DNA of 50,145 nucleotides from the IMG/VR virus record IMGVR_UViG_3300010400_000026, positions 1 to 50,145 of that record. The stretch is one strand, 5' to 3'. A program made the position numbers and the translations under genes. Each line of letters begins with the position of its first letter. Within the stretch, counting starts at the first letter, position 1. Positions 1 to 50,145 of the stretch are shown here, in pieces. Origin of the DNA: a virus. Lineage: Duplodnaviria > Caudoviricetes. The notes under the pieces were generated by a model. The model saw only the letters and a program-made list of their open reading frames with translations. It was not told the DNA's origin and searched no databases.

Positions 1-2
1 AA

Positions 3-149
3 TCCGAGCACAAAGATGCCATGAAGGGCACGCCCAGCTCGGATAGCCTGCTCCTTAGCTGCCTGATGGGCAACACCCCGGAAGTGGATCTATCGGCCAC
101 CGGTGCGAGCGGCGCGGTCACTGGAACGGCCATTGTGGCCGGGCATTGA
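3..149 (+). CDS. 3' end of a gene, probably the C-terminus of the LamG-domain protein starting at 49201
   Basis: Open frame SEHKDAMKGTPSSDSLLLSCLMGNTPEVDLSATGASGAVTGTAIVAGH* ends at TGA 147-149 and is followed by the RBS (AAGGAG) of the next gene. Confidence 0.65.
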   Translation, partial: SEHKDAMKGTPSSDSLLLSCLMGNTPEVDLSATGASGAVTGTAIVAGH

Positions 150-164
150 AAGGAGTAAGGAACG

Positions 165-929
165 ATGACATCCGCTAAGACTCTTCACCTGTTCGGGGGC
201 CTGGCAGTGGCGTTTTTGCTGCTGGGTGCGCCGGTGCGTACCGGCAACGTGCGCTACAGCGACATCCGCCTGGAGGACCGGCAGGGCGACGGCACGAAGA
301 TCCAGACCGCCGGCACTAACTCGGGCACTCCAGGAGCCACGCTGTGCAATGACGCAACGGGCGCGGCGACGACGGTTGGCTGCTCAGTCGCAATTGGAGG
401 AACGGGTCTGGTTCTTCTAGAGACGCACACGGCTTCCGCGTCGGCATCCCTTGCTTTCACATCCTGCCTCAGTAGCAGTTACGACGCTTATCTTGTCACT
501 GTGGAAAAGATTGTCCCGAGCGCCGCGGGACTGTCGGTAACCCTGGTATTTTCGACCGATGGCGGCTCTAGTTATGACACTGGCTCTAATTACTACACCT
601 CCCAACTTTCATGGTCAACAGGAGGTGTCGGAGCTGGCGGGCCTGGAACCAGTACCGCTATTTTGCTTTTTCCTTTTACAGGCCGAACGATCAGCACCAC
701 GGCAAGCACAAGTACGACGGGGTGGTTTTACATCTATGGTCCATCGGGTTCGGGCTTCAAAAATGTCGATGGAGAATTTCAGTCTCCTGATAGCACCACA
801 AGCAACCCCCAGGCGCTGCAATTTCGTGGACGTTACAACATCACAACCGCGGTGAATGCGTTCAAAATCGGCGTTGCATCTAACAATATGACTTCTGGCA
901 GCATTCACTGCTATGGACTAGTCAAGTGA
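165..929 (+). CDS. Tail/fibre-associated protein with signal-peptide-like N-terminus
   Basis: Strong RBS. Hydrophobic N-terminus (LHLFGGLAVAFLLLGA). Thr/Ser/Gly-rich beta-type C-terminal module (GLVLLETHTASASASLAF...GSIHCYGL) typical of phage tail proteins. Confidence 0.6.
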   Translation: MTSAKTLHLFGGLAVAFLLLGAPVRTGNVRYSDIRLEDRQGDGTKIQTAGTNSGTPGATLCNDATGAATTVGCSVAIGGTGLVLLETHTASASASLAFTSCLSSSYDAYLVTVEKIVPSAAGLSVTLVFSTDGGSSYDTGSNYYTSQLSWSTGGVGAGGPGTSTAILLFPFTGRTISTTASTSTTGWFYIYGPSGSGFKNVDGEFQSPDSTTSNPQALQFRGRYNITTAVNAFKIGVASNNMTSGSIHCYGLVK

Positions 930-980
930 CATCATTTCCGGATTCGCCTCGTGTCGATGAGCATCACATCGCCATAGGCG

Positions 981-1568
981 TTGAAACGGCAACACACTAA
1001 CGTGGAGATCCGCGTATCACGCCCGTTCCCCCTGCACACCGTTCCTCGGGTCTGGATGTGGCTGCAAGAGTTCCGCTGGCGCGTAGCCGACGACTTCTCA
1101 CCACAAACGCTGGACGCCTTTGTGGAGGATTGGATCGAGCGCGCCGAGCTGGGCCGGGAAACCTGGGGCGTGTGGCGCGATGGCGAGCTCGGCGGCGTCG
1201 TGTGCGTCGATAAGGTTTCCCCGATCGTGGCGAGCTCGCACTTTTTGTTCAAGAAGAGTTTCTGGGGCTCGGAAACGACCGTAGCGGCAGTGGAGCAGGT
1301 CTTCCAGGAAGTGTTCGACACCGGCATCGAGCGGATCGTCTCGGTGGTCTTCCGCGATAACGCCAACGTGCTGGGCTTCGCGCGCCGGCTGGGCTTTGTA
1401 ACTGAAGGCACGCTTCGAAAAAACACCATGCGCCAGGGCAAGCTCGTGGACATGGTGGCGCTGGGGCTGCTGAAAGCGGACTTTGCGAAAGCGTACGCCG
1501 CGCGGCATCCGCAAGCACCAGTGATCGCAATACCCGTTCCTGAAACAGCCGTGGAGGTGGCCAGCTAA
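981..1568 (+). CDS. GNAT acetyltransferase (RimJ/RimL-like)
   Basis: FWGSETT, N..vl.FarRLGFvtEGtlRk motifs. Lies just before ejection proteins, as in many podophages. Start uncertain (TTG). Confidence 0.8.
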   Translation: MKRQHTNVEIRVSRPFPLHTVPRVWMWLQEFRWRVADDFSPQTLDAFVEDWIERAELGRETWGVWRDGELGGVVCVDKVSPIVASSHFLFKKSFWGSETTVAAVEQVFQEVFDTGIERIVSVVFRDNANVLGFARRLGFVTEGTLRKNTMRQGKLVDMVALGLLKADFAKAYAARHPQAPVIAIPVPETAVEVAS

Positions 1569-2218
1569 TGCCGCTCGGAACACTCGCGCAGCTCGCGTTC
1601 ATGGGTGGCAGCGCATTGGGTGGATGGCTGGGTAACCGGAAAGGCGCGCGCACCGGCACGCAATCGTCCACTGACAGCGGCTCGACGCGGCGCATTTTGA
1701 CGCCCTACCAGGAGAACATTCAATCGCCGCTGTTCGGCCTGGTCGACAAGCTGCTGAAGAATCCCAAGGGCTATCTAGAACCGTTCCGCCAGAGTTCACT
1801 CACGCGGGTGAATGACATGTACGCCAACGTCCCGCAGATTCTACGCAACCGGTTTCTGTCGTCGGGCGGCGGCGCCAGCGGCAAGTTTGGTACCGCCACG
1901 CGCATGGCGGAAATGTCGCGCCTGGGGGATCTCTCGCGCGTGAATCAAGGATTCGCGGAGCGCGAAGCCAGCCTGCCGCTCGAAGCGTCGAGCCTGGCGC
2001 AACAGTTACTCGGCATGAACTTCGGCAGCGAGTACAGCGGCAGCCGCGAAGGTCAATATACGCAGCCGGGCAGTGCAGCGGCGAGCGGCATCGGCAGCGG
2101 TCTGAGCACTCTGCTATCGCTGTTGGGGATCAACGCGGGCCTGGGCCGCGGCGACGTCGGGATCGGCGGCATATTGAGCCGCGGCGGAGCCGGTGGCTCG
2201 TTAGGAAAGGGAACATAG
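1568..2218 (+). CDS. DNA ejection/pilot protein (P22 gp7-like)
   Basis: Gly/Ser-rich hydrophobic termini and position as first of three ejection-like genes. Confidence 0.6.
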   Translation: MPLGTLAQLAFMGGSALGGWLGNRKGARTGTQSSTDSGSTRRILTPYQENIQSPLFGLVDKLLKNPKGYLEPFRQSSLTRVNDMYANVPQILRNRFLSSGGGASGKFGTATRMAEMSRLGDLSRVNQGFAEREASLPLEASSLAQQLLGMNFGSEYSGSREGQYTQPGSAAASGIGSGLSTLLSLLGINAGLGRGDVGIGGILSRGGAGGSLGKGT

Positions 2219-2221
2219 CCG

Positions 2222-3703
2222 ATGCCAATCGACATCTTCAATCCGGTCGCGGACGGCATGGCGCAAGGCGTGGCGATCGGCAACCTGCTGCGAAACTCGG
2301 CGCTTCAACAGAAACAACTCGAGCTGCAACAACAGTCCGAGGAACGCGTTCGGCAACACCAGGAAGCCACGCAGAAACGCGAAACCGCTGAACTGGAGGA
2401 ACATTTCGCCACCAATCCGGCTCTGCGGCGCCCGACGCTGAACGAACGCGCAGCGGCGACTACGGGCTTTGACTTCCAGCCGACCGGGTTCGGCGTGATT
2501 CCCGTCCCAAGCGACGCGCGCGACCGGATCGTCAAAACGCCTGGAGGCCGCGAGTACATCGCTAAAAGCCAGGAAGAGCAGCTGGCCGAACGAATCCAGC
2601 AGGCGCAGGCCCTGCAAGAGTCGCAGATTTCAGCCATGCAGCATATCCGTGAATTGCGCGGCGTGCCGCTCAACCCGGAAGTAGCGACAGAGTTGGGTCT
2701 GCCACCGGGGTTCAAAATCCTGCCGGAAGAAGCCCAGCATTTCGCTTCAACAATTGGCACGCTACAGGGACGCAAGACCGCAGCCCAGCAACATGCGGAA
2801 GAGCAAAAACAGCAGTTGAATTTCCGCGAGCGCCAGTTCGGAGAGACAGTACGTCACAACAGAGTGGAGGAAGCTCTGAAAGCACGGGAAGCCGATCCAT
2901 TAGGAATGCTCGGTTCAGGCGGCGCCCGAGGCAATGCCATGCCAGGTGGCGCAGACCTTCATGGTGATGAGTTCCTGAAAACCATTCCTGCGCAGATCGG
3001 CCGCCAGGTGAAGGCGCTTGCCGAGGGCCGTCAACAGTTCCCTGCCTCCTTCGCGCTCAAATCTCGGTATTGGCAGCAGATGATCGGCCTTGTCAGCCAG
3101 TACGATCCGTCCTTTGACGCTGTGAATTACAACGCGCGCTCGAAGACGCGCAATGCTTTCACTGCCGGCGCCGAATCGAAACAGGTGAACGCGCTCAATA
3201 CGGTCATCGGCCACCTGCAGGAGATGAGCAGCGCAGTCGACAAGCTGGACAATACGCGCTGGAAGCCGGTGAACACGCTAAAGAACTTCATCTCTGAACA
3301 AACCGGCGATCCAAATATCACGAATTTTAAAGCCATCCGCAATTCCGTTGTCGATGAGCTCGTGCGCGTCTGGCGGCAGTCGGGTGGCAGCGAACAGGAT
3401 ATCCAGGCTCGTCTGAAGGATCTGGACACAGCCAGCTCGCCCAAGCAGTTGCACGGTGTGATTTCAAAGCTCGTGGACCTGCTGCAAAGCAAACTGGAGG
3501 CTTTCGATACCCAGTACCAGACCGGCATGGGAACGACGGCACAGGGCTTCAGCACACTGACTCCAAAAAACCGGCGCATTGTGGAAAAGCTGAAAATCAA
3601 AGCCGGCGAACGCGTGGAAGGGCAAGAGGCATTACCAACTACGTCGCCCAAGGTAGTGCGTTGGACCCGTGACGCTCAGGGCAATCCTGTACCGGAAAAC
3701 TAA
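2222..3703 (+). CDS. DNA ejection protein (helical, Gln-rich)
   Basis: 493 aa, coiled-coil-rich, translationally coupled within the ejection module. Confidence 0.55.
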   Translation: MPIDIFNPVADGMAQGVAIGNLLRNSALQQKQLELQQQSEERVRQHQEATQKRETAELEEHFATNPALRRPTLNERAAATTGFDFQPTGFGVIPVPSDARDRIVKTPGGREYIAKSQEEQLAERIQQAQALQESQISAMQHIRELRGVPLNPEVATELGLPPGFKILPEEAQHFASTIGTLQGRKTAAQQHAEEQKQQLNFRERQFGETVRHNRVEEALKAREADPLGMLGSGGARGNAMPGGADLHGDEFLKTIPAQIGRQVKALAEGRQQFPASFALKSRYWQQMIGLVSQYDPSFDAVNYNARSKTRNAFTAGAESKQVNALNTVIGHLQEMSSAVDKLDNTRWKPVNTLKNFISEQTGDPNITNFKAIRNSVVDELVRVWRQSGGSEQDIQARLKDLDTASSPKQLHGVISKLVDLLQSKLEAFDTQYQTGMGTTAQGFSTLTPKNRRIVEKLKIKAGERVEGQEALPTTSPKVVRWTRDAQGNPVPEN

Positions 3704-5646
3704 TGCCGCAACAGATCCAATTCGAGGGGAACACCCACGAATTCCCGGATGATTTCTCGCAAGCGGATATCAGCAAAGCGCTGGTGTCTCTGCATCCGGC
3801 CGAGACTGGGCAGGCGAAAGTTCCAGATCAGACCGTCGGGCACTTCCTGAATCGTGCGGTGCTCGGCACGGCTTCCGGTCTCCTCAGCACCGCCAAGCGT
3901 GCCATGACACAGCCGGAAACTCCCGGCGATATTGCTGCCGCCGCGGCCATGGGGCCACTCGGACCGCTGGTCAAAGATGTCGTCGGATCGCACGTTGAAA
4001 CAGCCAAGAAAGCCCGCAACGCCTTCCGGGAGGGCCGTTATAGTGAAGCTGCTGGTTATGCGGGAGCGACGGCGCTGCCGATGGTGGGACCGTGGGCGGC
4101 TGGAATCGGCGAGACGATCGGCGAGGGCGATATCGCCGGCGGGTTGGGTGACCTGGCGGGTGGCCTGGCGCTGCCGGAAGTCGTCAAGCGATTGCCGGCG
4201 ATTCCGATCAAGCCGCGTATCAAGGGCTCGCTCAATCCGGTAGAAACCGCAGCCGTCGATTTCGCGGAGCGCAAAGACATCCCAATCTCAGCCGGCGCGA
4301 AGACGCAAAACACTGCCATCAAAGGTGTGCAAGCACTCGCGGAGCATCAGCCACTAGGGGCCTTTGTCGCCCGGCGAGCCAAGAGAGCAACCGAGGAAGG
4401 GCTGACGCGTGTTAGTGGAGAACTGGCGAATGAAGCGCATCCGGCGCCGATGATGCCGGAAGGCGCCGCCGAATCTGTAAAGGGCGGGCTGCAAGCGCGG
4501 ATTTCCGGCTTCAGCAAAGAAGCGGACACTGCGTATTCGAAGCTGCGCGAGATCGAGAGCGATCCCGCGAACCTGCGGCCAGTCGGCAAAGAGAAACAGA
4601 TTCCGGTAAAAGACTCGACCGGTACCGTCGTCGCGGATCAGAATGGCGTGCCGCTGATGCGCACGGTTCGCGAGCAAGTAGCGCTGCCCGTTGACATGCG
4701 CAACGTGAAAACGGCGTTGCGGCCGATCGAAAAGGAAATGTTCGAACGCATGCCGCCGGCGCAGCGGCTGGCGGATCCCGCACTGAACGCGGTCAGCCGG
4801 ATTCTCGATCGCCCGAACTATCTATCGGCATCGGCTGCGGAAGCGGACCTCGGCTACCTCAAATCAATTCTGCGCAAAAATGTTTCGGCCACCAGCAAGC
4901 ACATCGCGCGCGAGGCTATCGACGAGCTGGACAGCCAGGTGCAGAATGCCGTCTCGCAGGGCGGGCAGGAAGCGCTGAAGGCGCTGCAACAGGGGCGGGC
5001 GGCCACCAAAGCCAAATACGTCACGAAAGAAGTCCTCGACGACCTGCGGGCCGAGCCGGTGCAGGCGTTCAATCAGATGCTGTGGCGAGAAGACACCGGT
5101 ATCGATATGCTGCGCCGCGTGGCGAAGGAAGTGCCGAGCGAGATGCCGAAGGTCGGACGCGCCTACATCCAGGAACTATTCGACACATCCAAGCAGGAGG
5201 GCGGATTCAATCGCTCGCAGGCTGCCCTGCGGAGCTGGCAGAACCTGGGGCCGGAAACGAAAAAGATCCTGTATCCCAATCCGTTCCTGCGGCGCGAGAT
5301 GGACAATTTCTTCAATCTGGCGGCCAAAGTTGCGGAGAATCCGAATCCCAGCGGATCAGCCGTGATCGGTTCGCATGTCGCTGGGGGCGCCCTGATACTC
5401 CACAACCCACTTTCCGGCGGCGCGTGGCTGTTATCCGGGTACGGAGCCGCGAAACTGTTTTTCACGCCGGGCGGCGTGCGGCTGTTGACGCAGGCCATCA
5501 AGATTCAGCCGAGCCGCGCGGCCGGGGCGTTGCGTGTGGGTCAGATTTTGCGGTTGGTCGGGAAGGATGCGAAGCCGGTCGAGCTGCCGCTGGCGGCTAC
5601 GTCCACTTCCCCGTCACAACAAACCGAAGAAGCCAGCCTACGCTGA
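3703..5646 (+). CDS. Large DNA ejection/transfer protein (P22 gp16-like)
   Basis: N-terminal EFPDDFS motif, Gly/Ala hydrophobic segments, C-terminal NPSGSA motif typical of this class. Confidence 0.6.
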   Translation: MPQQIQFEGNTHEFPDDFSQADISKALVSLHPAETGQAKVPDQTVGHFLNRAVLGTASGLLSTAKRAMTQPETPGDIAAAAAMGPLGPLVKDVVGSHVETAKKARNAFREGRYSEAAGYAGATALPMVGPWAAGIGETIGEGDIAGGLGDLAGGLALPEVVKRLPAIPIKPRIKGSLNPVETAAVDFAERKDIPISAGAKTQNTAIKGVQALAEHQPLGAFVARRAKRATEEGLTRVSGELANEAHPAPMMPEGAAESVKGGLQARISGFSKEADTAYSKLREIESDPANLRPVGKEKQIPVKDSTGTVVADQNGVPLMRTVREQVALPVDMRNVKTALRPIEKEMFERMPPAQRLADPALNAVSRILDRPNYLSASAAEADLGYLKSILRKNVSATSKHIAREAIDELDSQVQNAVSQGGQEALKALQQGRAATKAKYVTKEVLDDLRAEPVQAFNQMLWREDTGIDMLRRVAKEVPSEMPKVGRAYIQELFDTSKQEGGFNRSQAALRSWQNLGPETKKILYPNPFLRREMDNFFNLAAKVAENPNPSGSAVIGSHVAGGALILHNPLSGGAWLLSGYGAAKLFFTPGGVRLLTQAIKIQPSRAAGALRVGQILRLVGKDAKPVELPLAATSTSPSQQTEEASLR

Positions 5647-5767
5647 TGGGCAAGGTGAGCAGCATCGTTTGTTCGAAGGTCATGGTTTGGGTGCCGGTGC
5701 TCTGGATGGCAATGACGCCTATCCCCATCCAGAGGGCAGAGAAGACCAGCCAGGCACGGCGTAGCAC
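5597..5767 (-). CDS. Small two-TM membrane protein, possible superinfection exclusion factor
   Basis: GTG start: MLRRAWLVFSALWMGIGVIAI...MLLTLPISVGWLLRFVVTGKWT. Antisense to and overlapping the end of the large ejection gene. Confidence 0.5.
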   Translation of the reverse strand: MLRRAWLVFSALWMGIGVIAIQSTGTQTMTFEQTMLLTLPISVGWLLRFVVTGKWT

Positions 5768-5810
5768 GGCATGAATGTTATCACAACAAGGCGAAGAGTG
5801 ACACCCCGGC

Positions 5811-5820
5811 GACGGCAATT
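5811..5820 (+). promoter_or_regulatory. GACGGCAATT, candidate late-promoter element
   Basis: Same 9-mer as at 23735, 23929 and 36827. Confidence 0.35.
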
Positions 5821-5904
5821 AACATACAGTTCGCTGCCACCGCAGCCCAAGGAGAAACGCGACGTGCTGATGCCCAAGGTTCGGGAGTTGCTGCGGGCGG
5901 ATCC

Positions 5905-6243
5905 GTGAGCGCCATGATCCGGTTTCTCGGCTCGATTGTCTCGCTGGTTTGGCTCTGGGGTTCGTTCTTTGTTGCCGGCCAGATGCAGGTCAATCAATCG
6001 CGTACCGTGCAGGAGCGCTTTTACGAACATCTGCGGACTTCCGATGTGGAATCGGAAAAGCTCGCCCAGCTTCAGCGCCAGGTGCAGGGTTTCGATGCGA
6101 TGCGGCTGGATTCGCGGCTGACGGTGCTGGAGACGCGTGCAGCCGTTCTGCAGTGGCTGGTGACCGGGCTATTCTTTCCGGTGAGCATCAGTGCGGTGGA
6201 AGCGCTGTTGCGGATGTGGGACAAGAAACGCCACCAGCCGTAG
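5905..6243 (+). CDS. Two-TM membrane protein with coiled-coil linker (holin/XhlA-like)
   Basis: Two hydrophobic segments, RLTVLE heptad before TM2, basic C-terminal tail. Confidence 0.45.
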   Translation: MSAMIRFLGSIVSLVWLWGSFFVAGQMQVNQSRTVQERFYEHLRTSDVESEKLAQLQRQVQGFDAMRLDSRLTVLETRAAVLQWLVTGLFFPVSISAVEALLRMWDKKRHQP

Positions 6244-6266
6244 GCCGCTGCTACAGTAAGAATTCC

Positions 6267-6539
6267 ATGTCAGACGCAGAAGTTTTGGAAGAGTTGATTG
6301 AGCGGGCGCGGAACGTGAAGGCGCGGTTGGTGAGGCTCTCCGATGCGGCCCTGGTCTATTCCGAGCGGTTCCTGGAGCTCGGGCGGGCGCTCAAAGCGGA
6401 AGGCGGTCTGCGTGCCGGTTTCCCGTTTGAGGACTGCGACGTGGCCGAAGTGAAACGCATTTTAGAGGAGTTGCCGGAGCTGCGATCGGAACTGAGCAAC
6501 CTGGAACACCGGATCAAGCGGAGAACGGCACTCGAATAG
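6267..6539 (+). CDS. Hypothetical coiled-coil protein
   Basis: ATG 6267 (MSDAEVLEELIERA), helical sequence. Confidence 0.6.
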   Translation: MSDAEVLEELIERARNVKARLVRLSDAALVYSERFLELGRALKAEGGLRAGFPFEDCDVAEVKRILEELPELRSELSNLEHRIKRRTALE

Positions 6540-6542
6540 CCT

Positions 6543-6908
6543 ATGGAATACTTTTGCATGGACGTGGCCAACGCCAGAATCGCTTCCGAAGCTGCGCCGC
6601 GTATTCACGCATTGCTGCTGAAGGTGCTGGGCCCGGCGAAAGCGAGACCGACGATGACGATGAACCGCGAGTGGCTGGTGGATTTCAAGGAACTCTCGCA
6701 GCTGAGCATTCCGTGCACAAAATGCAAAACGCGCGTGCTGCTGGACGCAACCGATCAGGATGCGCGGATACCGGATGAATGCCCGGCGTGCGGTGCCGAA
6801 TATGGCGAGGTCTTCCGGAGCACGCTGAAGCTGTACCGGGATGTCTACCGCAGATTGGCGGACCCGGGCGGCCACGCGGTGCAGGTGCGGATCGCGTCGG
6901 CAGACTAA
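6543..6908 (+). CDS. Zinc-ribbon protein
   Basis: CTKC...CPAC. True start may be near 6654-6660. Confidence 0.55.
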   Translation: MEYFCMDVANARIASEAAPRIHALLLKVLGPAKARPTMTMNREWLVDFKELSQLSIPCTKCKTRVLLDATDQDARIPDECPACGAEYGEVFRSTLKLYRDVYRRLADPGGHAVQVRIASAD

Positions 6909-6917
6909 GCTAAGCGT

Positions 6918-7610
6918 TTACTTCGCAGCAGTCGGTTTGACTTCGATCTGTGCCGGCGCCGACCGCTGCGGAAGGTTTAATAACCCGTCTCTTAACGCAG
7001 CCGCGCCGGAGTTCTTCGCGATCAGATACAAACCATCCAGATAATCAACAAGCGTCACCTTCCCGGGTTTGAACGCTTCGAGTAAGCCGACGATTGCCAC
7101 CCGATAGTCATCAAAATCCGGCCGCCGAGAGCGTAGAACTTGAATCGCCTGGCTGAAAGCAGGCTCACCAATATCGAATGGAAGCGCGGCCTCCGGAATT
7201 TGGCGCTGATGCAATTCTCGAAGTGCGGCAGTCTCGGCAGCCGCCAATTGTTCCTCCCGCCGTGCGCGCGCTCGTAAGAATTCGGCCTCTGCTTGCGCCC
7301 TTTGTGCCCGTGCACCTGCTTCCAGTCCACGCCCGAGAGCCTCGGCTGGGTTGAAAACCTGAACCTGTGCAACGGCACAAGGAAACAGCTGTGTCGCAAA
7401 ACCCAAAATCACCAATACTTTCATGGCTTGTCCTCCTACCGTTCGCTCAATGAGTTCTTCCATTTCTGTCCGGTATAGCTGAAGTAGTTCCTCCGCGTGG
7501 CGTAGCAACTGCACTAGGCTTCGCATCCGCGCCAGCATTTCATCCGCGGCCTCCCGCCCGTTTTTTCTTCGTTTTGACAGCAGGATGAGATTGCTGGTGT
7601 TGGCTGCCAT
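6918..7610 (-). CDS. Lysogeny-operon protein; internal start at 7424 gives a secreted 168-aa protein
   Basis: In-frame internal GGAGG RBS plus ATG (7424) followed by signal peptide MKVLVILGFATQLFPCAVAQ. Lies downstream of the repressor. Confidence 0.6.
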   Translation of the reverse strand: MAANTSNLILLSKRRKNGREAADEMLARMRSLVQLLRHAEELLQLYRTEMEELIERTVGGQAMKVLVILGFATQLFPCAVAQVQVFNPAEALGRGLEAGARAQRAQAEAEFLRARARREEQLAAAETAALRELHQRQIPEAALPFDIGEPAFSQAIQVLRSRRPDFDDYRVAIVGLLEAFKPGKVTLVDYLDGLYLIAKNSGAAALRDGLLNLPQRSAPAQIEVKPTAAK

Positions 7611-7920
7611 GCCCCCTGACCTGAACGTACTCCTGAAAGACCTCCAGGCTCTGAGTCACCATGCTGATCGCGCGATCGTTGCCGCTTCGCAATACTTCGT
7701 CGAGCATTTCGAACAGCTTACGGTGCTGAGGAGGATATTGTGCCCCAACGGTGGCCGCAGGCTCAATCAGGGGTTTCCCTCCCCCTTTGTGTAGGTACTC
7801 CTCGACGGCTTTCTGTGTGACGGCCCACAGAGGCAGTTCCTCATCGAGCGCGCGCTTTTTCAGTTCCTTATGGAGCGTTTCCAGCATCTCCATCCCGAAC
7901 TTTTTTCGCTTCTGTTCCAT
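7540..7920 (-). CDS. Putative repressor with N-terminal ribbon-helix-helix
   Basis: KKFGMEM-LETLHKELKKRALDEE-LPLWAVTQKAVEEYL fits the Arc/CopG RHH pattern. Leftward gene at the divergence point with an extra C-terminal helical domain. Confidence 0.65.
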   Translation of the reverse strand: MEQKRKKFGMEMLETLHKELKKRALDEELPLWAVTQKAVEEYLHKGGGKPLIEPAATVGAQYPPQHRKLFEMLDEVLRSGNDRAISMVTQSLEVFQEYVQVRGHGSQHQQSHPAVKTKKKRAGGRG

Positions 7921-7928
7921 CGGTTTAC

Positions 7929-7942
7929 GTGCACGAGTGCAC
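7929..7942. promoter_or_regulatory. Operator 1, GTGCACgaGTGCAC
   Basis: Dyad of two palindromic hexamers just upstream of the repressor ATG. Confidence 0.7.
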
Positions 7943-7950
7943 TTTTGGTA

Positions 7951-7978
7951 TTGACTTAGTGCACCAGTGCACTATACT
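7951..7978 (+). promoter_or_regulatory. Sigma-70 early promoter TTGACT-N16-TATACT containing operator 2 (GTGCACcaGTGCAC, 7959-7972)
   Basis: Near-consensus -35/-10 with the operator dyad filling the spacer. Confidence 0.75.
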
Positions 7979-7987
7979 GCTCATGTA

Positions 7988-8158
7988 ATGCAACCGAACA
8001 CAGTAACACAGCCAGACGAGGCAAACACCACGATCGGAACTATGCGGTGGCCCACTGAGTTGTGGAGAGCGATCAGGAAGCTCGGCATAGACCGCGGCAA
8101 GTCTGGACAACAGATCGTTATCGAAGTCATGGAGCAGTGGCTGAAAGACCAACGCTGA
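7988..8158 (+). CDS. Small RHH regulator (Cro-position)
   Basis: GTMRWPTELWRAIRKLGIDRGKSGQQIVIEVMEQWL, an RHH pattern. ATG lies about 10 nt after the -10 box, so probably leaderless. Confidence 0.7.
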   Translation: MQPNTVTQPDEANTTIGTMRWPTELWRAIRKLGIDRGKSGQQIVIEVMEQWLKDQR

Positions 8159-8171
8159 AAGGAACGCATCC

Positions 8172-8525
8172 ATGGCGATCACGCCCACGCAGGAACACGA
8201 TTCGGAAACCGGCAGGATGTCCAGCATCCCCCCGGCGAACGAACGCGCACAGGGCACGGCAAGCGCAATTTCCGAGAGTAGCGACGTTGCACGTGGAACG
8301 GGTGAGGCCGCCGTACAAGGCCGTCCAAAGGCGAGGCGTGTGGCGAACCGTGATCGCGGATTCACAGCGGCGGAACTTTCACCGCGCTTCCGCGCACGCA
8401 TCTTTCTGGAGTTTGTAGAGAACCCCTCGACGGACCGGATCGCGGACCGATTTCACGTGCCGCGCATGACGGTGATTGAAGCAGTGCTGTATGAGCAAGT
8501 GCGCCGAGATCGACGCTCGGCCTGA
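8172..8525 (+). CDS. Hypothetical protein with C-terminal HTH-like segment
   Basis: RBS AAGGA; STDRIADRFHVPRMTVIEAV. Confidence 0.55.
   Translation: MAITPTQEHDSETGRMSSIPPANERAQGTASAISESSDVARGTGEAAVQGRPKARRVANRDRGFTAAELSPRFRARIFLEFVENPSTDRIADRFHVPRMTVIEAVLYEQVRRDRRSA
8285..8300. promoter_or_regulatory. parS-like palindrome CGTTGCACGTGGAACG
   Basis: One mismatch to the common parS core GTTCCACGTGGAAC. Confidence 0.3.
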
Positions 8526-8535
8526 AAGGAGACGT

Positions 8536-9099
8536 ATGAACTTTTTTTCCAGTCGCCGGCGAGGCGACGAAGTAATGGCGGGGCTCGAAAGAGTCCACGT
8601 CGGTTTCTTACCCCACACGCAGTTGCGCAGCGTGAACAACCCGGCTTTTAACGAAGCCGTGCAGATAGCCATCGGGCGATCGCGCGCCACACCGACCGGC
8701 AAGCACATTACCGCTCTCTGCGATCACATCGAACACCTGGAAGCACAGAATAACGTTCTGCTCGACGAAGTGGCTTCGCTGCGTGCGCGGGATCTGCGGC
8801 TGCAGAAGCAGGCCGCGGATATGTTCCAGCACATGACCGCAACACTGCGAGCCGCCAACAAAAATCACAAGCCAGACGAAGGCAATGTGAATAAGGGGCG
8901 CGGAGATTCGGATGGGCCGATCCCAGATTCCGACGCGCCCCGCCGGTATCCCGAGAACGTCCTAAAAGCTCCGGACCTGGTTGGGATTCGGGCGCGCGGC
9001 CAGCATGACCGCAGATGGCTCGCGGCGCTCGCGGTGGCGTTCCTGACGTTCGCGGTGATTTTTATCATCATTTTCGTCGATGTCTGGGGCGGGAGGTGA
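8536..9099 (+). CDS. Coiled-coil protein with C-terminal TM anchor
   Basis: AAGGAG RBS; C-terminal WLAALAVAFLTFAVIFIIIFV. Confidence 0.6.
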   Translation: MNFFSSRRRGDEVMAGLERVHVGFLPHTQLRSVNNPAFNEAVQIAIGRSRATPTGKHITALCDHIEHLEAQNNVLLDEVASLRARDLRLQKQAADMFQHMTATLRAANKNHKPDEGNVNKGRGDSDGPIPDSDAPRRYPENVLKAPDLVGIRARGQHDRRWLAALAVAFLTFAVIFIIIFVDVWGGR

Positions 9100-9103
9100 C
9101 GCC

Positions 9104-10396
9104 ATGGACAACGAAACTCAGGTGGTCCGCTACACCCCGGGCGAAGTAGCAGCTGCCGACTGGATGCCCGTTTTTGACATCGGGCTCGCATTACAGCGCC
9201 GCACGGCCATGGTGGATTTTGTCAAACAGATCCTGGTCGAAGGCACGGATTACGGCAAAGTGCCGGGCTCGGATCGGGATTGCCTGCTGAAACCAGGCGC
9301 CGAAAAGCTGGCAACGTTTTTCGGCCTGGTGGTGGAGTTCCAGCTCGAGAGTTCGGTCGAGGACTGGACCGGGAAAGATCACGGCGACGAGCCGTTTTTC
9401 TATTACCGCTACAAGTGCCGCCTGCTGAAGAATGGGCGCTCAATTGGCGAAGGCGTTGGCTCCTCGAACTCGTGGGAGAGCAAGTACCGGTATCGCTGGG
9501 TGCAGGAATCAGCGTTGCCGGCGGAATGGAGTCAGGAACAGGTCGACGCCCTGGTGAAGCGCGGCGGCACGATCTTCGAATTCGATTTCGCCATCGATAA
9601 AGCCGAGACGACTGGAAGATACGGCAAGCCGGCCGATTATTGGCAGCGATTCAAGAACGCAATCGCGGACGGCACCGCGCGCAGCGAAAAGCGCGACACG
9701 AAGAACGGCCAGCGGCCGGGCAAGGTGATTGACTCAACGCTCTACCGCGTGCCGAATCCGGACGTGTGCGATCAAGTCAACACGCTCCAGAAAATGGCTC
9801 AGAAGCGCGCGCAGATCGCGGCGGTGCTGGTGGGCGTCAACGCCTCGGAATACTTCACGCAAGACCTGGAAGACACGCACAGTGAAACGCCCGAGCAGGT
9901 AGCGGAGCGGCGCATTGCGGAGGAACAAAGCAAGATCGACGCGGCGAAACAGACCGCGCAAAGCCCTCAGCCTGGCGCGGCTGAGACTGGCCCACATGCA
10001 GCCAGAGCCACTGCATCGGGTCACAAGGCGGGGAACGGGCATTCGTCTCCTTGTCCCGTTCCCTCCTCCTCACCGGAAATTCCGGCTGCCGTGCAGGTCA
10101 TCTGGGCCCGCATGAGCTCGATCAAAGGCGTCTGCACCGAGCTGGAATCGCTCAAAAAGTCGCTGGTCGAAGTCTGCGGCCAGGAAGTGGGCGAAGGGAT
10201 CTATTACCGAATTCTCGAGAAGAGCGGCGTCGAGCATGCCAACCAGTTCAAGAGCTCGCAACCGGCGCGCCTGTGTGCGCAGCAGCTGTACAAGGCGCTC
10301 CAGGGCGAGCTGGAGATGCAAAAGCCGCACGGTGATTTTCAGGCTACGGATGCGGATCTCCCCGCTGAGTTGTTAGACACGAAAGGAGTTGCGTGA
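9104..10396 (+). CDS. Putative single-strand annealing/recombination protein
   Basis: GGAGG RBS; LLKPGAEKL..FG, GEGVGSSNSWE and NTLQKMAQKRA..AA..FTQDLED motifs of a widespread phage SSAP-like family; near Gp157. Confidence 0.6.
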   Translation: MDNETQVVRYTPGEVAAADWMPVFDIGLALQRRTAMVDFVKQILVEGTDYGKVPGSDRDCLLKPGAEKLATFFGLVVEFQLESSVEDWTGKDHGDEPFFYYRYKCRLLKNGRSIGEGVGSSNSWESKYRYRWVQESALPAEWSQEQVDALVKRGGTIFEFDFAIDKAETTGRYGKPADYWQRFKNAIADGTARSEKRDTKNGQRPGKVIDSTLYRVPNPDVCDQVNTLQKMAQKRAQIAAVLVGVNASEYFTQDLEDTHSETPEQVAERRIAEEQSKIDAAKQTAQSPQPGAAETGPHAARATASGHKAGNGHSSPCPVPSSSPEIPAAVQVIWARMSSIKGVCTELESLKKSLVEVCGQEVGEGIYYRILEKSGVEHANQFKSSQPARLCAQQLYKALQGELEMQKPHGDFQATDADLPAELLDTKGVA

Positions 10397-10701
10397 TGCC
10401 AACGCACGCGTCCCATTACGTGCATTTTCAGCTCCTCAAACCCATAGAGCCGTTGCGCGTCACGGTTGATGTTGTGTCATCCGGCTCCGGCTCCGGAACG
10501 GTGCACATCTCATTGGATGCTGGCCTTGATGACCACCACCTGTTCATGACGCGGGCTCAGCTCGAGGCCTTAGGGGAAGCGATCCAACGCGAGATTCAGC
10601 GGGATGGCGCAGTGGTAGCGCGCGAGGCTCATAACCTCGAGGCCGTGGGTTCGAGTCCCACTCCCGCAACCAATTCAGCAGAGAAAGCCGAGGTGGCGTG
10701 A
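10393..10701 (+). CDS. Hypothetical protein whose 3' part contains a tRNA
   Basis: Strong RBS GAAAGGAG; GTGA(TG) coupling at both ends. Confidence 0.5.
   Translation: MMPTHASHYVHFQLLKPIEPLRVTVDVVSSGSGSGTVHISLDAGLDDHHLFMTRAQLEALGEAIQREIQRDGAVVAREAHNLEAVGSSPTPATNSAEKAEVA
10598..10672 (+). tRNA. tRNA-Met(CAT), initiator-like acceptor stem
   Basis: Full cloverleaf: GCGGGA/TCCCGC acceptor with A1xA72 mismatch, GCGC D-stem, CGAGG-CTCATAA-CCTCG anticodon arm, GTGGG-TTCGAGT-CCCAC T-arm, encoded CCA. Confidence 0.85.
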
Positions 10702-10859
10702 TGCGGTTCATTGTTTCGCTCGGTGACGTGCGGGATCGTGACGGCAACCTCGTCGCGCCCGTTCAACATGTGGATTACGGCGATTGGCTTGATGGCTCTG
10801 AGAAGCCAGAACCCATTTCAGATCAGGAGGAACGCGAACATGGCGACCATGACCGCTAA
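10701..10859 (+). CDS. Small acidic hypothetical protein (52 aa, absent from ORF track)
   Basis: GAGG RBS; MRFIVSLGDVRDRDGNLVAPVQHVDYGDWLDGSEKPEP...; fills the gap between coupled genes. Confidence 0.5.
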   Translation: MRFIVSLGDVRDRDGNLVAPVQHVDYGDWLDGSEKPEPISDQEEREHGDHDR

Positions 10860-11511
10860 CCAGCCAGCGCTGGTACGCACACAAAGCCTGTGGGACATCG
10901 ACGAGCAGTTGCAGCTGCTGATGGAACAGGCGCAGTGGGAGGAATCGGAAGCCGGCGCGGTGACGCCGGAAACCATGGAAGCGCTCAAAACCTATTTCGC
11001 GGCGGCGGTCCAGAAGGTAGATCGCATTGCGGAGTTCCTGAAAGCTCAGGAAGCGCTGGACCGGATGCGCAAGGACGAGAGAAAACGCCTCGACGAGCGC
11101 GGCAAGATCGAGCAGTCGAAATACACGCGGTGCCTGGCCATGCTCCAGGGGTTCCTGGAAGCCCGCGGTATCACCCAGATCAAAGGCAAACTGAACACTA
11201 TTTCGCTCTGCAACAATGCACAGCCATCGCTCAAGATCACCGACGACAAGCAGGTGCCGGAAGAGTTCCAGCGAGTGTGCATCACGGTGAAGCGGGACTG
11301 GTGGGATAAGTGGGTCCAGGCGCAAGAGCTGGGCCATGACTTCGTGGAATTCGACACGCTGCAGCGGACGCTTGCGGTTGATCTCGCGAAATCCATGACG
11401 GATGTTTCCGATCCGTTCATCGACGAGGCGGCAGTCAAAGAGCGACTGATCGAGGGAACGCTGGTGCCGGGCGCGGACCTGATCCTCGGCAAGCACGTGC
11501 GGGTGCGCTGA
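10840..11511 (+). CDS. Siphovirus Gp157-family protein
   Basis: AGGAGG RBS; SLWDI...KVDRIA..E.KRL, C-terminal ID..AVK..L..G..VPGA.L. Confidence 0.8.
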   Translation: MATMTANQPALVRTQSLWDIDEQLQLLMEQAQWEESEAGAVTPETMEALKTYFAAAVQKVDRIAEFLKAQEALDRMRKDERKRLDERGKIEQSKYTRCLAMLQGFLEARGITQIKGKLNTISLCNNAQPSLKITDDKQVPEEFQRVCITVKRDWWDKWVQAQELGHDFVEFDTLQRTLAVDLAKSMTDVSDPFIDEAAVKERLIEGTLVPGADLILGKHVRVR

Positions 11512-11765
11512 TGATCATCGGTCTGCTGCTGCGCATTCTATCGACCTTGCAAACCATGCTGGCGCGTCAAGCGGAAAACCACAAAGCGGTAATGAGCCGG
11601 CTGGCGGCGATCGACTTCACCATTGTGTTGCACGGGGAAAAGCTGGCGGCGATTTTGAACGCGCTCACTTCAACGACGGACATCGTACTCACCGAGCAGG
11701 AAATTAGCGATCTTCGCGAGAAGGTCAGGCGAATCCGGCAATCGATCGGATCATTCAATCCATAA
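11511..11765 (+). CDS. Hypothetical protein
   Basis: Coupled ORF with helical character. Confidence 0.55.
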   Translation: MIIGLLLRILSTLQTMLARQAENHKAVMSRLAAIDFTIVLHGEKLAAILNALTSTTDIVLTEQEISDLREKVRRIRQSIGSFNP

Positions 11766-11785
11766 AACAGGAGAACAAAAACGAA

Positions 11786-12016
11786 ATGGGCGACCAACCC
11801 CCTCAACCAACACTGACGGCGTTCGAACAGTTGAACGCAGACCTGGACGATCTGGGAGCCGACTTGACGGCGAAGTTTGCCGAAATAAGCGCCGAAATCA
11901 CGACGCTGAAAGAACAGGCCGCTGCTGGCGACCGCATCACGGTGGAGCAGCTGAATTCGCTGCACGCCAAGGTGCAGGGCCTCGACGATTCCGTCACCAG
12001 CTTCATGACGACGTAA
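11786..12016 (+). CDS. Acidic coiled-coil small protein
   Basis: AGGAG RBS; heptad pattern. Confidence 0.65.
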   Translation: MGDQPPQPTLTAFEQLNADLDDLGADLTAKFAEISAEITTLKEQAAAGDRITVEQLNSLHAKVQGLDDSVTSFMTT

Positions 12017-12020
12017 GTTT

Positions 12021-12201
12021 CCCGCGCGGTGCGGGTAGAGCCGAGCGCTGGCGGCTGGCCAGTGCAGCTTGATTGAAACTACCAGGCCGTTCTGCTTCAG
12101 AAGGGGGCAGAGCGGCCTCGAATGAGCTTCAGCACTTCCGAGAGACGCACTTGGAAGGTGAGTCGAACTCGGAGCCGTGCTTGGCGGTGCTGGGGCTCAT
12201 T
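12021..12201 (+). ncRNA. Candidate structured RNA (four consecutive stem-loops)
   Basis: Hairpins 12021-35, 12045-65, 12084-118 (15 bp, 3 G-U) and 12121-201 (16-bp stem, 3 G-U, three-way junction). Confidence 0.55.
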
Positions 12202-12217
12202 GGAGAGAACGGGATCC

Positions 12218-12412
12218 ATGGCAATGACGATCACCAAAGCAAAGACCGCTGGCTCGGGACGTATTGAGAAAAACCTGGAGATGGCAAAGCAGACCGTCTC
12301 GACCGCGCGGTTGATCGCAGAAGCGCCATCAGGTCTGGAATTCTCCGAGCGCAAGAAGGCTGTTTCGCCTTACGACAGCGTTTCGAAAGCCATGGGAGCG
12401 ATGCAGAAATGA
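12218..12412 (+). CDS. Hypothetical protein
   Basis: ATG 12218; ATGA coupling to the next gene. Confidence 0.45.
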   Translation: MAMTITKAKTAGSGRIEKNLEMAKQTVSTARLIAEAPSGLEFSERKKAVSPYDSVSKAMGAMQK

Positions 12413-12777
12413 TGGCCTGGTACTCCATTCTGCGCCGCACGCGCGTAAAACCACGTCGCGCGAAACCGCGCAAGGGCCGCGTCTACGACCAGAACTATCT
12501 GGACTGGATCCACACGCAGCCGTCGATTGTTCCGACGCATGCCCCTGAATGTTGGCGAACAGTATGCTCGATGACTGCCCACCATGTGCGGGAATACGGA
12601 TCGCCGAAGGATGACACCGCGACCGTACCGTTGTTCGCCTGCCACCACATGCACGCTTTCGGACACGCCACCATGGAGCACGGCAAGCGGGCCTTTGAGG
12701 AGCGCCACAACCTCAGCCTGGAAGCGGAGATCGCGCGGCTGCGCGCGCTGTATCTGGCCACGGAGCAGGCTCAATGA
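12409..12777 (+). CDS. DUF968/HNH-like putative nuclease
   Basis: YLDWIHTQP...AHHVR...DD...VPL..CHH...H.G...FE. Confidence 0.65.
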   Translation: MMAWYSILRRTRVKPRRAKPRKGRVYDQNYLDWIHTQPSIVPTHAPECWRTVCSMTAHHVREYGSPKDDTATVPLFACHHMHAFGHATMEHGKRAFEERHNLSLEAEIARLRALYLATEQAQ

Positions 12778-14093
12778 GAACCGAATTCGATATGCTTTGC
12801 CTGTCGCAAGGAGACGACGATGCTATGGCAAGGCGAAGACTGCAACTCAAAGGGCATTTGTACCGGGATGGCCGCTGGTGGCGGCTCCGGTGGCGGGAAG
12901 ACGTCATCGGGGAAGACGGAAAAATCACGCGCTCTCGACCGACGGCGGTGATTGCGGCGTGTAAGGGACGGGGCTCGTTCACGCGCAAGAAAGCTGAACG
13001 GCTGGCATGGGACGCGATCCTCTCGAAACTCGATCAAGCGCAGATGTGCCCGCAATCCATCATGACGCTCGGTGATTTCGTAGAGCGGCATTTCATTCCG
13101 GAGCACGTACAGTTGAAGAAACTCGCGGGCAGGCGGCATTACGCCACGATCCTCAAGCACGTGATCGTTGCGCTGGGTTCGAAGACGCTGCGGGATATCG
13201 GCCTGGGTGACGTGCAGCGCCTGGTGGCCGGCATGGTGGGCCGCGAGTACCGCTACGCGGTGGGCAAGGGCAAGAACAAAAAGATCCGTACGGGCAGCTA
13301 CAGCGTGCAGACGGCGGTTCATGTGCGCAACGCCATCAGCGCGATCTTTCGGCACGCGAAACAGAACCGGATGTATGCGGGGGATAATCCCGCCGAGCTG
13401 GTGCGGCTGCCGGAAATGCAACGTCGTGAATCGCACGCGCTCAGTGCCGAGCAGATGACCGAGCTGCTGGAAGTGCTGGAATCGCCGACGCGCGAGCTGG
13501 CGCTGTTTGCCACGCTGACATCGATGAACATCGCCGAGCTGTGCGGCCTGGTGTGGCGGCGGGTGAATCTCGCGGACACCTGGTTGACGGTCGACGGGGA
13601 AGTGCTGCCGCCCATGACGCTCGCGGTTCGGCAGCAGTGGTATCGCGGGGCGTACGGCACGGTCAAAGCGCGCAGTCGCAGGCGCAACCTGCCGATTTCG
13701 CAGGATATGGCTGCCGAACTTGCAGCGATTCGATGCAGATCCAAGTTTATCGGCCCCGACGATCCAGTCTTTGCGGCGAGCACGGGCCGACCGGTCGATG
13801 AGCATAACCTGGCCAAGCGGAAACTGAAGCCCGCAGGCGTAAAGCTCGGTATGCCGTGGCTCTCCTGGCACGCGTTTCGACGGACACATACAACGCTGGC
13901 GGATCAACTCGAAATGACGGCAGGCGACCGGGTAGCCATGATGGGGCACGCCGATTTCCGGATGACCTCGCATTACACGGTGGTGGATCTGGACCGGCGG
14001 CGCGCGGTGATCGAGCGCATGGGCGAAGTATTAAAGAAACCGGCTCACCGCGAGTCGGGTGAGTTGGTGTTGGTGCGCGCGAAGGCGAAATGA
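12774..14093 (+). CDS. int: Tyrosine integrase with atypical box I
   Basis: Arm-binding N-terminus, NPA, HAFRRT, MGH, TSHY; box I reads TSMNIAEL. Likely start 12825. Confidence 0.9.
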   Translation: MRTEFDMLCLSQGDDDAMARRRLQLKGHLYRDGRWWRLRWREDVIGEDGKITRSRPTAVIAACKGRGSFTRKKAERLAWDAILSKLDQAQMCPQSIMTLGDFVERHFIPEHVQLKKLAGRRHYATILKHVIVALGSKTLRDIGLGDVQRLVAGMVGREYRYAVGKGKNKKIRTGSYSVQTAVHVRNAISAIFRHAKQNRMYAGDNPAELVRLPEMQRRESHALSAEQMTELLEVLESPTRELALFATLTSMNIAELCGLVWRRVNLADTWLTVDGEVLPPMTLAVRQQWYRGAYGTVKARSRRRNLPISQDMAAELAAIRCRSKFIGPDDPVFAASTGRPVDEHNLAKRKLKPAGVKLGMPWLSWHAFRRTHTTLADQLEMTAGDRVAMMGHADFRMTSHYTVVDLDRRRAVIERMGEVLKKPAHRESGELVLVRAKAK

Positions 14094-14096
14094 AAT

Positions 14097-14546
14097 ATGG
14101 CCCATAGCTGTCCGGACTGTTCCCAGGCCTGCTACTGCAACGGCGACATCGACGACTGCCTGCTCGATGACGATGATGCAATCAACGCGTGCACGCATTG
14201 CGACGACGAAGGCGATTTCTTCGAGGAATCGGATGAACGACATCTGGGTAGCGCTGATTATCGCTCTGCTGTTGACCTGGCGCTACCACGCGAGGCGGCG
14301 ACGGTGATGCGCAATCACAAAATAGAGACGCGGGACATAAACGGCAAGCAACGGGAGTGCGCCGTCTATGCGTTCAAATGCGAGGGCTGCGGTGCCGAGG
14401 GCGAGATCGCCGTGCCGCTTGTCGAGTTTGGCCCGTTCGGGTGTCCGGAGGGATGCGGAGCAACATATATCCAGTGGAGGCCACCCGCAGGCGGGTACGC
14501 GCTCCAATGTGTCGTTTGCCCGGTTTTCGAAGAGCCCGAAGAATGA
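14097..14546 (+). CDS. Cys-rich protein (possibly two genes; second start near 14307)
   Basis: CPDC..CYC..C acidic N-terminal half; CEGC, CPEGC, CVVC C-terminal half. Confidence 0.5.
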   Translation: MAHSCPDCSQACYCNGDIDDCLLDDDDAINACTHCDDEGDFFEESDERHLGSADYRSAVDLALPREAATVMRNHKIETRDINGKQRECAVYAFKCEGCGAEGEIAVPLVEFGPFGCPEGCGATYIQWRPPAGGYALQCVVCPVFEEPEE

Positions 14547-14788
14547 CAGACATCGTTGAATCGCTGGCCAGCAAGGAATTCGAACGCCTGGGCCAGAACA
14601 TTCTGCGGTTACTGGCCAACGTGGGCGAGCTGGGCCACTGCAAGGGCTGTGGTGCGGTCGTCTACTGGGTGACGCACCGCAGCGGCAAAAAGGCACCGTA
14701 TACCCAGGACGCGACAATTCATTTTGCGAACTGCCCGCAGGCGGCGCGGTTCAGAAAACGGAGGGATGGGGATGATCGAGAAGACTGA
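14543..14788 (+). CDS. Small zinc-finger protein
   Basis: CKGCGA..W...GK..P...HFANCP.A..FR, a common phage motif. Confidence 0.65.
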   Translation: MTDIVESLASKEFERLGQNILRLLANVGELGHCKGCGAVVYWVTHRSGKKAPYTQDATIHFANCPQAARFRKRRDGDDRED

Positions 14789-15146
14789 CGATGTGCGGAG
14801 AATAATTGGCACGCCGCTGCCGGAGAAATATATACTCGGCGTCGACCCAGCCACCGGCAGGGATGTCAGTCGCGAAGCGCCGCGCCGCAGGAACGAGTTC
14901 ATCGAAGAGCTGGTGAAGTTCCGCGGCAGCGAAATCACCGTCACCACAGCACGGGGCAAGGTCTACGAAGGCGTTTGCAGCGCTGTGAGCCACTCCGATA
15001 TGTGGGTGGTGCTGCGAACGCCGAGGGAAAAGATTGTGATCCGTGACGTGGTGGAGATTCGGCGCAAGCGCACACACCCTTTCGCTGGCGGCCTGGCGAA
15101 GGACGAAAAACCGAACGATTCTGGACCGCTAGAGGACAAAAACTGA
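14766..15146 (+). CDS. Putative Sm/LSm-fold protein
   Basis: LVKFRGSEITVTTARGKVYEGVCSAVSHSDMWVVL resembles the Sm1 motif. Confidence 0.45.
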   Translation: MGMIEKTDDVRRIIGTPLPEKYILGVDPATGRDVSREAPRRRNEFIEELVKFRGSEITVTTARGKVYEGVCSAVSHSDMWVVLRTPREKIVIRDVVEIRRKRTHPFAGGLAKDEKPNDSGPLEDKN

Positions 15147-15171
15147 TGCAAGTGATTGACGGCACAGGGTC

Positions 15172-15226
15172 GAGCGTCGGCCTTACAAGCAGGAGGGCAC
15201 TGGTTCAAGTCCAGTACCGCCCACCA
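15172..15226 (+). mobile_element. attP core: 3' part of tRNA-Val(TAC)
   Basis: CTTACAA anticodon loop, ACTGG-TTCAAGT-CCAGT T-arm and ACCGCCC-ACCA end. The 5' acceptor and D-arm are absent. About 1.1 kb downstream of int. Confidence 0.8.
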
Positions 15227-15344
15227 CAAACCCCTGTAGTTCCAACAAACGATTCGGACGCAGGTGTCCGCAATTCCCCCGCTGAACCCCTAACAAGTGA
15301 CGATTCTGGGCAGGTACTGGCCAGAAATCCGAAGGGACGCTCAT

Positions 15345-15584
15345 ATGCCCTGTAACCACGTTGAGCTTCCCAATGGCGGGCACGCGATCATCTGCAGCCG
15401 CGGCGGGCAGAAGCGGTGTCACTACTGCGGAAGACCTGCTCCGGTTCTTTGCGATTACCCGGTCGCCACTCACAAGAGTGGCACCTGTGACCGACCGTGT
15501 TGCCGCGCTCACGCTGTGAACGTAGGTGCGGATCGCGACTATTGCCTGACGCACTCGAATGTGGCGGAACCAGTAAAACCATGA
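15345..15584 (+). CDS. Zinc-binding small protein
   Basis: CHYC..CDYP..CDRPCC..H..DYC..H. Confidence 0.7.
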   Translation: MPCNHVELPNGGHAIICSRGGQKRCHYCGRPAPVLCDYPVATHKSGTCDRPCCRAHAVNVGADRDYCLTHSNVAEPVKP

Positions 15585-15949
15585 GCCGCGCGTCCCATCC
15601 GCCACCGTGCGCCACCTGTGGCGACAAAAAACCGGAAGCCGTCTGCGACTGGCCCGTCGACGGCGTTCTGAAAATCAAACCTCTAGCGTTGCGGGTTGGC
15701 GACGTCATGGAATACGGCGATCTGAAACTCGAAGTGCTCGGCATCAAGCTGCGCGCGCATCGCGTGGGCGTGTACTTCAGGCGACCTGACGGATACACAT
15801 TTCTGACGCACATCCGCGCTTCGCAGTGGCTGAAGGTGGAGCGCAGCGGGAAGTGCGGCCAGGCCTGCTGCTTCCGGCATCGCCGGCACGTGGATGATAA
15901 ACGCGACTACTGCGAGGAGCACTGGAACGCTTGGCAGCAAGTCGCATGA
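15581..15949 (+). CDS. Paralog of the preceding zinc protein with an inserted beta domain
   Basis: CATC..CDWP-[about 60 aa]-CGQACC..H..DYC..H. Confidence 0.7.
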   Translation: MSRASHPPPCATCGDKKPEAVCDWPVDGVLKIKPLALRVGDVMEYGDLKLEVLGIKLRAHRVGVYFRRPDGYTFLTHIRASQWLKVERSGKCGQACCFRHRRHVDDKRDYCEEHWNAWQQVA

Positions 15950-15965
15950 ATCCGAAAGGAGCACG

Positions 15966-16517
15966 ATGTCTCAACTAACGTTCCGCGGGGCCTTCCTGCG
16001 GTTTGCGGATCTGCGCCACAAAAAAGAGGCGGGCGTGTTCGCGCGCCTGCATTTCACCGCGGATCTGACCAAGCCGGTGATGGAGGCCATGGAGTGGGCT
16101 GAAATCCCGGATTGCATGAACAGCGCCAAGCTGTGCGGTCTGCTGACGGCGCGCAACCTGGTGCTGACGCCCAACCAGAAGGAGCTGCGGAAAAGCGAAA
16201 TCCAGCTCGATTGCAACGAAGTGGGCGACTTCCAACTGTTCCGTGTCCAGGACAAAGACGACAAAGACAGCACACGGACCGAGCTGCGCTTTGTAGCCCG
16301 TGTGGTGGCGCGCGGCGCGATCGCGGTGTGCGAGGAATACTTGCGCACGGTCGGCACGTCTCAGGGCGCGCTGAAGATCGCCTACGAAGACCAGGGCGAG
16401 CTGGCAATCGAAGAAAAGCCCGCCGGGAAAACGAAAACCAATGGCACCGCGCAGCTCGACATGAAGCAGCGCCAGGCCGGAGAAAAGGAGTCCAGTGTTG
16501 CCAACTACCCAGACTGA
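15966..16517 (+). CDS. Hypothetical protein
   Basis: AAGGAG RBS, coding-like composition. Confidence 0.65.
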   Translation: MSQLTFRGAFLRFADLRHKKEAGVFARLHFTADLTKPVMEAMEWAEIPDCMNSAKLCGLLTARNLVLTPNQKELRKSEIQLDCNEVGDFQLFRVQDKDDKDSTRTELRFVARVVARGAIAVCEEYLRTVGTSQGALKIAYEDQGELAIEEKPAGKTKTNGTAQLDMKQRQAGEKESSVANYPD

Positions 16518-18117
16518 ACCGGGCGCGCCGGCCATCATGAACTTCAGCCGGATCCCGCTCAAGAGCCTGATCGAATCGAAGACTAACCCGCGGCGCACGT
16601 TCAACCCCGCGCAGCTCGACGAGCTGACCCGGAGCGTCAAGGAAAAGGGCGTGCTGGTGCCGCTATTGGTGCGGGCGCTGCCCAACGGCAATGCCCCGAG
16701 TTTTCTGTACGAAGTCGTAGCGGGCGCACGGCGCTTTCGCGCAGCCAAAGCCGCAGGGCTCGTGGAGGTGCCGTGCGAGATCAAAACCCTGAACGACAAG
16801 GAAGTACTCGAGATCCAGTTGATCGAGAACTCGCAGCGGGCCGATGTGCATCCGCTCGAAGAAGCGCAGGCCTACCGGCAACTGCTCGAGAAGCACGGCT
16901 ATGACGTACAGGCGCTGGCGATCCGCGTGGGGAAATCGGAAAGTTACGTCTACGCGCGGCTGAAACTGAGCGATCTGAACAAGCGCGCGGCCGATGCGTT
17001 TCTGGCGGAAAAGATCACAGCCACCCATGCGCTGCTGATCGCGCGGCTGCAACCCAAAGACCAGGTGCAAGCCATCGAGTATTGCTTGGGCCAGAGCGGC
17101 GTAGGCTACCACGAAGATGTGGCGACAGCAGTCGAGCTGCGGTTGTGGATCGAGCGCAACATTCTGCTGGATCTGCACGCGGCGCCGTTCAAGAAAGACG
17201 ACGCGACACTCGTTCCGGAAGCCGGGGCCTGCACCACATGCCCGAAGCGCACCGGATTCACACCACAGTTATTTGCTGACATCAAGGCGAAGGACACCTG
17301 CACGGATCCGGCGTGCTTCAACGGCAAGGTGGACGCGTTCATTCAGATCCAGCTGACCGAGTGCAAGGAGCTGGTGCAGCTGTCGAGCGAGTACTCCGGG
17401 TACGGTTCCACGATCCCCAAGGGTGTGCTCTCGCGGAACGATTACCGGCCCATCGAGAAGGACAAAGACGCTTGCGCGAACACGGAGCCGGGCATCCTCG
17501 TGCACGGGCAAAATCGCGGCAAGCGCATCCGTTTCTGTCGGGCGAAGGACTGCAAAACACACAAGTCCTCGTCATCAGCTTACCGGCGCACCCCGCAGGA
17601 GATCGCGGCCGATAAGCAGCGGCGGGCCAAACAGCAGCAGCACGAGAGAACGCGGCTCGCAATCGCGAATGCCGTATTGGAGAAGGCCGATAAACATGAA
17701 ACGCATGTGGCGGAGTTCATCGTTCGCAGTATGTTCCAGGCATCCCATTACGACCGGCAGGCGTGGCTGGCAAAGCGGTGGAACCCGGGCCACAAGGGAC
17801 GATTTGACTTCAGTCAGATCACACAAGCTCTGAACGTGCGTCTTGCGAAGCTGGGCGGTGGCACGGCGCTCTACCAGGTGGCGCTCGAAATCGCCGTTGC
17901 GCGGGAGTGTGACCGCGGCGGGCCGAACGCGTACGGATACAAGGCCTCGGAAGATCCGATGCTCGTGCTGGCGAAGCACGCCGGCGTCAACGTGAAGGCC
18001 ATCGAAACGGCCATCGAAACGGCTGTGGCCGCCAAGTTCGCTAAGCAAGCACCGAAGTCGCCGGACAAAAAGCCTGCGACTCCCAAGAAACCGAAGCCGG
18101 CCAAACGGAAGAAATGA
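16495..18117 (+). CDS. ParB/Spo0J-family protein with long Cys-containing C-terminus
   Basis: NPRR.F, GVLVPLLVR, VAGARRFRA, EN.QR.D..PLEEA, HTH GKSESYV. Confidence 0.85.
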   Translation: MLPTTQTEPGAPAIMNFSRIPLKSLIESKTNPRRTFNPAQLDELTRSVKEKGVLVPLLVRALPNGNAPSFLYEVVAGARRFRAAKAAGLVEVPCEIKTLNDKEVLEIQLIENSQRADVHPLEEAQAYRQLLEKHGYDVQALAIRVGKSESYVYARLKLSDLNKRAADAFLAEKITATHALLIARLQPKDQVQAIEYCLGQSGVGYHEDVATAVELRLWIERNILLDLHAAPFKKDDATLVPEAGACTTCPKRTGFTPQLFADIKAKDTCTDPACFNGKVDAFIQIQLTECKELVQLSSEYSGYGSTIPKGVLSRNDYRPIEKDKDACANTEPGILVHGQNRGKRIRFCRAKDCKTHKSSSSAYRRTPQEIAADKQRRAKQQQHERTRLAIANAVLEKADKHETHVAEFIVRSMFQASHYDRQAWLAKRWNPGHKGRFDFSQITQALNVRLAKLGGGTALYQVALEIAVARECDRGGPNAYGYKASEDPMLVLAKHAGVNVKAIETAIETAVAAKFAKQAPKSPDKKPATPKKPKPAKRKK

Positions 18118-18530
18118 TCGAACTCGAAGACGGCGCGATCCGGTTGGAGCTGCGCGGCCACATCCCAGCCAAAGCCAACCGCTACCGAATCGGTTGGCGC
18201 GGCGGCAAAGCCGGGCTCAGGTTGGACGATGGCGTCAACCGGGAGCTGGCAGGCCTGGGATTCCAGATCAATGCGCAGTGGGCCGGAAAACCGCCGCTAT
18301 CGCATCCAGAAGTGCGGATCTGTTTTCACCTGGCCAGCTCGGGCCGCGATCGCGACAACGCGCTCAAGAGCCTGTTGGATCTGTTGCAGCAATGCGGAGT
18401 GATCCGAAACGACAACGTAGCAAACTTCAACGGCCGGGTGATCCTCGAGCCCGCTGTGATCTCATCGGAGGAAATGACCATTGTCGAACTGCGTGACACG
18501 TTTGCCACGAGCTCTTCCAGCAACGATTAA
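18114..18530 (+). CDS. RusA-like Holliday junction resolvase
   Basis: DRDNALKSLLDLL...GVIRNDN. Confidence 0.75.
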   Translation: MIELEDGAIRLELRGHIPAKANRYRIGWRGGKAGLRLDDGVNRELAGLGFQINAQWAGKPPLSHPEVRICFHLASSGRDRDNALKSLLDLLQQCGVIRNDNVANFNGRVILEPAVISSEEMTIVELRDTFATSSSSND

Positions 18531-19467
18531 GGTTTCCCGGGGCGCGAGGTCCTTGTGGGCCATCCTGCGCGATTACACAGGCTCCAAACCCGAATGCTGG
18601 CCAACGCGTGAGCGTCTGGCGGTGGATCTACAAGTCAGCAAGACCAGCGTCAGTGTGTGGCTATCGGAATTGTGCCGGGCCGGCGTCCTCGAGCGACAGA
18701 TCCGCGGCGGGCATCTTTCGACCGTCTACCGGCTCAAACTCCCGGAGGCTACCGGTCAATTGGCTTTGGATTTTTCTGTGGAAAAGCTCGCGGATATTCC
18801 TGAGAATGAGAACCCTGCTGTAAGTCTAGACTTACAGAATCTGGAACCCAGGGTTACAACCTCCTTATATCCAAGTGAACCTAAAAACAAAAACCAAGAG
18901 CAAGATCCTGAGACTGTACGGTTGTCCTCAACAGGGGAGGATTTCCACAACCCTGCCGAGCTTCGCGATCTTGCGCGCGGAATTTGGACCCAAACCGAAT
19001 CAGTAGCCGTGCGGCGTTCACTCAACGAATTCCCAGCGGTTCGAGAGCAACAAATCCCGCTGGCGACCGTGGAAGAACTGGTGAGATCCAGATCAAAATC
19101 TCTCAATCTCAGCGGGTTCGAAACGGCTGCATATCTCGCCAGGGCGGCGAAGGAAACGTGTCCATGCAGCAACTGCCAGCCGCGAGCGCCCGGATGGTTC
19201 GCTGTGGTGCTGGCGGATCGCGTCGAGCGCCACGCGAGCGGCAAAGAGCAATTCTTTCAGCCGGCGAAGCACAAACGCGAGCCAGTAGAACAGAAACCAG
19301 AAACCGCGAGCTCGCCGGCATACTTCCCACGGCCTGACGACCTGGTGGCCGCGGGCATCAACATCGCAGCACTGGCACAACTGAAGCGGCTACCCGACCT
19401 ACGCAGTGCCCGAGCGAAAACGCAGATTTTCGACGGGCATCACCAACCGGAGGAACAATTCGCATGA
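18481..19467 (+). CDS. Replication initiator with N-terminal winged HTH
   Basis: CWPTRERLA.DL.VS..SV...L.EL...G.L pattern; AT-rich internal linker. Confidence 0.7.
   Translation: MSNCVTRLPRALPATIKVSRGARSLWAILRDYTGSKPECWPTRERLAVDLQVSKTSVSVWLSELCRAGVLERQIRGGHLSTVYRLKLPEATGQLALDFSVEKLADIPENENPAVSLDLQNLEPRVTTSLYPSEPKNKNQEQDPETVRLSSTGEDFHNPAELRDLARGIWTQTESVAVRRSLNEFPAVREQQIPLATVEELVRSRSKSLNLSGFETAAYLARAAKETCPCSNCQPRAPGWFAVVLADRVERHASGKEQFFQPAKHKREPVEQKPETASSPAYFPRPDDLVAAGINIAALAQLKRLPDLRSARAKTQIFDGHHQPEEQFA
18777..18949. other. Putative replication origin
   Basis: Perfect 20-bp palindrome CTGTAAGTCTAGACTTACAG (18818-37) and A-rich tract, flanked by inverted DnaA-box-like sites TGTGGAAAA and ATTTCCACA. 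Confidence 0.55.
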
Positions 19468-19751
19468 GAGGCCTGAGAGGCAACGGCGCGGTGATCGAGA
19501 TCCCGCGCGCTCCAAGGCCAGGTGAGCAGTTGCGAGCCGAGCGGTTGCTGCAGGTGGCGAAAACACCAGAGGCGGCCAAGATTCCGGAATGGCTGGATCT
19601 ACTGATGCGTCTCTATCGCCTGCGGCAGCGGCTCGGACAGCAGCGCATCTACGCTGACGCCGGGCACATTCGCATCGGCGGGCGCTATTTAACCCAGCCA
19701 ATCTTACGCGAGCTGGTGACGCGGCTGGAAGTTGAGGAACAGAATGCCTGA
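19464..19751 (+). CDS. Hypothetical protein
   Basis: GGAGG RBS, coupled. Confidence 0.55.
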   Translation: MRGLRGNGAVIEIPRAPRPGEQLRAERLLQVAKTPEAAKIPEWLDLLMRLYRLRQRLGQQRIYADAGHIRIGGRYLTQPILRELVTRLEVEEQNA

Positions 19752-20022
19752 CATACCCACCACGCAGCCGGATCTGAGCGATAAGGGGCTGAAGCACGCT
19801 GCGTGGGAGACAAAGCGTGACCCTGATTCACTGTTCGCCTGGGTCCGCTCCGTCCGCGACCAAGCTCGTGCGGCAGAGCGGAAGCGGACGCTGCTGTGGG
19901 CGGCGGATTACTTGGATTCGTGCGCGAAAACAGCGATTGAATATAACGAGAAATACGTTTCGTCACACTTGGAGGTAATTGCAACAGGGTTGCGCCGCGC
20001 CGTCGAGGAGGGAGGCAGATGA
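19744..20022 (+). CDS. Hypothetical protein
   Basis: GAGG RBS, coupled. Confidence 0.55.
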   Translation: MPDIPTTQPDLSDKGLKHAAWETKRDPDSLFAWVRSVRDQARAAERKRTLLWAADYLDSCAKTAIEYNEKYVSSHLEVIATGLRRAVEEGGR

Positions 20023-20339
20023 CCTTTGAGAAAGAACTAGCGCACCTTCTGAATAAGTACAGCCAGGAGAACGGTGCGGACACGCCTGATTTCATTCTGG
20101 CTCATTATCTAGCCGACTGCTTAAGGGCGTGGGATAGGTCGATGGCCGCGAGGGAGAAATGGTATGGAAGGTCTCCTACGATCCACTTTCAAGATACGGA
20201 ATTATTCAAAGAATGGCTGAAGCGCAAGGGGTACGACTGGTCCAAGATGAATCTGTCGGAGCAGGATCGGGTTCGAGCGGAAAATATACGGGAGATGTGC
20301 GACCTAGTGATCAATCAGCCGACGCGAAGCGAGGAGTAA
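20019..20339 (+). CDS. Conserved phage hypothetical protein
   Basis: L..LLNKYS.EN..DTPDFILA.YL..CL..W...R..WYG motif. Confidence 0.65.
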   Translation: MTFEKELAHLLNKYSQENGADTPDFILAHYLADCLRAWDRSMAAREKWYGRSPTIHFQDTELFKEWLKRKGYDWSKMNLSEQDRVRAENIREMCDLVINQPTRSEE

Positions 20340-20345
20340 GGCAAA

Positions 20346-20693
20346 ATGTCTGAAAACCGGTTTGACTATCTGGTACCAGCCATTGGTCCGGTGTTCGAAG
20401 GACTTGAGGATCACGAAAAAATATACGCCCTAGAGCAAATGGCCGATTACGTGCCGCTCCGCACATTACCAGGAGAGAACGGCAAGAGCGCTATATACCG
20501 AATTGAACTAACCGTGGAGCAGAGAAGTATGATTGCGGCTGGAGGCGACATCCTCGTTGAGATTCTCCACCTTGGAGGCCCGCTCGCGCCAAGCCGCGTG
20601 ATGATTCTCAACCAACAGGATGTACCAGAGAACGAGCGGCATAACTTTAAACGCTGGTTTGCCGCTCAAACCAAAGGCCCTTATAGGGCCTAG
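20346..20693 (+). CDS. Hypothetical protein
   Basis: Q.DY.PL..L motif; RBS present. Confidence 0.6.
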   Translation: MSENRFDYLVPAIGPVFEGLEDHEKIYALEQMADYVPLRTLPGENGKSAIYRIELTVEQRSMIAAGGDILVEILHLGGPLAPSRVMILNQQDVPENERHNFKRWFAAQTKGPYRA

Positions 20694-20706
20694 GAGGGAG
20701 GCAAAG

Positions 20707-20883
20707 ATGCCTGAGCATGTAGGTTGTCAGCATTGCGGTTGCCGCCTGCTGGAATTGGATGAAGAAGACTTGCGTATCATTTGTCCACGATGCAACCGTG
20801 AACGATCAGATCTTATGGCCAAGCTGAAACGTAAGCGCGGTGGACTGCGGGCCTTCTTTCGGTGGGCGCTCAATCATGCCTAA
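20707..20883 (+). CDS. Small zinc-ribbon protein
   Basis: GGAGG RBS; CQHC...CPRC. Confidence 0.6.
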   Translation: MPEHVGCQHCGCRLLELDEEDLRIICPRCNRERSDLMAKLKRKRGGLRAFFRWALNHA

Positions 20884-21139
20884 CCCACTAACCGCCGAGA
20901 GAGTGCGGAATAGAATGAAAAAGGGTGACAGCCTAATCTTGACCGAGGAAGGGATGCGGAAGTTTCCAGGAGAGCCGATGGGAACGCTCATGGGGACTCC
21001 GCGCGATCCGCAATACCTGACCGTTCGGCGGGATGGACAGAAATCATTGTCACGATTTCACGCGTCTTTTTGGCGAAAGTTAAGAAAATCTGACCGCGAA
21101 CGGCTGCTCAAGATTGCCAGAAAGAACGCCGCATGGTGA
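20876..21139 (+). CDS. Small basic hypothetical protein
   Basis: Coupled ORF. Confidence 0.5.
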   Translation: MPNPLTAERVRNRMKKGDSLILTEEGMRKFPGEPMGTLMGTPRDPQYLTVRRDGQKSLSRFHASFWRKLRKSDRERLLKIARKNAAW

Positions 21140-21477
21140 CCGCCGGGAGAGCGCGGGAGATCGCGTTAACCGTCGAATTGGAGCACGAATTCATCAAGGG
21201 CACCTGTATTCATTGTGGACTACGCTATCGAGACGTAGTACGCCCGCAACTTGAGCAGCCATGCCCTACACGATTTGGGCGTATCCTCATCGACACCGCC
21301 ATCGAGACGCTGGAGGCGTGGCGCACCGAACACCGAAGTATACGTACTCACTGGATGGAATACGGCAAATCAGATGACTGCCATGAATGCGTGGCAATGC
21401 AGCGTCAACTCACCCGCCTGCGCGCGGAGCGGGAGCAATTAGAAAGTCGGGCCATCGCGCCCGTGAAAGGAAGTTAA
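21133..21477 (+). CDS. Cys/His-containing hypothetical protein
   Basis: HEF...CIHCG...CP; CHEC. Confidence 0.55.
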   Translation: MVTAGRAREIALTVELEHEFIKGTCIHCGLRYRDVVRPQLEQPCPTRFGRILIDTAIETLEAWRTEHRSIRTHWMEYGKSDDCHECVAMQRQLTRLRAEREQLESRAIAPVKGS

Positions 21478-21479
21478 CG

Positions 21480-21905
21480 ATGAAGCTAAAGCTGCTTGGG
21501 ATGTTGCTATTTCTGGGGACGTTCTTCACAACGTTCGGTGTACGGCTCTATGCTTGCTGTACCGTCAGTCAGCCGTACGCGACTTACTTTTCGTGCAATG
21601 AAGTAATCACCGTTGCATGTCAACCGACACAGTTCATGCGCTGCCGAGTGGTGGGCTGTGATCGCCGTTATAAGATAACCATTAACGGAGACTGTGTGAC
21701 TGGTGCGGTGACGTTTAATTCACGCGCAGGAGCGGTCAGTTACTGTGATTCCTCTGGGTTTCCAGATGGGCTGTGTATCGCACAGTGCAAGAACTCGATC
21801 ACGGTTGTGACCGAGAACCCTCTGGTCACCAAAAAGGAGCAATGCTTGGGGATTGGTAGCTGTTCTCCTGCGCCGACTAGCGTCTGCGCCTTTCCTGGTC
21901 CATGA
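21480..21905 (+). CDS. Secreted cysteine-rich protein (moron)
   Basis: AAGGA RBS; signal MKLKLLGMLLFLGTFFTTFGVRLYA; more than 10 Cys; lower GC. Confidence 0.65.
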   Translation: MKLKLLGMLLFLGTFFTTFGVRLYACCTVSQPYATYFSCNEVITVACQPTQFMRCRVVGCDRRYKITINGDCVTGAVTFNSRAGAVSYCDSSGFPDGLCIAQCKNSITVVTENPLVTKKEQCLGIGSCSPAPTSVCAFPGP

Positions 21906-21920
21906 AAAAGAGAGAAAAAA

Positions 21921-22691
21921 ATGAATAAAAAACAACTACTGTACGCCGCCGCGATTGTCGTCACAGCTATGGGAGCTGGCCTGGTCCTCGCCCCCAAGTC
22001 TGTGCCTATTATTCACCAGCTCCAGGCGCAAGCGCAGAAAAGCACCACTTACACGATCAAGTACAAGCAGATTAGTTCTGACCCGGCTAGTCGTTTCGTC
22101 GGCACTGATCTATTTTTGCAGGGTAAGCGGGCCAATGGTGACGTGCTGTATAAAAACCTTGCCCCGCACGAGCTCGTAGCTGACGGAGTTAGGAAAACCT
22201 TATCGGACAATCGACGCTCCATCGACTATGGCGCTCACCGGCTTTGGAGGGGGTACGATCCAGACAGAAAGATCAAGATGACTACCGGAGACGGGTCGCC
22301 CATTGAGGCCGAAGCGTACTACACCGGAAACAAGTGCGATGTTTACAAAAAGACCGGCAAGTCCGGGAAAATACTCGGCTTCGATGTCGTTGAAGTCCAA
22401 CAGTATCAGGGTAACTTGGATGTCGTCGTCTGGATGGCTCCGGATCTAGCCTGCGCTCCACTAAAGAAAATCGTAAAGAAGTTTTCCGACGACGCCGGCC
22501 ACGAAGGTGAGCCAGACGGAGCAACAATCACAGAGGCTTTCGAGGCCTCAACCGAACCGCCGCCGGATAGTGAGTTTGAGATACCGGCCGACGCTCAGGA
22601 GGTTAATCAGAGCGAGTGGTTTAAACAAGCGCTGCCTGAACTGGACGCGAAGTATACCGCGGACAAAAAGTCGAGGGAGGCTGGAAAATAG
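21921..22691 (+). CDS. Secreted/periplasmic protein (moron)
   Basis: Signal/TM N-terminus; KILGFDV, VWMAPDLAC.PL, EP..S.FEIP motifs; lower GC. Confidence 0.7.
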   Translation: MNKKQLLYAAAIVVTAMGAGLVLAPKSVPIIHQLQAQAQKSTTYTIKYKQISSDPASRFVGTDLFLQGKRANGDVLYKNLAPHELVADGVRKTLSDNRRSIDYGAHRLWRGYDPDRKIKMTTGDGSPIEAEAYYTGNKCDVYKKTGKSGKILGFDVVEVQQYQGNLDVVVWMAPDLACAPLKKIVKKFSDDAGHEGEPDGATITEAFEASTEPPPDSEFEIPADAQEVNQSEWFKQALPELDAKYTADKKSREAGK

Positions 22692-22737
22692 GCGCGACGT
22701 GAGCTGAACTGGAAGCTGGAGCAGTCGCAATAACCGC

Positions 22738-22757
22738 AACGGACAATAACGGACAAT
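22738..22757 (+). repeat. Tandem 10-bp repeat AACGGACAAT x2
   Basis: Abuts the TerS start codon; preceded by a related CGCAATAAC. Confidence 0.6.
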
Positions 22758-23166
22758 GCCGGCCAAGGGTAAATCAAGACTCAGCGATCGCCAGAAGCAG
22801 CGCATCGCGGCCGGCAAAGCACTCGGTCGGCGCCACCGGGATATCGCCGCCGATACACGTTTGGCAAAAACCACGGTCGATCATGCGGTGCTGAAGCCGG
22901 AAACTAAAGCTCTGATCCAGCAGTTCAAAGATGAGAACCAGGAGCAACTGAGCCGCATGTACAAGAAAGCGCTGGGCACTCTCGATGCCGATCTGGACCG
23001 GAAAGCCTTCGACGCGCGGATTCGATCACGGGCTCAGCTGATGGGGATCATCCAGGCGGGCGACGAGCGGATCGCGATCGGGGATCTGGGCGCCGGCGAG
23101 GACGGCGGGAAGTACTCACTCGAAGAGCTGCTGGTGGAGCACGTTAAACTGGTGCGAAGGAAATGA
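22756..23166 (+). CDS. Terminase small subunit-like HTH protein
   Basis: N-terminal HTH (HRDIAADTRLAKTTV), helical middle, position before TerL. Confidence 0.55.
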   Translation: MPAKGKSRLSDRQKQRIAAGKALGRRHRDIAADTRLAKTTVDHAVLKPETKALIQQFKDENQEQLSRMYKKALGTLDADLDRKAFDARIRSRAQLMGIIQAGDERIAIGDLGAGEDGGKYSLEELLVEHVKLVRRK

Positions 23167-23182
23167 ACCACGCGAAGGAGAC

Positions 23183-23734
23183 GTGACACGATCCCAGCGG
23201 CAGACACTGTTCGATGCACACCTGAAATGGGCCGAAGCCATCGCGCGTTCGGTCAAACGCACGCTGCCGCCATCGTTCGAAGTCGCCGATCTCGAACAAG
23301 AGGCGCGGCACGAAATGTGGAAAGCCACGCGCGACTACAACCAGGCCGATCCGCGCGGTGCGTCATTCCCCACGTTCGCCTATCAGCGGGTCCGGGGCGC
23401 GTGCCTGATGAGCGTGCGCCGGCGCGCGTACCGGGAAGCCACACACGGCCCGCTCTACGATTCAGCGGCTATCGATCACAGCTCGGGCCAGGATGCGCAC
23501 CAGGACAAACTGCGAGCGGTGCTGCTCGATGCGATCGGCCGGCTGCCCAGCTGGCTCGACCGGGAACGGCGCGTGCTGCGATTACACTACATGGCAGGTA
23601 TGCCGTTGAGCGACGTGGCGGTGAAGCTGAAGACCACCGACAGCCAGGCGCGGGAGATGCACGAGCGTGGCCTCGTAGCGTTGCGGCGGTATCTGGCAAC
23701 GCAGGGAATGCGGCCTCGGCATCTGGAGTGGTGA
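23183..23734 (+). CDS. Sigma-70 family factor (FliA/WhiG-like regions 2 and 4)
   Basis: DLEQEA..MWKA..Y..RG.SF.TFAYQRVRGA; ER.VL.LHY..GM.L.DVA..L. Confidence 0.85.
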   Translation: MTRSQRQTLFDAHLKWAEAIARSVKRTLPPSFEVADLEQEARHEMWKATRDYNQADPRGASFPTFAYQRVRGACLMSVRRRAYREATHGPLYDSAAIDHSSGQDAHQDKLRAVLLDAIGRLPSWLDRERRVLRLHYMAGMPLSDVAVKLKTTDSQAREMHERGLVALRRYLATQGMRPRHLEW

Positions 23735-23744
23735 GACGGCAATA
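23735..23744 (+). promoter_or_regulatory. GACGGCAATA, candidate late-promoter element
   Basis: 8 nt before ATG 23753, no clear SD. Confidence 0.45.
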
Positions 23745-23752
23745 GAGTTCTT

Positions 23753-23947
23753 ATGGAAAACCAGACACCGATTCCGCAGGATGATCCGATCTCAAACGCC
23801 ATCGGCGTGTTAGCCTTTCTCCGCAGTGTCATCCGTTGCGGTGAGGATCTATCCGAGCAAGAGTACGAAGTGGTTCAGAAGACCATCGATGCTCTGAAAC
23901 AAATCCAACCCAACAAGCAAGTACTCCCGACGGCAATAAACCCCTGA
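23753..23947 (+). CDS. Small hypothetical protein
   Basis: 64-aa ORF between sigma and TerL. Confidence 0.55.
   Translation: MENQTPIPQDDPISNAIGVLAFLRSVIRCGEDLSEQEYEVVQKTIDALKQIQPNKQVLPTAINP
23929..23938 (+). promoter_or_regulatory. GACGGCAATA, candidate late-promoter element
   Basis: 9 nt before the TerL GTG, no clear SD. Confidence 0.45.
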
Positions 23948-25717
23948 GTGTCGAGAGCCCAAGCTCTATCCGAGCAGGAACGCGTCCGAATTCTATCCGC
24001 GTTCGCGGATCATCCGCAATTCTGTCGTAGCTCGCTTCGCATTGCGAACAAGATGGGCCAGACCGTGCCCATCGAACTCAGCCCCATGCAACTCAAGGTG
24101 GACGCGGTGAAGCGCACGCAGCGCGCCGCCGGCAAGCCCGTGCGCGTGGTGATCCTCAAGCCGCGCCAGGTGTTCACGAGTGTCGGTGTCGCGACCGAAA
24201 TCTACAAAGATGTGGCCTTTCTGCCGGGCCAGCACGCGATGGCATTCGCTGACAGCGACAAGACCGTCCGCAACCTGTGGAGCTATTACGAACAGCTGCA
24301 ACGGCAGTACATCCCGTTTGAAGGCATCAAGCAACTGAAGCCGCTCAAGCCGCGATTCGGTGACGAGGTGCGATGGGATCGCGATTCCTGGGTGCAGACG
24401 GCGACCGCCAAGACTGCCACCTCGGGAAAATCCTACTCGATCCGGCATCTCCAGCTCGACGAATACGCCTACTACGGGGACTCGGCGGCGCTGATGACCA
24501 ACGTGCTGAACTCCGTGCCCGATGACGTGTTCACCAGCATCTACGTGCTCTCGACAGCCAACGGGCTCGGTGGTCCGTTCTACGAGCTGTGTCAGCGCGC
24601 GATGGACCCGGCCAGGCGTGGGGAATGGATCTTCCTGTTCTTTGCCTGGTTCGAGCATCCCGAGTACACACGCCCGCTCTCAGCAGACGGGTTCGATGCC
24701 CGGCGCTTCCAGGATTCGCTCGACAAGCAAGAACTCCACTTGATGGAGCGCGATGGTGTGTCACTCCCGCAGCTCAACTGGCGACGTTGGGCCGTTATGA
24801 ACAAGTGCGAAGGCTCGATCGATCGCTTCAACCAGGAGTACCCGAGCAGTCCCGAGCTGGCGTTTCTCACGTCAGGCCGTCCAGTCTATGACAGCCGCGC
24901 GCTCTCAATGATGCCCATCGTCCGCGAGCCCATGATCGGTGGACTCCAGGAAGTCGATATCGGCACGCGCCGGCTGGTGCAGTTCATTCCCCGCGACAAT
25001 GGCGAGCTGCGCGTATGGAAGCGGCCGCAGGAAGGGCGAGCCTACGTGCTGGGTGTGGACACTGCCACCGGCAAAGACGTCAGCGACGAAGCCGGTACCT
25101 CGCTCGCAACGTCTGATCCGGATTTCAGCGTCGCGCAAGTGCTCGATCGCGATACCGGCGAGCAAGTAGCCTGCCTGCGTGGGCGCATCGAACCGGATCC
25201 GTTTGCGGAATACACTTGGGCCCTGGCCGCCTGGTACAACTGGGCCTTCATCGTTCCGGAAAAGAATTTCGGCTCCGGCATCGCGTTCATCGAGGGTCTG
25301 TTACGCCGGCAATACCCGATCGGTCTGATCTATCAGCGCAAGCGCAACGCAGATGACCGGCGCAGCCCCAGCCTCCAGGAGCTGGGCTTCGACACCAACC
25401 AGGTGACCAAGCCCCAGCTGATCTCGATCGCCGCGCGCGCCATCCGCGAAATGTCCGTGCTGATTCACGATCCCATCACGCTCCAGGAACATCGCACGTT
25501 CGTGTACAAAGCCAACGGACGCATGGAAGGGATGCGCGGCTGCCATGACGATTGCGTGATCGGTTTCGCGCTGGGGGTTGTGGGAATCGGTGCTGCCCCG
25601 CGCGAGGTTCGGCGCATGGAACACCAGCTCGTAGGGACCAGGCCGCCAATGGGCCAGACCGGGCCAGTTCCGTACGGCCGCCGGCGCCGGCTCGATGAAT
25701 TTGCCGAGGTGAGGTGA
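23948..25717 (+). CDS. terL: Terminase large subunit
   Basis: ILKPRQ Walker A-like, LQLDEYAY Walker B, STANG, QEYP, YVLGVDTA, HDDCVI nuclease motifs. Confidence 0.92.
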   Translation: MSRAQALSEQERVRILSAFADHPQFCRSSLRIANKMGQTVPIELSPMQLKVDAVKRTQRAAGKPVRVVILKPRQVFTSVGVATEIYKDVAFLPGQHAMAFADSDKTVRNLWSYYEQLQRQYIPFEGIKQLKPLKPRFGDEVRWDRDSWVQTATAKTATSGKSYSIRHLQLDEYAYYGDSAALMTNVLNSVPDDVFTSIYVLSTANGLGGPFYELCQRAMDPARRGEWIFLFFAWFEHPEYTRPLSADGFDARRFQDSLDKQELHLMERDGVSLPQLNWRRWAVMNKCEGSIDRFNQEYPSSPELAFLTSGRPVYDSRALSMMPIVREPMIGGLQEVDIGTRRLVQFIPRDNGELRVWKRPQEGRAYVLGVDTATGKDVSDEAGTSLATSDPDFSVAQVLDRDTGEQVACLRGRIEPDPFAEYTWALAAWYNWAFIVPEKNFGSGIAFIEGLLRRQYPIGLIYQRKRNADDRRSPSLQELGFDTNQVTKPQLISIAARAIREMSVLIHDPITLQEHRTFVYKANGRMEGMRGCHDDCVIGFALGVVGIGAAPREVRRMEHQLVGTRPPMGQTGPVPYGRRRRLDEFAEVR

Positions 25718-27921
25718 TGCCAGAAAACTTTCAGCTTGTGCTGCCAGACCGCGAACTGCGCCGGCTCGGCGTTCGCGTCCAGGACGATTACCAGGGCGCG
25801 CTGATGGACCACAGCACGCGCATGAAACGTTTCCGGCGCTACTACCAGAAGTTTCGGAATCGCGTCGATCCGCCGGCCATGGGCGACGAGGATGAGTCTA
25901 ACTTCTCGGTTCCCATGGTGCAGTGGAACGTCTACGCGAAATGGGCGCAGAATCTTCAGGCGCTGCTCGGTGACGACGCGGAAATCGTTGCCGCGGCGGT
26001 GGGCCCGAGCGACGAAAAGATCGTGCGCAAAATCGGCCGCTATATGACCTGGCGGCTGTTCCAATCGATGGGCATCACCAACAAACTCAGCCTGTTCGAG
26101 TTCCGAAAGATCCTCTTCGGCAAGACCATCGCCTACTGCCCTTGGGTCACGGATCGCTACTGGGTGAAGACCGGACGCAGCTCGACACCAAAGCAGGAAG
26201 TCTGGTACGACGGGCCCGGCTTCTTTCCGCAGTGGCCGGATGACATTCTCGTGCCAGCGGAAGACGCGGACACCATCCAGGACTTTTCGTTCGTGATGCG
26301 CAAATACCGCGCGACGCCGCAGCAGCTACTGGATGGCGAGCGCGAGGGCCGGTATTTCGGCATCAAAGACTCGCTGAATGACATCGTGGCGTATTCGCAG
26401 CAACAGCGCGAGCGCGATACCGAAGGCGAGGAAATCAAGCTCGAAAAGGATGAAGCCGAGGGGGTGACGTATGAAGGCTCAACCGCTGTGCGGCACTCGC
26501 TCATCGTGCACGAATGGTACGGCCGCTGGAGATTACCCAAGGGAAAACGCGATTCGAAAGAAGACAACCTGACCTATCGCGAAGTCGATCAGTCCGAACT
26601 CGTGGTGCGCTACCTGCCCGACATGCAGCAAGTGATCGGGGTGCAGGATCTGATGGATCTCTACCCGCGCATGCGATTCCGCAGGCCGTTTGTGGAAGCC
26701 AGCCTGGTCAAAGACGGATCTTACTGGTCCCCGGGATTCGGCGAGCTACTCGAGTCCATCGAAGACGAGGAATCCGCGAACCACAACCTATTCACCACCG
26801 CGGGCGAGCTGAGTGTCGGGCCGGTGATCTTCTACAAGCCCGGCTCGGGCTTCGATGGTGCGCGCTTCCGCTACCAGCCCTACATGGCGTATCCGACCGA
26901 CGACCCGGCCAGCGTGAACTCGCTGAACATGAAAGCGGATCTGAATTACTGCGTGCTGAAGAGCCAGGCCAACCAGGCCATCCAGGAGAAAGTGACCGGG
27001 ATCACGGATCAGACGCTGGGCCGCGCGATCGAGCGGCCGAACGCTCCGCGTACCGCGCGTGGTCAGCTGGCACTGATCGAGCAGGGCAATATCCGCGCGT
27101 CACTCGACACCACGCACATGCGCGAAGATATGCGCGGCCTGGTGCAGCACATCTGGCTGCTCGATTCCGAATTCGCGGATAAGGAAGTATTCTTCCGCGT
27201 GACCGAGGAAGACGCCGGCGGCCTGTTCGACACGGTAAAGGGCGGCAGCACGATGACCGCCCAGGAGCGAGGGGGCCGGTTTGATTTTGATATCAAGTTC
27301 GCTACCTCGGTCTGGTCGCGCGAGGCCAAAAAGCAGGAACAGCTACAAGTCTTCTCGCTCGATCTACAGAACCCGCTGATTATGACCAACCCACGGGCTC
27401 TGTGGGTAGTGACGGACCGGCTGCACCGCGCGTTTGGTGACGATGCCTTTGCCGAGGTATGCCCGCGACCGCCGGATCTCGATCAGCCGAAACCGCCGGC
27501 CGAGGAATGGGCGCTGATGCAACGCGGCGATGATGTAGAAGTCAACCCGATGGACAACGACGACCTGCACCTGGTCGATCACCTGCGACGCCTCGAAGGC
27601 GCGCGGAAAGAGAAATCCTTCAATCGCGACCCAGACGCTGAAGCGCGGATGCTCGGCCACATCCTCGGGCATCAGGAACAGAAGCGCCAAAAGATGGTCA
27701 TGCAAGCGATGGCGCAACACCTGGTCCAGCAGATTCAGGCGAACAACCAGAATCCGGAGCAAGGCGGATTGAACACCACGGGCGGCGTTCCCATGCCTCT
27801 CGCGGCTGCGCATTCGGCGTTGGGCGAGCTGATCGGGCAGGGCCAGGAGCCACCCGGCCAAGGCGGGCCTGCCGGGCCAGCCAAGCCACCGAACGGAGCA
27901 CCGAGCCCGATGGGGCAATAA
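25714..27921 (+). CDS. Portal protein (P22-like)
   Basis: 735 aa directly after TerL; TG...LG...TA motif; Gln/Pro-rich tail. Confidence 0.8.
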   Translation: MMPENFQLVLPDRELRRLGVRVQDDYQGALMDHSTRMKRFRRYYQKFRNRVDPPAMGDEDESNFSVPMVQWNVYAKWAQNLQALLGDDAEIVAAAVGPSDEKIVRKIGRYMTWRLFQSMGITNKLSLFEFRKILFGKTIAYCPWVTDRYWVKTGRSSTPKQEVWYDGPGFFPQWPDDILVPAEDADTIQDFSFVMRKYRATPQQLLDGEREGRYFGIKDSLNDIVAYSQQQRERDTEGEEIKLEKDEAEGVTYEGSTAVRHSLIVHEWYGRWRLPKGKRDSKEDNLTYREVDQSELVVRYLPDMQQVIGVQDLMDLYPRMRFRRPFVEASLVKDGSYWSPGFGELLESIEDEESANHNLFTTAGELSVGPVIFYKPGSGFDGARFRYQPYMAYPTDDPASVNSLNMKADLNYCVLKSQANQAIQEKVTGITDQTLGRAIERPNAPRTARGQLALIEQGNIRASLDTTHMREDMRGLVQHIWLLDSEFADKEVFFRVTEEDAGGLFDTVKGGSTMTAQERGGRFDFDIKFATSVWSREAKKQEQLQVFSLDLQNPLIMTNPRALWVVTDRLHRAFGDDAFAEVCPRPPDLDQPKPPAEEWALMQRGDDVEVNPMDNDDLHLVDHLRRLEGARKEKSFNRDPDAEARMLGHILGHQEQKRQKMVMQAMAQHLVQQIQANNQNPEQGGLNTTGGVPMPLAAAHSALGELIGQGQEPPGQGGPAGPAKPPNGAPSPMGQ

Positions 27922-27927
27922 AGAATC

Positions 27928-28692
27928 ATGAAGCTGGCGCTGGTCCTACTCGCCTGTTCCCTGCACGCTCAGGACTTGACCCAGGAAGAGCAATGGGCCA
28001 CGGTTGTGGCACTGCATCTCTCGGGGGAAGTGTGGACCGATAAAGCGCCGACGGAGGCAGAGCTGGACGCTCCCGCACCTGCTGTGTTCCGGCTGGTTGA
28101 GTCCGACAGGCCGTTGCGTGTCCACACCGCCGCTTGGCAATTGCCAGTTGTATCTCCCAGCGTCACCGTGTCCTTTTCCGGCCAAGGTGCCGAGGCATTG
28201 CGCGCGCTAACCGGCAAGCGCATTCCCGGCATCCAGATGGTGCAAGGCACGGTGTGCTCGCATGGCACCGGTAGCGTATCGGTTGGCGCCGTCATCCAGG
28301 AGGCGCACCGCCAGAGGTTTCAGACGCTGCTGCCGTCGGTCGGCACGGCGATCGTGCAACGCACGGTGAACCTGAATTGGCGCAACATCACCATGAACGT
28401 CTTTCGCATAGCCACTGGGACCGCGTTGATGATTTTTACCGGGGGCACGGTTACCGCCAGTGCCGCGGTCACGAGTGGCGTGGCCTACGCACACGGGTTC
28501 TCTGATACCCTGCCGCTGCTTTTTACCGGAGTACCGAAACCCGACCCGTACCTGAATTCTGTGGCCGATTTCAACTCCAAACTGGAGCTCTCAGGCACGC
28601 CTGAAATGGAAGATTGCCGGTCGATTCTGTTCACCGCGGTCTACGGAAAGAGCACGCCGGTTCTGGCTGGCCCGGTGCAGTTGGTGCCCTGA
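27928..28692 (+). CDS. Exported protein with signal peptide
   Basis: MKLALVLLACSLHA-QD; internal hydrophobic hairpin. Confidence 0.6.
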   Translation: MKLALVLLACSLHAQDLTQEEQWATVVALHLSGEVWTDKAPTEAELDAPAPAVFRLVESDRPLRVHTAAWQLPVVSPSVTVSFSGQGAEALRALTGKRIPGIQMVQGTVCSHGTGSVSVGAVIQEAHRQRFQTLLPSVGTAIVQRTVNLNWRNITMNVFRIATGTALMIFTGGTVTASAAVTSGVAYAHGFSDTLPLLFTGVPKPDPYLNSVADFNSKLELSGTPEMEDCRSILFTAVYGKSTPVLAGPVQLVP

Positions 28693-28699
28693 CAAAAGA

Positions 28700-29089
28700 A
28701 TGCCACTGCAAAGATACGTAAACGGGGTCGCGGCGCCAGTCAGTATTCCAGCCGCTTTCTGGGATCTCATCAGCGGCTGGAAATCCATCACCGTGGGCGC
28801 GGTGGAAATCGCCAAGCTCTGGTATGTGGCCATCGAAGGGCATCCGTGGCCGAATGAGATTGATGTTGCGATAAACGGAACTCTGATTACATTCGGCGTC
28901 CTAGCGTTACGCGACACGGTGAAAACCGCGATCGAAAGATCGACCGCCAAACTCGCCAGCGCTGTCGTGAACCCGGCGAGCCCAGAAGCGCAAGCAACGG
29001 CCGCCGAGGTGCCGACCGCGCCAGTCGCTCTAACGCTTGACGAACAGGCCCAGCTTTTCAAGCTGATCCAAAAGGTAGGGGGCAAATGA
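28700..29089 (+). CDS. Holin-like membrane protein
   Basis: L.GWKSI...two hydrophobic segments...G..ALRD. Confidence 0.45.
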   Translation: MPLQRYVNGVAAPVSIPAAFWDLISGWKSITVGAVEIAKLWYVAIEGHPWPNEIDVAINGTLITFGVLALRDTVKTAIERSTAKLASAVVNPASPEAQATAAEVPTAPVALTLDEQAQLFKLIQKVGGK

Positions 29090-29250
29090 CCCGCCAGTGC
29101 CTGCGCCGTGAAGGCTTCAAGATCGCGTTCGCCGAGTTGTCGGCTCGCTATCCCGGTGAGGACCGCAAGCGACGCCGAGCCATGGCGCGGGATCTTTCAA
29201 AGCGCACGCTGCGCGAGATGCGGAGGAAACTCAATGCCCTGGCAAGCTAA
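29086..29250 (+). CDS. Small basic protein (absent from ORF track)
   Basis: MTRQCLRREGFKIAFAELSARYPGEDRKRRRAMARDLSK...; ATGA coupling. Confidence 0.5.
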   Translation: MTRQCLRREGFKIAFAELSARYPGEDRKRRRAMARDLSKRTLREMRRKLNALAS

Positions 29251-29401
29251 GGATTCTAGTCGGTTCACCCGCAAGGCCAACACGCCGAAGAAGAAGCGCC
29301 AGTGGGCCACCCTGGCGGATCGCCTGCTCGCCTCCGGCAAGTCCGAAGGTGACTCGATCCGCATTGCCAATGGCGTCATCAAAAAGCGAGGTTCGAAGTG
29401 A
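29234..29401 (+). CDS. Small basic ChaB-like protein
   Basis: GGAGG RBS; MPW...RQWA..A...L..G.SEG..IRIANG. Confidence 0.55.
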   Translation: MPWQAKDSSRFTRKANTPKKKRQWATLADRLLASGKSEGDSIRIANGVIKKRGSK

Positions 29402-29826
29402 TACAGCCCACCGATCAGCAGCTCGCCGAGCTCGCCAAATACATCGATGCCCAGATCGCCAAGCTGATTCCGAAATGGCAGGCGGCTGTTGGCGTTTCAC
29501 AGGGGCCATTCGGATATCTGCCCACCAACGCTGCACAGCTTGGCCTGGTGCGCGCGCAGATCGAAATGCTGCAAGCCACCAAAGGCAGCCTGGCCGATTA
29601 CCGGCTGGCGGTGAGCAATTGGCGATTGAACGATCCGCAGTACGTGCGGTTGGGGTTATTGCGTCCAGGCTTCCCGCCCATGTCTCCCGCGATCGAGGAC
29701 GCCATGACGGAGCTCGGCGGCAAAACTGCGCTCGCCAAGGAGATCACAGACGCCGCGGTCGCCGCGGGGATCCCACCGGAGCAGACCGCGGCGCTGTTAA
29801 AAGCCCTCGGCGATAAGGTCGCGTAA
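29398..29826 (+). CDS. Hypothetical protein
   Basis: Coupled ORF. Confidence 0.6.
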   Translation: MIQPTDQQLAELAKYIDAQIAKLIPKWQAAVGVSQGPFGYLPTNAAQLGLVRAQIEMLQATKGSLADYRLAVSNWRLNDPQYVRLGLLRPGFPPMSPAIEDAMTELGGKTALAKEITDAAVAAGIPPEQTAALLKALGDKVA

Positions 29827-29836
29827 GGAGCACACT

Positions 29837-30118
29837 ATGGTCAAAACTCTCGCCGATGTGACGTTGACGGGCAGCGCCCAGCAGCTGACGGCAACTCCAA
29901 CGAAAGCCGCTTGGGTGCAGGTGCAGGGCATCGGCTCAAACGCCGCGTTCCGGATTGGCGACGCCAGCGTCGGCGCGGCTCGCGGGGTTGTGGTGCCAGC
30001 TTCCGGCGGCGGGCAGTTCTTCCCTCCGATCGGCGAGTCACGGTCATACGACTTGTCGCAAATCTACGTCAAGGGCACCCTGAACGACACGATTGCAGTC
30101 ATGTACGGGACGAGATAA
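29837..30118 (+). CDS. Small beta-rich virion protein
   Basis: AAGGAG RBS; N...IGD..V...G..V...DLSQIYV.G motif. Confidence 0.6.
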   Translation: MVKTLADVTLTGSAQQLTATPTKAAWVQVQGIGSNAAFRIGDASVGAARGVVVPASGGGQFFPPIGESRSYDLSQIYVKGTLNDTIAVMYGTR

Positions 30119-30122
30119 ACAG

Positions 30123-30866
30123 ATGAAGATATTCAGACTCTTTGTCGTTTGCGTGCTGGTGGTGGCCATCTGCTTTACGCAGACCATCCCACCTCCAGGC
30201 GGCGGGGGCGGGAGTGGGACGGTAACGAGCGTCGGGTTCACGGGTGGCTTGATCTCTGTTGCCACGGCGACGACTACACCGGCGCTGACGGTGGCGGGCA
30301 CGTCGGGAGGGGTCCCGTATTTCTCTTCGACATCCACATGGGCATCGAGTGGATTGCTGGCACAGTACGGCGTCATGATCGGCGGCGGCGCGGCGGCTAC
30401 CCCGGCAACCATCTCCGCTTCGACTACCACCACACACGCGCTATTCGCGACTGCCACGGCGCCGGCATTCCGGGCGCTCGCCCTGGGAGACTTGCCCACC
30501 ACGGTCAAGGCGCGCCCGCTCAGCTTCACGTTTTCCGGCAACGGCTCGGCTCTGACCACTGGCCTGGTGGCTTATGACGTTGACGCCACATCGCCGTGCA
30601 CGATTTCCGGTTATGCGATTGGAGCGGATCAAGGCACCGTCACCGTCAAATTCTGGAAAGTGGCCGGGGGAACTGCTCTGCCTACCGTCGCTAATGTCAT
30701 TTCGACGAGCGGGGTATCGCTGTCCTCCGGGACGCGCGTTCGATCGACCACCGTAAGCGACTTTACCGACACCACTGTCGCTGCACAGGATCAGGTAGCT
30801 GCCACCATCACGGCGGTGGCCGGCGGCGCGACGTGGGTGCAGGCAAAGCTGGAGTGTAGCCAGTGA
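30123..30866 (+). CDS. Fibre-like protein with signal peptide
   Basis: MKIFRLFVVCVLVVAICFT-Q; GGGSGTVTSV, GTSGGVPYFS, PAFRAL...DLP fibre motifs. Confidence 0.65.
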   Translation: MKIFRLFVVCVLVVAICFTQTIPPPGGGGGSGTVTSVGFTGGLISVATATTTPALTVAGTSGGVPYFSSTSTWASSGLLAQYGVMIGGGAAATPATISASTTTTHALFATATAPAFRALALGDLPTTVKARPLSFTFSGNGSALTTGLVAYDVDATSPCTISGYAIGADQGTVTVKFWKVAGGTALPTVANVISTSGVSLSSGTRVRSTTVSDFTDTTVAAQDQVAATITAVAGGATWVQAKLECSQ

Positions 30867-32332
30867 AAAAAGTTCTTATTTTTGTGCTGATCTATTTCCT
30901 GATTTGCCCCACACCGGTTATCTTCGCCGCGATCACGGCCACAACCGCGTGGGAGGTGCGTTCTGGCAGCGCGGCGACAAACGGGGGCGGATTTGATATA
31001 GCCACCGCGGGTACCAACATGGCGATCTTCGACAACAAGAACGCCGCAGGCTGCTCCAGCTGCCAATCGGCCAGCGTCAACATCTCCACAACAGATGCAG
31101 TTACGAACGGCACCACGACCATAACCTCAGCGACTGCGAACTTCTCATCTGCGATTGTGGGAAATGTCATCTACGTCACCGGAGGAACTGGTTCCATCAC
31201 TGCCGCATGGTATCAGGTCGCCACGTTTACTAACTCTACGACCATCGTGGTTGACCGGTCGACTGGGTTGACCACTGGCACGGGCGCGACTATGAACATC
31301 GGCGGCGCGCTTGACCTTCCCACCACTGCGAACTCCGTTCCCGTGGTTGCGGGCAATACGATCTGGGTCAAGGGTGCATCCTACACCGTCGCCAATGCCA
31401 CTTACGCCAACGGCACCGTTTCAGCGCCCATCTGGTGGGTGGGCTTCACATCAACTCACGGCGACGGCGGCAAGGCGACGCTCGTCGCCTCGGGCTCCAG
31501 CGGGCAGATGATTACCAGCGGAAACTACAATCGCTGGAACAATTGGACATGGGACGCAAACGGTGCCACCACGGCTGCCGAGGGGTGCTTCACTGCCGCG
31601 CAAGGCACTACAGCCGACAACATTGAATGCAAAAACTATGAGGCCGCCACTGGTATCAGTGGAGCCGCCCTAGGGACATTCACGAATTTGTACAGTCACG
31701 ATGGAAGATCCGGATGTACCCAGGCCGTTTCGAACCCGGCCCGCCTATCCAAATTTGTCATTGACACCCAGCCGTGCATCGGCATCGCTTTCACTTCTGG
31801 CTCTTGTACCAATGCCTGCAACTTGACAGTCGAAAATGGAATCATACGAAATGGGACTGGCGCTACCGGGCACGGGATCTCATCGACCGTCACATCGGGC
31901 GGCGTCATCATCGAGCGTGTAACCATCGACACCATGGCCGGCGACGCCATTCTGTGCAGCGGCGCAGATGTCTGTGTGAACACGGTTGGTCGCAACCTGA
32001 TTCTTTCGAACATTACGGGCACCGCACTCAACTCCAGCACCACGGACTACACGGCGGCCCAGTACACCGCGTTTGGATTTGACTACATCGGTTTCTACAA
32101 CAATGGCACCAACCGCACCCGCATTCCGGCTGGCGCGCACGATGTGACGATCTCCGCGCAGCCCTACATCGCCGCCGGCACGAACTATGGACTGAATAGC
32201 ATCGGGGGCGCGCAAGTGCGAGGACTCGGGTGGCCCGGCACTTTCCAGGGCCTGACCAGCACCGTCGATTACGGCGACTTGGGCGCGGCGCAGGCGCAGT
32301 CTGTTGCAAGCACTCGCGGCTACGCCCAGTAA
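30863..32332 (+). CDS. Right-handed beta-helix (pectin-lyase-like) protein with signal peptide
   Basis: MKKVLIFVLIYFLIC...FA-A; AGNTIWVKG; Asn/Thr/Cys-rich coil repeats. Confidence 0.6.
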   Translation: MKKVLIFVLIYFLICPTPVIFAAITATTAWEVRSGSAATNGGGFDIATAGTNMAIFDNKNAAGCSSCQSASVNISTTDAVTNGTTTITSATANFSSAIVGNVIYVTGGTGSITAAWYQVATFTNSTTIVVDRSTGLTTGTGATMNIGGALDLPTTANSVPVVAGNTIWVKGASYTVANATYANGTVSAPIWWVGFTSTHGDGGKATLVASGSSGQMITSGNYNRWNNWTWDANGATTAAEGCFTAAQGTTADNIECKNYEAATGISGAALGTFTNLYSHDGRSGCTQAVSNPARLSKFVIDTQPCIGIAFTSGSCTNACNLTVENGIIRNGTGATGHGISSTVTSGGVIIERVTIDTMAGDAILCSGADVCVNTVGRNLILSNITGTALNSSTTDYTAAQYTAFGFDYIGFYNNGTNRTRIPAGAHDVTISAQPYIAAGTNYGLNSIGGAQVRGLGWPGTFQGLTSTVDYGDLGAAQAQSVASTRGYAQ

Positions 32333-32335
32333 ATC

Positions 32336-35300
32336 ATGCGGCGCTGTCTCCTATTTCTCCTGCTCGGCGGGCTCCACTGTTTCGGCCAGAACATCCAGAC
32401 CGTCTTCGAAGTGGATTCGCTGGGCGCGCAAACCAACCGTCCGATCACTTTCGGTCGCATCTTCGTCAAAGGCGAGATCACCGCCGGCAACTGCCCGCAA
32501 GTGCTGGTTGGTGGTACGGCCCCAACCCAGTGGCAGGCGGATGTGAAGAACTGGTGGGATGACGGCAGTGTCAAGTTCTCTGTCATCAGCTACGTCAAAA
32601 CCCTGGCCTCTGGCGGCTCGCACGCGATCACGTACACAAGCGGCGCGGCCTGCAACTCAGGCGGCGCTTTCGCCAACGGGATGACGCAAGCCCAGATGCT
32701 GGCTTTCAATTCCGGCGGTTCGGGATGGGGGGCGGAGCTGAACGTCAACGCGATCCCAAACTCGTTTTTCTCCACCGGCTTTGAAAACGGGACGATCCAG
32801 GACTATTGCGCGCCTGGCACCTTCAACGCCGGCGCTCAGGAATTCTGCTCGGGAAACAATGGCGGCAACGTCGAGATCACCGGAGTGGGCAGCACCACGG
32901 TCGTCGCGAGCCCGACGCATGCCGGCACGAAGGCGCTCAAGCTACAGGTTTCAACTCCCAACACTCCGACCAGCGGCGTACGCATGTTCCGCTGGCTCGA
33001 TCCACGGAACTCGCAAGCGAATTACTACTCGGTGTGGATGAACATCCCACAGCGCTACACCCTGACGGGCAACCCGGCCACCGGGCACTATGTCAATCTG
33101 TTTCAGTTCAAAAGCGCGAACGGCGCCGGTCGCATCGATCCGATCTGGGCGTTTCACATCAACGATGACGACCCCAGCCACTGGTATCTGCAAGCGGTCT
33201 GGGGCGACGGAGGCTTCACCGCAGCTGGGCCGCAGTCGGGCGATAACGTCAGCCGTAAGGTCTACACGCAGACGACCAAAGAGCTGCCCGTCAACCGGTG
33301 GGTGCACCTCGAGGCGTATCTCGAGCAGTCGAACGCTTTCGGCGGCCGGCTCACGATGTGGCAGGACGGCGTGCAGATTTTCGACTTCACGAACGTCCGG
33401 ACGAGCTACACCAACTGCGCGTATAACGCCTGGTGCGCCGATGACGAATGGTCGGTGAACCTCTACACGGACGGGTTGACCCCGAATCCGGCATATCTCT
33501 ACATCGACGACGTGTCGATTTACAACGCGCGCGCGAACGCAAAAGACATGCTCAGCGCGTTGCCGGATCCGTCGGGCTCTCCGGAGTGCGGCCCGGAGTA
33601 TTGGTTGAAAGGCCCAGTCGTCACGCAACTCAAGCTCCATGACTGCACCTCGGCGGCAACTTACGATTTCGGGTTCAAAGACAAGCGGTTGACCGTACTC
33701 TCCGCAGCCATCACCGCAGCCGCGACCAGCATCAATCTGCTCTATCCGGGTGACGTTTGCAGGCTCGCTTTACCCACGGTCATCGACATTGAGCTCGAGA
33801 AGCTGAATGTGACCGCATGCACCGCCGGTGGGAATCCCTTGACCGTAACGCGCGGGTTCGGCGGCACCACAGCGGCCAGCCATGCGGCAGCGAAACACGT
33901 GGTTTCGGAATCCCAGGCCAGTCAACTGGCCGCGGCCCCGTCTTCAGGAGTAGTGGCACCACACACCTACAAAAGCCTGCATCCGATCTTCACGCTCTCG
34001 TTTTATCCCGGCCCGAATTACGCCTCTTCCACGTGTTCGGGAAGCGATCCCTATTGCTCGGTGAAGGTCGATTTCATCCTGGAAAACATCAAGAACACGA
34101 GCGTACAAGACCAGGTGTACAGCTTTGTGCTGAAGACCGGCCTGGGCCTGGCCACCGTGCACAGCCGCCCGAGCTTCACCCATGCGGCTTACGCGAGGTG
34201 GCGGGAAACCTTCTGGAGTGGGACTGGCCCCGGAGCGGTGCGCATTGATCCGAACTTCGCCTATCTGAAATCCACAAAAGTGCTGCCCAACTACGATCCA
34301 GCGGTTACTGTGAACCCAGCTGCGGACTATGGCACTTTCATCAACGCCGCGGTGAGTGATGGGGGTATCGTGGGCGGAAAATGCTGGCAATCGGCCAGCA
34401 CGAGTTGCGCCGGCCTACTGGTCAAGTCGATGAGCAGCAACAGTGAAGGTGCACCGATCCAGCGCGAAGAATTGGACTACCTGTATAACTCCAGCTCCTG
34501 CGGCTCACCGAACAGCGATTGCGCCAAAGCGCTTTACATGCTCACCGGGGAGAAGGGCGCTATTGATACGTTGCTGCCCGCAAGCCTCTGTACTGCGCAG
34601 CCTGGCTGCCGGTACGGTGGCACCTGGGATGCTCTTCAGTCGGCCCCGTATCACATCCGGGAAGGTCGATTCGGAGCCAGTGCTCCCAACGCATTCTATT
34701 CGTCTGCGCGTGCCTCGAAGGATGCAGGCGCGAATACCGCGGCGACGGCTGCCGTTGCAGGAAACCTGGTGATCGGGCGCCCGCAGTCCCGGCACGCATT
34801 TTCTGAGCAGTACGGCAACAGCACCTTGAGCCCCGCCGCCGGCTGCCGGGCACCGGGAGCGCTCGTACCCGTGAACTGCGCAACCACGAACGGCTGGAGT
34901 GTGGGTTTCAATGACATTCCGAATCATCTGGTCGATTACTATTTCCTGCCCTACATCCTCACCGGGGATGCGTTCTATCTGGAAGGCGAATATTTCGCGG
35001 CTTCTGTCAGTTTGTTGACGATCAATCCAGGTACCGGGATGTTTCAGTCGAATGGTTTTTTCGGCTACATTTCGCCGTCCGACGTCCCGCGCAACTTTGC
35101 CTGGGGGATGCAGGCCGTCTCCCGCGCTGCTTTCCTGGCGCCTGATGGATCCAAGGAAAGCGACTATTACGCGTCGATGCTCAACTCGGGCATCGAAGTA
35201 CAGGAAGGCTTCGCAAATCTCACGGGCACCAGCCTGACGCCTTCCGATACGGCGTGTGCAGCGTACAACGCCGCCACCGCGAATCGCTGGTGCTGGGGCA

Positions 35301-36025
35301 GAAAGACCGTGGCTCAGGACGCGATCGTAAAGAACCGTGCGCCGAACGTCGGCGCTTGCATGTCGTCGTCGAGTGACATCGATATCACCAAAAGCAATCA
35401 GGCCACGGGCGGCTATCTGGCTAACTTCCTCGTGCTCGCGGTCAATCAGATTTCGGAGCTCGGGTTCACACAGGCGAACGCCATCCGGGATGAGTACAAC
35501 AAGCGCATCACCGAAATGGTGATGGATGCGACGTTCAACCCGTACCTGGTGGCGGCCGTGCGCACTCCGGTCAAAGATGCTTCCGCAACGTGCCCGGCAT
35601 CTCCCATGCTCGCGAACCTGGCAGCCGTGAAAGACGCTTTCGTACCTACCGTCCAGGTGATAAACAACTTCTGCAGCGGAGGCCAGACGTGCAACGGCAT
35701 GACCAACCCCGCGGCACTGTGGGGCTTCAAATGCACGGATCACGACTATCCTCTGATCGCACGAGCCACGGCGGCTTACGCTGCGCAGAACTCGACCAGC
35801 ATCACGAACGCGAATTGCCCAGGTGGCATCTGCCTGGGTATCGCTGCGTTTGCGTGGCTCGACGCCGAAGTGCCCTACTTTTCAAAAAACAGCACCGTCA
35901 GCGGAACCTGCGGGACTTCGGATGTGCAGATCAAGTTCGCTTTGCAGCCGCGCACCGCCATCGTGGGCGGTAATTCGACGGCCATCAAAGGCGTCACCAT
36001 CACGGGAAAGGCAGCTATCCGATGA
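32336..36025 (+). CDS. Large exported mosaic polysaccharide-lyase-like protein
   Basis: Signal peptide; ITFGRIFVKGEI..QADVKNWWDDGSVKF (PcRGLX/YetA-type N-domain); jelly-roll insert; PYILTGD.FYLE...R.FAW helical-barrel motifs. Confidence 0.6.
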   Translation: MRRCLLFLLLGGLHCFGQNIQTVFEVDSLGAQTNRPITFGRIFVKGEITAGNCPQVLVGGTAPTQWQADVKNWWDDGSVKFSVISYVKTLASGGSHAITYTSGAACNSGGAFANGMTQAQMLAFNSGGSGWGAELNVNAIPNSFFSTGFENGTIQDYCAPGTFNAGAQEFCSGNNGGNVEITGVGSTTVVASPTHAGTKALKLQVSTPNTPTSGVRMFRWLDPRNSQANYYSVWMNIPQRYTLTGNPATGHYVNLFQFKSANGAGRIDPIWAFHINDDDPSHWYLQAVWGDGGFTAAGPQSGDNVSRKVYTQTTKELPVNRWVHLEAYLEQSNAFGGRLTMWQDGVQIFDFTNVRTSYTNCAYNAWCADDEWSVNLYTDGLTPNPAYLYIDDVSIYNARANAKDMLSALPDPSGSPECGPEYWLKGPVVTQLKLHDCTSAATYDFGFKDKRLTVLSAAITAAATSINLLYPGDVCRLALPTVIDIELEKLNVTACTAGGNPLTVTRGFGGTTAASHAAAKHVVSESQASQLAAAPSSGVVAPHTYKSLHPIFTLSFYPGPNYASSTCSGSDPYCSVKVDFILENIKNTSVQDQVYSFVLKTGLGLATVHSRPSFTHAAYARWRETFWSGTGPGAVRIDPNFAYLKSTKVLPNYDPAVTVNPAADYGTFINAAVSDGGIVGGKCWQSASTSCAGLLVKSMSSNSEGAPIQREELDYLYNSSSCGSPNSDCAKALYMLTGEKGAIDTLLPASLCTAQPGCRYGGTWDALQSAPYHIREGRFGASAPNAFYSSARASKDAGANTAATAAVAGNLVIGRPQSRHAFSEQYGNSTLSPAAGCRAPGALVPVNCATTNGWSVGFNDIPNHLVDYYFLPYILTGDAFYLEGEYFAASVSLLTINPGTGMFQSNGFFGYISPSDVPRNFAWGMQAVSRAAFLAPDGSKESDYYASMLNSGIEVQEGFANLTGTSLTPSDTACAAYNAATANRWCWGRKTVAQDAIVKNRAPNVGACMSSSSDIDITKSNQATGGYLANFLVLAVNQISELGFTQANAIRDEYNKRITEMVMDATFNPYLVAAVRTPVKDASATCPASPMLANLAAVKDAFVPTVQVINNFCSGGQTCNGMTNPAALWGFKCTDHDYPLIARATAAYAAQNSTSITNANCPGGICLGIAAFAWLDAEVPYFSKNSTVSGTCGTSDVQIKFALQPRTAIVGGNSTAIKGVTITGKAAIR

Positions 36026-36369
36026 AACAACGACTCGCAGTTGTGTTTGCACTCCTAGGGCTGCTCGCGCTCGCGCAGACCGGCGGTGTCACCGTCTCCG
36101 GCACCTCGACCGGCACAGGCCAGAACATCACGGGATCGATCACCCTCCCTTTCGCGCCAAGCGCGATCGCATTCAGTTGCTCTTCGCCGGCGATCGCCAA
36201 GGGCCAAACCGTGAGCTGCACCGCAACGCTCGACGCACCGGTACCGGCGGGCATGACGGCGACCATTACGCTCACCACCAGCCCGGCAACCGGGTTTACG
36301 GTGGCCACAGGCACTCCGACGATCGCGGCGGGCGCCAGCTCGGCCACGTTCGCCATCACACGTCAATGA
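36022..36369 (+). CDS. Ig-like beta-sandwich protein with signal peptide
   Basis: MKQRLAVVFALLGLLALA-Q; G.TV.CT.TL..P.P...TI.AG.SSATF.I. Confidence 0.65.
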   Translation: MKQRLAVVFALLGLLALAQTGGVTVSGTSTGTGQNITGSITLPFAPSAIAFSCSSPAIAKGQTVSCTATLDAPVPAGMTATITLTTSPATGFTVATGTPTIAAGASSATFAITRQ

Positions 36370-36617
36370 GCGCGCGGAAACTCCAGGACGATTCGCTCGA
36401 TTGCGAGCTGGTGGAACAGTGCACCAAGACGCGCGGCTATCAGCTCATCAGCCTGCGCCTGAGCCACATGCTGGAGACGAAACTGCGCGACCTCCGCGGA
36501 TCGCTCGACCAGGCCGGAACCGAACGGGCTCGCGGGTACCTGGACGCGATCGAGCGGTGTCTCGAACTTCCGGAAATTCTGATGAAAGAGTTCCGGGAAA
36601 AACCCAAGAAGCGATGA
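36366..36617 (+). CDS. Small head-associated protein
   Basis: GY......RARG.L.AI...L.LP pattern seen between podophage portal and scaffold. Confidence 0.5.
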   Translation: MSARKLQDDSLDCELVEQCTKTRGYQLISLRLSHMLETKLRDLRGSLDQAGTERARGYLDAIERCLELPEILMKEFREKPKKR

Positions 36618-36964
36618 CCGCGCCCGCCTACCTCGCGACGATCCGCTGCCACTACTGCCAGCGCTTTCACCAGCACCGCGAAATCCTGCGGCTGACGGGC
36701 GGGCCGGTCATGTGCTGGAAGTGCTGGCAATGGCACGAGCACGCGCTCAAGCTACTCTCAGGCGCGATCCCGCCAGGCTGCCAGGTCTGTGGCTTGACGT
36801 TCGCCGATCTGGAGGCACGCTCGGCTGACGGCAATACACGGATGTACGTTCACATGAAAGACGGACTCTACCAGGTGCTTTGTCGTATGTGCAGCGATGC
36901 CTACACCGTGAAACGGCGCGACCTTTACGGCGCGACCGAATTCGGGCACCGGTTGAAATTGTGA
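36614..36964 (+). CDS. Double zinc-finger protein
   Basis: Four CxxC motifs. Confidence 0.6.
   Translation: MTAPAYLATIRCHYCQRFHQHREILRLTGGPVMCWKCWQWHEHALKLLSGAIPPGCQVCGLTFADLEARSADGNTRMYVHMKDGLYQVLCRMCSDAYTVKRRDLYGATEFGHRLKL
36827..36836 (+). promoter_or_regulatory. GACGGCAATA, candidate late-promoter element
   Basis: About 140 nt upstream of the scaffold/capsid genes. Confidence 0.35.
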
Positions 36965-36975
36965 GGAGCAAGTAA

Positions 36976-37860
36976 TTGCCGAAAACAGCTGGCGTAGCCG
37001 ATGACGAGCAGGTTGTCGACTCCCGACATCCCGACGATCCGGATGCCCCGAAAGCGGGCGATGGTGCGGACAAAGGCAAGCCCAAGGAAGAACCGACTGT
37101 ATCGAAAAAGGAATACGACGCGCTCAAGAAACAGAACGAGGAGCTGGCCGAATCGGAGCGCTACTGGGCCGGCCAGGCCAAGGCCCGACCGAAGCCCGAA
37201 ACGGACGATACCGACGACGAGCCGGACCAGCAGGACGATGCTGCCGGTAAGCCCGATATCACCGATGACGACACGCCGGAGAAGTTCACCGACGAGCTGT
37301 CGACCAAGGGCATGCAAGCGCTCATCAAACGCGGTGTGCTCACGCGCAAAGAGGCCGAGTCACTATTCCGCAAGGTCGCGGCTGAGGAAGCCGAAAAAGT
37401 GGTGGGCCGCGCGGTCAGGCACCTCTCGACCGATGCCCAGATGGTGCGGGAATATCCCGACCTGAACGACGCCAAATCTCCGCTATTCAAGAAAACCGGC
37501 GAAGTCTTCCAGGAGATGGTTGCCGAAGATCCCGCGCTCAAGAAATCACCAGCCGCGCTGAAGCTGGCCGCCCGCACCGCCAAGCTCCAACTCGATCTGG
37601 AATCCCGGCAAAACGGGCACGAGACGCGAGATCGGGACACCGACGACGACCGCGAGCAGTCGCGCGACCGGCAGCGGCGCATTGACGCGCAGAATGGCGA
37701 CCGCGGCCGCGGCGCACGCTCCGACATCGAGGACGAAGACCCTGGCCTGTCACCCATGCAACGCAAGTTCCTGGGCCAGATGAAGGTTTCGGAAGAAGAC
37801 TTCTCCAAATCGAAGAAGGAGCTGGGGGTCCAGACGAACGGAAACGGGAGGCGCCGGTGA
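36976..37860 (+). CDS. Head scaffolding protein
   Basis: GAGGAG plus TTG start; acidic and helical; C-terminal LS..QR...GQM.VSEEDF.K. Confidence 0.7.
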   Translation: MPKTAGVADDEQVVDSRHPDDPDAPKAGDGADKGKPKEEPTVSKKEYDALKKQNEELAESERYWAGQAKARPKPETDDTDDEPDQQDDAAGKPDITDDDTPEKFTDELSTKGMQALIKRGVLTRKEAESLFRKVAAEEAEKVVGRAVRHLSTDAQMVREYPDLNDAKSPLFKKTGEVFQEMVAEDPALKKSPAALKLAARTAKLQLDLESRQNGHETRDRDTDDDREQSRDRQRRIDAQNGDRGRGARSDIEDEDPGLSPMQRKFLGQMKVSEEDFSKSKKELGVQTNGNGRRR

Positions 37861-38522
37861 GCAAGAAGCGCATTGTGCAGGGCATCGGTGAGTCCAAGGC
37901 CTTCAACGATCTGAACGCGCCCGAAGTCGACCCGCGCCTCAAGCACTGCCACGTGGGCGGAATGCCCGTCGAGAACCTACCCGACGATGTGAAGGTCCGG
38001 CTGTTTTATCGCCAGACCGACGAAGGTATCGCCGAAGCGAACGAGGGCAAGGCCGACAGCGCCGCGCGTGTCAGCCAGGATCAGCTGGGCAAGCAGATCC
38101 AGGAGCGCCGCGATTTCCTGGAGAATAACATTCCGATGGAGCCGTGGGAGGCTCCTGATCCGCTCAAAGCCGTGGCTGACGCGCACGCGAAGCCCGGTAT
38201 GCGGCCAAAGTTTCTGAGTGAACGCCGGCTGAACAAAGAAGGCAATTTCACTCGTGGTTTCGAAGTCTGCATGGATGCCAGTGGCGATCCGGTGAAGATG
38301 GGCACGCTGGTGCTGGCCCACATGCCGGAAGAGATGGCCGAACGCCGGAACGAAACCTATCGGCGCAAGAGCGACGCTCATCTTGCAGAGGTCTATCAGA
38401 ATGCTCAGGGCGCCGGTGTGCGTCCCGAGGAACAATTGGAGAAGCAGGGGCAGACAAGGCGTGGCCGCGAGGCTCCCGAAATGTCCGAGGAATCGTACTT
38501 CCCGGTCGATTCCGCCAGATAG
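37857..38522 (+). CDS. Head-module hypothetical protein
   Basis: LVLA.MPEE.AE.R...Y motif common before the capsid gene. Confidence 0.6.
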   Translation: MSKKRIVQGIGESKAFNDLNAPEVDPRLKHCHVGGMPVENLPDDVKVRLFYRQTDEGIAEANEGKADSAARVSQDQLGKQIQERRDFLENNIPMEPWEAPDPLKAVADAHAKPGMRPKFLSERRLNKEGNFTRGFEVCMDASGDPVKMGTLVLAHMPEEMAERRNETYRRKSDAHLAEVYQNAQGAGVRPEEQLEKQGQTRRGREAPEMSEESYFPVDSAR

Positions 38523-38571
38523 TCTTCAGCGCAGTTCCGGGTAATTCAAAACCGAAAGTGAGGGCCGATCC

Positions 38572-39096
38572 ATGGCTAACGTGGATAACCCGCATGGACT
38601 GCGACCGTTGATGCGCACGCTGAGTGGTGGTGTGCCGCATGTCCAACTATTCAAAAAAGTAGTGGGATATGGAACTGCGCTTTTCATGTGGGACGCCGTC
38701 TTCCGAGTGGCTGACGGCTCAGTCGATAAATCAGGCACGCCCGGAACGACGCTTTACAGCGGCGTGAATCTGAATCATGGCGCGGCTTCGAAGGCCACCG
38801 AGCACCTGGTCATCGTTGCCCCTGACGCCGTTTTTGAGTGTCAGGACAACGCCGACACCGATGGCTTCGCCGAAGCCGACATGGGGTTGAACGTCAACCT
38901 CGAACTGAACGCCGGCAGCGCAACGTTGCTCACCAGCGGACACGAACTCGATGAGTCCACCGTCGATGTGACGAACTCACTCGACGTGCACATGCTCCAG
39001 AAATTGGATGTGCCGGATAACGATTATGGCGCTCATCTGCGCGTCGAAATCGTATTCAACAAGCACCGCATGGGGCTTGTGGCGGTGGGGGTCTAA
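38572..39096 (+). CDS. Capsid cement/decoration-like protein
   Basis: MAN.D.P.GLRP motif; immediately upstream of MCP. Confidence 0.6.
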   Translation: MANVDNPHGLRPLMRTLSGGVPHVQLFKKVVGYGTALFMWDAVFRVADGSVDKSGTPGTTLYSGVNLNHGAASKATEHLVIVAPDAVFECQDNADTDGFAEADMGLNVNLELNAGSATLLTSGHELDESTVDVTNSLDVHMLQKLDVPDNDYGAHLRVEIVFNKHRMGLVAVGV

Positions 39097-39098
39097 CC

Positions 39099-40022
39099 AT
39101 GGAAATTCGTGGAAATTTCTCCGACTTCTTCTTCGAGACGATGTTGCCCGCTCTCAACAGCGTGGTCTGGCAGAACTACAAAGCCAAGACCAAGATGGTG
39201 CCGCGTCTCTTCCAGATCGAGGGCTCCGAGCGCTCGATCGAGCAGTTCAGCCAAGTCTCCGGCGTGGGTTTGTTGGCTGAGATCCCGGAAACGGGCGAGG
39301 TCCGCACCGACCAAATGATGCAGGGATTCGACAGCTTGTTTAAACACAAGCGGTTCGGCCTCGGCATTGAAACCTCGCGCGATCTGGTCGAAGACGACAA
39401 GATCGGGCTGGTACGCCGCGGTGCGAGCGAACTCGGGCTCTCCGCGACGGAGACCCAGGAGATCGACGGCGCGAGTACGTTCAATAACGCGTTTTCCGGT
39501 TCGTTCGTCGGGCCGGATGCCGTTGCGTTGTGCTCGGCTTCGCATCCGCTGTTCAAGGTTGGGGGCGTGCAATCCAACACGCTCTCGGTTGCGGCCGATC
39601 TGGATGTCACTTCGCTCGAGCTGGCGCTCACCGATTGGGAGACGCAGCGCAAGGCGAATGGTCATCAGATCAGCCTGCCGACGCCGCGCCTGCTGGCAGC
39701 GCCGGCCAATCGCTGGAATGCTCACGAGATCCTGAAGGGCTCGTGGCGCTCCGATACCGCCAACCGCACGGTGAATGCTTTCCAGTACGGAGAGCATGGC
39801 CCGGTCGATGACATCCTGATCTGGCCGAAGCTGACCGATCCGGACGCCTGGTTTCTGGTGGCGCCGCCGGATTCGACCGGCTTGATTTGGTTCTGGCGCG
39901 TGAAGACCTATACCCGTGGTTTCTTCGATGACCGCACGGAACGCGGCGGCACCATCGTTCGCTACAAGAAGTCGCACGGGTGGTACGACTACCTGGGCGT
40001 GTACGGTTCACCCGGAGCGTAG
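39099..40022 (+). CDS. Major capsid protein (HK97 fold, Mu gpT-like)
   Basis: EDD, FNNAF, G.D.VALCSASHP, P.LTD.DAWF, D..GVYGS.GA. Confidence 0.88.
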   Translation: MEIRGNFSDFFFETMLPALNSVVWQNYKAKTKMVPRLFQIEGSERSIEQFSQVSGVGLLAEIPETGEVRTDQMMQGFDSLFKHKRFGLGIETSRDLVEDDKIGLVRRGASELGLSATETQEIDGASTFNNAFSGSFVGPDAVALCSASHPLFKVGGVQSNTLSVAADLDVTSLELALTDWETQRKANGHQISLPTPRLLAAPANRWNAHEILKGSWRSDTANRTVNAFQYGEHGPVDDILIWPKLTDPDAWFLVAPPDSTGLIWFWRVKTYTRGFFDDRTERGGTIVRYKKSHGWYDYLGVYGSPGA

Positions 40023-40101
40023 GCGCACATCGTCAACTTCGGGGATTGGGGCCGCTTCTCCCTCCCAGATGGCCGCCCCGCCTTAAAGGAGAACTAAAAC
40101 C

Positions 40102-40656
40102 ATGTCGGCAAGAGCAACGAAATTCAAAAACGTAAAGATCACCGGTGACCTGGTGGTCGATGGAAACTCGACGGTTGGCGGCGCCGGAGTTGTCTCGGGC
40201 GAGATGGATGCCAACCTGACGCTGGCGGCCACACGGACGCTGGCTGTGACCACTGCCGACAAACTGACGGTAGGCGGTAAGATCGTTCCCCAAACCTTTC
40301 TCATCACACGCAGCATCTTCGACGGCGCGACAACCGCGGCTTTCGATGGCGTGATTCCGATCCCGGTAGCCTCGAAGATCGTCAGTGTCAAGATTCGCTG
40401 GCAGACGGCTTCGGGTGCGTCGGAAACCCTGATGGTCAAGAAGGTTCCCAGCGGGACGGCCAAAGCGTCGGGCACCGATTGTCTGGCCGCGGGGATCGAC
40501 CTGACGGCGACAGCCGACACCAACGTCTCACCGGCCCTGCACGCGACTGCTGCGAACTACACATTCGCGGCGGGCGATGGGCTGGGATTCGTGGCTTCTG
40601 GCGCGCCGACGTCTCTCGATGGCGTGGGCATCACGGTCGAATTCCAGAGGGTCTAA
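40102..40656 (+). CDS. Virion structural/decoration protein
   Basis: AAGGAG RBS; beta-rich; follows MCP. Confidence 0.6.
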   Translation: MSARATKFKNVKITGDLVVDGNSTVGGAGVVSGEMDANLTLAATRTLAVTTADKLTVGGKIVPQTFLITRSIFDGATTAAFDGVIPIPVASKIVSVKIRWQTASGASETLMVKKVPSGTAKASGTDCLAAGIDLTATADTNVSPALHATAANYTFAAGDGLGFVASGAPTSLDGVGITVEFQRV

Positions 40657-41927
40657 TGCGCGGCGTAACGCTCGCGCTGGTCCTCTTTGCGGCAGGGCTC
40701 GGCCTGTCCGCCCAAACGGTGTTCAAAGGCGGGAGCACTCCCTCTGCCAGCAAATCCATTTCCATCAGCCAGGTCACTGGCCTGACCACCGAGCTCAACA
40801 AGCGGCCCGTTAAAGGCGCCGGCTATACGGCAGGCACCGCGGCGCGCATTAACTCGCTCGGCCAGATCGATTCCATCACGGGCGCGACAACCAATTGCGT
40901 GCTGGAGGACGGCACCAGCGTCGTCTGCCCTTCCGGTGGCGGCGGTTCCTCCTCTCCTTTTGTGTTCGTCGGAGTGCTGGCCAGCCTGCCAGGGACCTGC
41001 AACCAGAGCGACCTGAGTTTTGTCACCAATGCGACGCCCGGCCAACAAATCTACGAATGCAGCGCGACCAACACCTGGACCCAGCAACTGAATAGCGGCG
41101 TGGCCGGGGCCAGCATGGCGCTCGACAATTTGTCGAGCGTTTCCATTAACACGCATCTGCTCCCCGGTACCGCCTCAATCGACGTTGGGGCGTCCGGAAA
41201 TACCTTTCGTGCCGGCTACTTCAGCGGGACGGTAACGGCCACCACGTTTTCGGGCAATGCGACGACTGCCACCGCGCTCGCGGCGAATGGAACGAACTGC
41301 GCCGGCGGCACGAGCTTTGCCTTGGGCACGGACGCAACTGGAGCGGCGGAATGCGGCACGGTCCAGACCATGGTGGCCTCGGGCGCCAGCCACAAAGGCG
41401 GGCTGGTTCCTGATCCCGGTGTCACCTCCGGTACGAGTAAATTCCTACGGGAAGACGGCACATGGACCACACCAACGGGCGGCGGCTCAGTGACCAGTGT
41501 CGCTCTCGCAGTTTCGAGCGCTCCGTTCTGCATTACCGGCTCGCCCATCACCGCTTCCGGCACTCTCACGTTTGCGCCTTGTGGAACCAGCGGCGGCGTA
41601 CCGTATTTCTCGGCCTCGAACGCCATGCTGAGCACGCCGGTCCTCGCGGCGAATGGGGCTATGGTGGGCGGTGGCGCTGGCGGTGCGCCGCGCACCACAC
41701 CTGCTACGATCGATCCCTCGAGCGGCGATGTCGTCACACCTGGAACGGTCACCACGGCTACTGTCGTCGCCACGGGCGGCGCTTCGCGGCTCTATCTGGC
41801 GGCCGGCACGGCCCCAACAAACACGATCTTGAACGGTGTCACCTACGACGCCGTGATTTATTTCGACTCCGCCGACGCCAAACTGAAGATCCGCAAGCTG
41901 GCGGGCACGGTGGTCATACTCGAATGA
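40656..41927 (+). CDS. Fibre-like protein with signal peptide
   Basis: MRGVTLALVLFAAGLGLSA-Q; ISQVTGL..EL, GNATTATAL, GLVP.P...KFLREDGTW, GTSGGVPYFS. Confidence 0.7.
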   Translation: MRGVTLALVLFAAGLGLSAQTVFKGGSTPSASKSISISQVTGLTTELNKRPVKGAGYTAGTAARINSLGQIDSITGATTNCVLEDGTSVVCPSGGGGSSSPFVFVGVLASLPGTCNQSDLSFVTNATPGQQIYECSATNTWTQQLNSGVAGASMALDNLSSVSINTHLLPGTASIDVGASGNTFRAGYFSGTVTATTFSGNATTATALAANGTNCAGGTSFALGTDATGAAECGTVQTMVASGASHKGGLVPDPGVTSGTSKFLREDGTWTTPTGGGSVTSVALAVSSAPFCITGSPITASGTLTFAPCGTSGGVPYFSASNAMLSTPVLAANGAMVGGGAGGAPRTTPATIDPSSGDVVTPGTVTTATVVATGGASRLYLAAGTAPTNTILNGVTYDAVIYFDSADAKLKIRKLAGTVVILE

Positions 41928-42820
41928 CCTACGGCGAGATTCGTCTCCGCCTGACCCAGTTGTGGCCTGGGGTTTCTTTGGACCTCATCGATGGCTGGAT
42001 ACTCGACCGCTACCAGTCGATTCTGGATAAGCTCACCTGGCAGCGGCTCCAGGTCGAGCAGGTCATCACCACCAAGGACGAATACAACACCGGCACCGTC
42101 GCGGTCACGAAGGGCTCGGCAGTGCTGACGGGGACCGATACCGTCTGGGCCGAGGAGATGACCGGACGCATCATCCGGGTAGCGGTGGCGACTTCAGAGG
42201 GCATCCAATCGGTTGGGCCCACGTACTACGAATTCACATGGTCAGGCTCCGATCCGACGCTGGGCTCGCTCGATCGTGGCTGGGAAGACGAGGATGCTAC
42301 CGGGCTTTCGTATCGCATCAACCAGAACATCTATCCGCTGCCCGCCGGCACGCGGCTGATCCATGACATCCGCAACCCGCGCACGAATCTACCGCTCAAA
42401 CGCTTGTCGCTCGCGCAACTGAATGAGCTGGCCGCCGGGCGCACGGCTTACGGAGATCCGGAGCACTGGTGCCTCTACATGGATCAGAACAGCGATCCGC
42501 CCGTGCCACAGGTGGAGTTTTACCCGATTCCCACGCGCTTGCAGGGACTGATCGGCACGTTGATTTTCGAGGAAATGCCGGATGGGACCGACACCGCGGT
42601 TTCGCTGCTGCCCTGGGTTCGGCCGGCCGCGCTGATTGCCGGCGTCCAGATGGATATTGCCCGACATCTGAAGGAATGGAACTCGCTCCAGAGCCTGACG
42701 GTGCAGTACATCGAATATCTGAGCGACATGGTGCGTATGGAAGCGCAGCGCATCGGGCCCTCCAAGATGCGCCTCGAGGACCGGTTCACCCGGCATCGGC
42801 GCCGGCGATACACACGGTGA
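41924..42820 (+). CDS. Head-tail adaptor/ring-like protein 1
   Basis: Helical N-terminus, Y.LP, G.P..W, FYP.P, helical C-terminus; inserted GTV.VT.GS..TG..T.W domain. Confidence 0.55.
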   Translation: MTYGEIRLRLTQLWPGVSLDLIDGWILDRYQSILDKLTWQRLQVEQVITTKDEYNTGTVAVTKGSAVLTGTDTVWAEEMTGRIIRVAVATSEGIQSVGPTYYEFTWSGSDPTLGSLDRGWEDEDATGLSYRINQNIYPLPAGTRLIHDIRNPRTNLPLKRLSLAQLNELAAGRTAYGDPEHWCLYMDQNSDPPVPQVEFYPIPTRLQGLIGTLIFEEMPDGTDTAVSLLPWVRPAALIAGVQMDIARHLKEWNSLQSLTVQYIEYLSDMVRMEAQRIGPSKMRLEDRFTRHRRRRYTR

Positions 42821-42823
42821 GCC

Positions 42824-43567
42824 ATGGACCTCCAGACTCTTCAGACCCACACACTGGAACGGCTCGGGGAAACCGGAACATCCGGCTACTACACCGGCGC
42901 TGAAGCGATTGGCGCGCTGAATGCCGCGCAGCGGATATTCGTTCTGCTGACGCTCGCCCTCGAAAAGACCACGGTCTTTCCGCTTGCGCCGAACACGGTC
43001 TTTTACCATCTGCTCGACTCGCTGCCCGATTTCCTGTTGCCGTTGCGCATCCGCGTGACTGGCGGGGCACGCGTGAAGCCCGGACGCTTGCAGGACTTCG
43101 ATGCCCTCAATCCCACCTGGCAGCTCGCCGCGGGCAATCCGGAGCGCTATGCCTGCCTGGGCTTCGACTTCCTGGTGCTATACAAAACACCACCCGACAG
43201 CACCGTGAGCCTCGATCTCACCCATGCGTATTCACCCGCCCTGATGACGTCACTTTCAGTCACGCCGCAGATCCCCGAGGAGTATCACGCGGCGCTGATC
43301 GACTTCGCTGTGCCCTATCTGCGGATGAAAGAGGGCGCGAGCGAGTTCACGAAATCACTGTTCATGATGGATCGGTTTCTGACGGCCGCCCAAAAGATGG
43401 CGAATTTCGTGCGGGCCCGCAACCTGGCGCAGCGCTACGACCGGATGCCGTTCGCGCTGGACCGGTTCGATCGCTCGAAGCTGTTGAAGCTGGCAATTAA
43501 ACAGCAGAAGCCTGCCATGCTCGCAATCCCGCAGGCTGAAGGAAAACTGGTGCCGACCAATGGCTGA
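42824..43567 (+). CDS. Head-tail adaptor/ring-like protein 2
   Basis: YT..E....LN.AQ; W....G.P.RY; PQIPEEYH.AL.DF. Confidence 0.65.
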   Translation: MDLQTLQTHTLERLGETGTSGYYTGAEAIGALNAAQRIFVLLTLALEKTTVFPLAPNTVFYHLLDSLPDFLLPLRIRVTGGARVKPGRLQDFDALNPTWQLAAGNPERYACLGFDFLVLYKTPPDSTVSLDLTHAYSPALMTSLSVTPQIPEEYHAALIDFAVPYLRMKEGASEFTKSLFMMDRFLTAAQKMANFVRARNLAQRYDRMPFALDRFDRSKLLKLAIKQQKPAMLAIPQAEGKLVPTNG

Positions 43568-44648
43568 CAACGTAGCGTATACCCCGGGAAGTGGCGCGCA
43601 AATCGCGACCGATGGGATTGACGCTGATGGCTCGCACGCGCAGCTGGTCAAGCTCGCCATCTCGACGGACGGCTCCCGTACGCTGATTCCGGCTGAAGCA
43701 ACCAACGGCCTCGACGTTGACGTTACCCGCGTGCAGGGCGTGGTGCACGTCGATGACAATTCTGGCTCCCTCACCGTGGATGGCACGGTGGTTGTTACCT
43801 CGATCACCAATCCCGTCACCGTTGCGGATGGCGGCGGTGCAATCAGTGTGGACGATGGCGCCGGCTCGCTGACGGTCGACGGCACGGTCACCGCAAACCA
43901 GGGCGCCGGCGCGGCTGCATCCGGCTCGTGGCCGGTAAAAATCTCGGATGGCACCGACACGGTTGGCATCTCCACCGTCAGCGCGACGAAAGCGCTCAAA
44001 GTTGACGTGGTGCAGCAAACGGGTGGCGGCGCACAGGCCGACAAGAGCGCATTTGTCGAAGGCACGGGCGTAGTTGCTGTGGCTGGCGGTGTGGTCAACG
44101 ATACCATAGGCGCCGATCCAGCCGAAGATCAGGCGGCTGCCCTCCGGCTGAACCCGAAGCGCGGGCTGCACGTCAATATCCGCAAGTTGGATGGCACCGA
44201 GCTGGGCATCTCCACGGCTCCGCTCCGCGTCGATCCGACCGACACCACGGCCCAGACCGTCAAGCTGAAGGACTCGAGCGGCACGGCATTTTCGCGCAGT
44301 AATCCGCTGCCTGTCGAGATCGCACCATCAACCGGCACGGTCTGGCGCACACACAACGCCTACAGTGCCAGTCAAACCGATCAGACGATAAAAACGCCCA
44401 CGAGCGGCAAAAAGCTGTACATCCAGGGCATCATCATCACGCCCACCGCAGCAGGCATCGTCAAGATCACGGACGGCGCCGATGCAAGTACGACGTATCT
44501 GTACTTTGGAACGACGCCTGCATCGTGCCCGCCGATTGTCATCATCTTCGCGCAGCCGACGCCACTCGGCGCGGTCGACAACATTTTGCGTTACACCACA
44601 GGATCTGGTGCGACTGGCGACATCATTGCGTGGGGCAATGAAATCTAG
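43560..44648 (+). CDS. Fibre/structural protein
   Basis: MADNV...G..IATD; repeated GSLTVDGTV; SNPLPV. Confidence 0.6.
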   Translation: MADNVAYTPGSGAQIATDGIDADGSHAQLVKLAISTDGSRTLIPAEATNGLDVDVTRVQGVVHVDDNSGSLTVDGTVVVTSITNPVTVADGGGAISVDDGAGSLTVDGTVTANQGAGAAASGSWPVKISDGTDTVGISTVSATKALKVDVVQQTGGGAQADKSAFVEGTGVVAVAGGVVNDTIGADPAEDQAAALRLNPKRGLHVNIRKLDGTELGISTAPLRVDPTDTTAQTVKLKDSSGTAFSRSNPLPVEIAPSTGTVWRTHNAYSASQTDQTIKTPTSGKKLYIQGIIITPTAAGIVKITDGADASTTYLYFGTTPASCPPIVIIFAQPTPLGAVDNILRYTTGSGATGDIIAWGNEI

Positions 44649-44651
44649 CCC

Positions 44652-45299
44652 ATGCCGCTCCTGCTCATCTCAGGCGCGCCGGCCCCGCCTGGCGTCGATA
44701 TCCGGGACACCATCGGCGATGCCCTGCCAGCGCTCAACGCGGGCGCAGAAGCTGATCTGATCTTCTGGACTTTCTCGGAACTCTACGAATGGTCGGACGA
44801 AGCTGCGAAACGTCTCGCACGTAACACAGGAGGTTTCGTTGACCGGGATGCCACCACCACGCTGAGCGATAGCGTTCCGGTCTACGCGATGCCTGCGCGC
44901 CACGTCTCGACGATCCACGTTTCGGCTGGATCCACGGCGCTCAAAGAAAGCACGGTCGACGAGCTGGAAGCGCTGGATAACGACTGGCCCTCAACCGCCG
45001 CCGACAACCCGAAACGGTTCCTGCAGGATGGCGACGAGCTGCGCGTCTATCCGCAGCCGAACGGTGCCACCGCCGGCAACCTCGGCCATGTGTTTCACCG
45101 GTTCCCGGTGACGATCACCTCGGACGCCAGCATCGCAAAAGTGCCGGTGGCGCTCCGGGATTACTTCACGTTCTACGCGCTCGCGGAAGCGCGCGGCAAA
45201 GAATCGAAGGGCGCCATGCCCGAAGTCGCGCAGTACGCGCGTGGCATGGTCGAACTGCTGGAACAGGTAGCACGGGAGTTCTGGGGAGGCGCGCAGTGA
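44652..45299 (+). CDS. Head-tail adaptor/ring-like protein 3
   Basis: FWT..EL..W..EA; Y.MP; W......P.RF; VYP.P; YAL..A..KE. Confidence 0.6.
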   Translation: MPLLLISGAPAPPGVDIRDTIGDALPALNAGAEADLIFWTFSELYEWSDEAAKRLARNTGGFVDRDATTTLSDSVPVYAMPARHVSTIHVSAGSTALKESTVDELEALDNDWPSTAADNPKRFLQDGDELRVYPQPNGATAGNLGHVFHRFPVTITSDASIAKVPVALRDYFTFYALAEARGKESKGAMPEVAQYARGMVELLEQVAREFWGGAQ

Positions 45300-45658
45300 C
45301 GCTCGGCGAACAGCAGCGCCTTTTCGCGCGTCTGGTTGGAAGCCTGATCATGCGCATCTACGACCAGGGCGACGAATGCACGCTCGACTGGGCCTACCGC
45401 CCTCCGGAAGTGGCAGCGTACTACGCCTCGATTGGCCGCGGAATCCGCTCTAGTTTGCATGCATCGCACTTGGCGATTGACCTGAACCTGTTCAAGGTCG
45501 GCATCTACCAGACGGATTCCGAAGCCCACCGGCCGTACGGCGAGTGGTGGGAACAACAGCATCCCCTGTGCCGATGGGGTGGCCGATTCCTCGGCGAGGG
45601 CGGAAAGCCAAAGCCTGATGGGAATCACTATTCCATGGAGTTCCAAGGCAGAAAGTAG
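45296..45658 (+). CDS. M15-family peptidase (endolysin)
   Basis: YR, S.H...LAIDL, RWGG.F...DGNHY. Confidence 0.85.
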   Translation: MTLGEQQRLFARLVGSLIMRIYDQGDECTLDWAYRPPEVAAYYASIGRGIRSSLHASHLAIDLNLFKVGIYQTDSEAHRPYGEWWEQQHPLCRWGGRFLGEGGKPKPDGNHYSMEFQGRK

Positions 45659-48600
45659 ATGGCTTCCGGCAAACAATCCGAACGCGTATTATCCGGTGGC
45701 CTGAATTTCCTCGCGCCCACCAACAAGCTCAACGAAGGCCAAGCGCTCGCATTGACCAACTGCCGGGTGGACGAAAGTGGACAGTTAGTGTCGCGCAAGG
45801 GCTCAGACGAACTGTTCAGCGGTTCATTCGGGCCTGGCCACACGCTGTTCCGCACGGGTATCGTTCGCTTCGGTGGATTCGGTGTGGACCTGCGCGGCGG
45901 CAGCCTTTTCGAGTATCTGATCGCATCAGGTTTCGATGGCCAACCGCTTGGCATCGTCAGCTATCAGAACTGGGTCTGGATCATGAACCAGGCCAAACAG
46001 GGCAAGCTGCCGGCATTCCCGGTGACTCCGGATAGCGTGCTTTCGGAGTGGGTGCCGGCCGCGCCGACGGCCGCGCCGTTAGCCTTCGGCACAGATGGCG
46101 GCACGTGGAGTGGGGATTTTGAGTTTTTCTACACGTTTGATACTCCCTTCGGCCATGAGTCCGGGCCTTCCCCGATCAGCACAGAGAATCCGGGTTCGCT
46201 TGGTGGACCGGCGCATCTGTTTCAACAGTGGCCAACGCTGCAGAACATCGCAGCATCGCCCGATCCGCAAGTGGACCGCCGGCAGATTTATGCGGTAGGT
46301 GGACCCCTCACGACTCCGCTACGGATTGGCACGGTTTGGGGAAATGTGCTCGTCGATGGATTTTTCGTCCCATCATTTGTTGCGCGCATCTCCATTGATA
46401 ACGTCATCGCGCAGAACATCCCGATCCCAGGCGCGAACGATCCGCCGCCGCCGGCGCTGGGCCTGGTGGGTCCGTATTTCGGCAAGCTGATCGCATTCAA
46501 CTCTGCGGATCATCCCGCGCGCTACTGGTGGACGCCGACCGCGCAGCCGTGGGCTTGGCCGGGTGCGCATGACGATTTCGAAGGCCAATGGGAAGATACC
46601 GGCGATTCCGGAGATCCGCTGCTTGCGGTGACCAATCACGTCCGCGTGCTCATCATCTACAAGCGGAACAGCGTCTGGCGGCTCTCGGGCGATCCCGACA
46701 CCAGCGACCCGGAACAGGTGAACGTCAAGCTGGGCACCGTTGGACCGAAATCGGTAGCATACGCCGGACCCTACGATTTCACAGTCTACAAAGAGGGCAT
46801 CTACCGCTTCAACGGCGATTTTGAAGAGAAGATTTCCCAGGCCATCGATCCGCTGTTCAAAAACGATTGGGTCGAGTTGGCCGACTTCCACGTCTCGGGC
46901 GCCGCCACGCTGGGCCGGTATTACGCGCTGTGGATCAACCTCGAATTCATCCACACGTGCATTCTGCACTTTTCGAATGGGCGCCTCTACTTCAGTTATC
47001 CGGAGATCGGGCATTCCACACCCAGCGCCACGCTGGTCTATGACACCGAAACCCGGACTTGGTCCGGCATGGCCTTCGATAGCCGCGTGGGCTCGAGCGG
47101 ATTCACCGCGCTCTATGACGAGGGCCAGGGCGGCAACTTCCTGGGCGTCATCAACCGGGATGCGCTGACTTCGATTCGTATTCTCGAAAACGATAACACC
47201 ACCGACAGCGGCAATCCCATCCCGTTCATCTATCAGTCCCGCTACATGGATCAGGGCTTGCCGGATAACGACAAGGTGTACTCGGACGTGGTGATCGAGT
47301 ACCGCTGCTCGGACGGCGACCAGAACGTCACCAGCTCCGTGCTGACCGTGAAAGCGCTCTACGACAACGGGGAAGTGGAGCTGCTGGGCCAGCTCAATTC
47401 CGCGAGCTGGGCGACGGCTGTTTATGCTCTGCGCCCGCCGCCGAGTGAAGGCCGCGTTGCCCGCCGGTTTGCTATCCGCATCGAAGGCCGGGTGATGAGC
47501 ACGGTGCACATCCGCTATGTGCATCTGTACTGGTATCCGCTCGCGCGCAAGGGCCGCACGTTCGACACCGGCGTCATCGATTGCGGCACACGCCAGGCCA
47601 AGCAGGTGGACCGGATCGAGCTAGAACTGACGGCGAGCAGAGATGGCTCATGGCTGCTCGAGAGCGATCTGCCCGGTGGTGTGGTGCAATTCCGCCGCGG
47701 TTCTCTCTTTTCAGCCGCCACGCGGCGTACAGTGTTGCCGATCACGCTTGTTGATCCGCTCGACGCTCACAAGCCCATTGAAGGGCGCGTGCTGCGTCTA
47801 TTGGTAGGCACGGTGACGCCACCGGAGCCCGCCGCAGCTCCGGAGCCTGAAGGCGATCCGAGCTCGATCACGCTGACGATCTGGTCGAGCTTCAGTGGCA
47901 CGCTCGGGACACCGAAGGCCCCGCTATCGATCGGAGGCTTCGCCAATCTGGCAGTTGCCGCCGGGCTCGGCTCAGCCACCACGGCGATCAATCCCGCGAC
48001 GAACATGACCACGTTCGATCTGGGCTTTTTCATCGACTATTCGGGCGGCACGGTTCACATGGACCCTCCTGGCGAGGTGCTATCGATCTGGGATGCGTAC
48101 ATCGATGCCGTCTACTCGAATGGCACGTTCCGCTTCCGGCCTGTCTTGGCAATCCCGGATAATGCCGGTTTCTCCAGCGGCTGGGTCGAAAATGACCAGC
48201 TGGCCATCGATGTGGACTCGAACCCGCCGACCAGCCACGCGATGGTCGAACGCTGGCATTTCTCCAACCTATCCGTGCCGGCGGGCCTGACCTTGCGGAA
48301 CTTTACGACCGACGTCAATGCGAACCCTGGCGGGCCCGGCGGAACACCGTCGGGCGACCTGATCGCCGGCGATCTGCAAATGCACCGGGCTCGGATTCGG
48401 ATGCGCGTGCTGGGTGAGTACTTCGACGGCGCACGTGGGGAATTCTTCGAGAGCTCGGAGATTGGCGGCACGGCGCTGCAACGCATCGATCAGTTCAAAG
48501 ACCTGCTGCTCGATTACGATCTGGCGGCAGCTGGATCGCTGCAACTCTACACGGACCTGCCCGGAAACGCGGTAGCGCTTCAGCGCACCATGACCGTGCC

Positions 48601-49198
48601 GGCCAGCAGTTCGCGGCGCACGTGGCCCGCGGCGCTCGATACCACGGCATTCCTCGAGGGCAGCCTGTTCAAGTTCCGGCTGGTGAGTGCCGGGATCGGA
48701 AGAATCTATGGAGCCACTCTGCGGCGGCGCAAAATCGGTGTGTACATGGAGCTCAGCCTCGGAGAAATCTGGGAGCCTCAGCCGATCTATTCCGAGCACC
48801 CGATGTTGTACCGCGAGATCGAATTCAACCTGCAATCGACGGGCAGCGTCACTGCGCAGATTTTCACCGAGATGCCGGGCAACCAGTTGGCCGAACGGCT
48901 CAGCTATCCCATCGATCCATCCGCAGCCGTCGAGCGCATTCCGCATAACCGGCGCCTGCCAGGAACGACGAAAGGGCGATTATTCCAGGTGAAGCTGGCG
49001 GGCTCTGGTTCGATTGTGCGCCTGTTCAGCGCGCGTGTGCTGGCGCGACCGTTGGCTGGACCCGGTAGCCATGACTGGCAGTGGATCCCGCTTTTTGCCG
49101 AAGCCACGCCAGACGCGTGGGAAACGGTTGAGATCCCGATGAAGCAGACGGCGCCCGATTACACCTGGTTCGAGCTGCCGGTCGATCCGATCACCTGA
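45659..49198 (+). CDS. Tail nozzle/stabilisation protein (P22 gp10/T7 gp12-like) with extra domains
   Basis: N-terminal GGLN...N...G.L..RKG; beta-propeller-like repeats; D.G....DK motif. Confidence 0.7.
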   Translation: MASGKQSERVLSGGLNFLAPTNKLNEGQALALTNCRVDESGQLVSRKGSDELFSGSFGPGHTLFRTGIVRFGGFGVDLRGGSLFEYLIASGFDGQPLGIVSYQNWVWIMNQAKQGKLPAFPVTPDSVLSEWVPAAPTAAPLAFGTDGGTWSGDFEFFYTFDTPFGHESGPSPISTENPGSLGGPAHLFQQWPTLQNIAASPDPQVDRRQIYAVGGPLTTPLRIGTVWGNVLVDGFFVPSFVARISIDNVIAQNIPIPGANDPPPPALGLVGPYFGKLIAFNSADHPARYWWTPTAQPWAWPGAHDDFEGQWEDTGDSGDPLLAVTNHVRVLIIYKRNSVWRLSGDPDTSDPEQVNVKLGTVGPKSVAYAGPYDFTVYKEGIYRFNGDFEEKISQAIDPLFKNDWVELADFHVSGAATLGRYYALWINLEFIHTCILHFSNGRLYFSYPEIGHSTPSATLVYDTETRTWSGMAFDSRVGSSGFTALYDEGQGGNFLGVINRDALTSIRILENDNTTDSGNPIPFIYQSRYMDQGLPDNDKVYSDVVIEYRCSDGDQNVTSSVLTVKALYDNGEVELLGQLNSASWATAVYALRPPPSEGRVARRFAIRIEGRVMSTVHIRYVHLYWYPLARKGRTFDTGVIDCGTRQAKQVDRIELELTASRDGSWLLESDLPGGVVQFRRGSLFSAATRRTVLPITLVDPLDAHKPIEGRVLRLLVGTVTPPEPAAAPEPEGDPSSITLTIWSSFSGTLGTPKAPLSIGGFANLAVAAGLGSATTAINPATNMTTFDLGFFIDYSGGTVHMDPPGEVLSIWDAYIDAVYSNGTFRFRPVLAIPDNAGFSSGWVENDQLAIDVDSNPPTSHAMVERWHFSNLSVPAGLTLRNFTTDVNANPGGPGGTPSGDLIAGDLQMHRARIRMRVLGEYFDGARGEFFESSEIGGTALQRIDQFKDLLLDYDLAAAGSLQLYTDLPGNAVALQRTMTVPASSSRRTWPAALDTTAFLEGSLFKFRLVSAGIGRIYGATLRRRKIGVYMELSLGEIWEPQPIYSEHPMLYREIEFNLQSTGSVTAQIFTEMPGNQLAERLSYPIDPSAAVERIPHNRRLPGTTKGRLFQVKLAGSGSIVRLFSARVLARPLAGPGSHDWQWIPLFAEATPDAWETVEIPMKQTAPDYTWFELPVDPIT

Positions 49199-49200
49199 CC

Positions 49201-50145
49201 ATGGCCAACCCGTCGCGTGCCAATCTCCGCAAAAAGCTGGCGCTCGAGCTGCCACCCAACGCAGCGGTGACGCCGGAGATCCTCATTCGCACGCTGAACG
49301 ATCGCTTTCGCCGGATCGAAGATCACGTCGGCGTGGCCAGCATCACCACGATCATTAACGAGGGCAGCGCCCCGCCTCCGACTCCGGCGCCGCAGACCAT
49401 CGATGTGATCCGAGAAGTGCCGGCGGGTGTCAAGGACGGCGTAAACCGGATTTTTACCCTCTCGTTTCAGCCCGATCCGCAGTGGTCCTTGATCCTGGTA
49501 CGGAACAACCTGGTGCAGAACCCGTACGTTCCGCCCAACTTTGTGCTGGACGGCGCGACCATCACGTACGCGGTGGCCATGGAAGCGATTGACGAACACG
49601 TAGCGTGGTACATCAAGGGGGCAGCCGCGCCAGACACGGAGCCGCACGTCGCGGGGCAAGCGCGCCAGTTTGCCGGCGGCACCGACAAGATCGACTGGGG
49701 CAATTCCTCGGTGTTCAATCTGCACGGGGATATGTCTTTCGGAGCCTGGGTCAAACTGCCGTCGAACACCATGGGCGCCATCGTTTCCCGCGGCTTCAGC
49801 CAGACCACACAAGACACCAACGATGCGTTCAAGCTCGGCGTGTTTGGCAATGCGATCCCTGGTCGCTGGGATTTCGTCTATGGGCACGATTACGGCGTCG
49901 GCGGCCTATTCGAGTTCTACCAGTTCGCGGTCGGAGTGCCGAGTGAAACCTGGCTCTACGTGGGTTTTTCGCGAGATGCAGCGGCAAAGACCGTCTCGGT
50001 TTTTATTGGCGACGGGGACATCATCCAGACCATTGCTGTCTGGGCTTACACGAACGCTCCAGACGGCGGAACCAGCGGCAGCTGCAAGCTCCAGATCGGG
50101 AACTATGCCGGGGGCGCAGCGCCACAAACCTGGTCGCAACCGCTC
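49201..50145 (+). CDS. LamG/ConA-domain tail protein, truncated by the window end (absent from ORF track)
   Basis: Open 315 codons: EVP.G..DGVN..FTL; F.G..D.ID.GN...SFGAWVK...W.YVGF.RD...LQIG. Confidence 0.75.
   Translation, partial: MANPSRANLRKKLALELPPNAAVTPEILIRTLNDRFRRIEDHVGVASITTIINEGSAPPPTPAPQTIDVIREVPAGVKDGVNRIFTLSFQPDPQWSLILVRNNLVQNPYVPPNFVLDGATITYAVAMEAIDEHVAWYIKGAAAPDTEPHVAGQARQFAGGTDKIDWGNSSVFNLHGDMSFGAWVKLPSNTMGAIVSRGFSQTTQDTNDAFKLGVFGNAIPGRWDFVYGHDYGVGGLFEFYQFAVGVPSETWLYVGFSRDAAAKTVSVFIGDGDIIQTIAVWAYTNAPDGGTSGSCKLQIGNYAGGAAPQTWSQPL

Follow-up and report, generated by a model that had tools for sequence, protein, structure and literature searches.

Beta-helical tailspike depolymerases of podoviruses (P22 gp9, LKA1 gp49 and those of Klebsiella phages) are, to our knowledge, made without a signal peptide and assembled in the cytoplasm. 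We know of no tailed phage that assembles by means of exported appendages, and none was found in the published literature searched. Export leaders have been described in neighbouring settings. In phages of Porphyromonas gingivalis, the accessible part of PMC10367356 describes five signal-peptide genes that follow the Q-rule (a Bacteroidetes rule, PMC5837995), and its authors read them as an adaptation to the host's general secretion system. Among prophage CAZymes, signal peptides were reported for 5% (3261 of 64,678); in the available text of that survey, single enzymes are treated as auxiliary metabolic genes, and tail and baseplate proteins were removed (PMC13507307). The WceF protein of Pantoea stewartii, as outlined in PMC7949094, is a secreted tailspike-like EPS enzyme with a tailspike-type beta-helix, exported free and acting on the producer's own exopolysaccharide. 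For the SU10-type podovirus tails (PF24175), the literature at summary level makes no mention of leader-bearing appendages (PMC9509320).

The window, that is, the whole stretch of 50,145 bp that was analysed, is the complete contig of a soil-type, podovirus-like phage (Table 1). The phage is temperate, as judged from its tyrosine integrase and from a relative integrated in a 97.9-kb contig of a Bryobacteraceae MAG, and its most probable host is a Bryobacteraceae-type acidobacterium, whereas the Porphyromonas phages have their host in Bacteroidetes. In both systems, the leaders copy a host-specific habit, with Gln at +1 after signal peptidase I. However, the Porphyromonas genes, as described, are five function-unassigned genes treated as cargo, while those of the window are tied into the structural operon and encode large proteins of fibre, spike and lyase type. 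The likeness to the prophage CAZymes lies in polysaccharide-degrading enzymes of temperate phages with predicted secretion; the difference lies in the six to nine leader genes, fibre-like proteins included, that stand here amid head and tail genes. WceF, from what its source outlines, is chromosomal, located in an EPS gene cluster, and not of phage. With the tailspikes, the window has the beta-helix fold and lyase-type structural neighbours in common, and in its relatives a slot among the tail genes holds a protein whose N-terminal domain is conserved and whose enzyme body varies; the window's proteins differ in bearing a leader. The adaptor belongs to the SU10 family, and the genes for head, adaptor and large nozzle-like protein follow one another as summarized for SU10; we apply the label "nozzle" by gene order only. 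Export leaders on fibre-like and lyase genes within a particle-building operon are unusual for phage tail proteins, and this phage secretome of fibre-, spike- and lyase-type proteins in a structural operon is a variant beyond the earlier cargo cases.

Table 1. Features of the window, with leader ends (the oblique stroke marks the predicted cut) and heuristic leader scores.
Feature	Position	Strand	Leader	Score	Details
SP254b, 254 aa	165..929	+	hydrophobic N-terminus (signal peptide or signal anchor)	4.72	phrog_14820 (1.8e-14); GC3 0.59, below its neighbours
Tyrosine integrase	12774-14093				
Leader-bearing protein, 141 aa	21480..21905	+	present	4.5	13 Cys; GC3 0.57
Protein of 256 aa	21921..22691	+	N-terminal signal-anchor-like segment	5.57	GC3 0.61
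TerL	23948-25717		none		phrog_2; adjoins portal
Portal	25714..27921	+	none		48-53% identity to portals of 19 related loci
SP254, 254 aa	27928..28692	+	MKLALVLLACSLHA/Q	4.21	
SP247, fibre-motif protein, 247 aa	30123..30866	+	MKIFRLFVVCVLVVAICFT/Q (heuristic's cut 4 residues earlier)	6.57	leader followed by QTIPPPGGGGGSGTVTSV...GGVPYFSS module
SP489, right-handed beta-helix, polysaccharide lyase/hydrolase-like, 489 aa	30863..32332	+	...PVIFA/A		AF2, Foldseek
SP1229, two-module polysaccharide lyase, 1229 aa	32336..36025	+	...GLHCFG/Q		PF14099
SP115, 115 aa	36022..36369	+	...LLALA/Q	7.08	leader and one small beta-sandwich
Major capsid protein (MCP)	39099..40022	+	none		phrog_4523, phrog_371; annotated MCPs in 22 phage records
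SP423, fibre-like protein, 423 aa	40656..41927	+	...GLGLSA/Q	5.01	
g300, conserved structural-module protein	41924..42820	+			directly 5' of spike gene in relatives
SU10-type adaptor	42824..43567	+	none		PF24175 (1.3e-14), phrog_399
Large virion protein, nozzle-like	45659..49198	+	none		phrog_3287 virion structural protein (3.8e-9)

Leaders were called with our own heuristic, which scores n-h-c leaders, and by comparison of homologues. An earlier note on this DNA had described basic-hydrophobic leaders on six operon genes and on 165-929, and all seven starts scored at least 3.9; that of 165-929 is weaker, being hydrophobic but lacking a clear AXA, and may represent a signal anchor. Leaders also scored in two more genes of the late region, 21480-21905 and 21921-22691, and a clear cleavage motif is absent from the latter as well as from 165-929. 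Altogether, 9 of the 67 ORFs of the window were flagged (greedy ORFs, heuristic calls), compared with 3 of 79 in Alcaligenes phage QDWS535 and 3 of 72 in Roseobacter phage CRP-901, two related phages from other hosts run through the same script. All six control ORFs are at most 136 aa long, and some are spurious antisense ORFs. As the note had stated, the portal, scaffold, MCP, adaptor-like and nozzle-like proteins carry no leader, and TerL is likewise leaderless. Its observation that most leaders end in A, G or T followed by Q holds for four of the seven at the heuristic's own site and for five with CFT/Q included. The many spaced cysteines are also present: the seven leader proteins contain 64 Cys in 3011 aa (2.1%), compared with 33 in 7271 aa (0.45%) in 22 leaderless late proteins, and the mature-form counts are even in all seven. 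Since leaderless members of the same families are equally Cys-rich, this richness argues little for export.

The leaders fit the signal-peptide habit of the likely host, +1 Gln included. In the Bryobacteraceae MAG with the related prophage, Gln occupies +1 in 14 of 39 leaders, and the same MAG encodes a Glu_cyclase_2 glutaminyl cyclase. In the lyase, SP489, SP254 and spike families, homologues keep a leader of changing sequence, and the conserved part begins at the predicted cut. A check proposed earlier, whether homologues in related phages keep the leaders, finds them recurring with drifting sequence, alongside leaderless forms. Three families occur in both leader-bearing and leaderless phage forms, with leader status clustering by phage, and the leaderless forms start exactly at the predicted mature end. 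The host-like habit, the recurrence with drift and the coupled start codons together give good support to the proposal of real export signals. Export of the leader-bearing proteins from the cytoplasm is therefore predicted with high confidence, and the fibre-like and sugar-cutting proteins would probably leave before the cell bursts.

The starts of the leader genes overlap or abut upstream structural genes, the GC and GC3 of the six main ones match their neighbours, and no flanking promoter- or terminator-like sites were found with an E. coli-type consensus. Four of these genes occupy a variable slot between portal and scaffold, which in relatives is short or empty in some cases and holds other leader-bearing genes in others. 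In relatives, the order g300-spike-adaptor is conserved: tblastn with g300 gave matches in four further lineages (L001/L004/L052, L006, L016 and L011/L013), each followed by a spike, and these beta-helix spikes bear leaders in three of the four. The spike of the fourth lineage (L011) is leaderless but has the same N-terminal domain of about 130 aa, so that the leader can be regarded as 15 aa added in front of a conserved N-terminus of docking type. By tblastn comparison, an orthologue of this spike is absent from the window. In the related prophage of G001, the only large spike-like gene has a leader, and a leader-bearing protein of at least 245 aa was observed in the late operon of 7 of the 9 portal-related lineages with enough downstream sequence, one (L012) having been called by eye. 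The AF2 model of g300 is poor (pLDDT 59.6), with weak Foldseek rows to SU10 tail chains.

Two of the leader proteins have enzyme-type bodies. The lyase-like fold suggested earlier is confirmed in SP1229 by PF14099 (8.7e-8; 32.7 bits against a cut-off of 29.9). Residues 32-91 resemble the PcRGLX RIFT N-terminal domain, below cut-off, and residues 449-524 form a small internal "tail protein" domain matching phrog_7578 and phrog_1101 (tail protein). Most of its 12 homologues have their own divergent leaders immediately 5' of the conserved start; as in SP1229, the PcRGLX-type (catalytic-type) domain starts right after the leader, with no separate docking domain. The C-terminus of one homologue resembles, by eye, a type-IX-secretion sorting domain. 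For SP489, the AF2 model (pLDDT 87.5) and Foldseek matches to PL6 alginate lyase, Pel9A (target-normalised TM-score 0.58), AlgE4 and phage tailspikes bear out the beta-helix, and PF13229 was found in homologues. Helix 2-14 of the model is the leader, shown as a free helix, which is neutral as to its role in export or otherwise. Among the matches listed for the 487 SP489 homologues, 79 of 120 have a leader, and a leaderless "MALS..VWEVR" form is also present. The family occurs in 78 viral loci, with a leader in only 13; 75 of these loci have only the SP489 gene in common with the window, one belongs to a siphovirus that encodes a tape measure, and the family adjoins unrelated tail types, with which its conserved N-terminal 200 aa also occurs. 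Leaders are present on 17 of 69 neighbours of leader-bearing SP489 homologues and on 21 of 370 neighbours of leaderless ones (odds ratio 5.4, p 7e-6), and one locus has seven leader-bearing genes in a row, suggesting that whole appendage sets, rather than single enzymes, switched leader status.

The phage fibre motifs noted in SP423 were recovered at motif level, its tail-fibre repeat matching BcepNazgul and Erwinia phage fibres; the motif is found in 120 proteins (the window's own included), 24 of them with a leader. The start of SP423 overlaps the stop of 40102-40656, and its stop overlaps the start of g300. Residues 29-131 show 44-51% identity to a module in a secreted chromosomal protein present in 122 of 151 host-family genomes (120 of 149 without the unpublished G082 and G107). 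SP247 has the GGVPYF module in common with SP423. Homologues of its N-terminal module bear a leader in P0091, P0053 and P0021 and are leaderless in P0092, P0112 and P0049, while SP247 had no match among the phage records searched.

Our preferred reading, at close to an even chance, is that the exported proteins act free, off the particle. The leaders are predicted to be signal peptides of the Sec type, cut by signal peptidase I and adapted to the host. Late in infection, a small secretome would be co-transcribed and co-translated with the particle genes, comprising the large polysaccharide lyase, the beta-helix depolymerase-type enzyme, fibre- and Ig-like glycan- or surface-binders and two proteins without a fold assignment, all presumably sharing their ancestry with tail fibres and tailspikes. 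We infer that these proteins cross the inner membrane, are cut and probably pyroglutamate-capped, and act on the host's own envelope polysaccharide; EPS or capsule would likely be loosened or stripped before and at lysis, freeing progeny, and receptors would likely be destroyed or masked, which would keep progeny and rival phages from adhering to the dying cell. The leader enrichment over the control phages, the host-matched +1 Gln junction with a glutaminyl cyclase in the host-type MAG, the leaders kept through drift and the enzyme bodies are consistent with this, as are the lyase domain directly behind its leader, the variable slot, the unrelated tails beside SP489, the secreted host-family module of SP423 and the precedents outlined above. 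Yet these genes do not stand out as cargo, given their coupled starts, native composition and lack of flanking E. coli-type sites. Lysis would in any case set cytoplasmic enzymes free, and some additional reason for export is required. A less probable reading is that of exported virion appendages: the fibre- and spike-like proteins would pass through the inner membrane, fold and be cut and capped in the periplasm, and attach to otherwise finished particles at holin-endolysin lysis; ahead of lysis, they may in addition act on the envelope from inside. Attachment after lysis is physically possible, since particles take up P22 tailspikes and T4 fibres in vitro. The relatives' spikes speak for docking and against free action: they lie in a structural slot, and the N-terminal domain in common with a leaderless orthologue is what usually marks a spike docked on the virion. 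The same holds for the sole large spike of the G001 prophage and for leader status that goes by sets across neighbouring appendage genes; SP423, coupled on both sides to structural-module genes, and the 7 of 9 lineages also favour docking. Against it stand the missing spike orthologue, four leader genes away from the tail genes, a lyase without an N-terminal docking domain, the SP489 N-terminus shared among unrelated tails, which weighs against a lineage-specific docking role, and leaderless candidates in the window for tail or receptor-binding parts (43560-44648, 45659-49198 and 49201-end). The relatives' spikes keep docking alive as a tentative reading, and the note's own alternative, enzymes or adhesins secreted late that act on capsule or biofilm, is at least as well supported.

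Secreted carbohydrate-active auxiliary genes for foraging or biofilm remodelling by the lysogen, with no role in phage entry or exit, would suit a temperate phage with an integrated relative, and the Ig-like and fibre-like modules show similarity to secreted proteins of Acidobacteriota. Prophage CAZymes are also described as widespread in the available text of PMC13507307, 5% having signal peptides. We regard this as unlikely: expression in the lysogen is not expected from genes that lie within the late operon, have coupled starts and show no E. coli-type promoters of their own, their composition is native to the phage, and relatives lie mostly on phage-sized contigs. Even less probable is that the leaders are not export signals at all, with true starts downstream or with hydrophobic N-termini that serve cytoplasmic virion proteins as uncleaved anchors or buried assembly helices, as the unclear cleavage sites of 165-929 and 21921-22691 might suggest. 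Alternative starts fall within the hydrophobic core and not past its end, the stops of upstream genes overlap the annotated starts, and leaders recur in hundreds of homologues; leaderless forms beginning at the mature end and the host's own +1 Gln habit also argue against it.

Among the smaller proteins, SP254 has 91 relatives among 1.84 billion representatives and no Pfam or PHROG match; 31 of 47 family members examined have a leader, many with +1 Gln, and the conserved core begins at about residue 75. No Pfam match was obtained for 21480-21905 or 21921-22691. The Ig-like fold proposed for SP115 stands as a lead only; the Atlas structural neighbours of residues 44-115 (TM 0.51-0.55) are Ig-type domains of Acidobacteriota proteins. 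SP254b follows the tail genes when the contig is read across its ends.

The contig (50,145 bp, GC content of ~60%) is the full record, and nearly every gene lies on the + strand; no terminal repeat or circular overlap of 11-200 nt was detected. The features discussed here are collected in the table. Behind the portal gene, the late operon contains a run of small genes and genes bearing leaders (putative N-terminal signal peptides); a CxxC-rich protein, a scaffold-like product and a pair of conserved proteins then lead up to the MCP. Past the MCP, the order is 40102-40656, 40656-41927, the conserved structural-module gene g300 and a SU10-type adaptor, and downstream of the adaptor come 43560-44648, a second phrog_399 protein and an M15-like peptidase (weak match). 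The last part of the operon before the contig end encodes a 1179-aa virion protein and an ORF that leaves the contig, which would close 7 codons on (1-24) if the record is circular. Beyond the contig ends, the operon goes on with 165-929, the GNAT acetyltransferase gene and genes for three large proteins. Because a tyrosine integrase is present, the phage is considered temperate.

Coordinates of the features discussed in the text
Feature	Coordinates	Strand	Remarks
Leader-bearing protein	165-929		
GNAT acetyltransferase	981-1568		amid tail and ejection-protein genes
tRNA-Met gene	10598-10672		early region
Tyrosine integrase	12774-14093		marks phage as temperate
ParB-like protein	16495-18117		early region
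Leader-bearing protein	21480-21905		141 aa, 13 Cys
Leader-bearing protein	21921-22691		
TerL, large terminase subunit	23948-25717	+	phrog_2
Portal	25714-27921	+	after TerL
Leader-bearing protein	27928-28692		
Leader-bearing protein	30123-30866		'GGVPYF' module
SP489, beta-helix protein	30863-32332		leader-bearing
Predicted polysaccharide lyase	32336-36025		leader-bearing
Leader-bearing protein	36022-36369		one small beta-sandwich
CxxC-rich protein	36614-36964		~116 aa, 8 Cys; between leader cassette and scaffold gene
MCP, major capsid protein	39099-40022	+	phrog_4523/371
Protein past MCP	40102-40656		
Leader-bearing protein	40656-41927		'GGVPYF' module
g300, conserved structural-module protein	41924-42820		
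SU10-type adaptor	42824-43567	+	PF24175 1.3e-14; 55.5 bits vs gathering score 27
Protein downstream of adaptor	43560-44648		
Second phrog_399 protein	44652-45299		
Last ORF	49201-50145	+	leaves contig end

The MCP and terminase share only 25-33% identity with their counterparts in cultured podoviruses that infect other hosts. Relatives of the portal (41-53% identity) were identified on 16 contigs of viral origin and on 3 from MAGs, the latter labelled as Bryobacteraceae (two) and Planctomycetota (one); one of the Bryobacteraceae relatives lies on a 97.9-kb contig with host-like genes in the flanking stretches. Additionally, residues 29-131 of the 40656-41927 product (window 40740-41048) show 44-51% identity to a module from a chromosomally encoded secreted protein, which was found in 122 of 151 host-family genomes; G082 and G107, both unpublished, contribute one match apiece to this tally (120 of 149 when both are excluded). 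Several loci of the protein adjoin serS. Together, the portal relatives in Bryobacteraceae MAGs and the shared secreted-protein module suggest that the host is most likely an acidobacterium of the Bryobacteraceae kind. The chromosomal protein itself (loci L043, L045-L050) has a beta-sandwich-like N-terminal start, 'PPLTTIQDVLYKADG...', and an internal fibre-type module.

Leaders were called with a simple self-written n-h-c and -3/-1 heuristic rather than a trained predictor, requiring a positive n-region, an uncharged hydrophobic h-region of 8-18 residues and small residues at -1/-3, and ignoring the +1 residue apart from forbidding Pro. This script flagged 9 of the 67 ORFs in the window, with scores of 3.9-7.1. 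All seven genes for which the earlier note had described basic-hydrophobic leaders were among them (165-929, 27928-28692, 30123-30866, SP489, the lyase gene, 36022-36369 and 40656-41927), together with 21480-21905 and 21921-22691, and its statement that the structural proteins are leaderless also held, with no head, adaptor or nozzle-like protein flagged. In two control phages of other hosts that share the window's head and tail module type, the identical script flagged 3/79 ORFs (Alcaligenes phage QDWS535) and 3/72 ORFs (Roseobacter phage CRP-901), all six of them ≤136 aa. The A/G/T-Q ends noticed earlier were recovered as Gln at +1 of the predicted site in 4 of the 7 leaders, or in 5 with CFT↓Q, which lies four residues past the heuristic's own cut. 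No clear -3/-1 cleavage motif is present in 165-929 and 21921-22691, and both may be signal anchors.

The six main leader genes (within 27928-41927) match their neighbours in GC and GC3 (0.70-0.75); lower GC3 (0.57-0.61) was observed solely in 165-929, 21480-21905 and 21921-22691. The last two lie directly upstream of the packaging genes and gave no family match; with their GC3 below the rest, they resemble cargo acquired more recently. An origin of the six main genes as morons, with their own promoter and terminator and foreign composition, was rejected as unsupported by their native GC3 and by a scan for flanking signals with an E. coli-type consensus.

Agreement with the host was examined in the Bryobacteraceae MAG G001, which carries a related prophage. 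The heuristic found 39 leaders among 208 ORFs there (18 loci, L022-L039, ~250 kb), with Gln at the predicted +1 position in 14 of the 39 and an A-Q a few residues on in several others, a Q-rule-like habit. A Glu_cyclase_2 glutaminyl cyclase was identified in 2 of 4 host-family genomes, G001 among them. The window leaders combine +1 Gln with a probable host family in which the habit and the cyclase both occur, and pyroglutamate capping is predicted. Judged from the sequences, with +1 Gln in both phage and MAG leaders and Glu_cyclase_2 in the MAG, the putative phage leaders copy the host's habit. The Q-rule has been published for Bacteroidetes (PMC5837995, PMC10653852) and is described in print as specific to that group, and Q-rule leaders are reported on five cargo genes of Porphyromonas phages (PMC10367356). 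Among the matches listed in the open-access literature, no paper joined the Q-rule to Acidobacteria, and a term search of the available text of PMC5837995 returned no mention of them.

Leaders also recur, with drift, in homologues. At least five of the nine lyase homologues fetched carry their own dissimilar leaders (by eye) directly ahead of a conserved 'L.(I/L)YEVDG' start. In the SP489 family, 79 of 120 members score as leader-bearing, with a few extra recognised by eye, and 'A(L/I)S..TVWEVRT.G.DTNGGGF' comes immediately after the leader, while 31 of 47 members of the 27928-28692 family score likewise, many with Gln at +1. The check proposed in the earlier note, whether homologues keep their leaders, thus came out positive for most of the members examined in these three families. 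Leaderless forms exist as well: among the 78 viral loci with SP489 homologues (L053-L130), 13 scored as leader-bearing. The leaderless forms start at the predicted mature end, as in 'MALSANTVWEVR...' (most viral contigs) and in the spike of the portal-related locus L011. The two SP489 forms differ solely at the extreme N-terminus (leader plus 'ALS..TVWEVRT.G.DTNGGGF' or leaderless 'MALS..TVWEVR'), and in many loci the N-terminal ~200 aa are much more conserved than the remainder. In the window, leader-gene starts abut or overlap the upstream stop, and the sole alternative starts fall within the hydrophobic core. Host match, recurrence with drift, leaderless forms, start codons and composition all argue that the leaders are very probably working Sec signal peptides; that they are not export signals whatsoever is highly improbable.

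The bodies behind the leaders largely correspond to the folds proposed in the earlier note. The lyase-like body, 32336-36025, matches PF14099 (32.7 bits vs gathering 29.9, aa 184-358) and is a predicted polysaccharide lyase. Its match to the PcRGLX-like RIFT barrel PF19501 (aa 32-91) reached 18.9 bits vs gathering 22.1, its homologues keep this start right behind their leaders, and aa 449-524 form a small domain known to PHROGs from tail proteins. For SP489, the AF2 model (pLDDT 87.5) predicts an N-terminal beta domain and a right-handed beta-helix, as proposed. Its 40 PDB matches at E<=0.001 are led by PL6 lyases, among them alginate lyases, and the pectate lyase Pel9A, and include the AlgE4 epimerase and phage tailspike depolymerases; PF13229 was found on many homologues. 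Fibre motifs were likewise recovered in 40656-41927, which matches a BcepNazgul and Erwinia tail-fibre repeat over 8-9% of its length, shares the 'GGVPYF' module with 30123-30866 and has viral clusters as its language-model neighbours. The set of 120 motif-sharing proteins, which counts those of the window, comprises 96 whose ordinary fibre-type N-termini are leaderless and 24 with leaders, many of these with +1 Gln; the associated domains include Mtd_N, DUF2793, Peptidase_S74 and collagen. The product of 36022-36369 consists of a leader and one small beta-sandwich, and its likeness to Acidobacteriota Ig-type domains is a lead only. PDB sequence searches with 40656-41927, 30863-32332, 32336-36025 and 45659-49198 returned nothing usable.

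The abundance of Cys seen earlier was also found (2.1% in the seven proteins vs 0.45% in leaderless late proteins), and each mature protein has an even number of Cys. Both features were set aside as weak proof of periplasmic folding, because leaderless relatives are just as Cys-rich: the median among SP489 relatives is 9 in leaderless vs 8 in leader-bearing members, the leaderless L011 spike has 7, and even counts occur in 17/30 leaderless vs 57/79 leader-bearing members.

Four related lineages have a beta-helix spike gene immediately behind g300, with the adaptor as the next gene where the adjoining sequence is available (L016, L052). Leaders are present on the spikes of L052 (723 aa), L006 (520 aa) and L016 (670 aa), and the L011 spike (528 aa) is leaderless; ~130 N-terminal residues are common to all four, and the helices behind them diverge. 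A tblastn search of the portal-related loci (L001-L019 and L052) with the window's own leader proteins returned nothing at E<=1e-3.

Export, as predicted, is the solid part of the interpretation, and what the exported proteins do was ranked as a free secretome, then docking after lysis, then host-benefit CAZymes, with the absence of any export signal last. In the reading that we tentatively place first, at somewhat less than an even chance, a free late secretome would act on the host's own envelope glycans. Under the docking alternative, the receptor-binding spikes and fibres of a clade of acidobacterial phages would be made as Sec pre-proteins, matured in the periplasm by cleavage, pyroglutamate capping and perhaps disulfide formation, and mounted at lysis on particles built in the cytoplasm; the exported spikes could also be receptor-destroying enzymes ahead of release. 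We regard this as possible but rather unlikely. Docked tailspikes usually combine a variable body with a conserved N-terminus and keep to one slot by a conserved structural gene, and the relatives' spikes show this pattern beside g300. In the window, by contrast, four leader genes occupy the portal-to-scaffold interval, which looks like a variable cargo slot: it measures ~0.85 kb in L003/L006, is occupied by small genes of other kinds in L005 and L011, and in L001 contains leader-bearing genes other than those of the window. The N-terminus of the lyase is its own putative enzyme domain with no other module, and 75 of the 78 SP489-family loci share nothing further with the window; in one, a siphovirus, the gene is flanked by those for the tape measure and for minor tail proteins. 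Since the family occurs in otherwise unrelated phages, a lineage-specific docking role for its conserved N-terminal 200 aa is unlikely. Secreted host proteins contain fibre-like modules too, and the window has leaderless candidates for the remaining tail parts. A complex prediction for g300 with residues 20-160 of 40656-41927 scored 0.00, was run without controls and weighs neither way.

Docking is favoured by the coordination of leader status among neighbouring genes. Leaders were found on 17/69 neighbours of leader-bearing SP489 homologues vs 21/370 neighbours of leaderless ones (Fisher odds ratio 5.4, p 7e-6), counting same-strand ORFs of >=150 aa within 6 kb in 61 de-duplicated loci of the 78; the 17 dropped loci were duplicates or had no family ORF, and the leaderless group wrongly includes one or more loci with a leader. 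Seven consecutive genes of locus L058 bear leaders, six of them with +1 Gln. Moreover, late proteins that bear a leader and measure >=245 aa occur, one or more per lineage, in 7 of the 9 portal-relative lineages with enough downstream sequence (that of L012 by eye; L008, L010, L014 and L019 are too short). The genes are also not set apart by flanking promoter- or terminator-like sites: with an E. coli-type consensus, which may misfit this host, the scan returned a single promoter-like site, which is on the minus strand, and no more terminator-like sites than chance would give. The free secretome and docking are compatible, as exported spikes might remove receptors ahead of lysis and be mounted later. 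Secreted CAZymes that benefit the host are improbable here; among prophage CAZymes, 3261 of 64,678 are reported as SignalP-positive (PMC13507307).

Where phage genes have signal peptides, they mostly encode lysis proteins or are small conversion genes. In this phage, whole sets of homologues of tail fibres, tailspikes and lyases have putatively gained host-style export signals and yet stay wired into the particle operon, and such leader-bearing sets recur across the clade and in unrelated phage contigs. Phage genes with host-style signal peptides (PMC10367356) and WceF, a secreted bacterial tailspike-like enzyme (PMC7949094), have been described, and signal peptides did not come up in a term search of the acidobacterial-virus paper PMC11924767. 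The open-access literature searched yielded neither an exported virion appendage for any tailed phage nor a description of whole sets of signal-peptide tail-fibre and tailspike homologues within a structural operon. If the proteins are free enzymes, these phages would secrete a glycan-degrading toolkit while infecting, which bears on how viruses of abundant soil bacteria pass through and leave thick exopolysaccharide, and on the reading of 'viral CAZymes' in soil metagenomes. If they are carried on virions, tailed-phage assembly would gain a periplasmic branch, a two-compartment route that is not known from any tailed phage. Pipelines that label such genes 'tail fibre' or 'AMG' by body alone overlook the leader, which also offers inexpensive evidence on host range, since the host family shows the same +1 Gln habit.

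Several minor observations concern the structural module. The window encodes two proteins of the phrog_399/SU10-adaptor type (42824-43567 and 44652-45299), and the helical N-terminus of g300 is similar by eye, which suggests two or three adaptor-like paralogues. That g300 is one of them is a guess, given a poor AF2 model from 5 sequences (pLDDT 59.6), no Foldseek match at E<=0.001 (the weak rows being SU10 and cyanophage A4 tail chains) and a null hhalign comparison with 42824-43567 (probability 0.3). Its profile gave nothing usable against the PDB, with one weak row (Dit gp20, E 0.013). The CxxC-rich protein, without a Pfam or PHROG match, is kept in position in relatives (38-42% identity in L001, L005 and L011). 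A GNAT gene in the equivalent module was also observed in QDWS535, CRP-901 and the G001 prophage.
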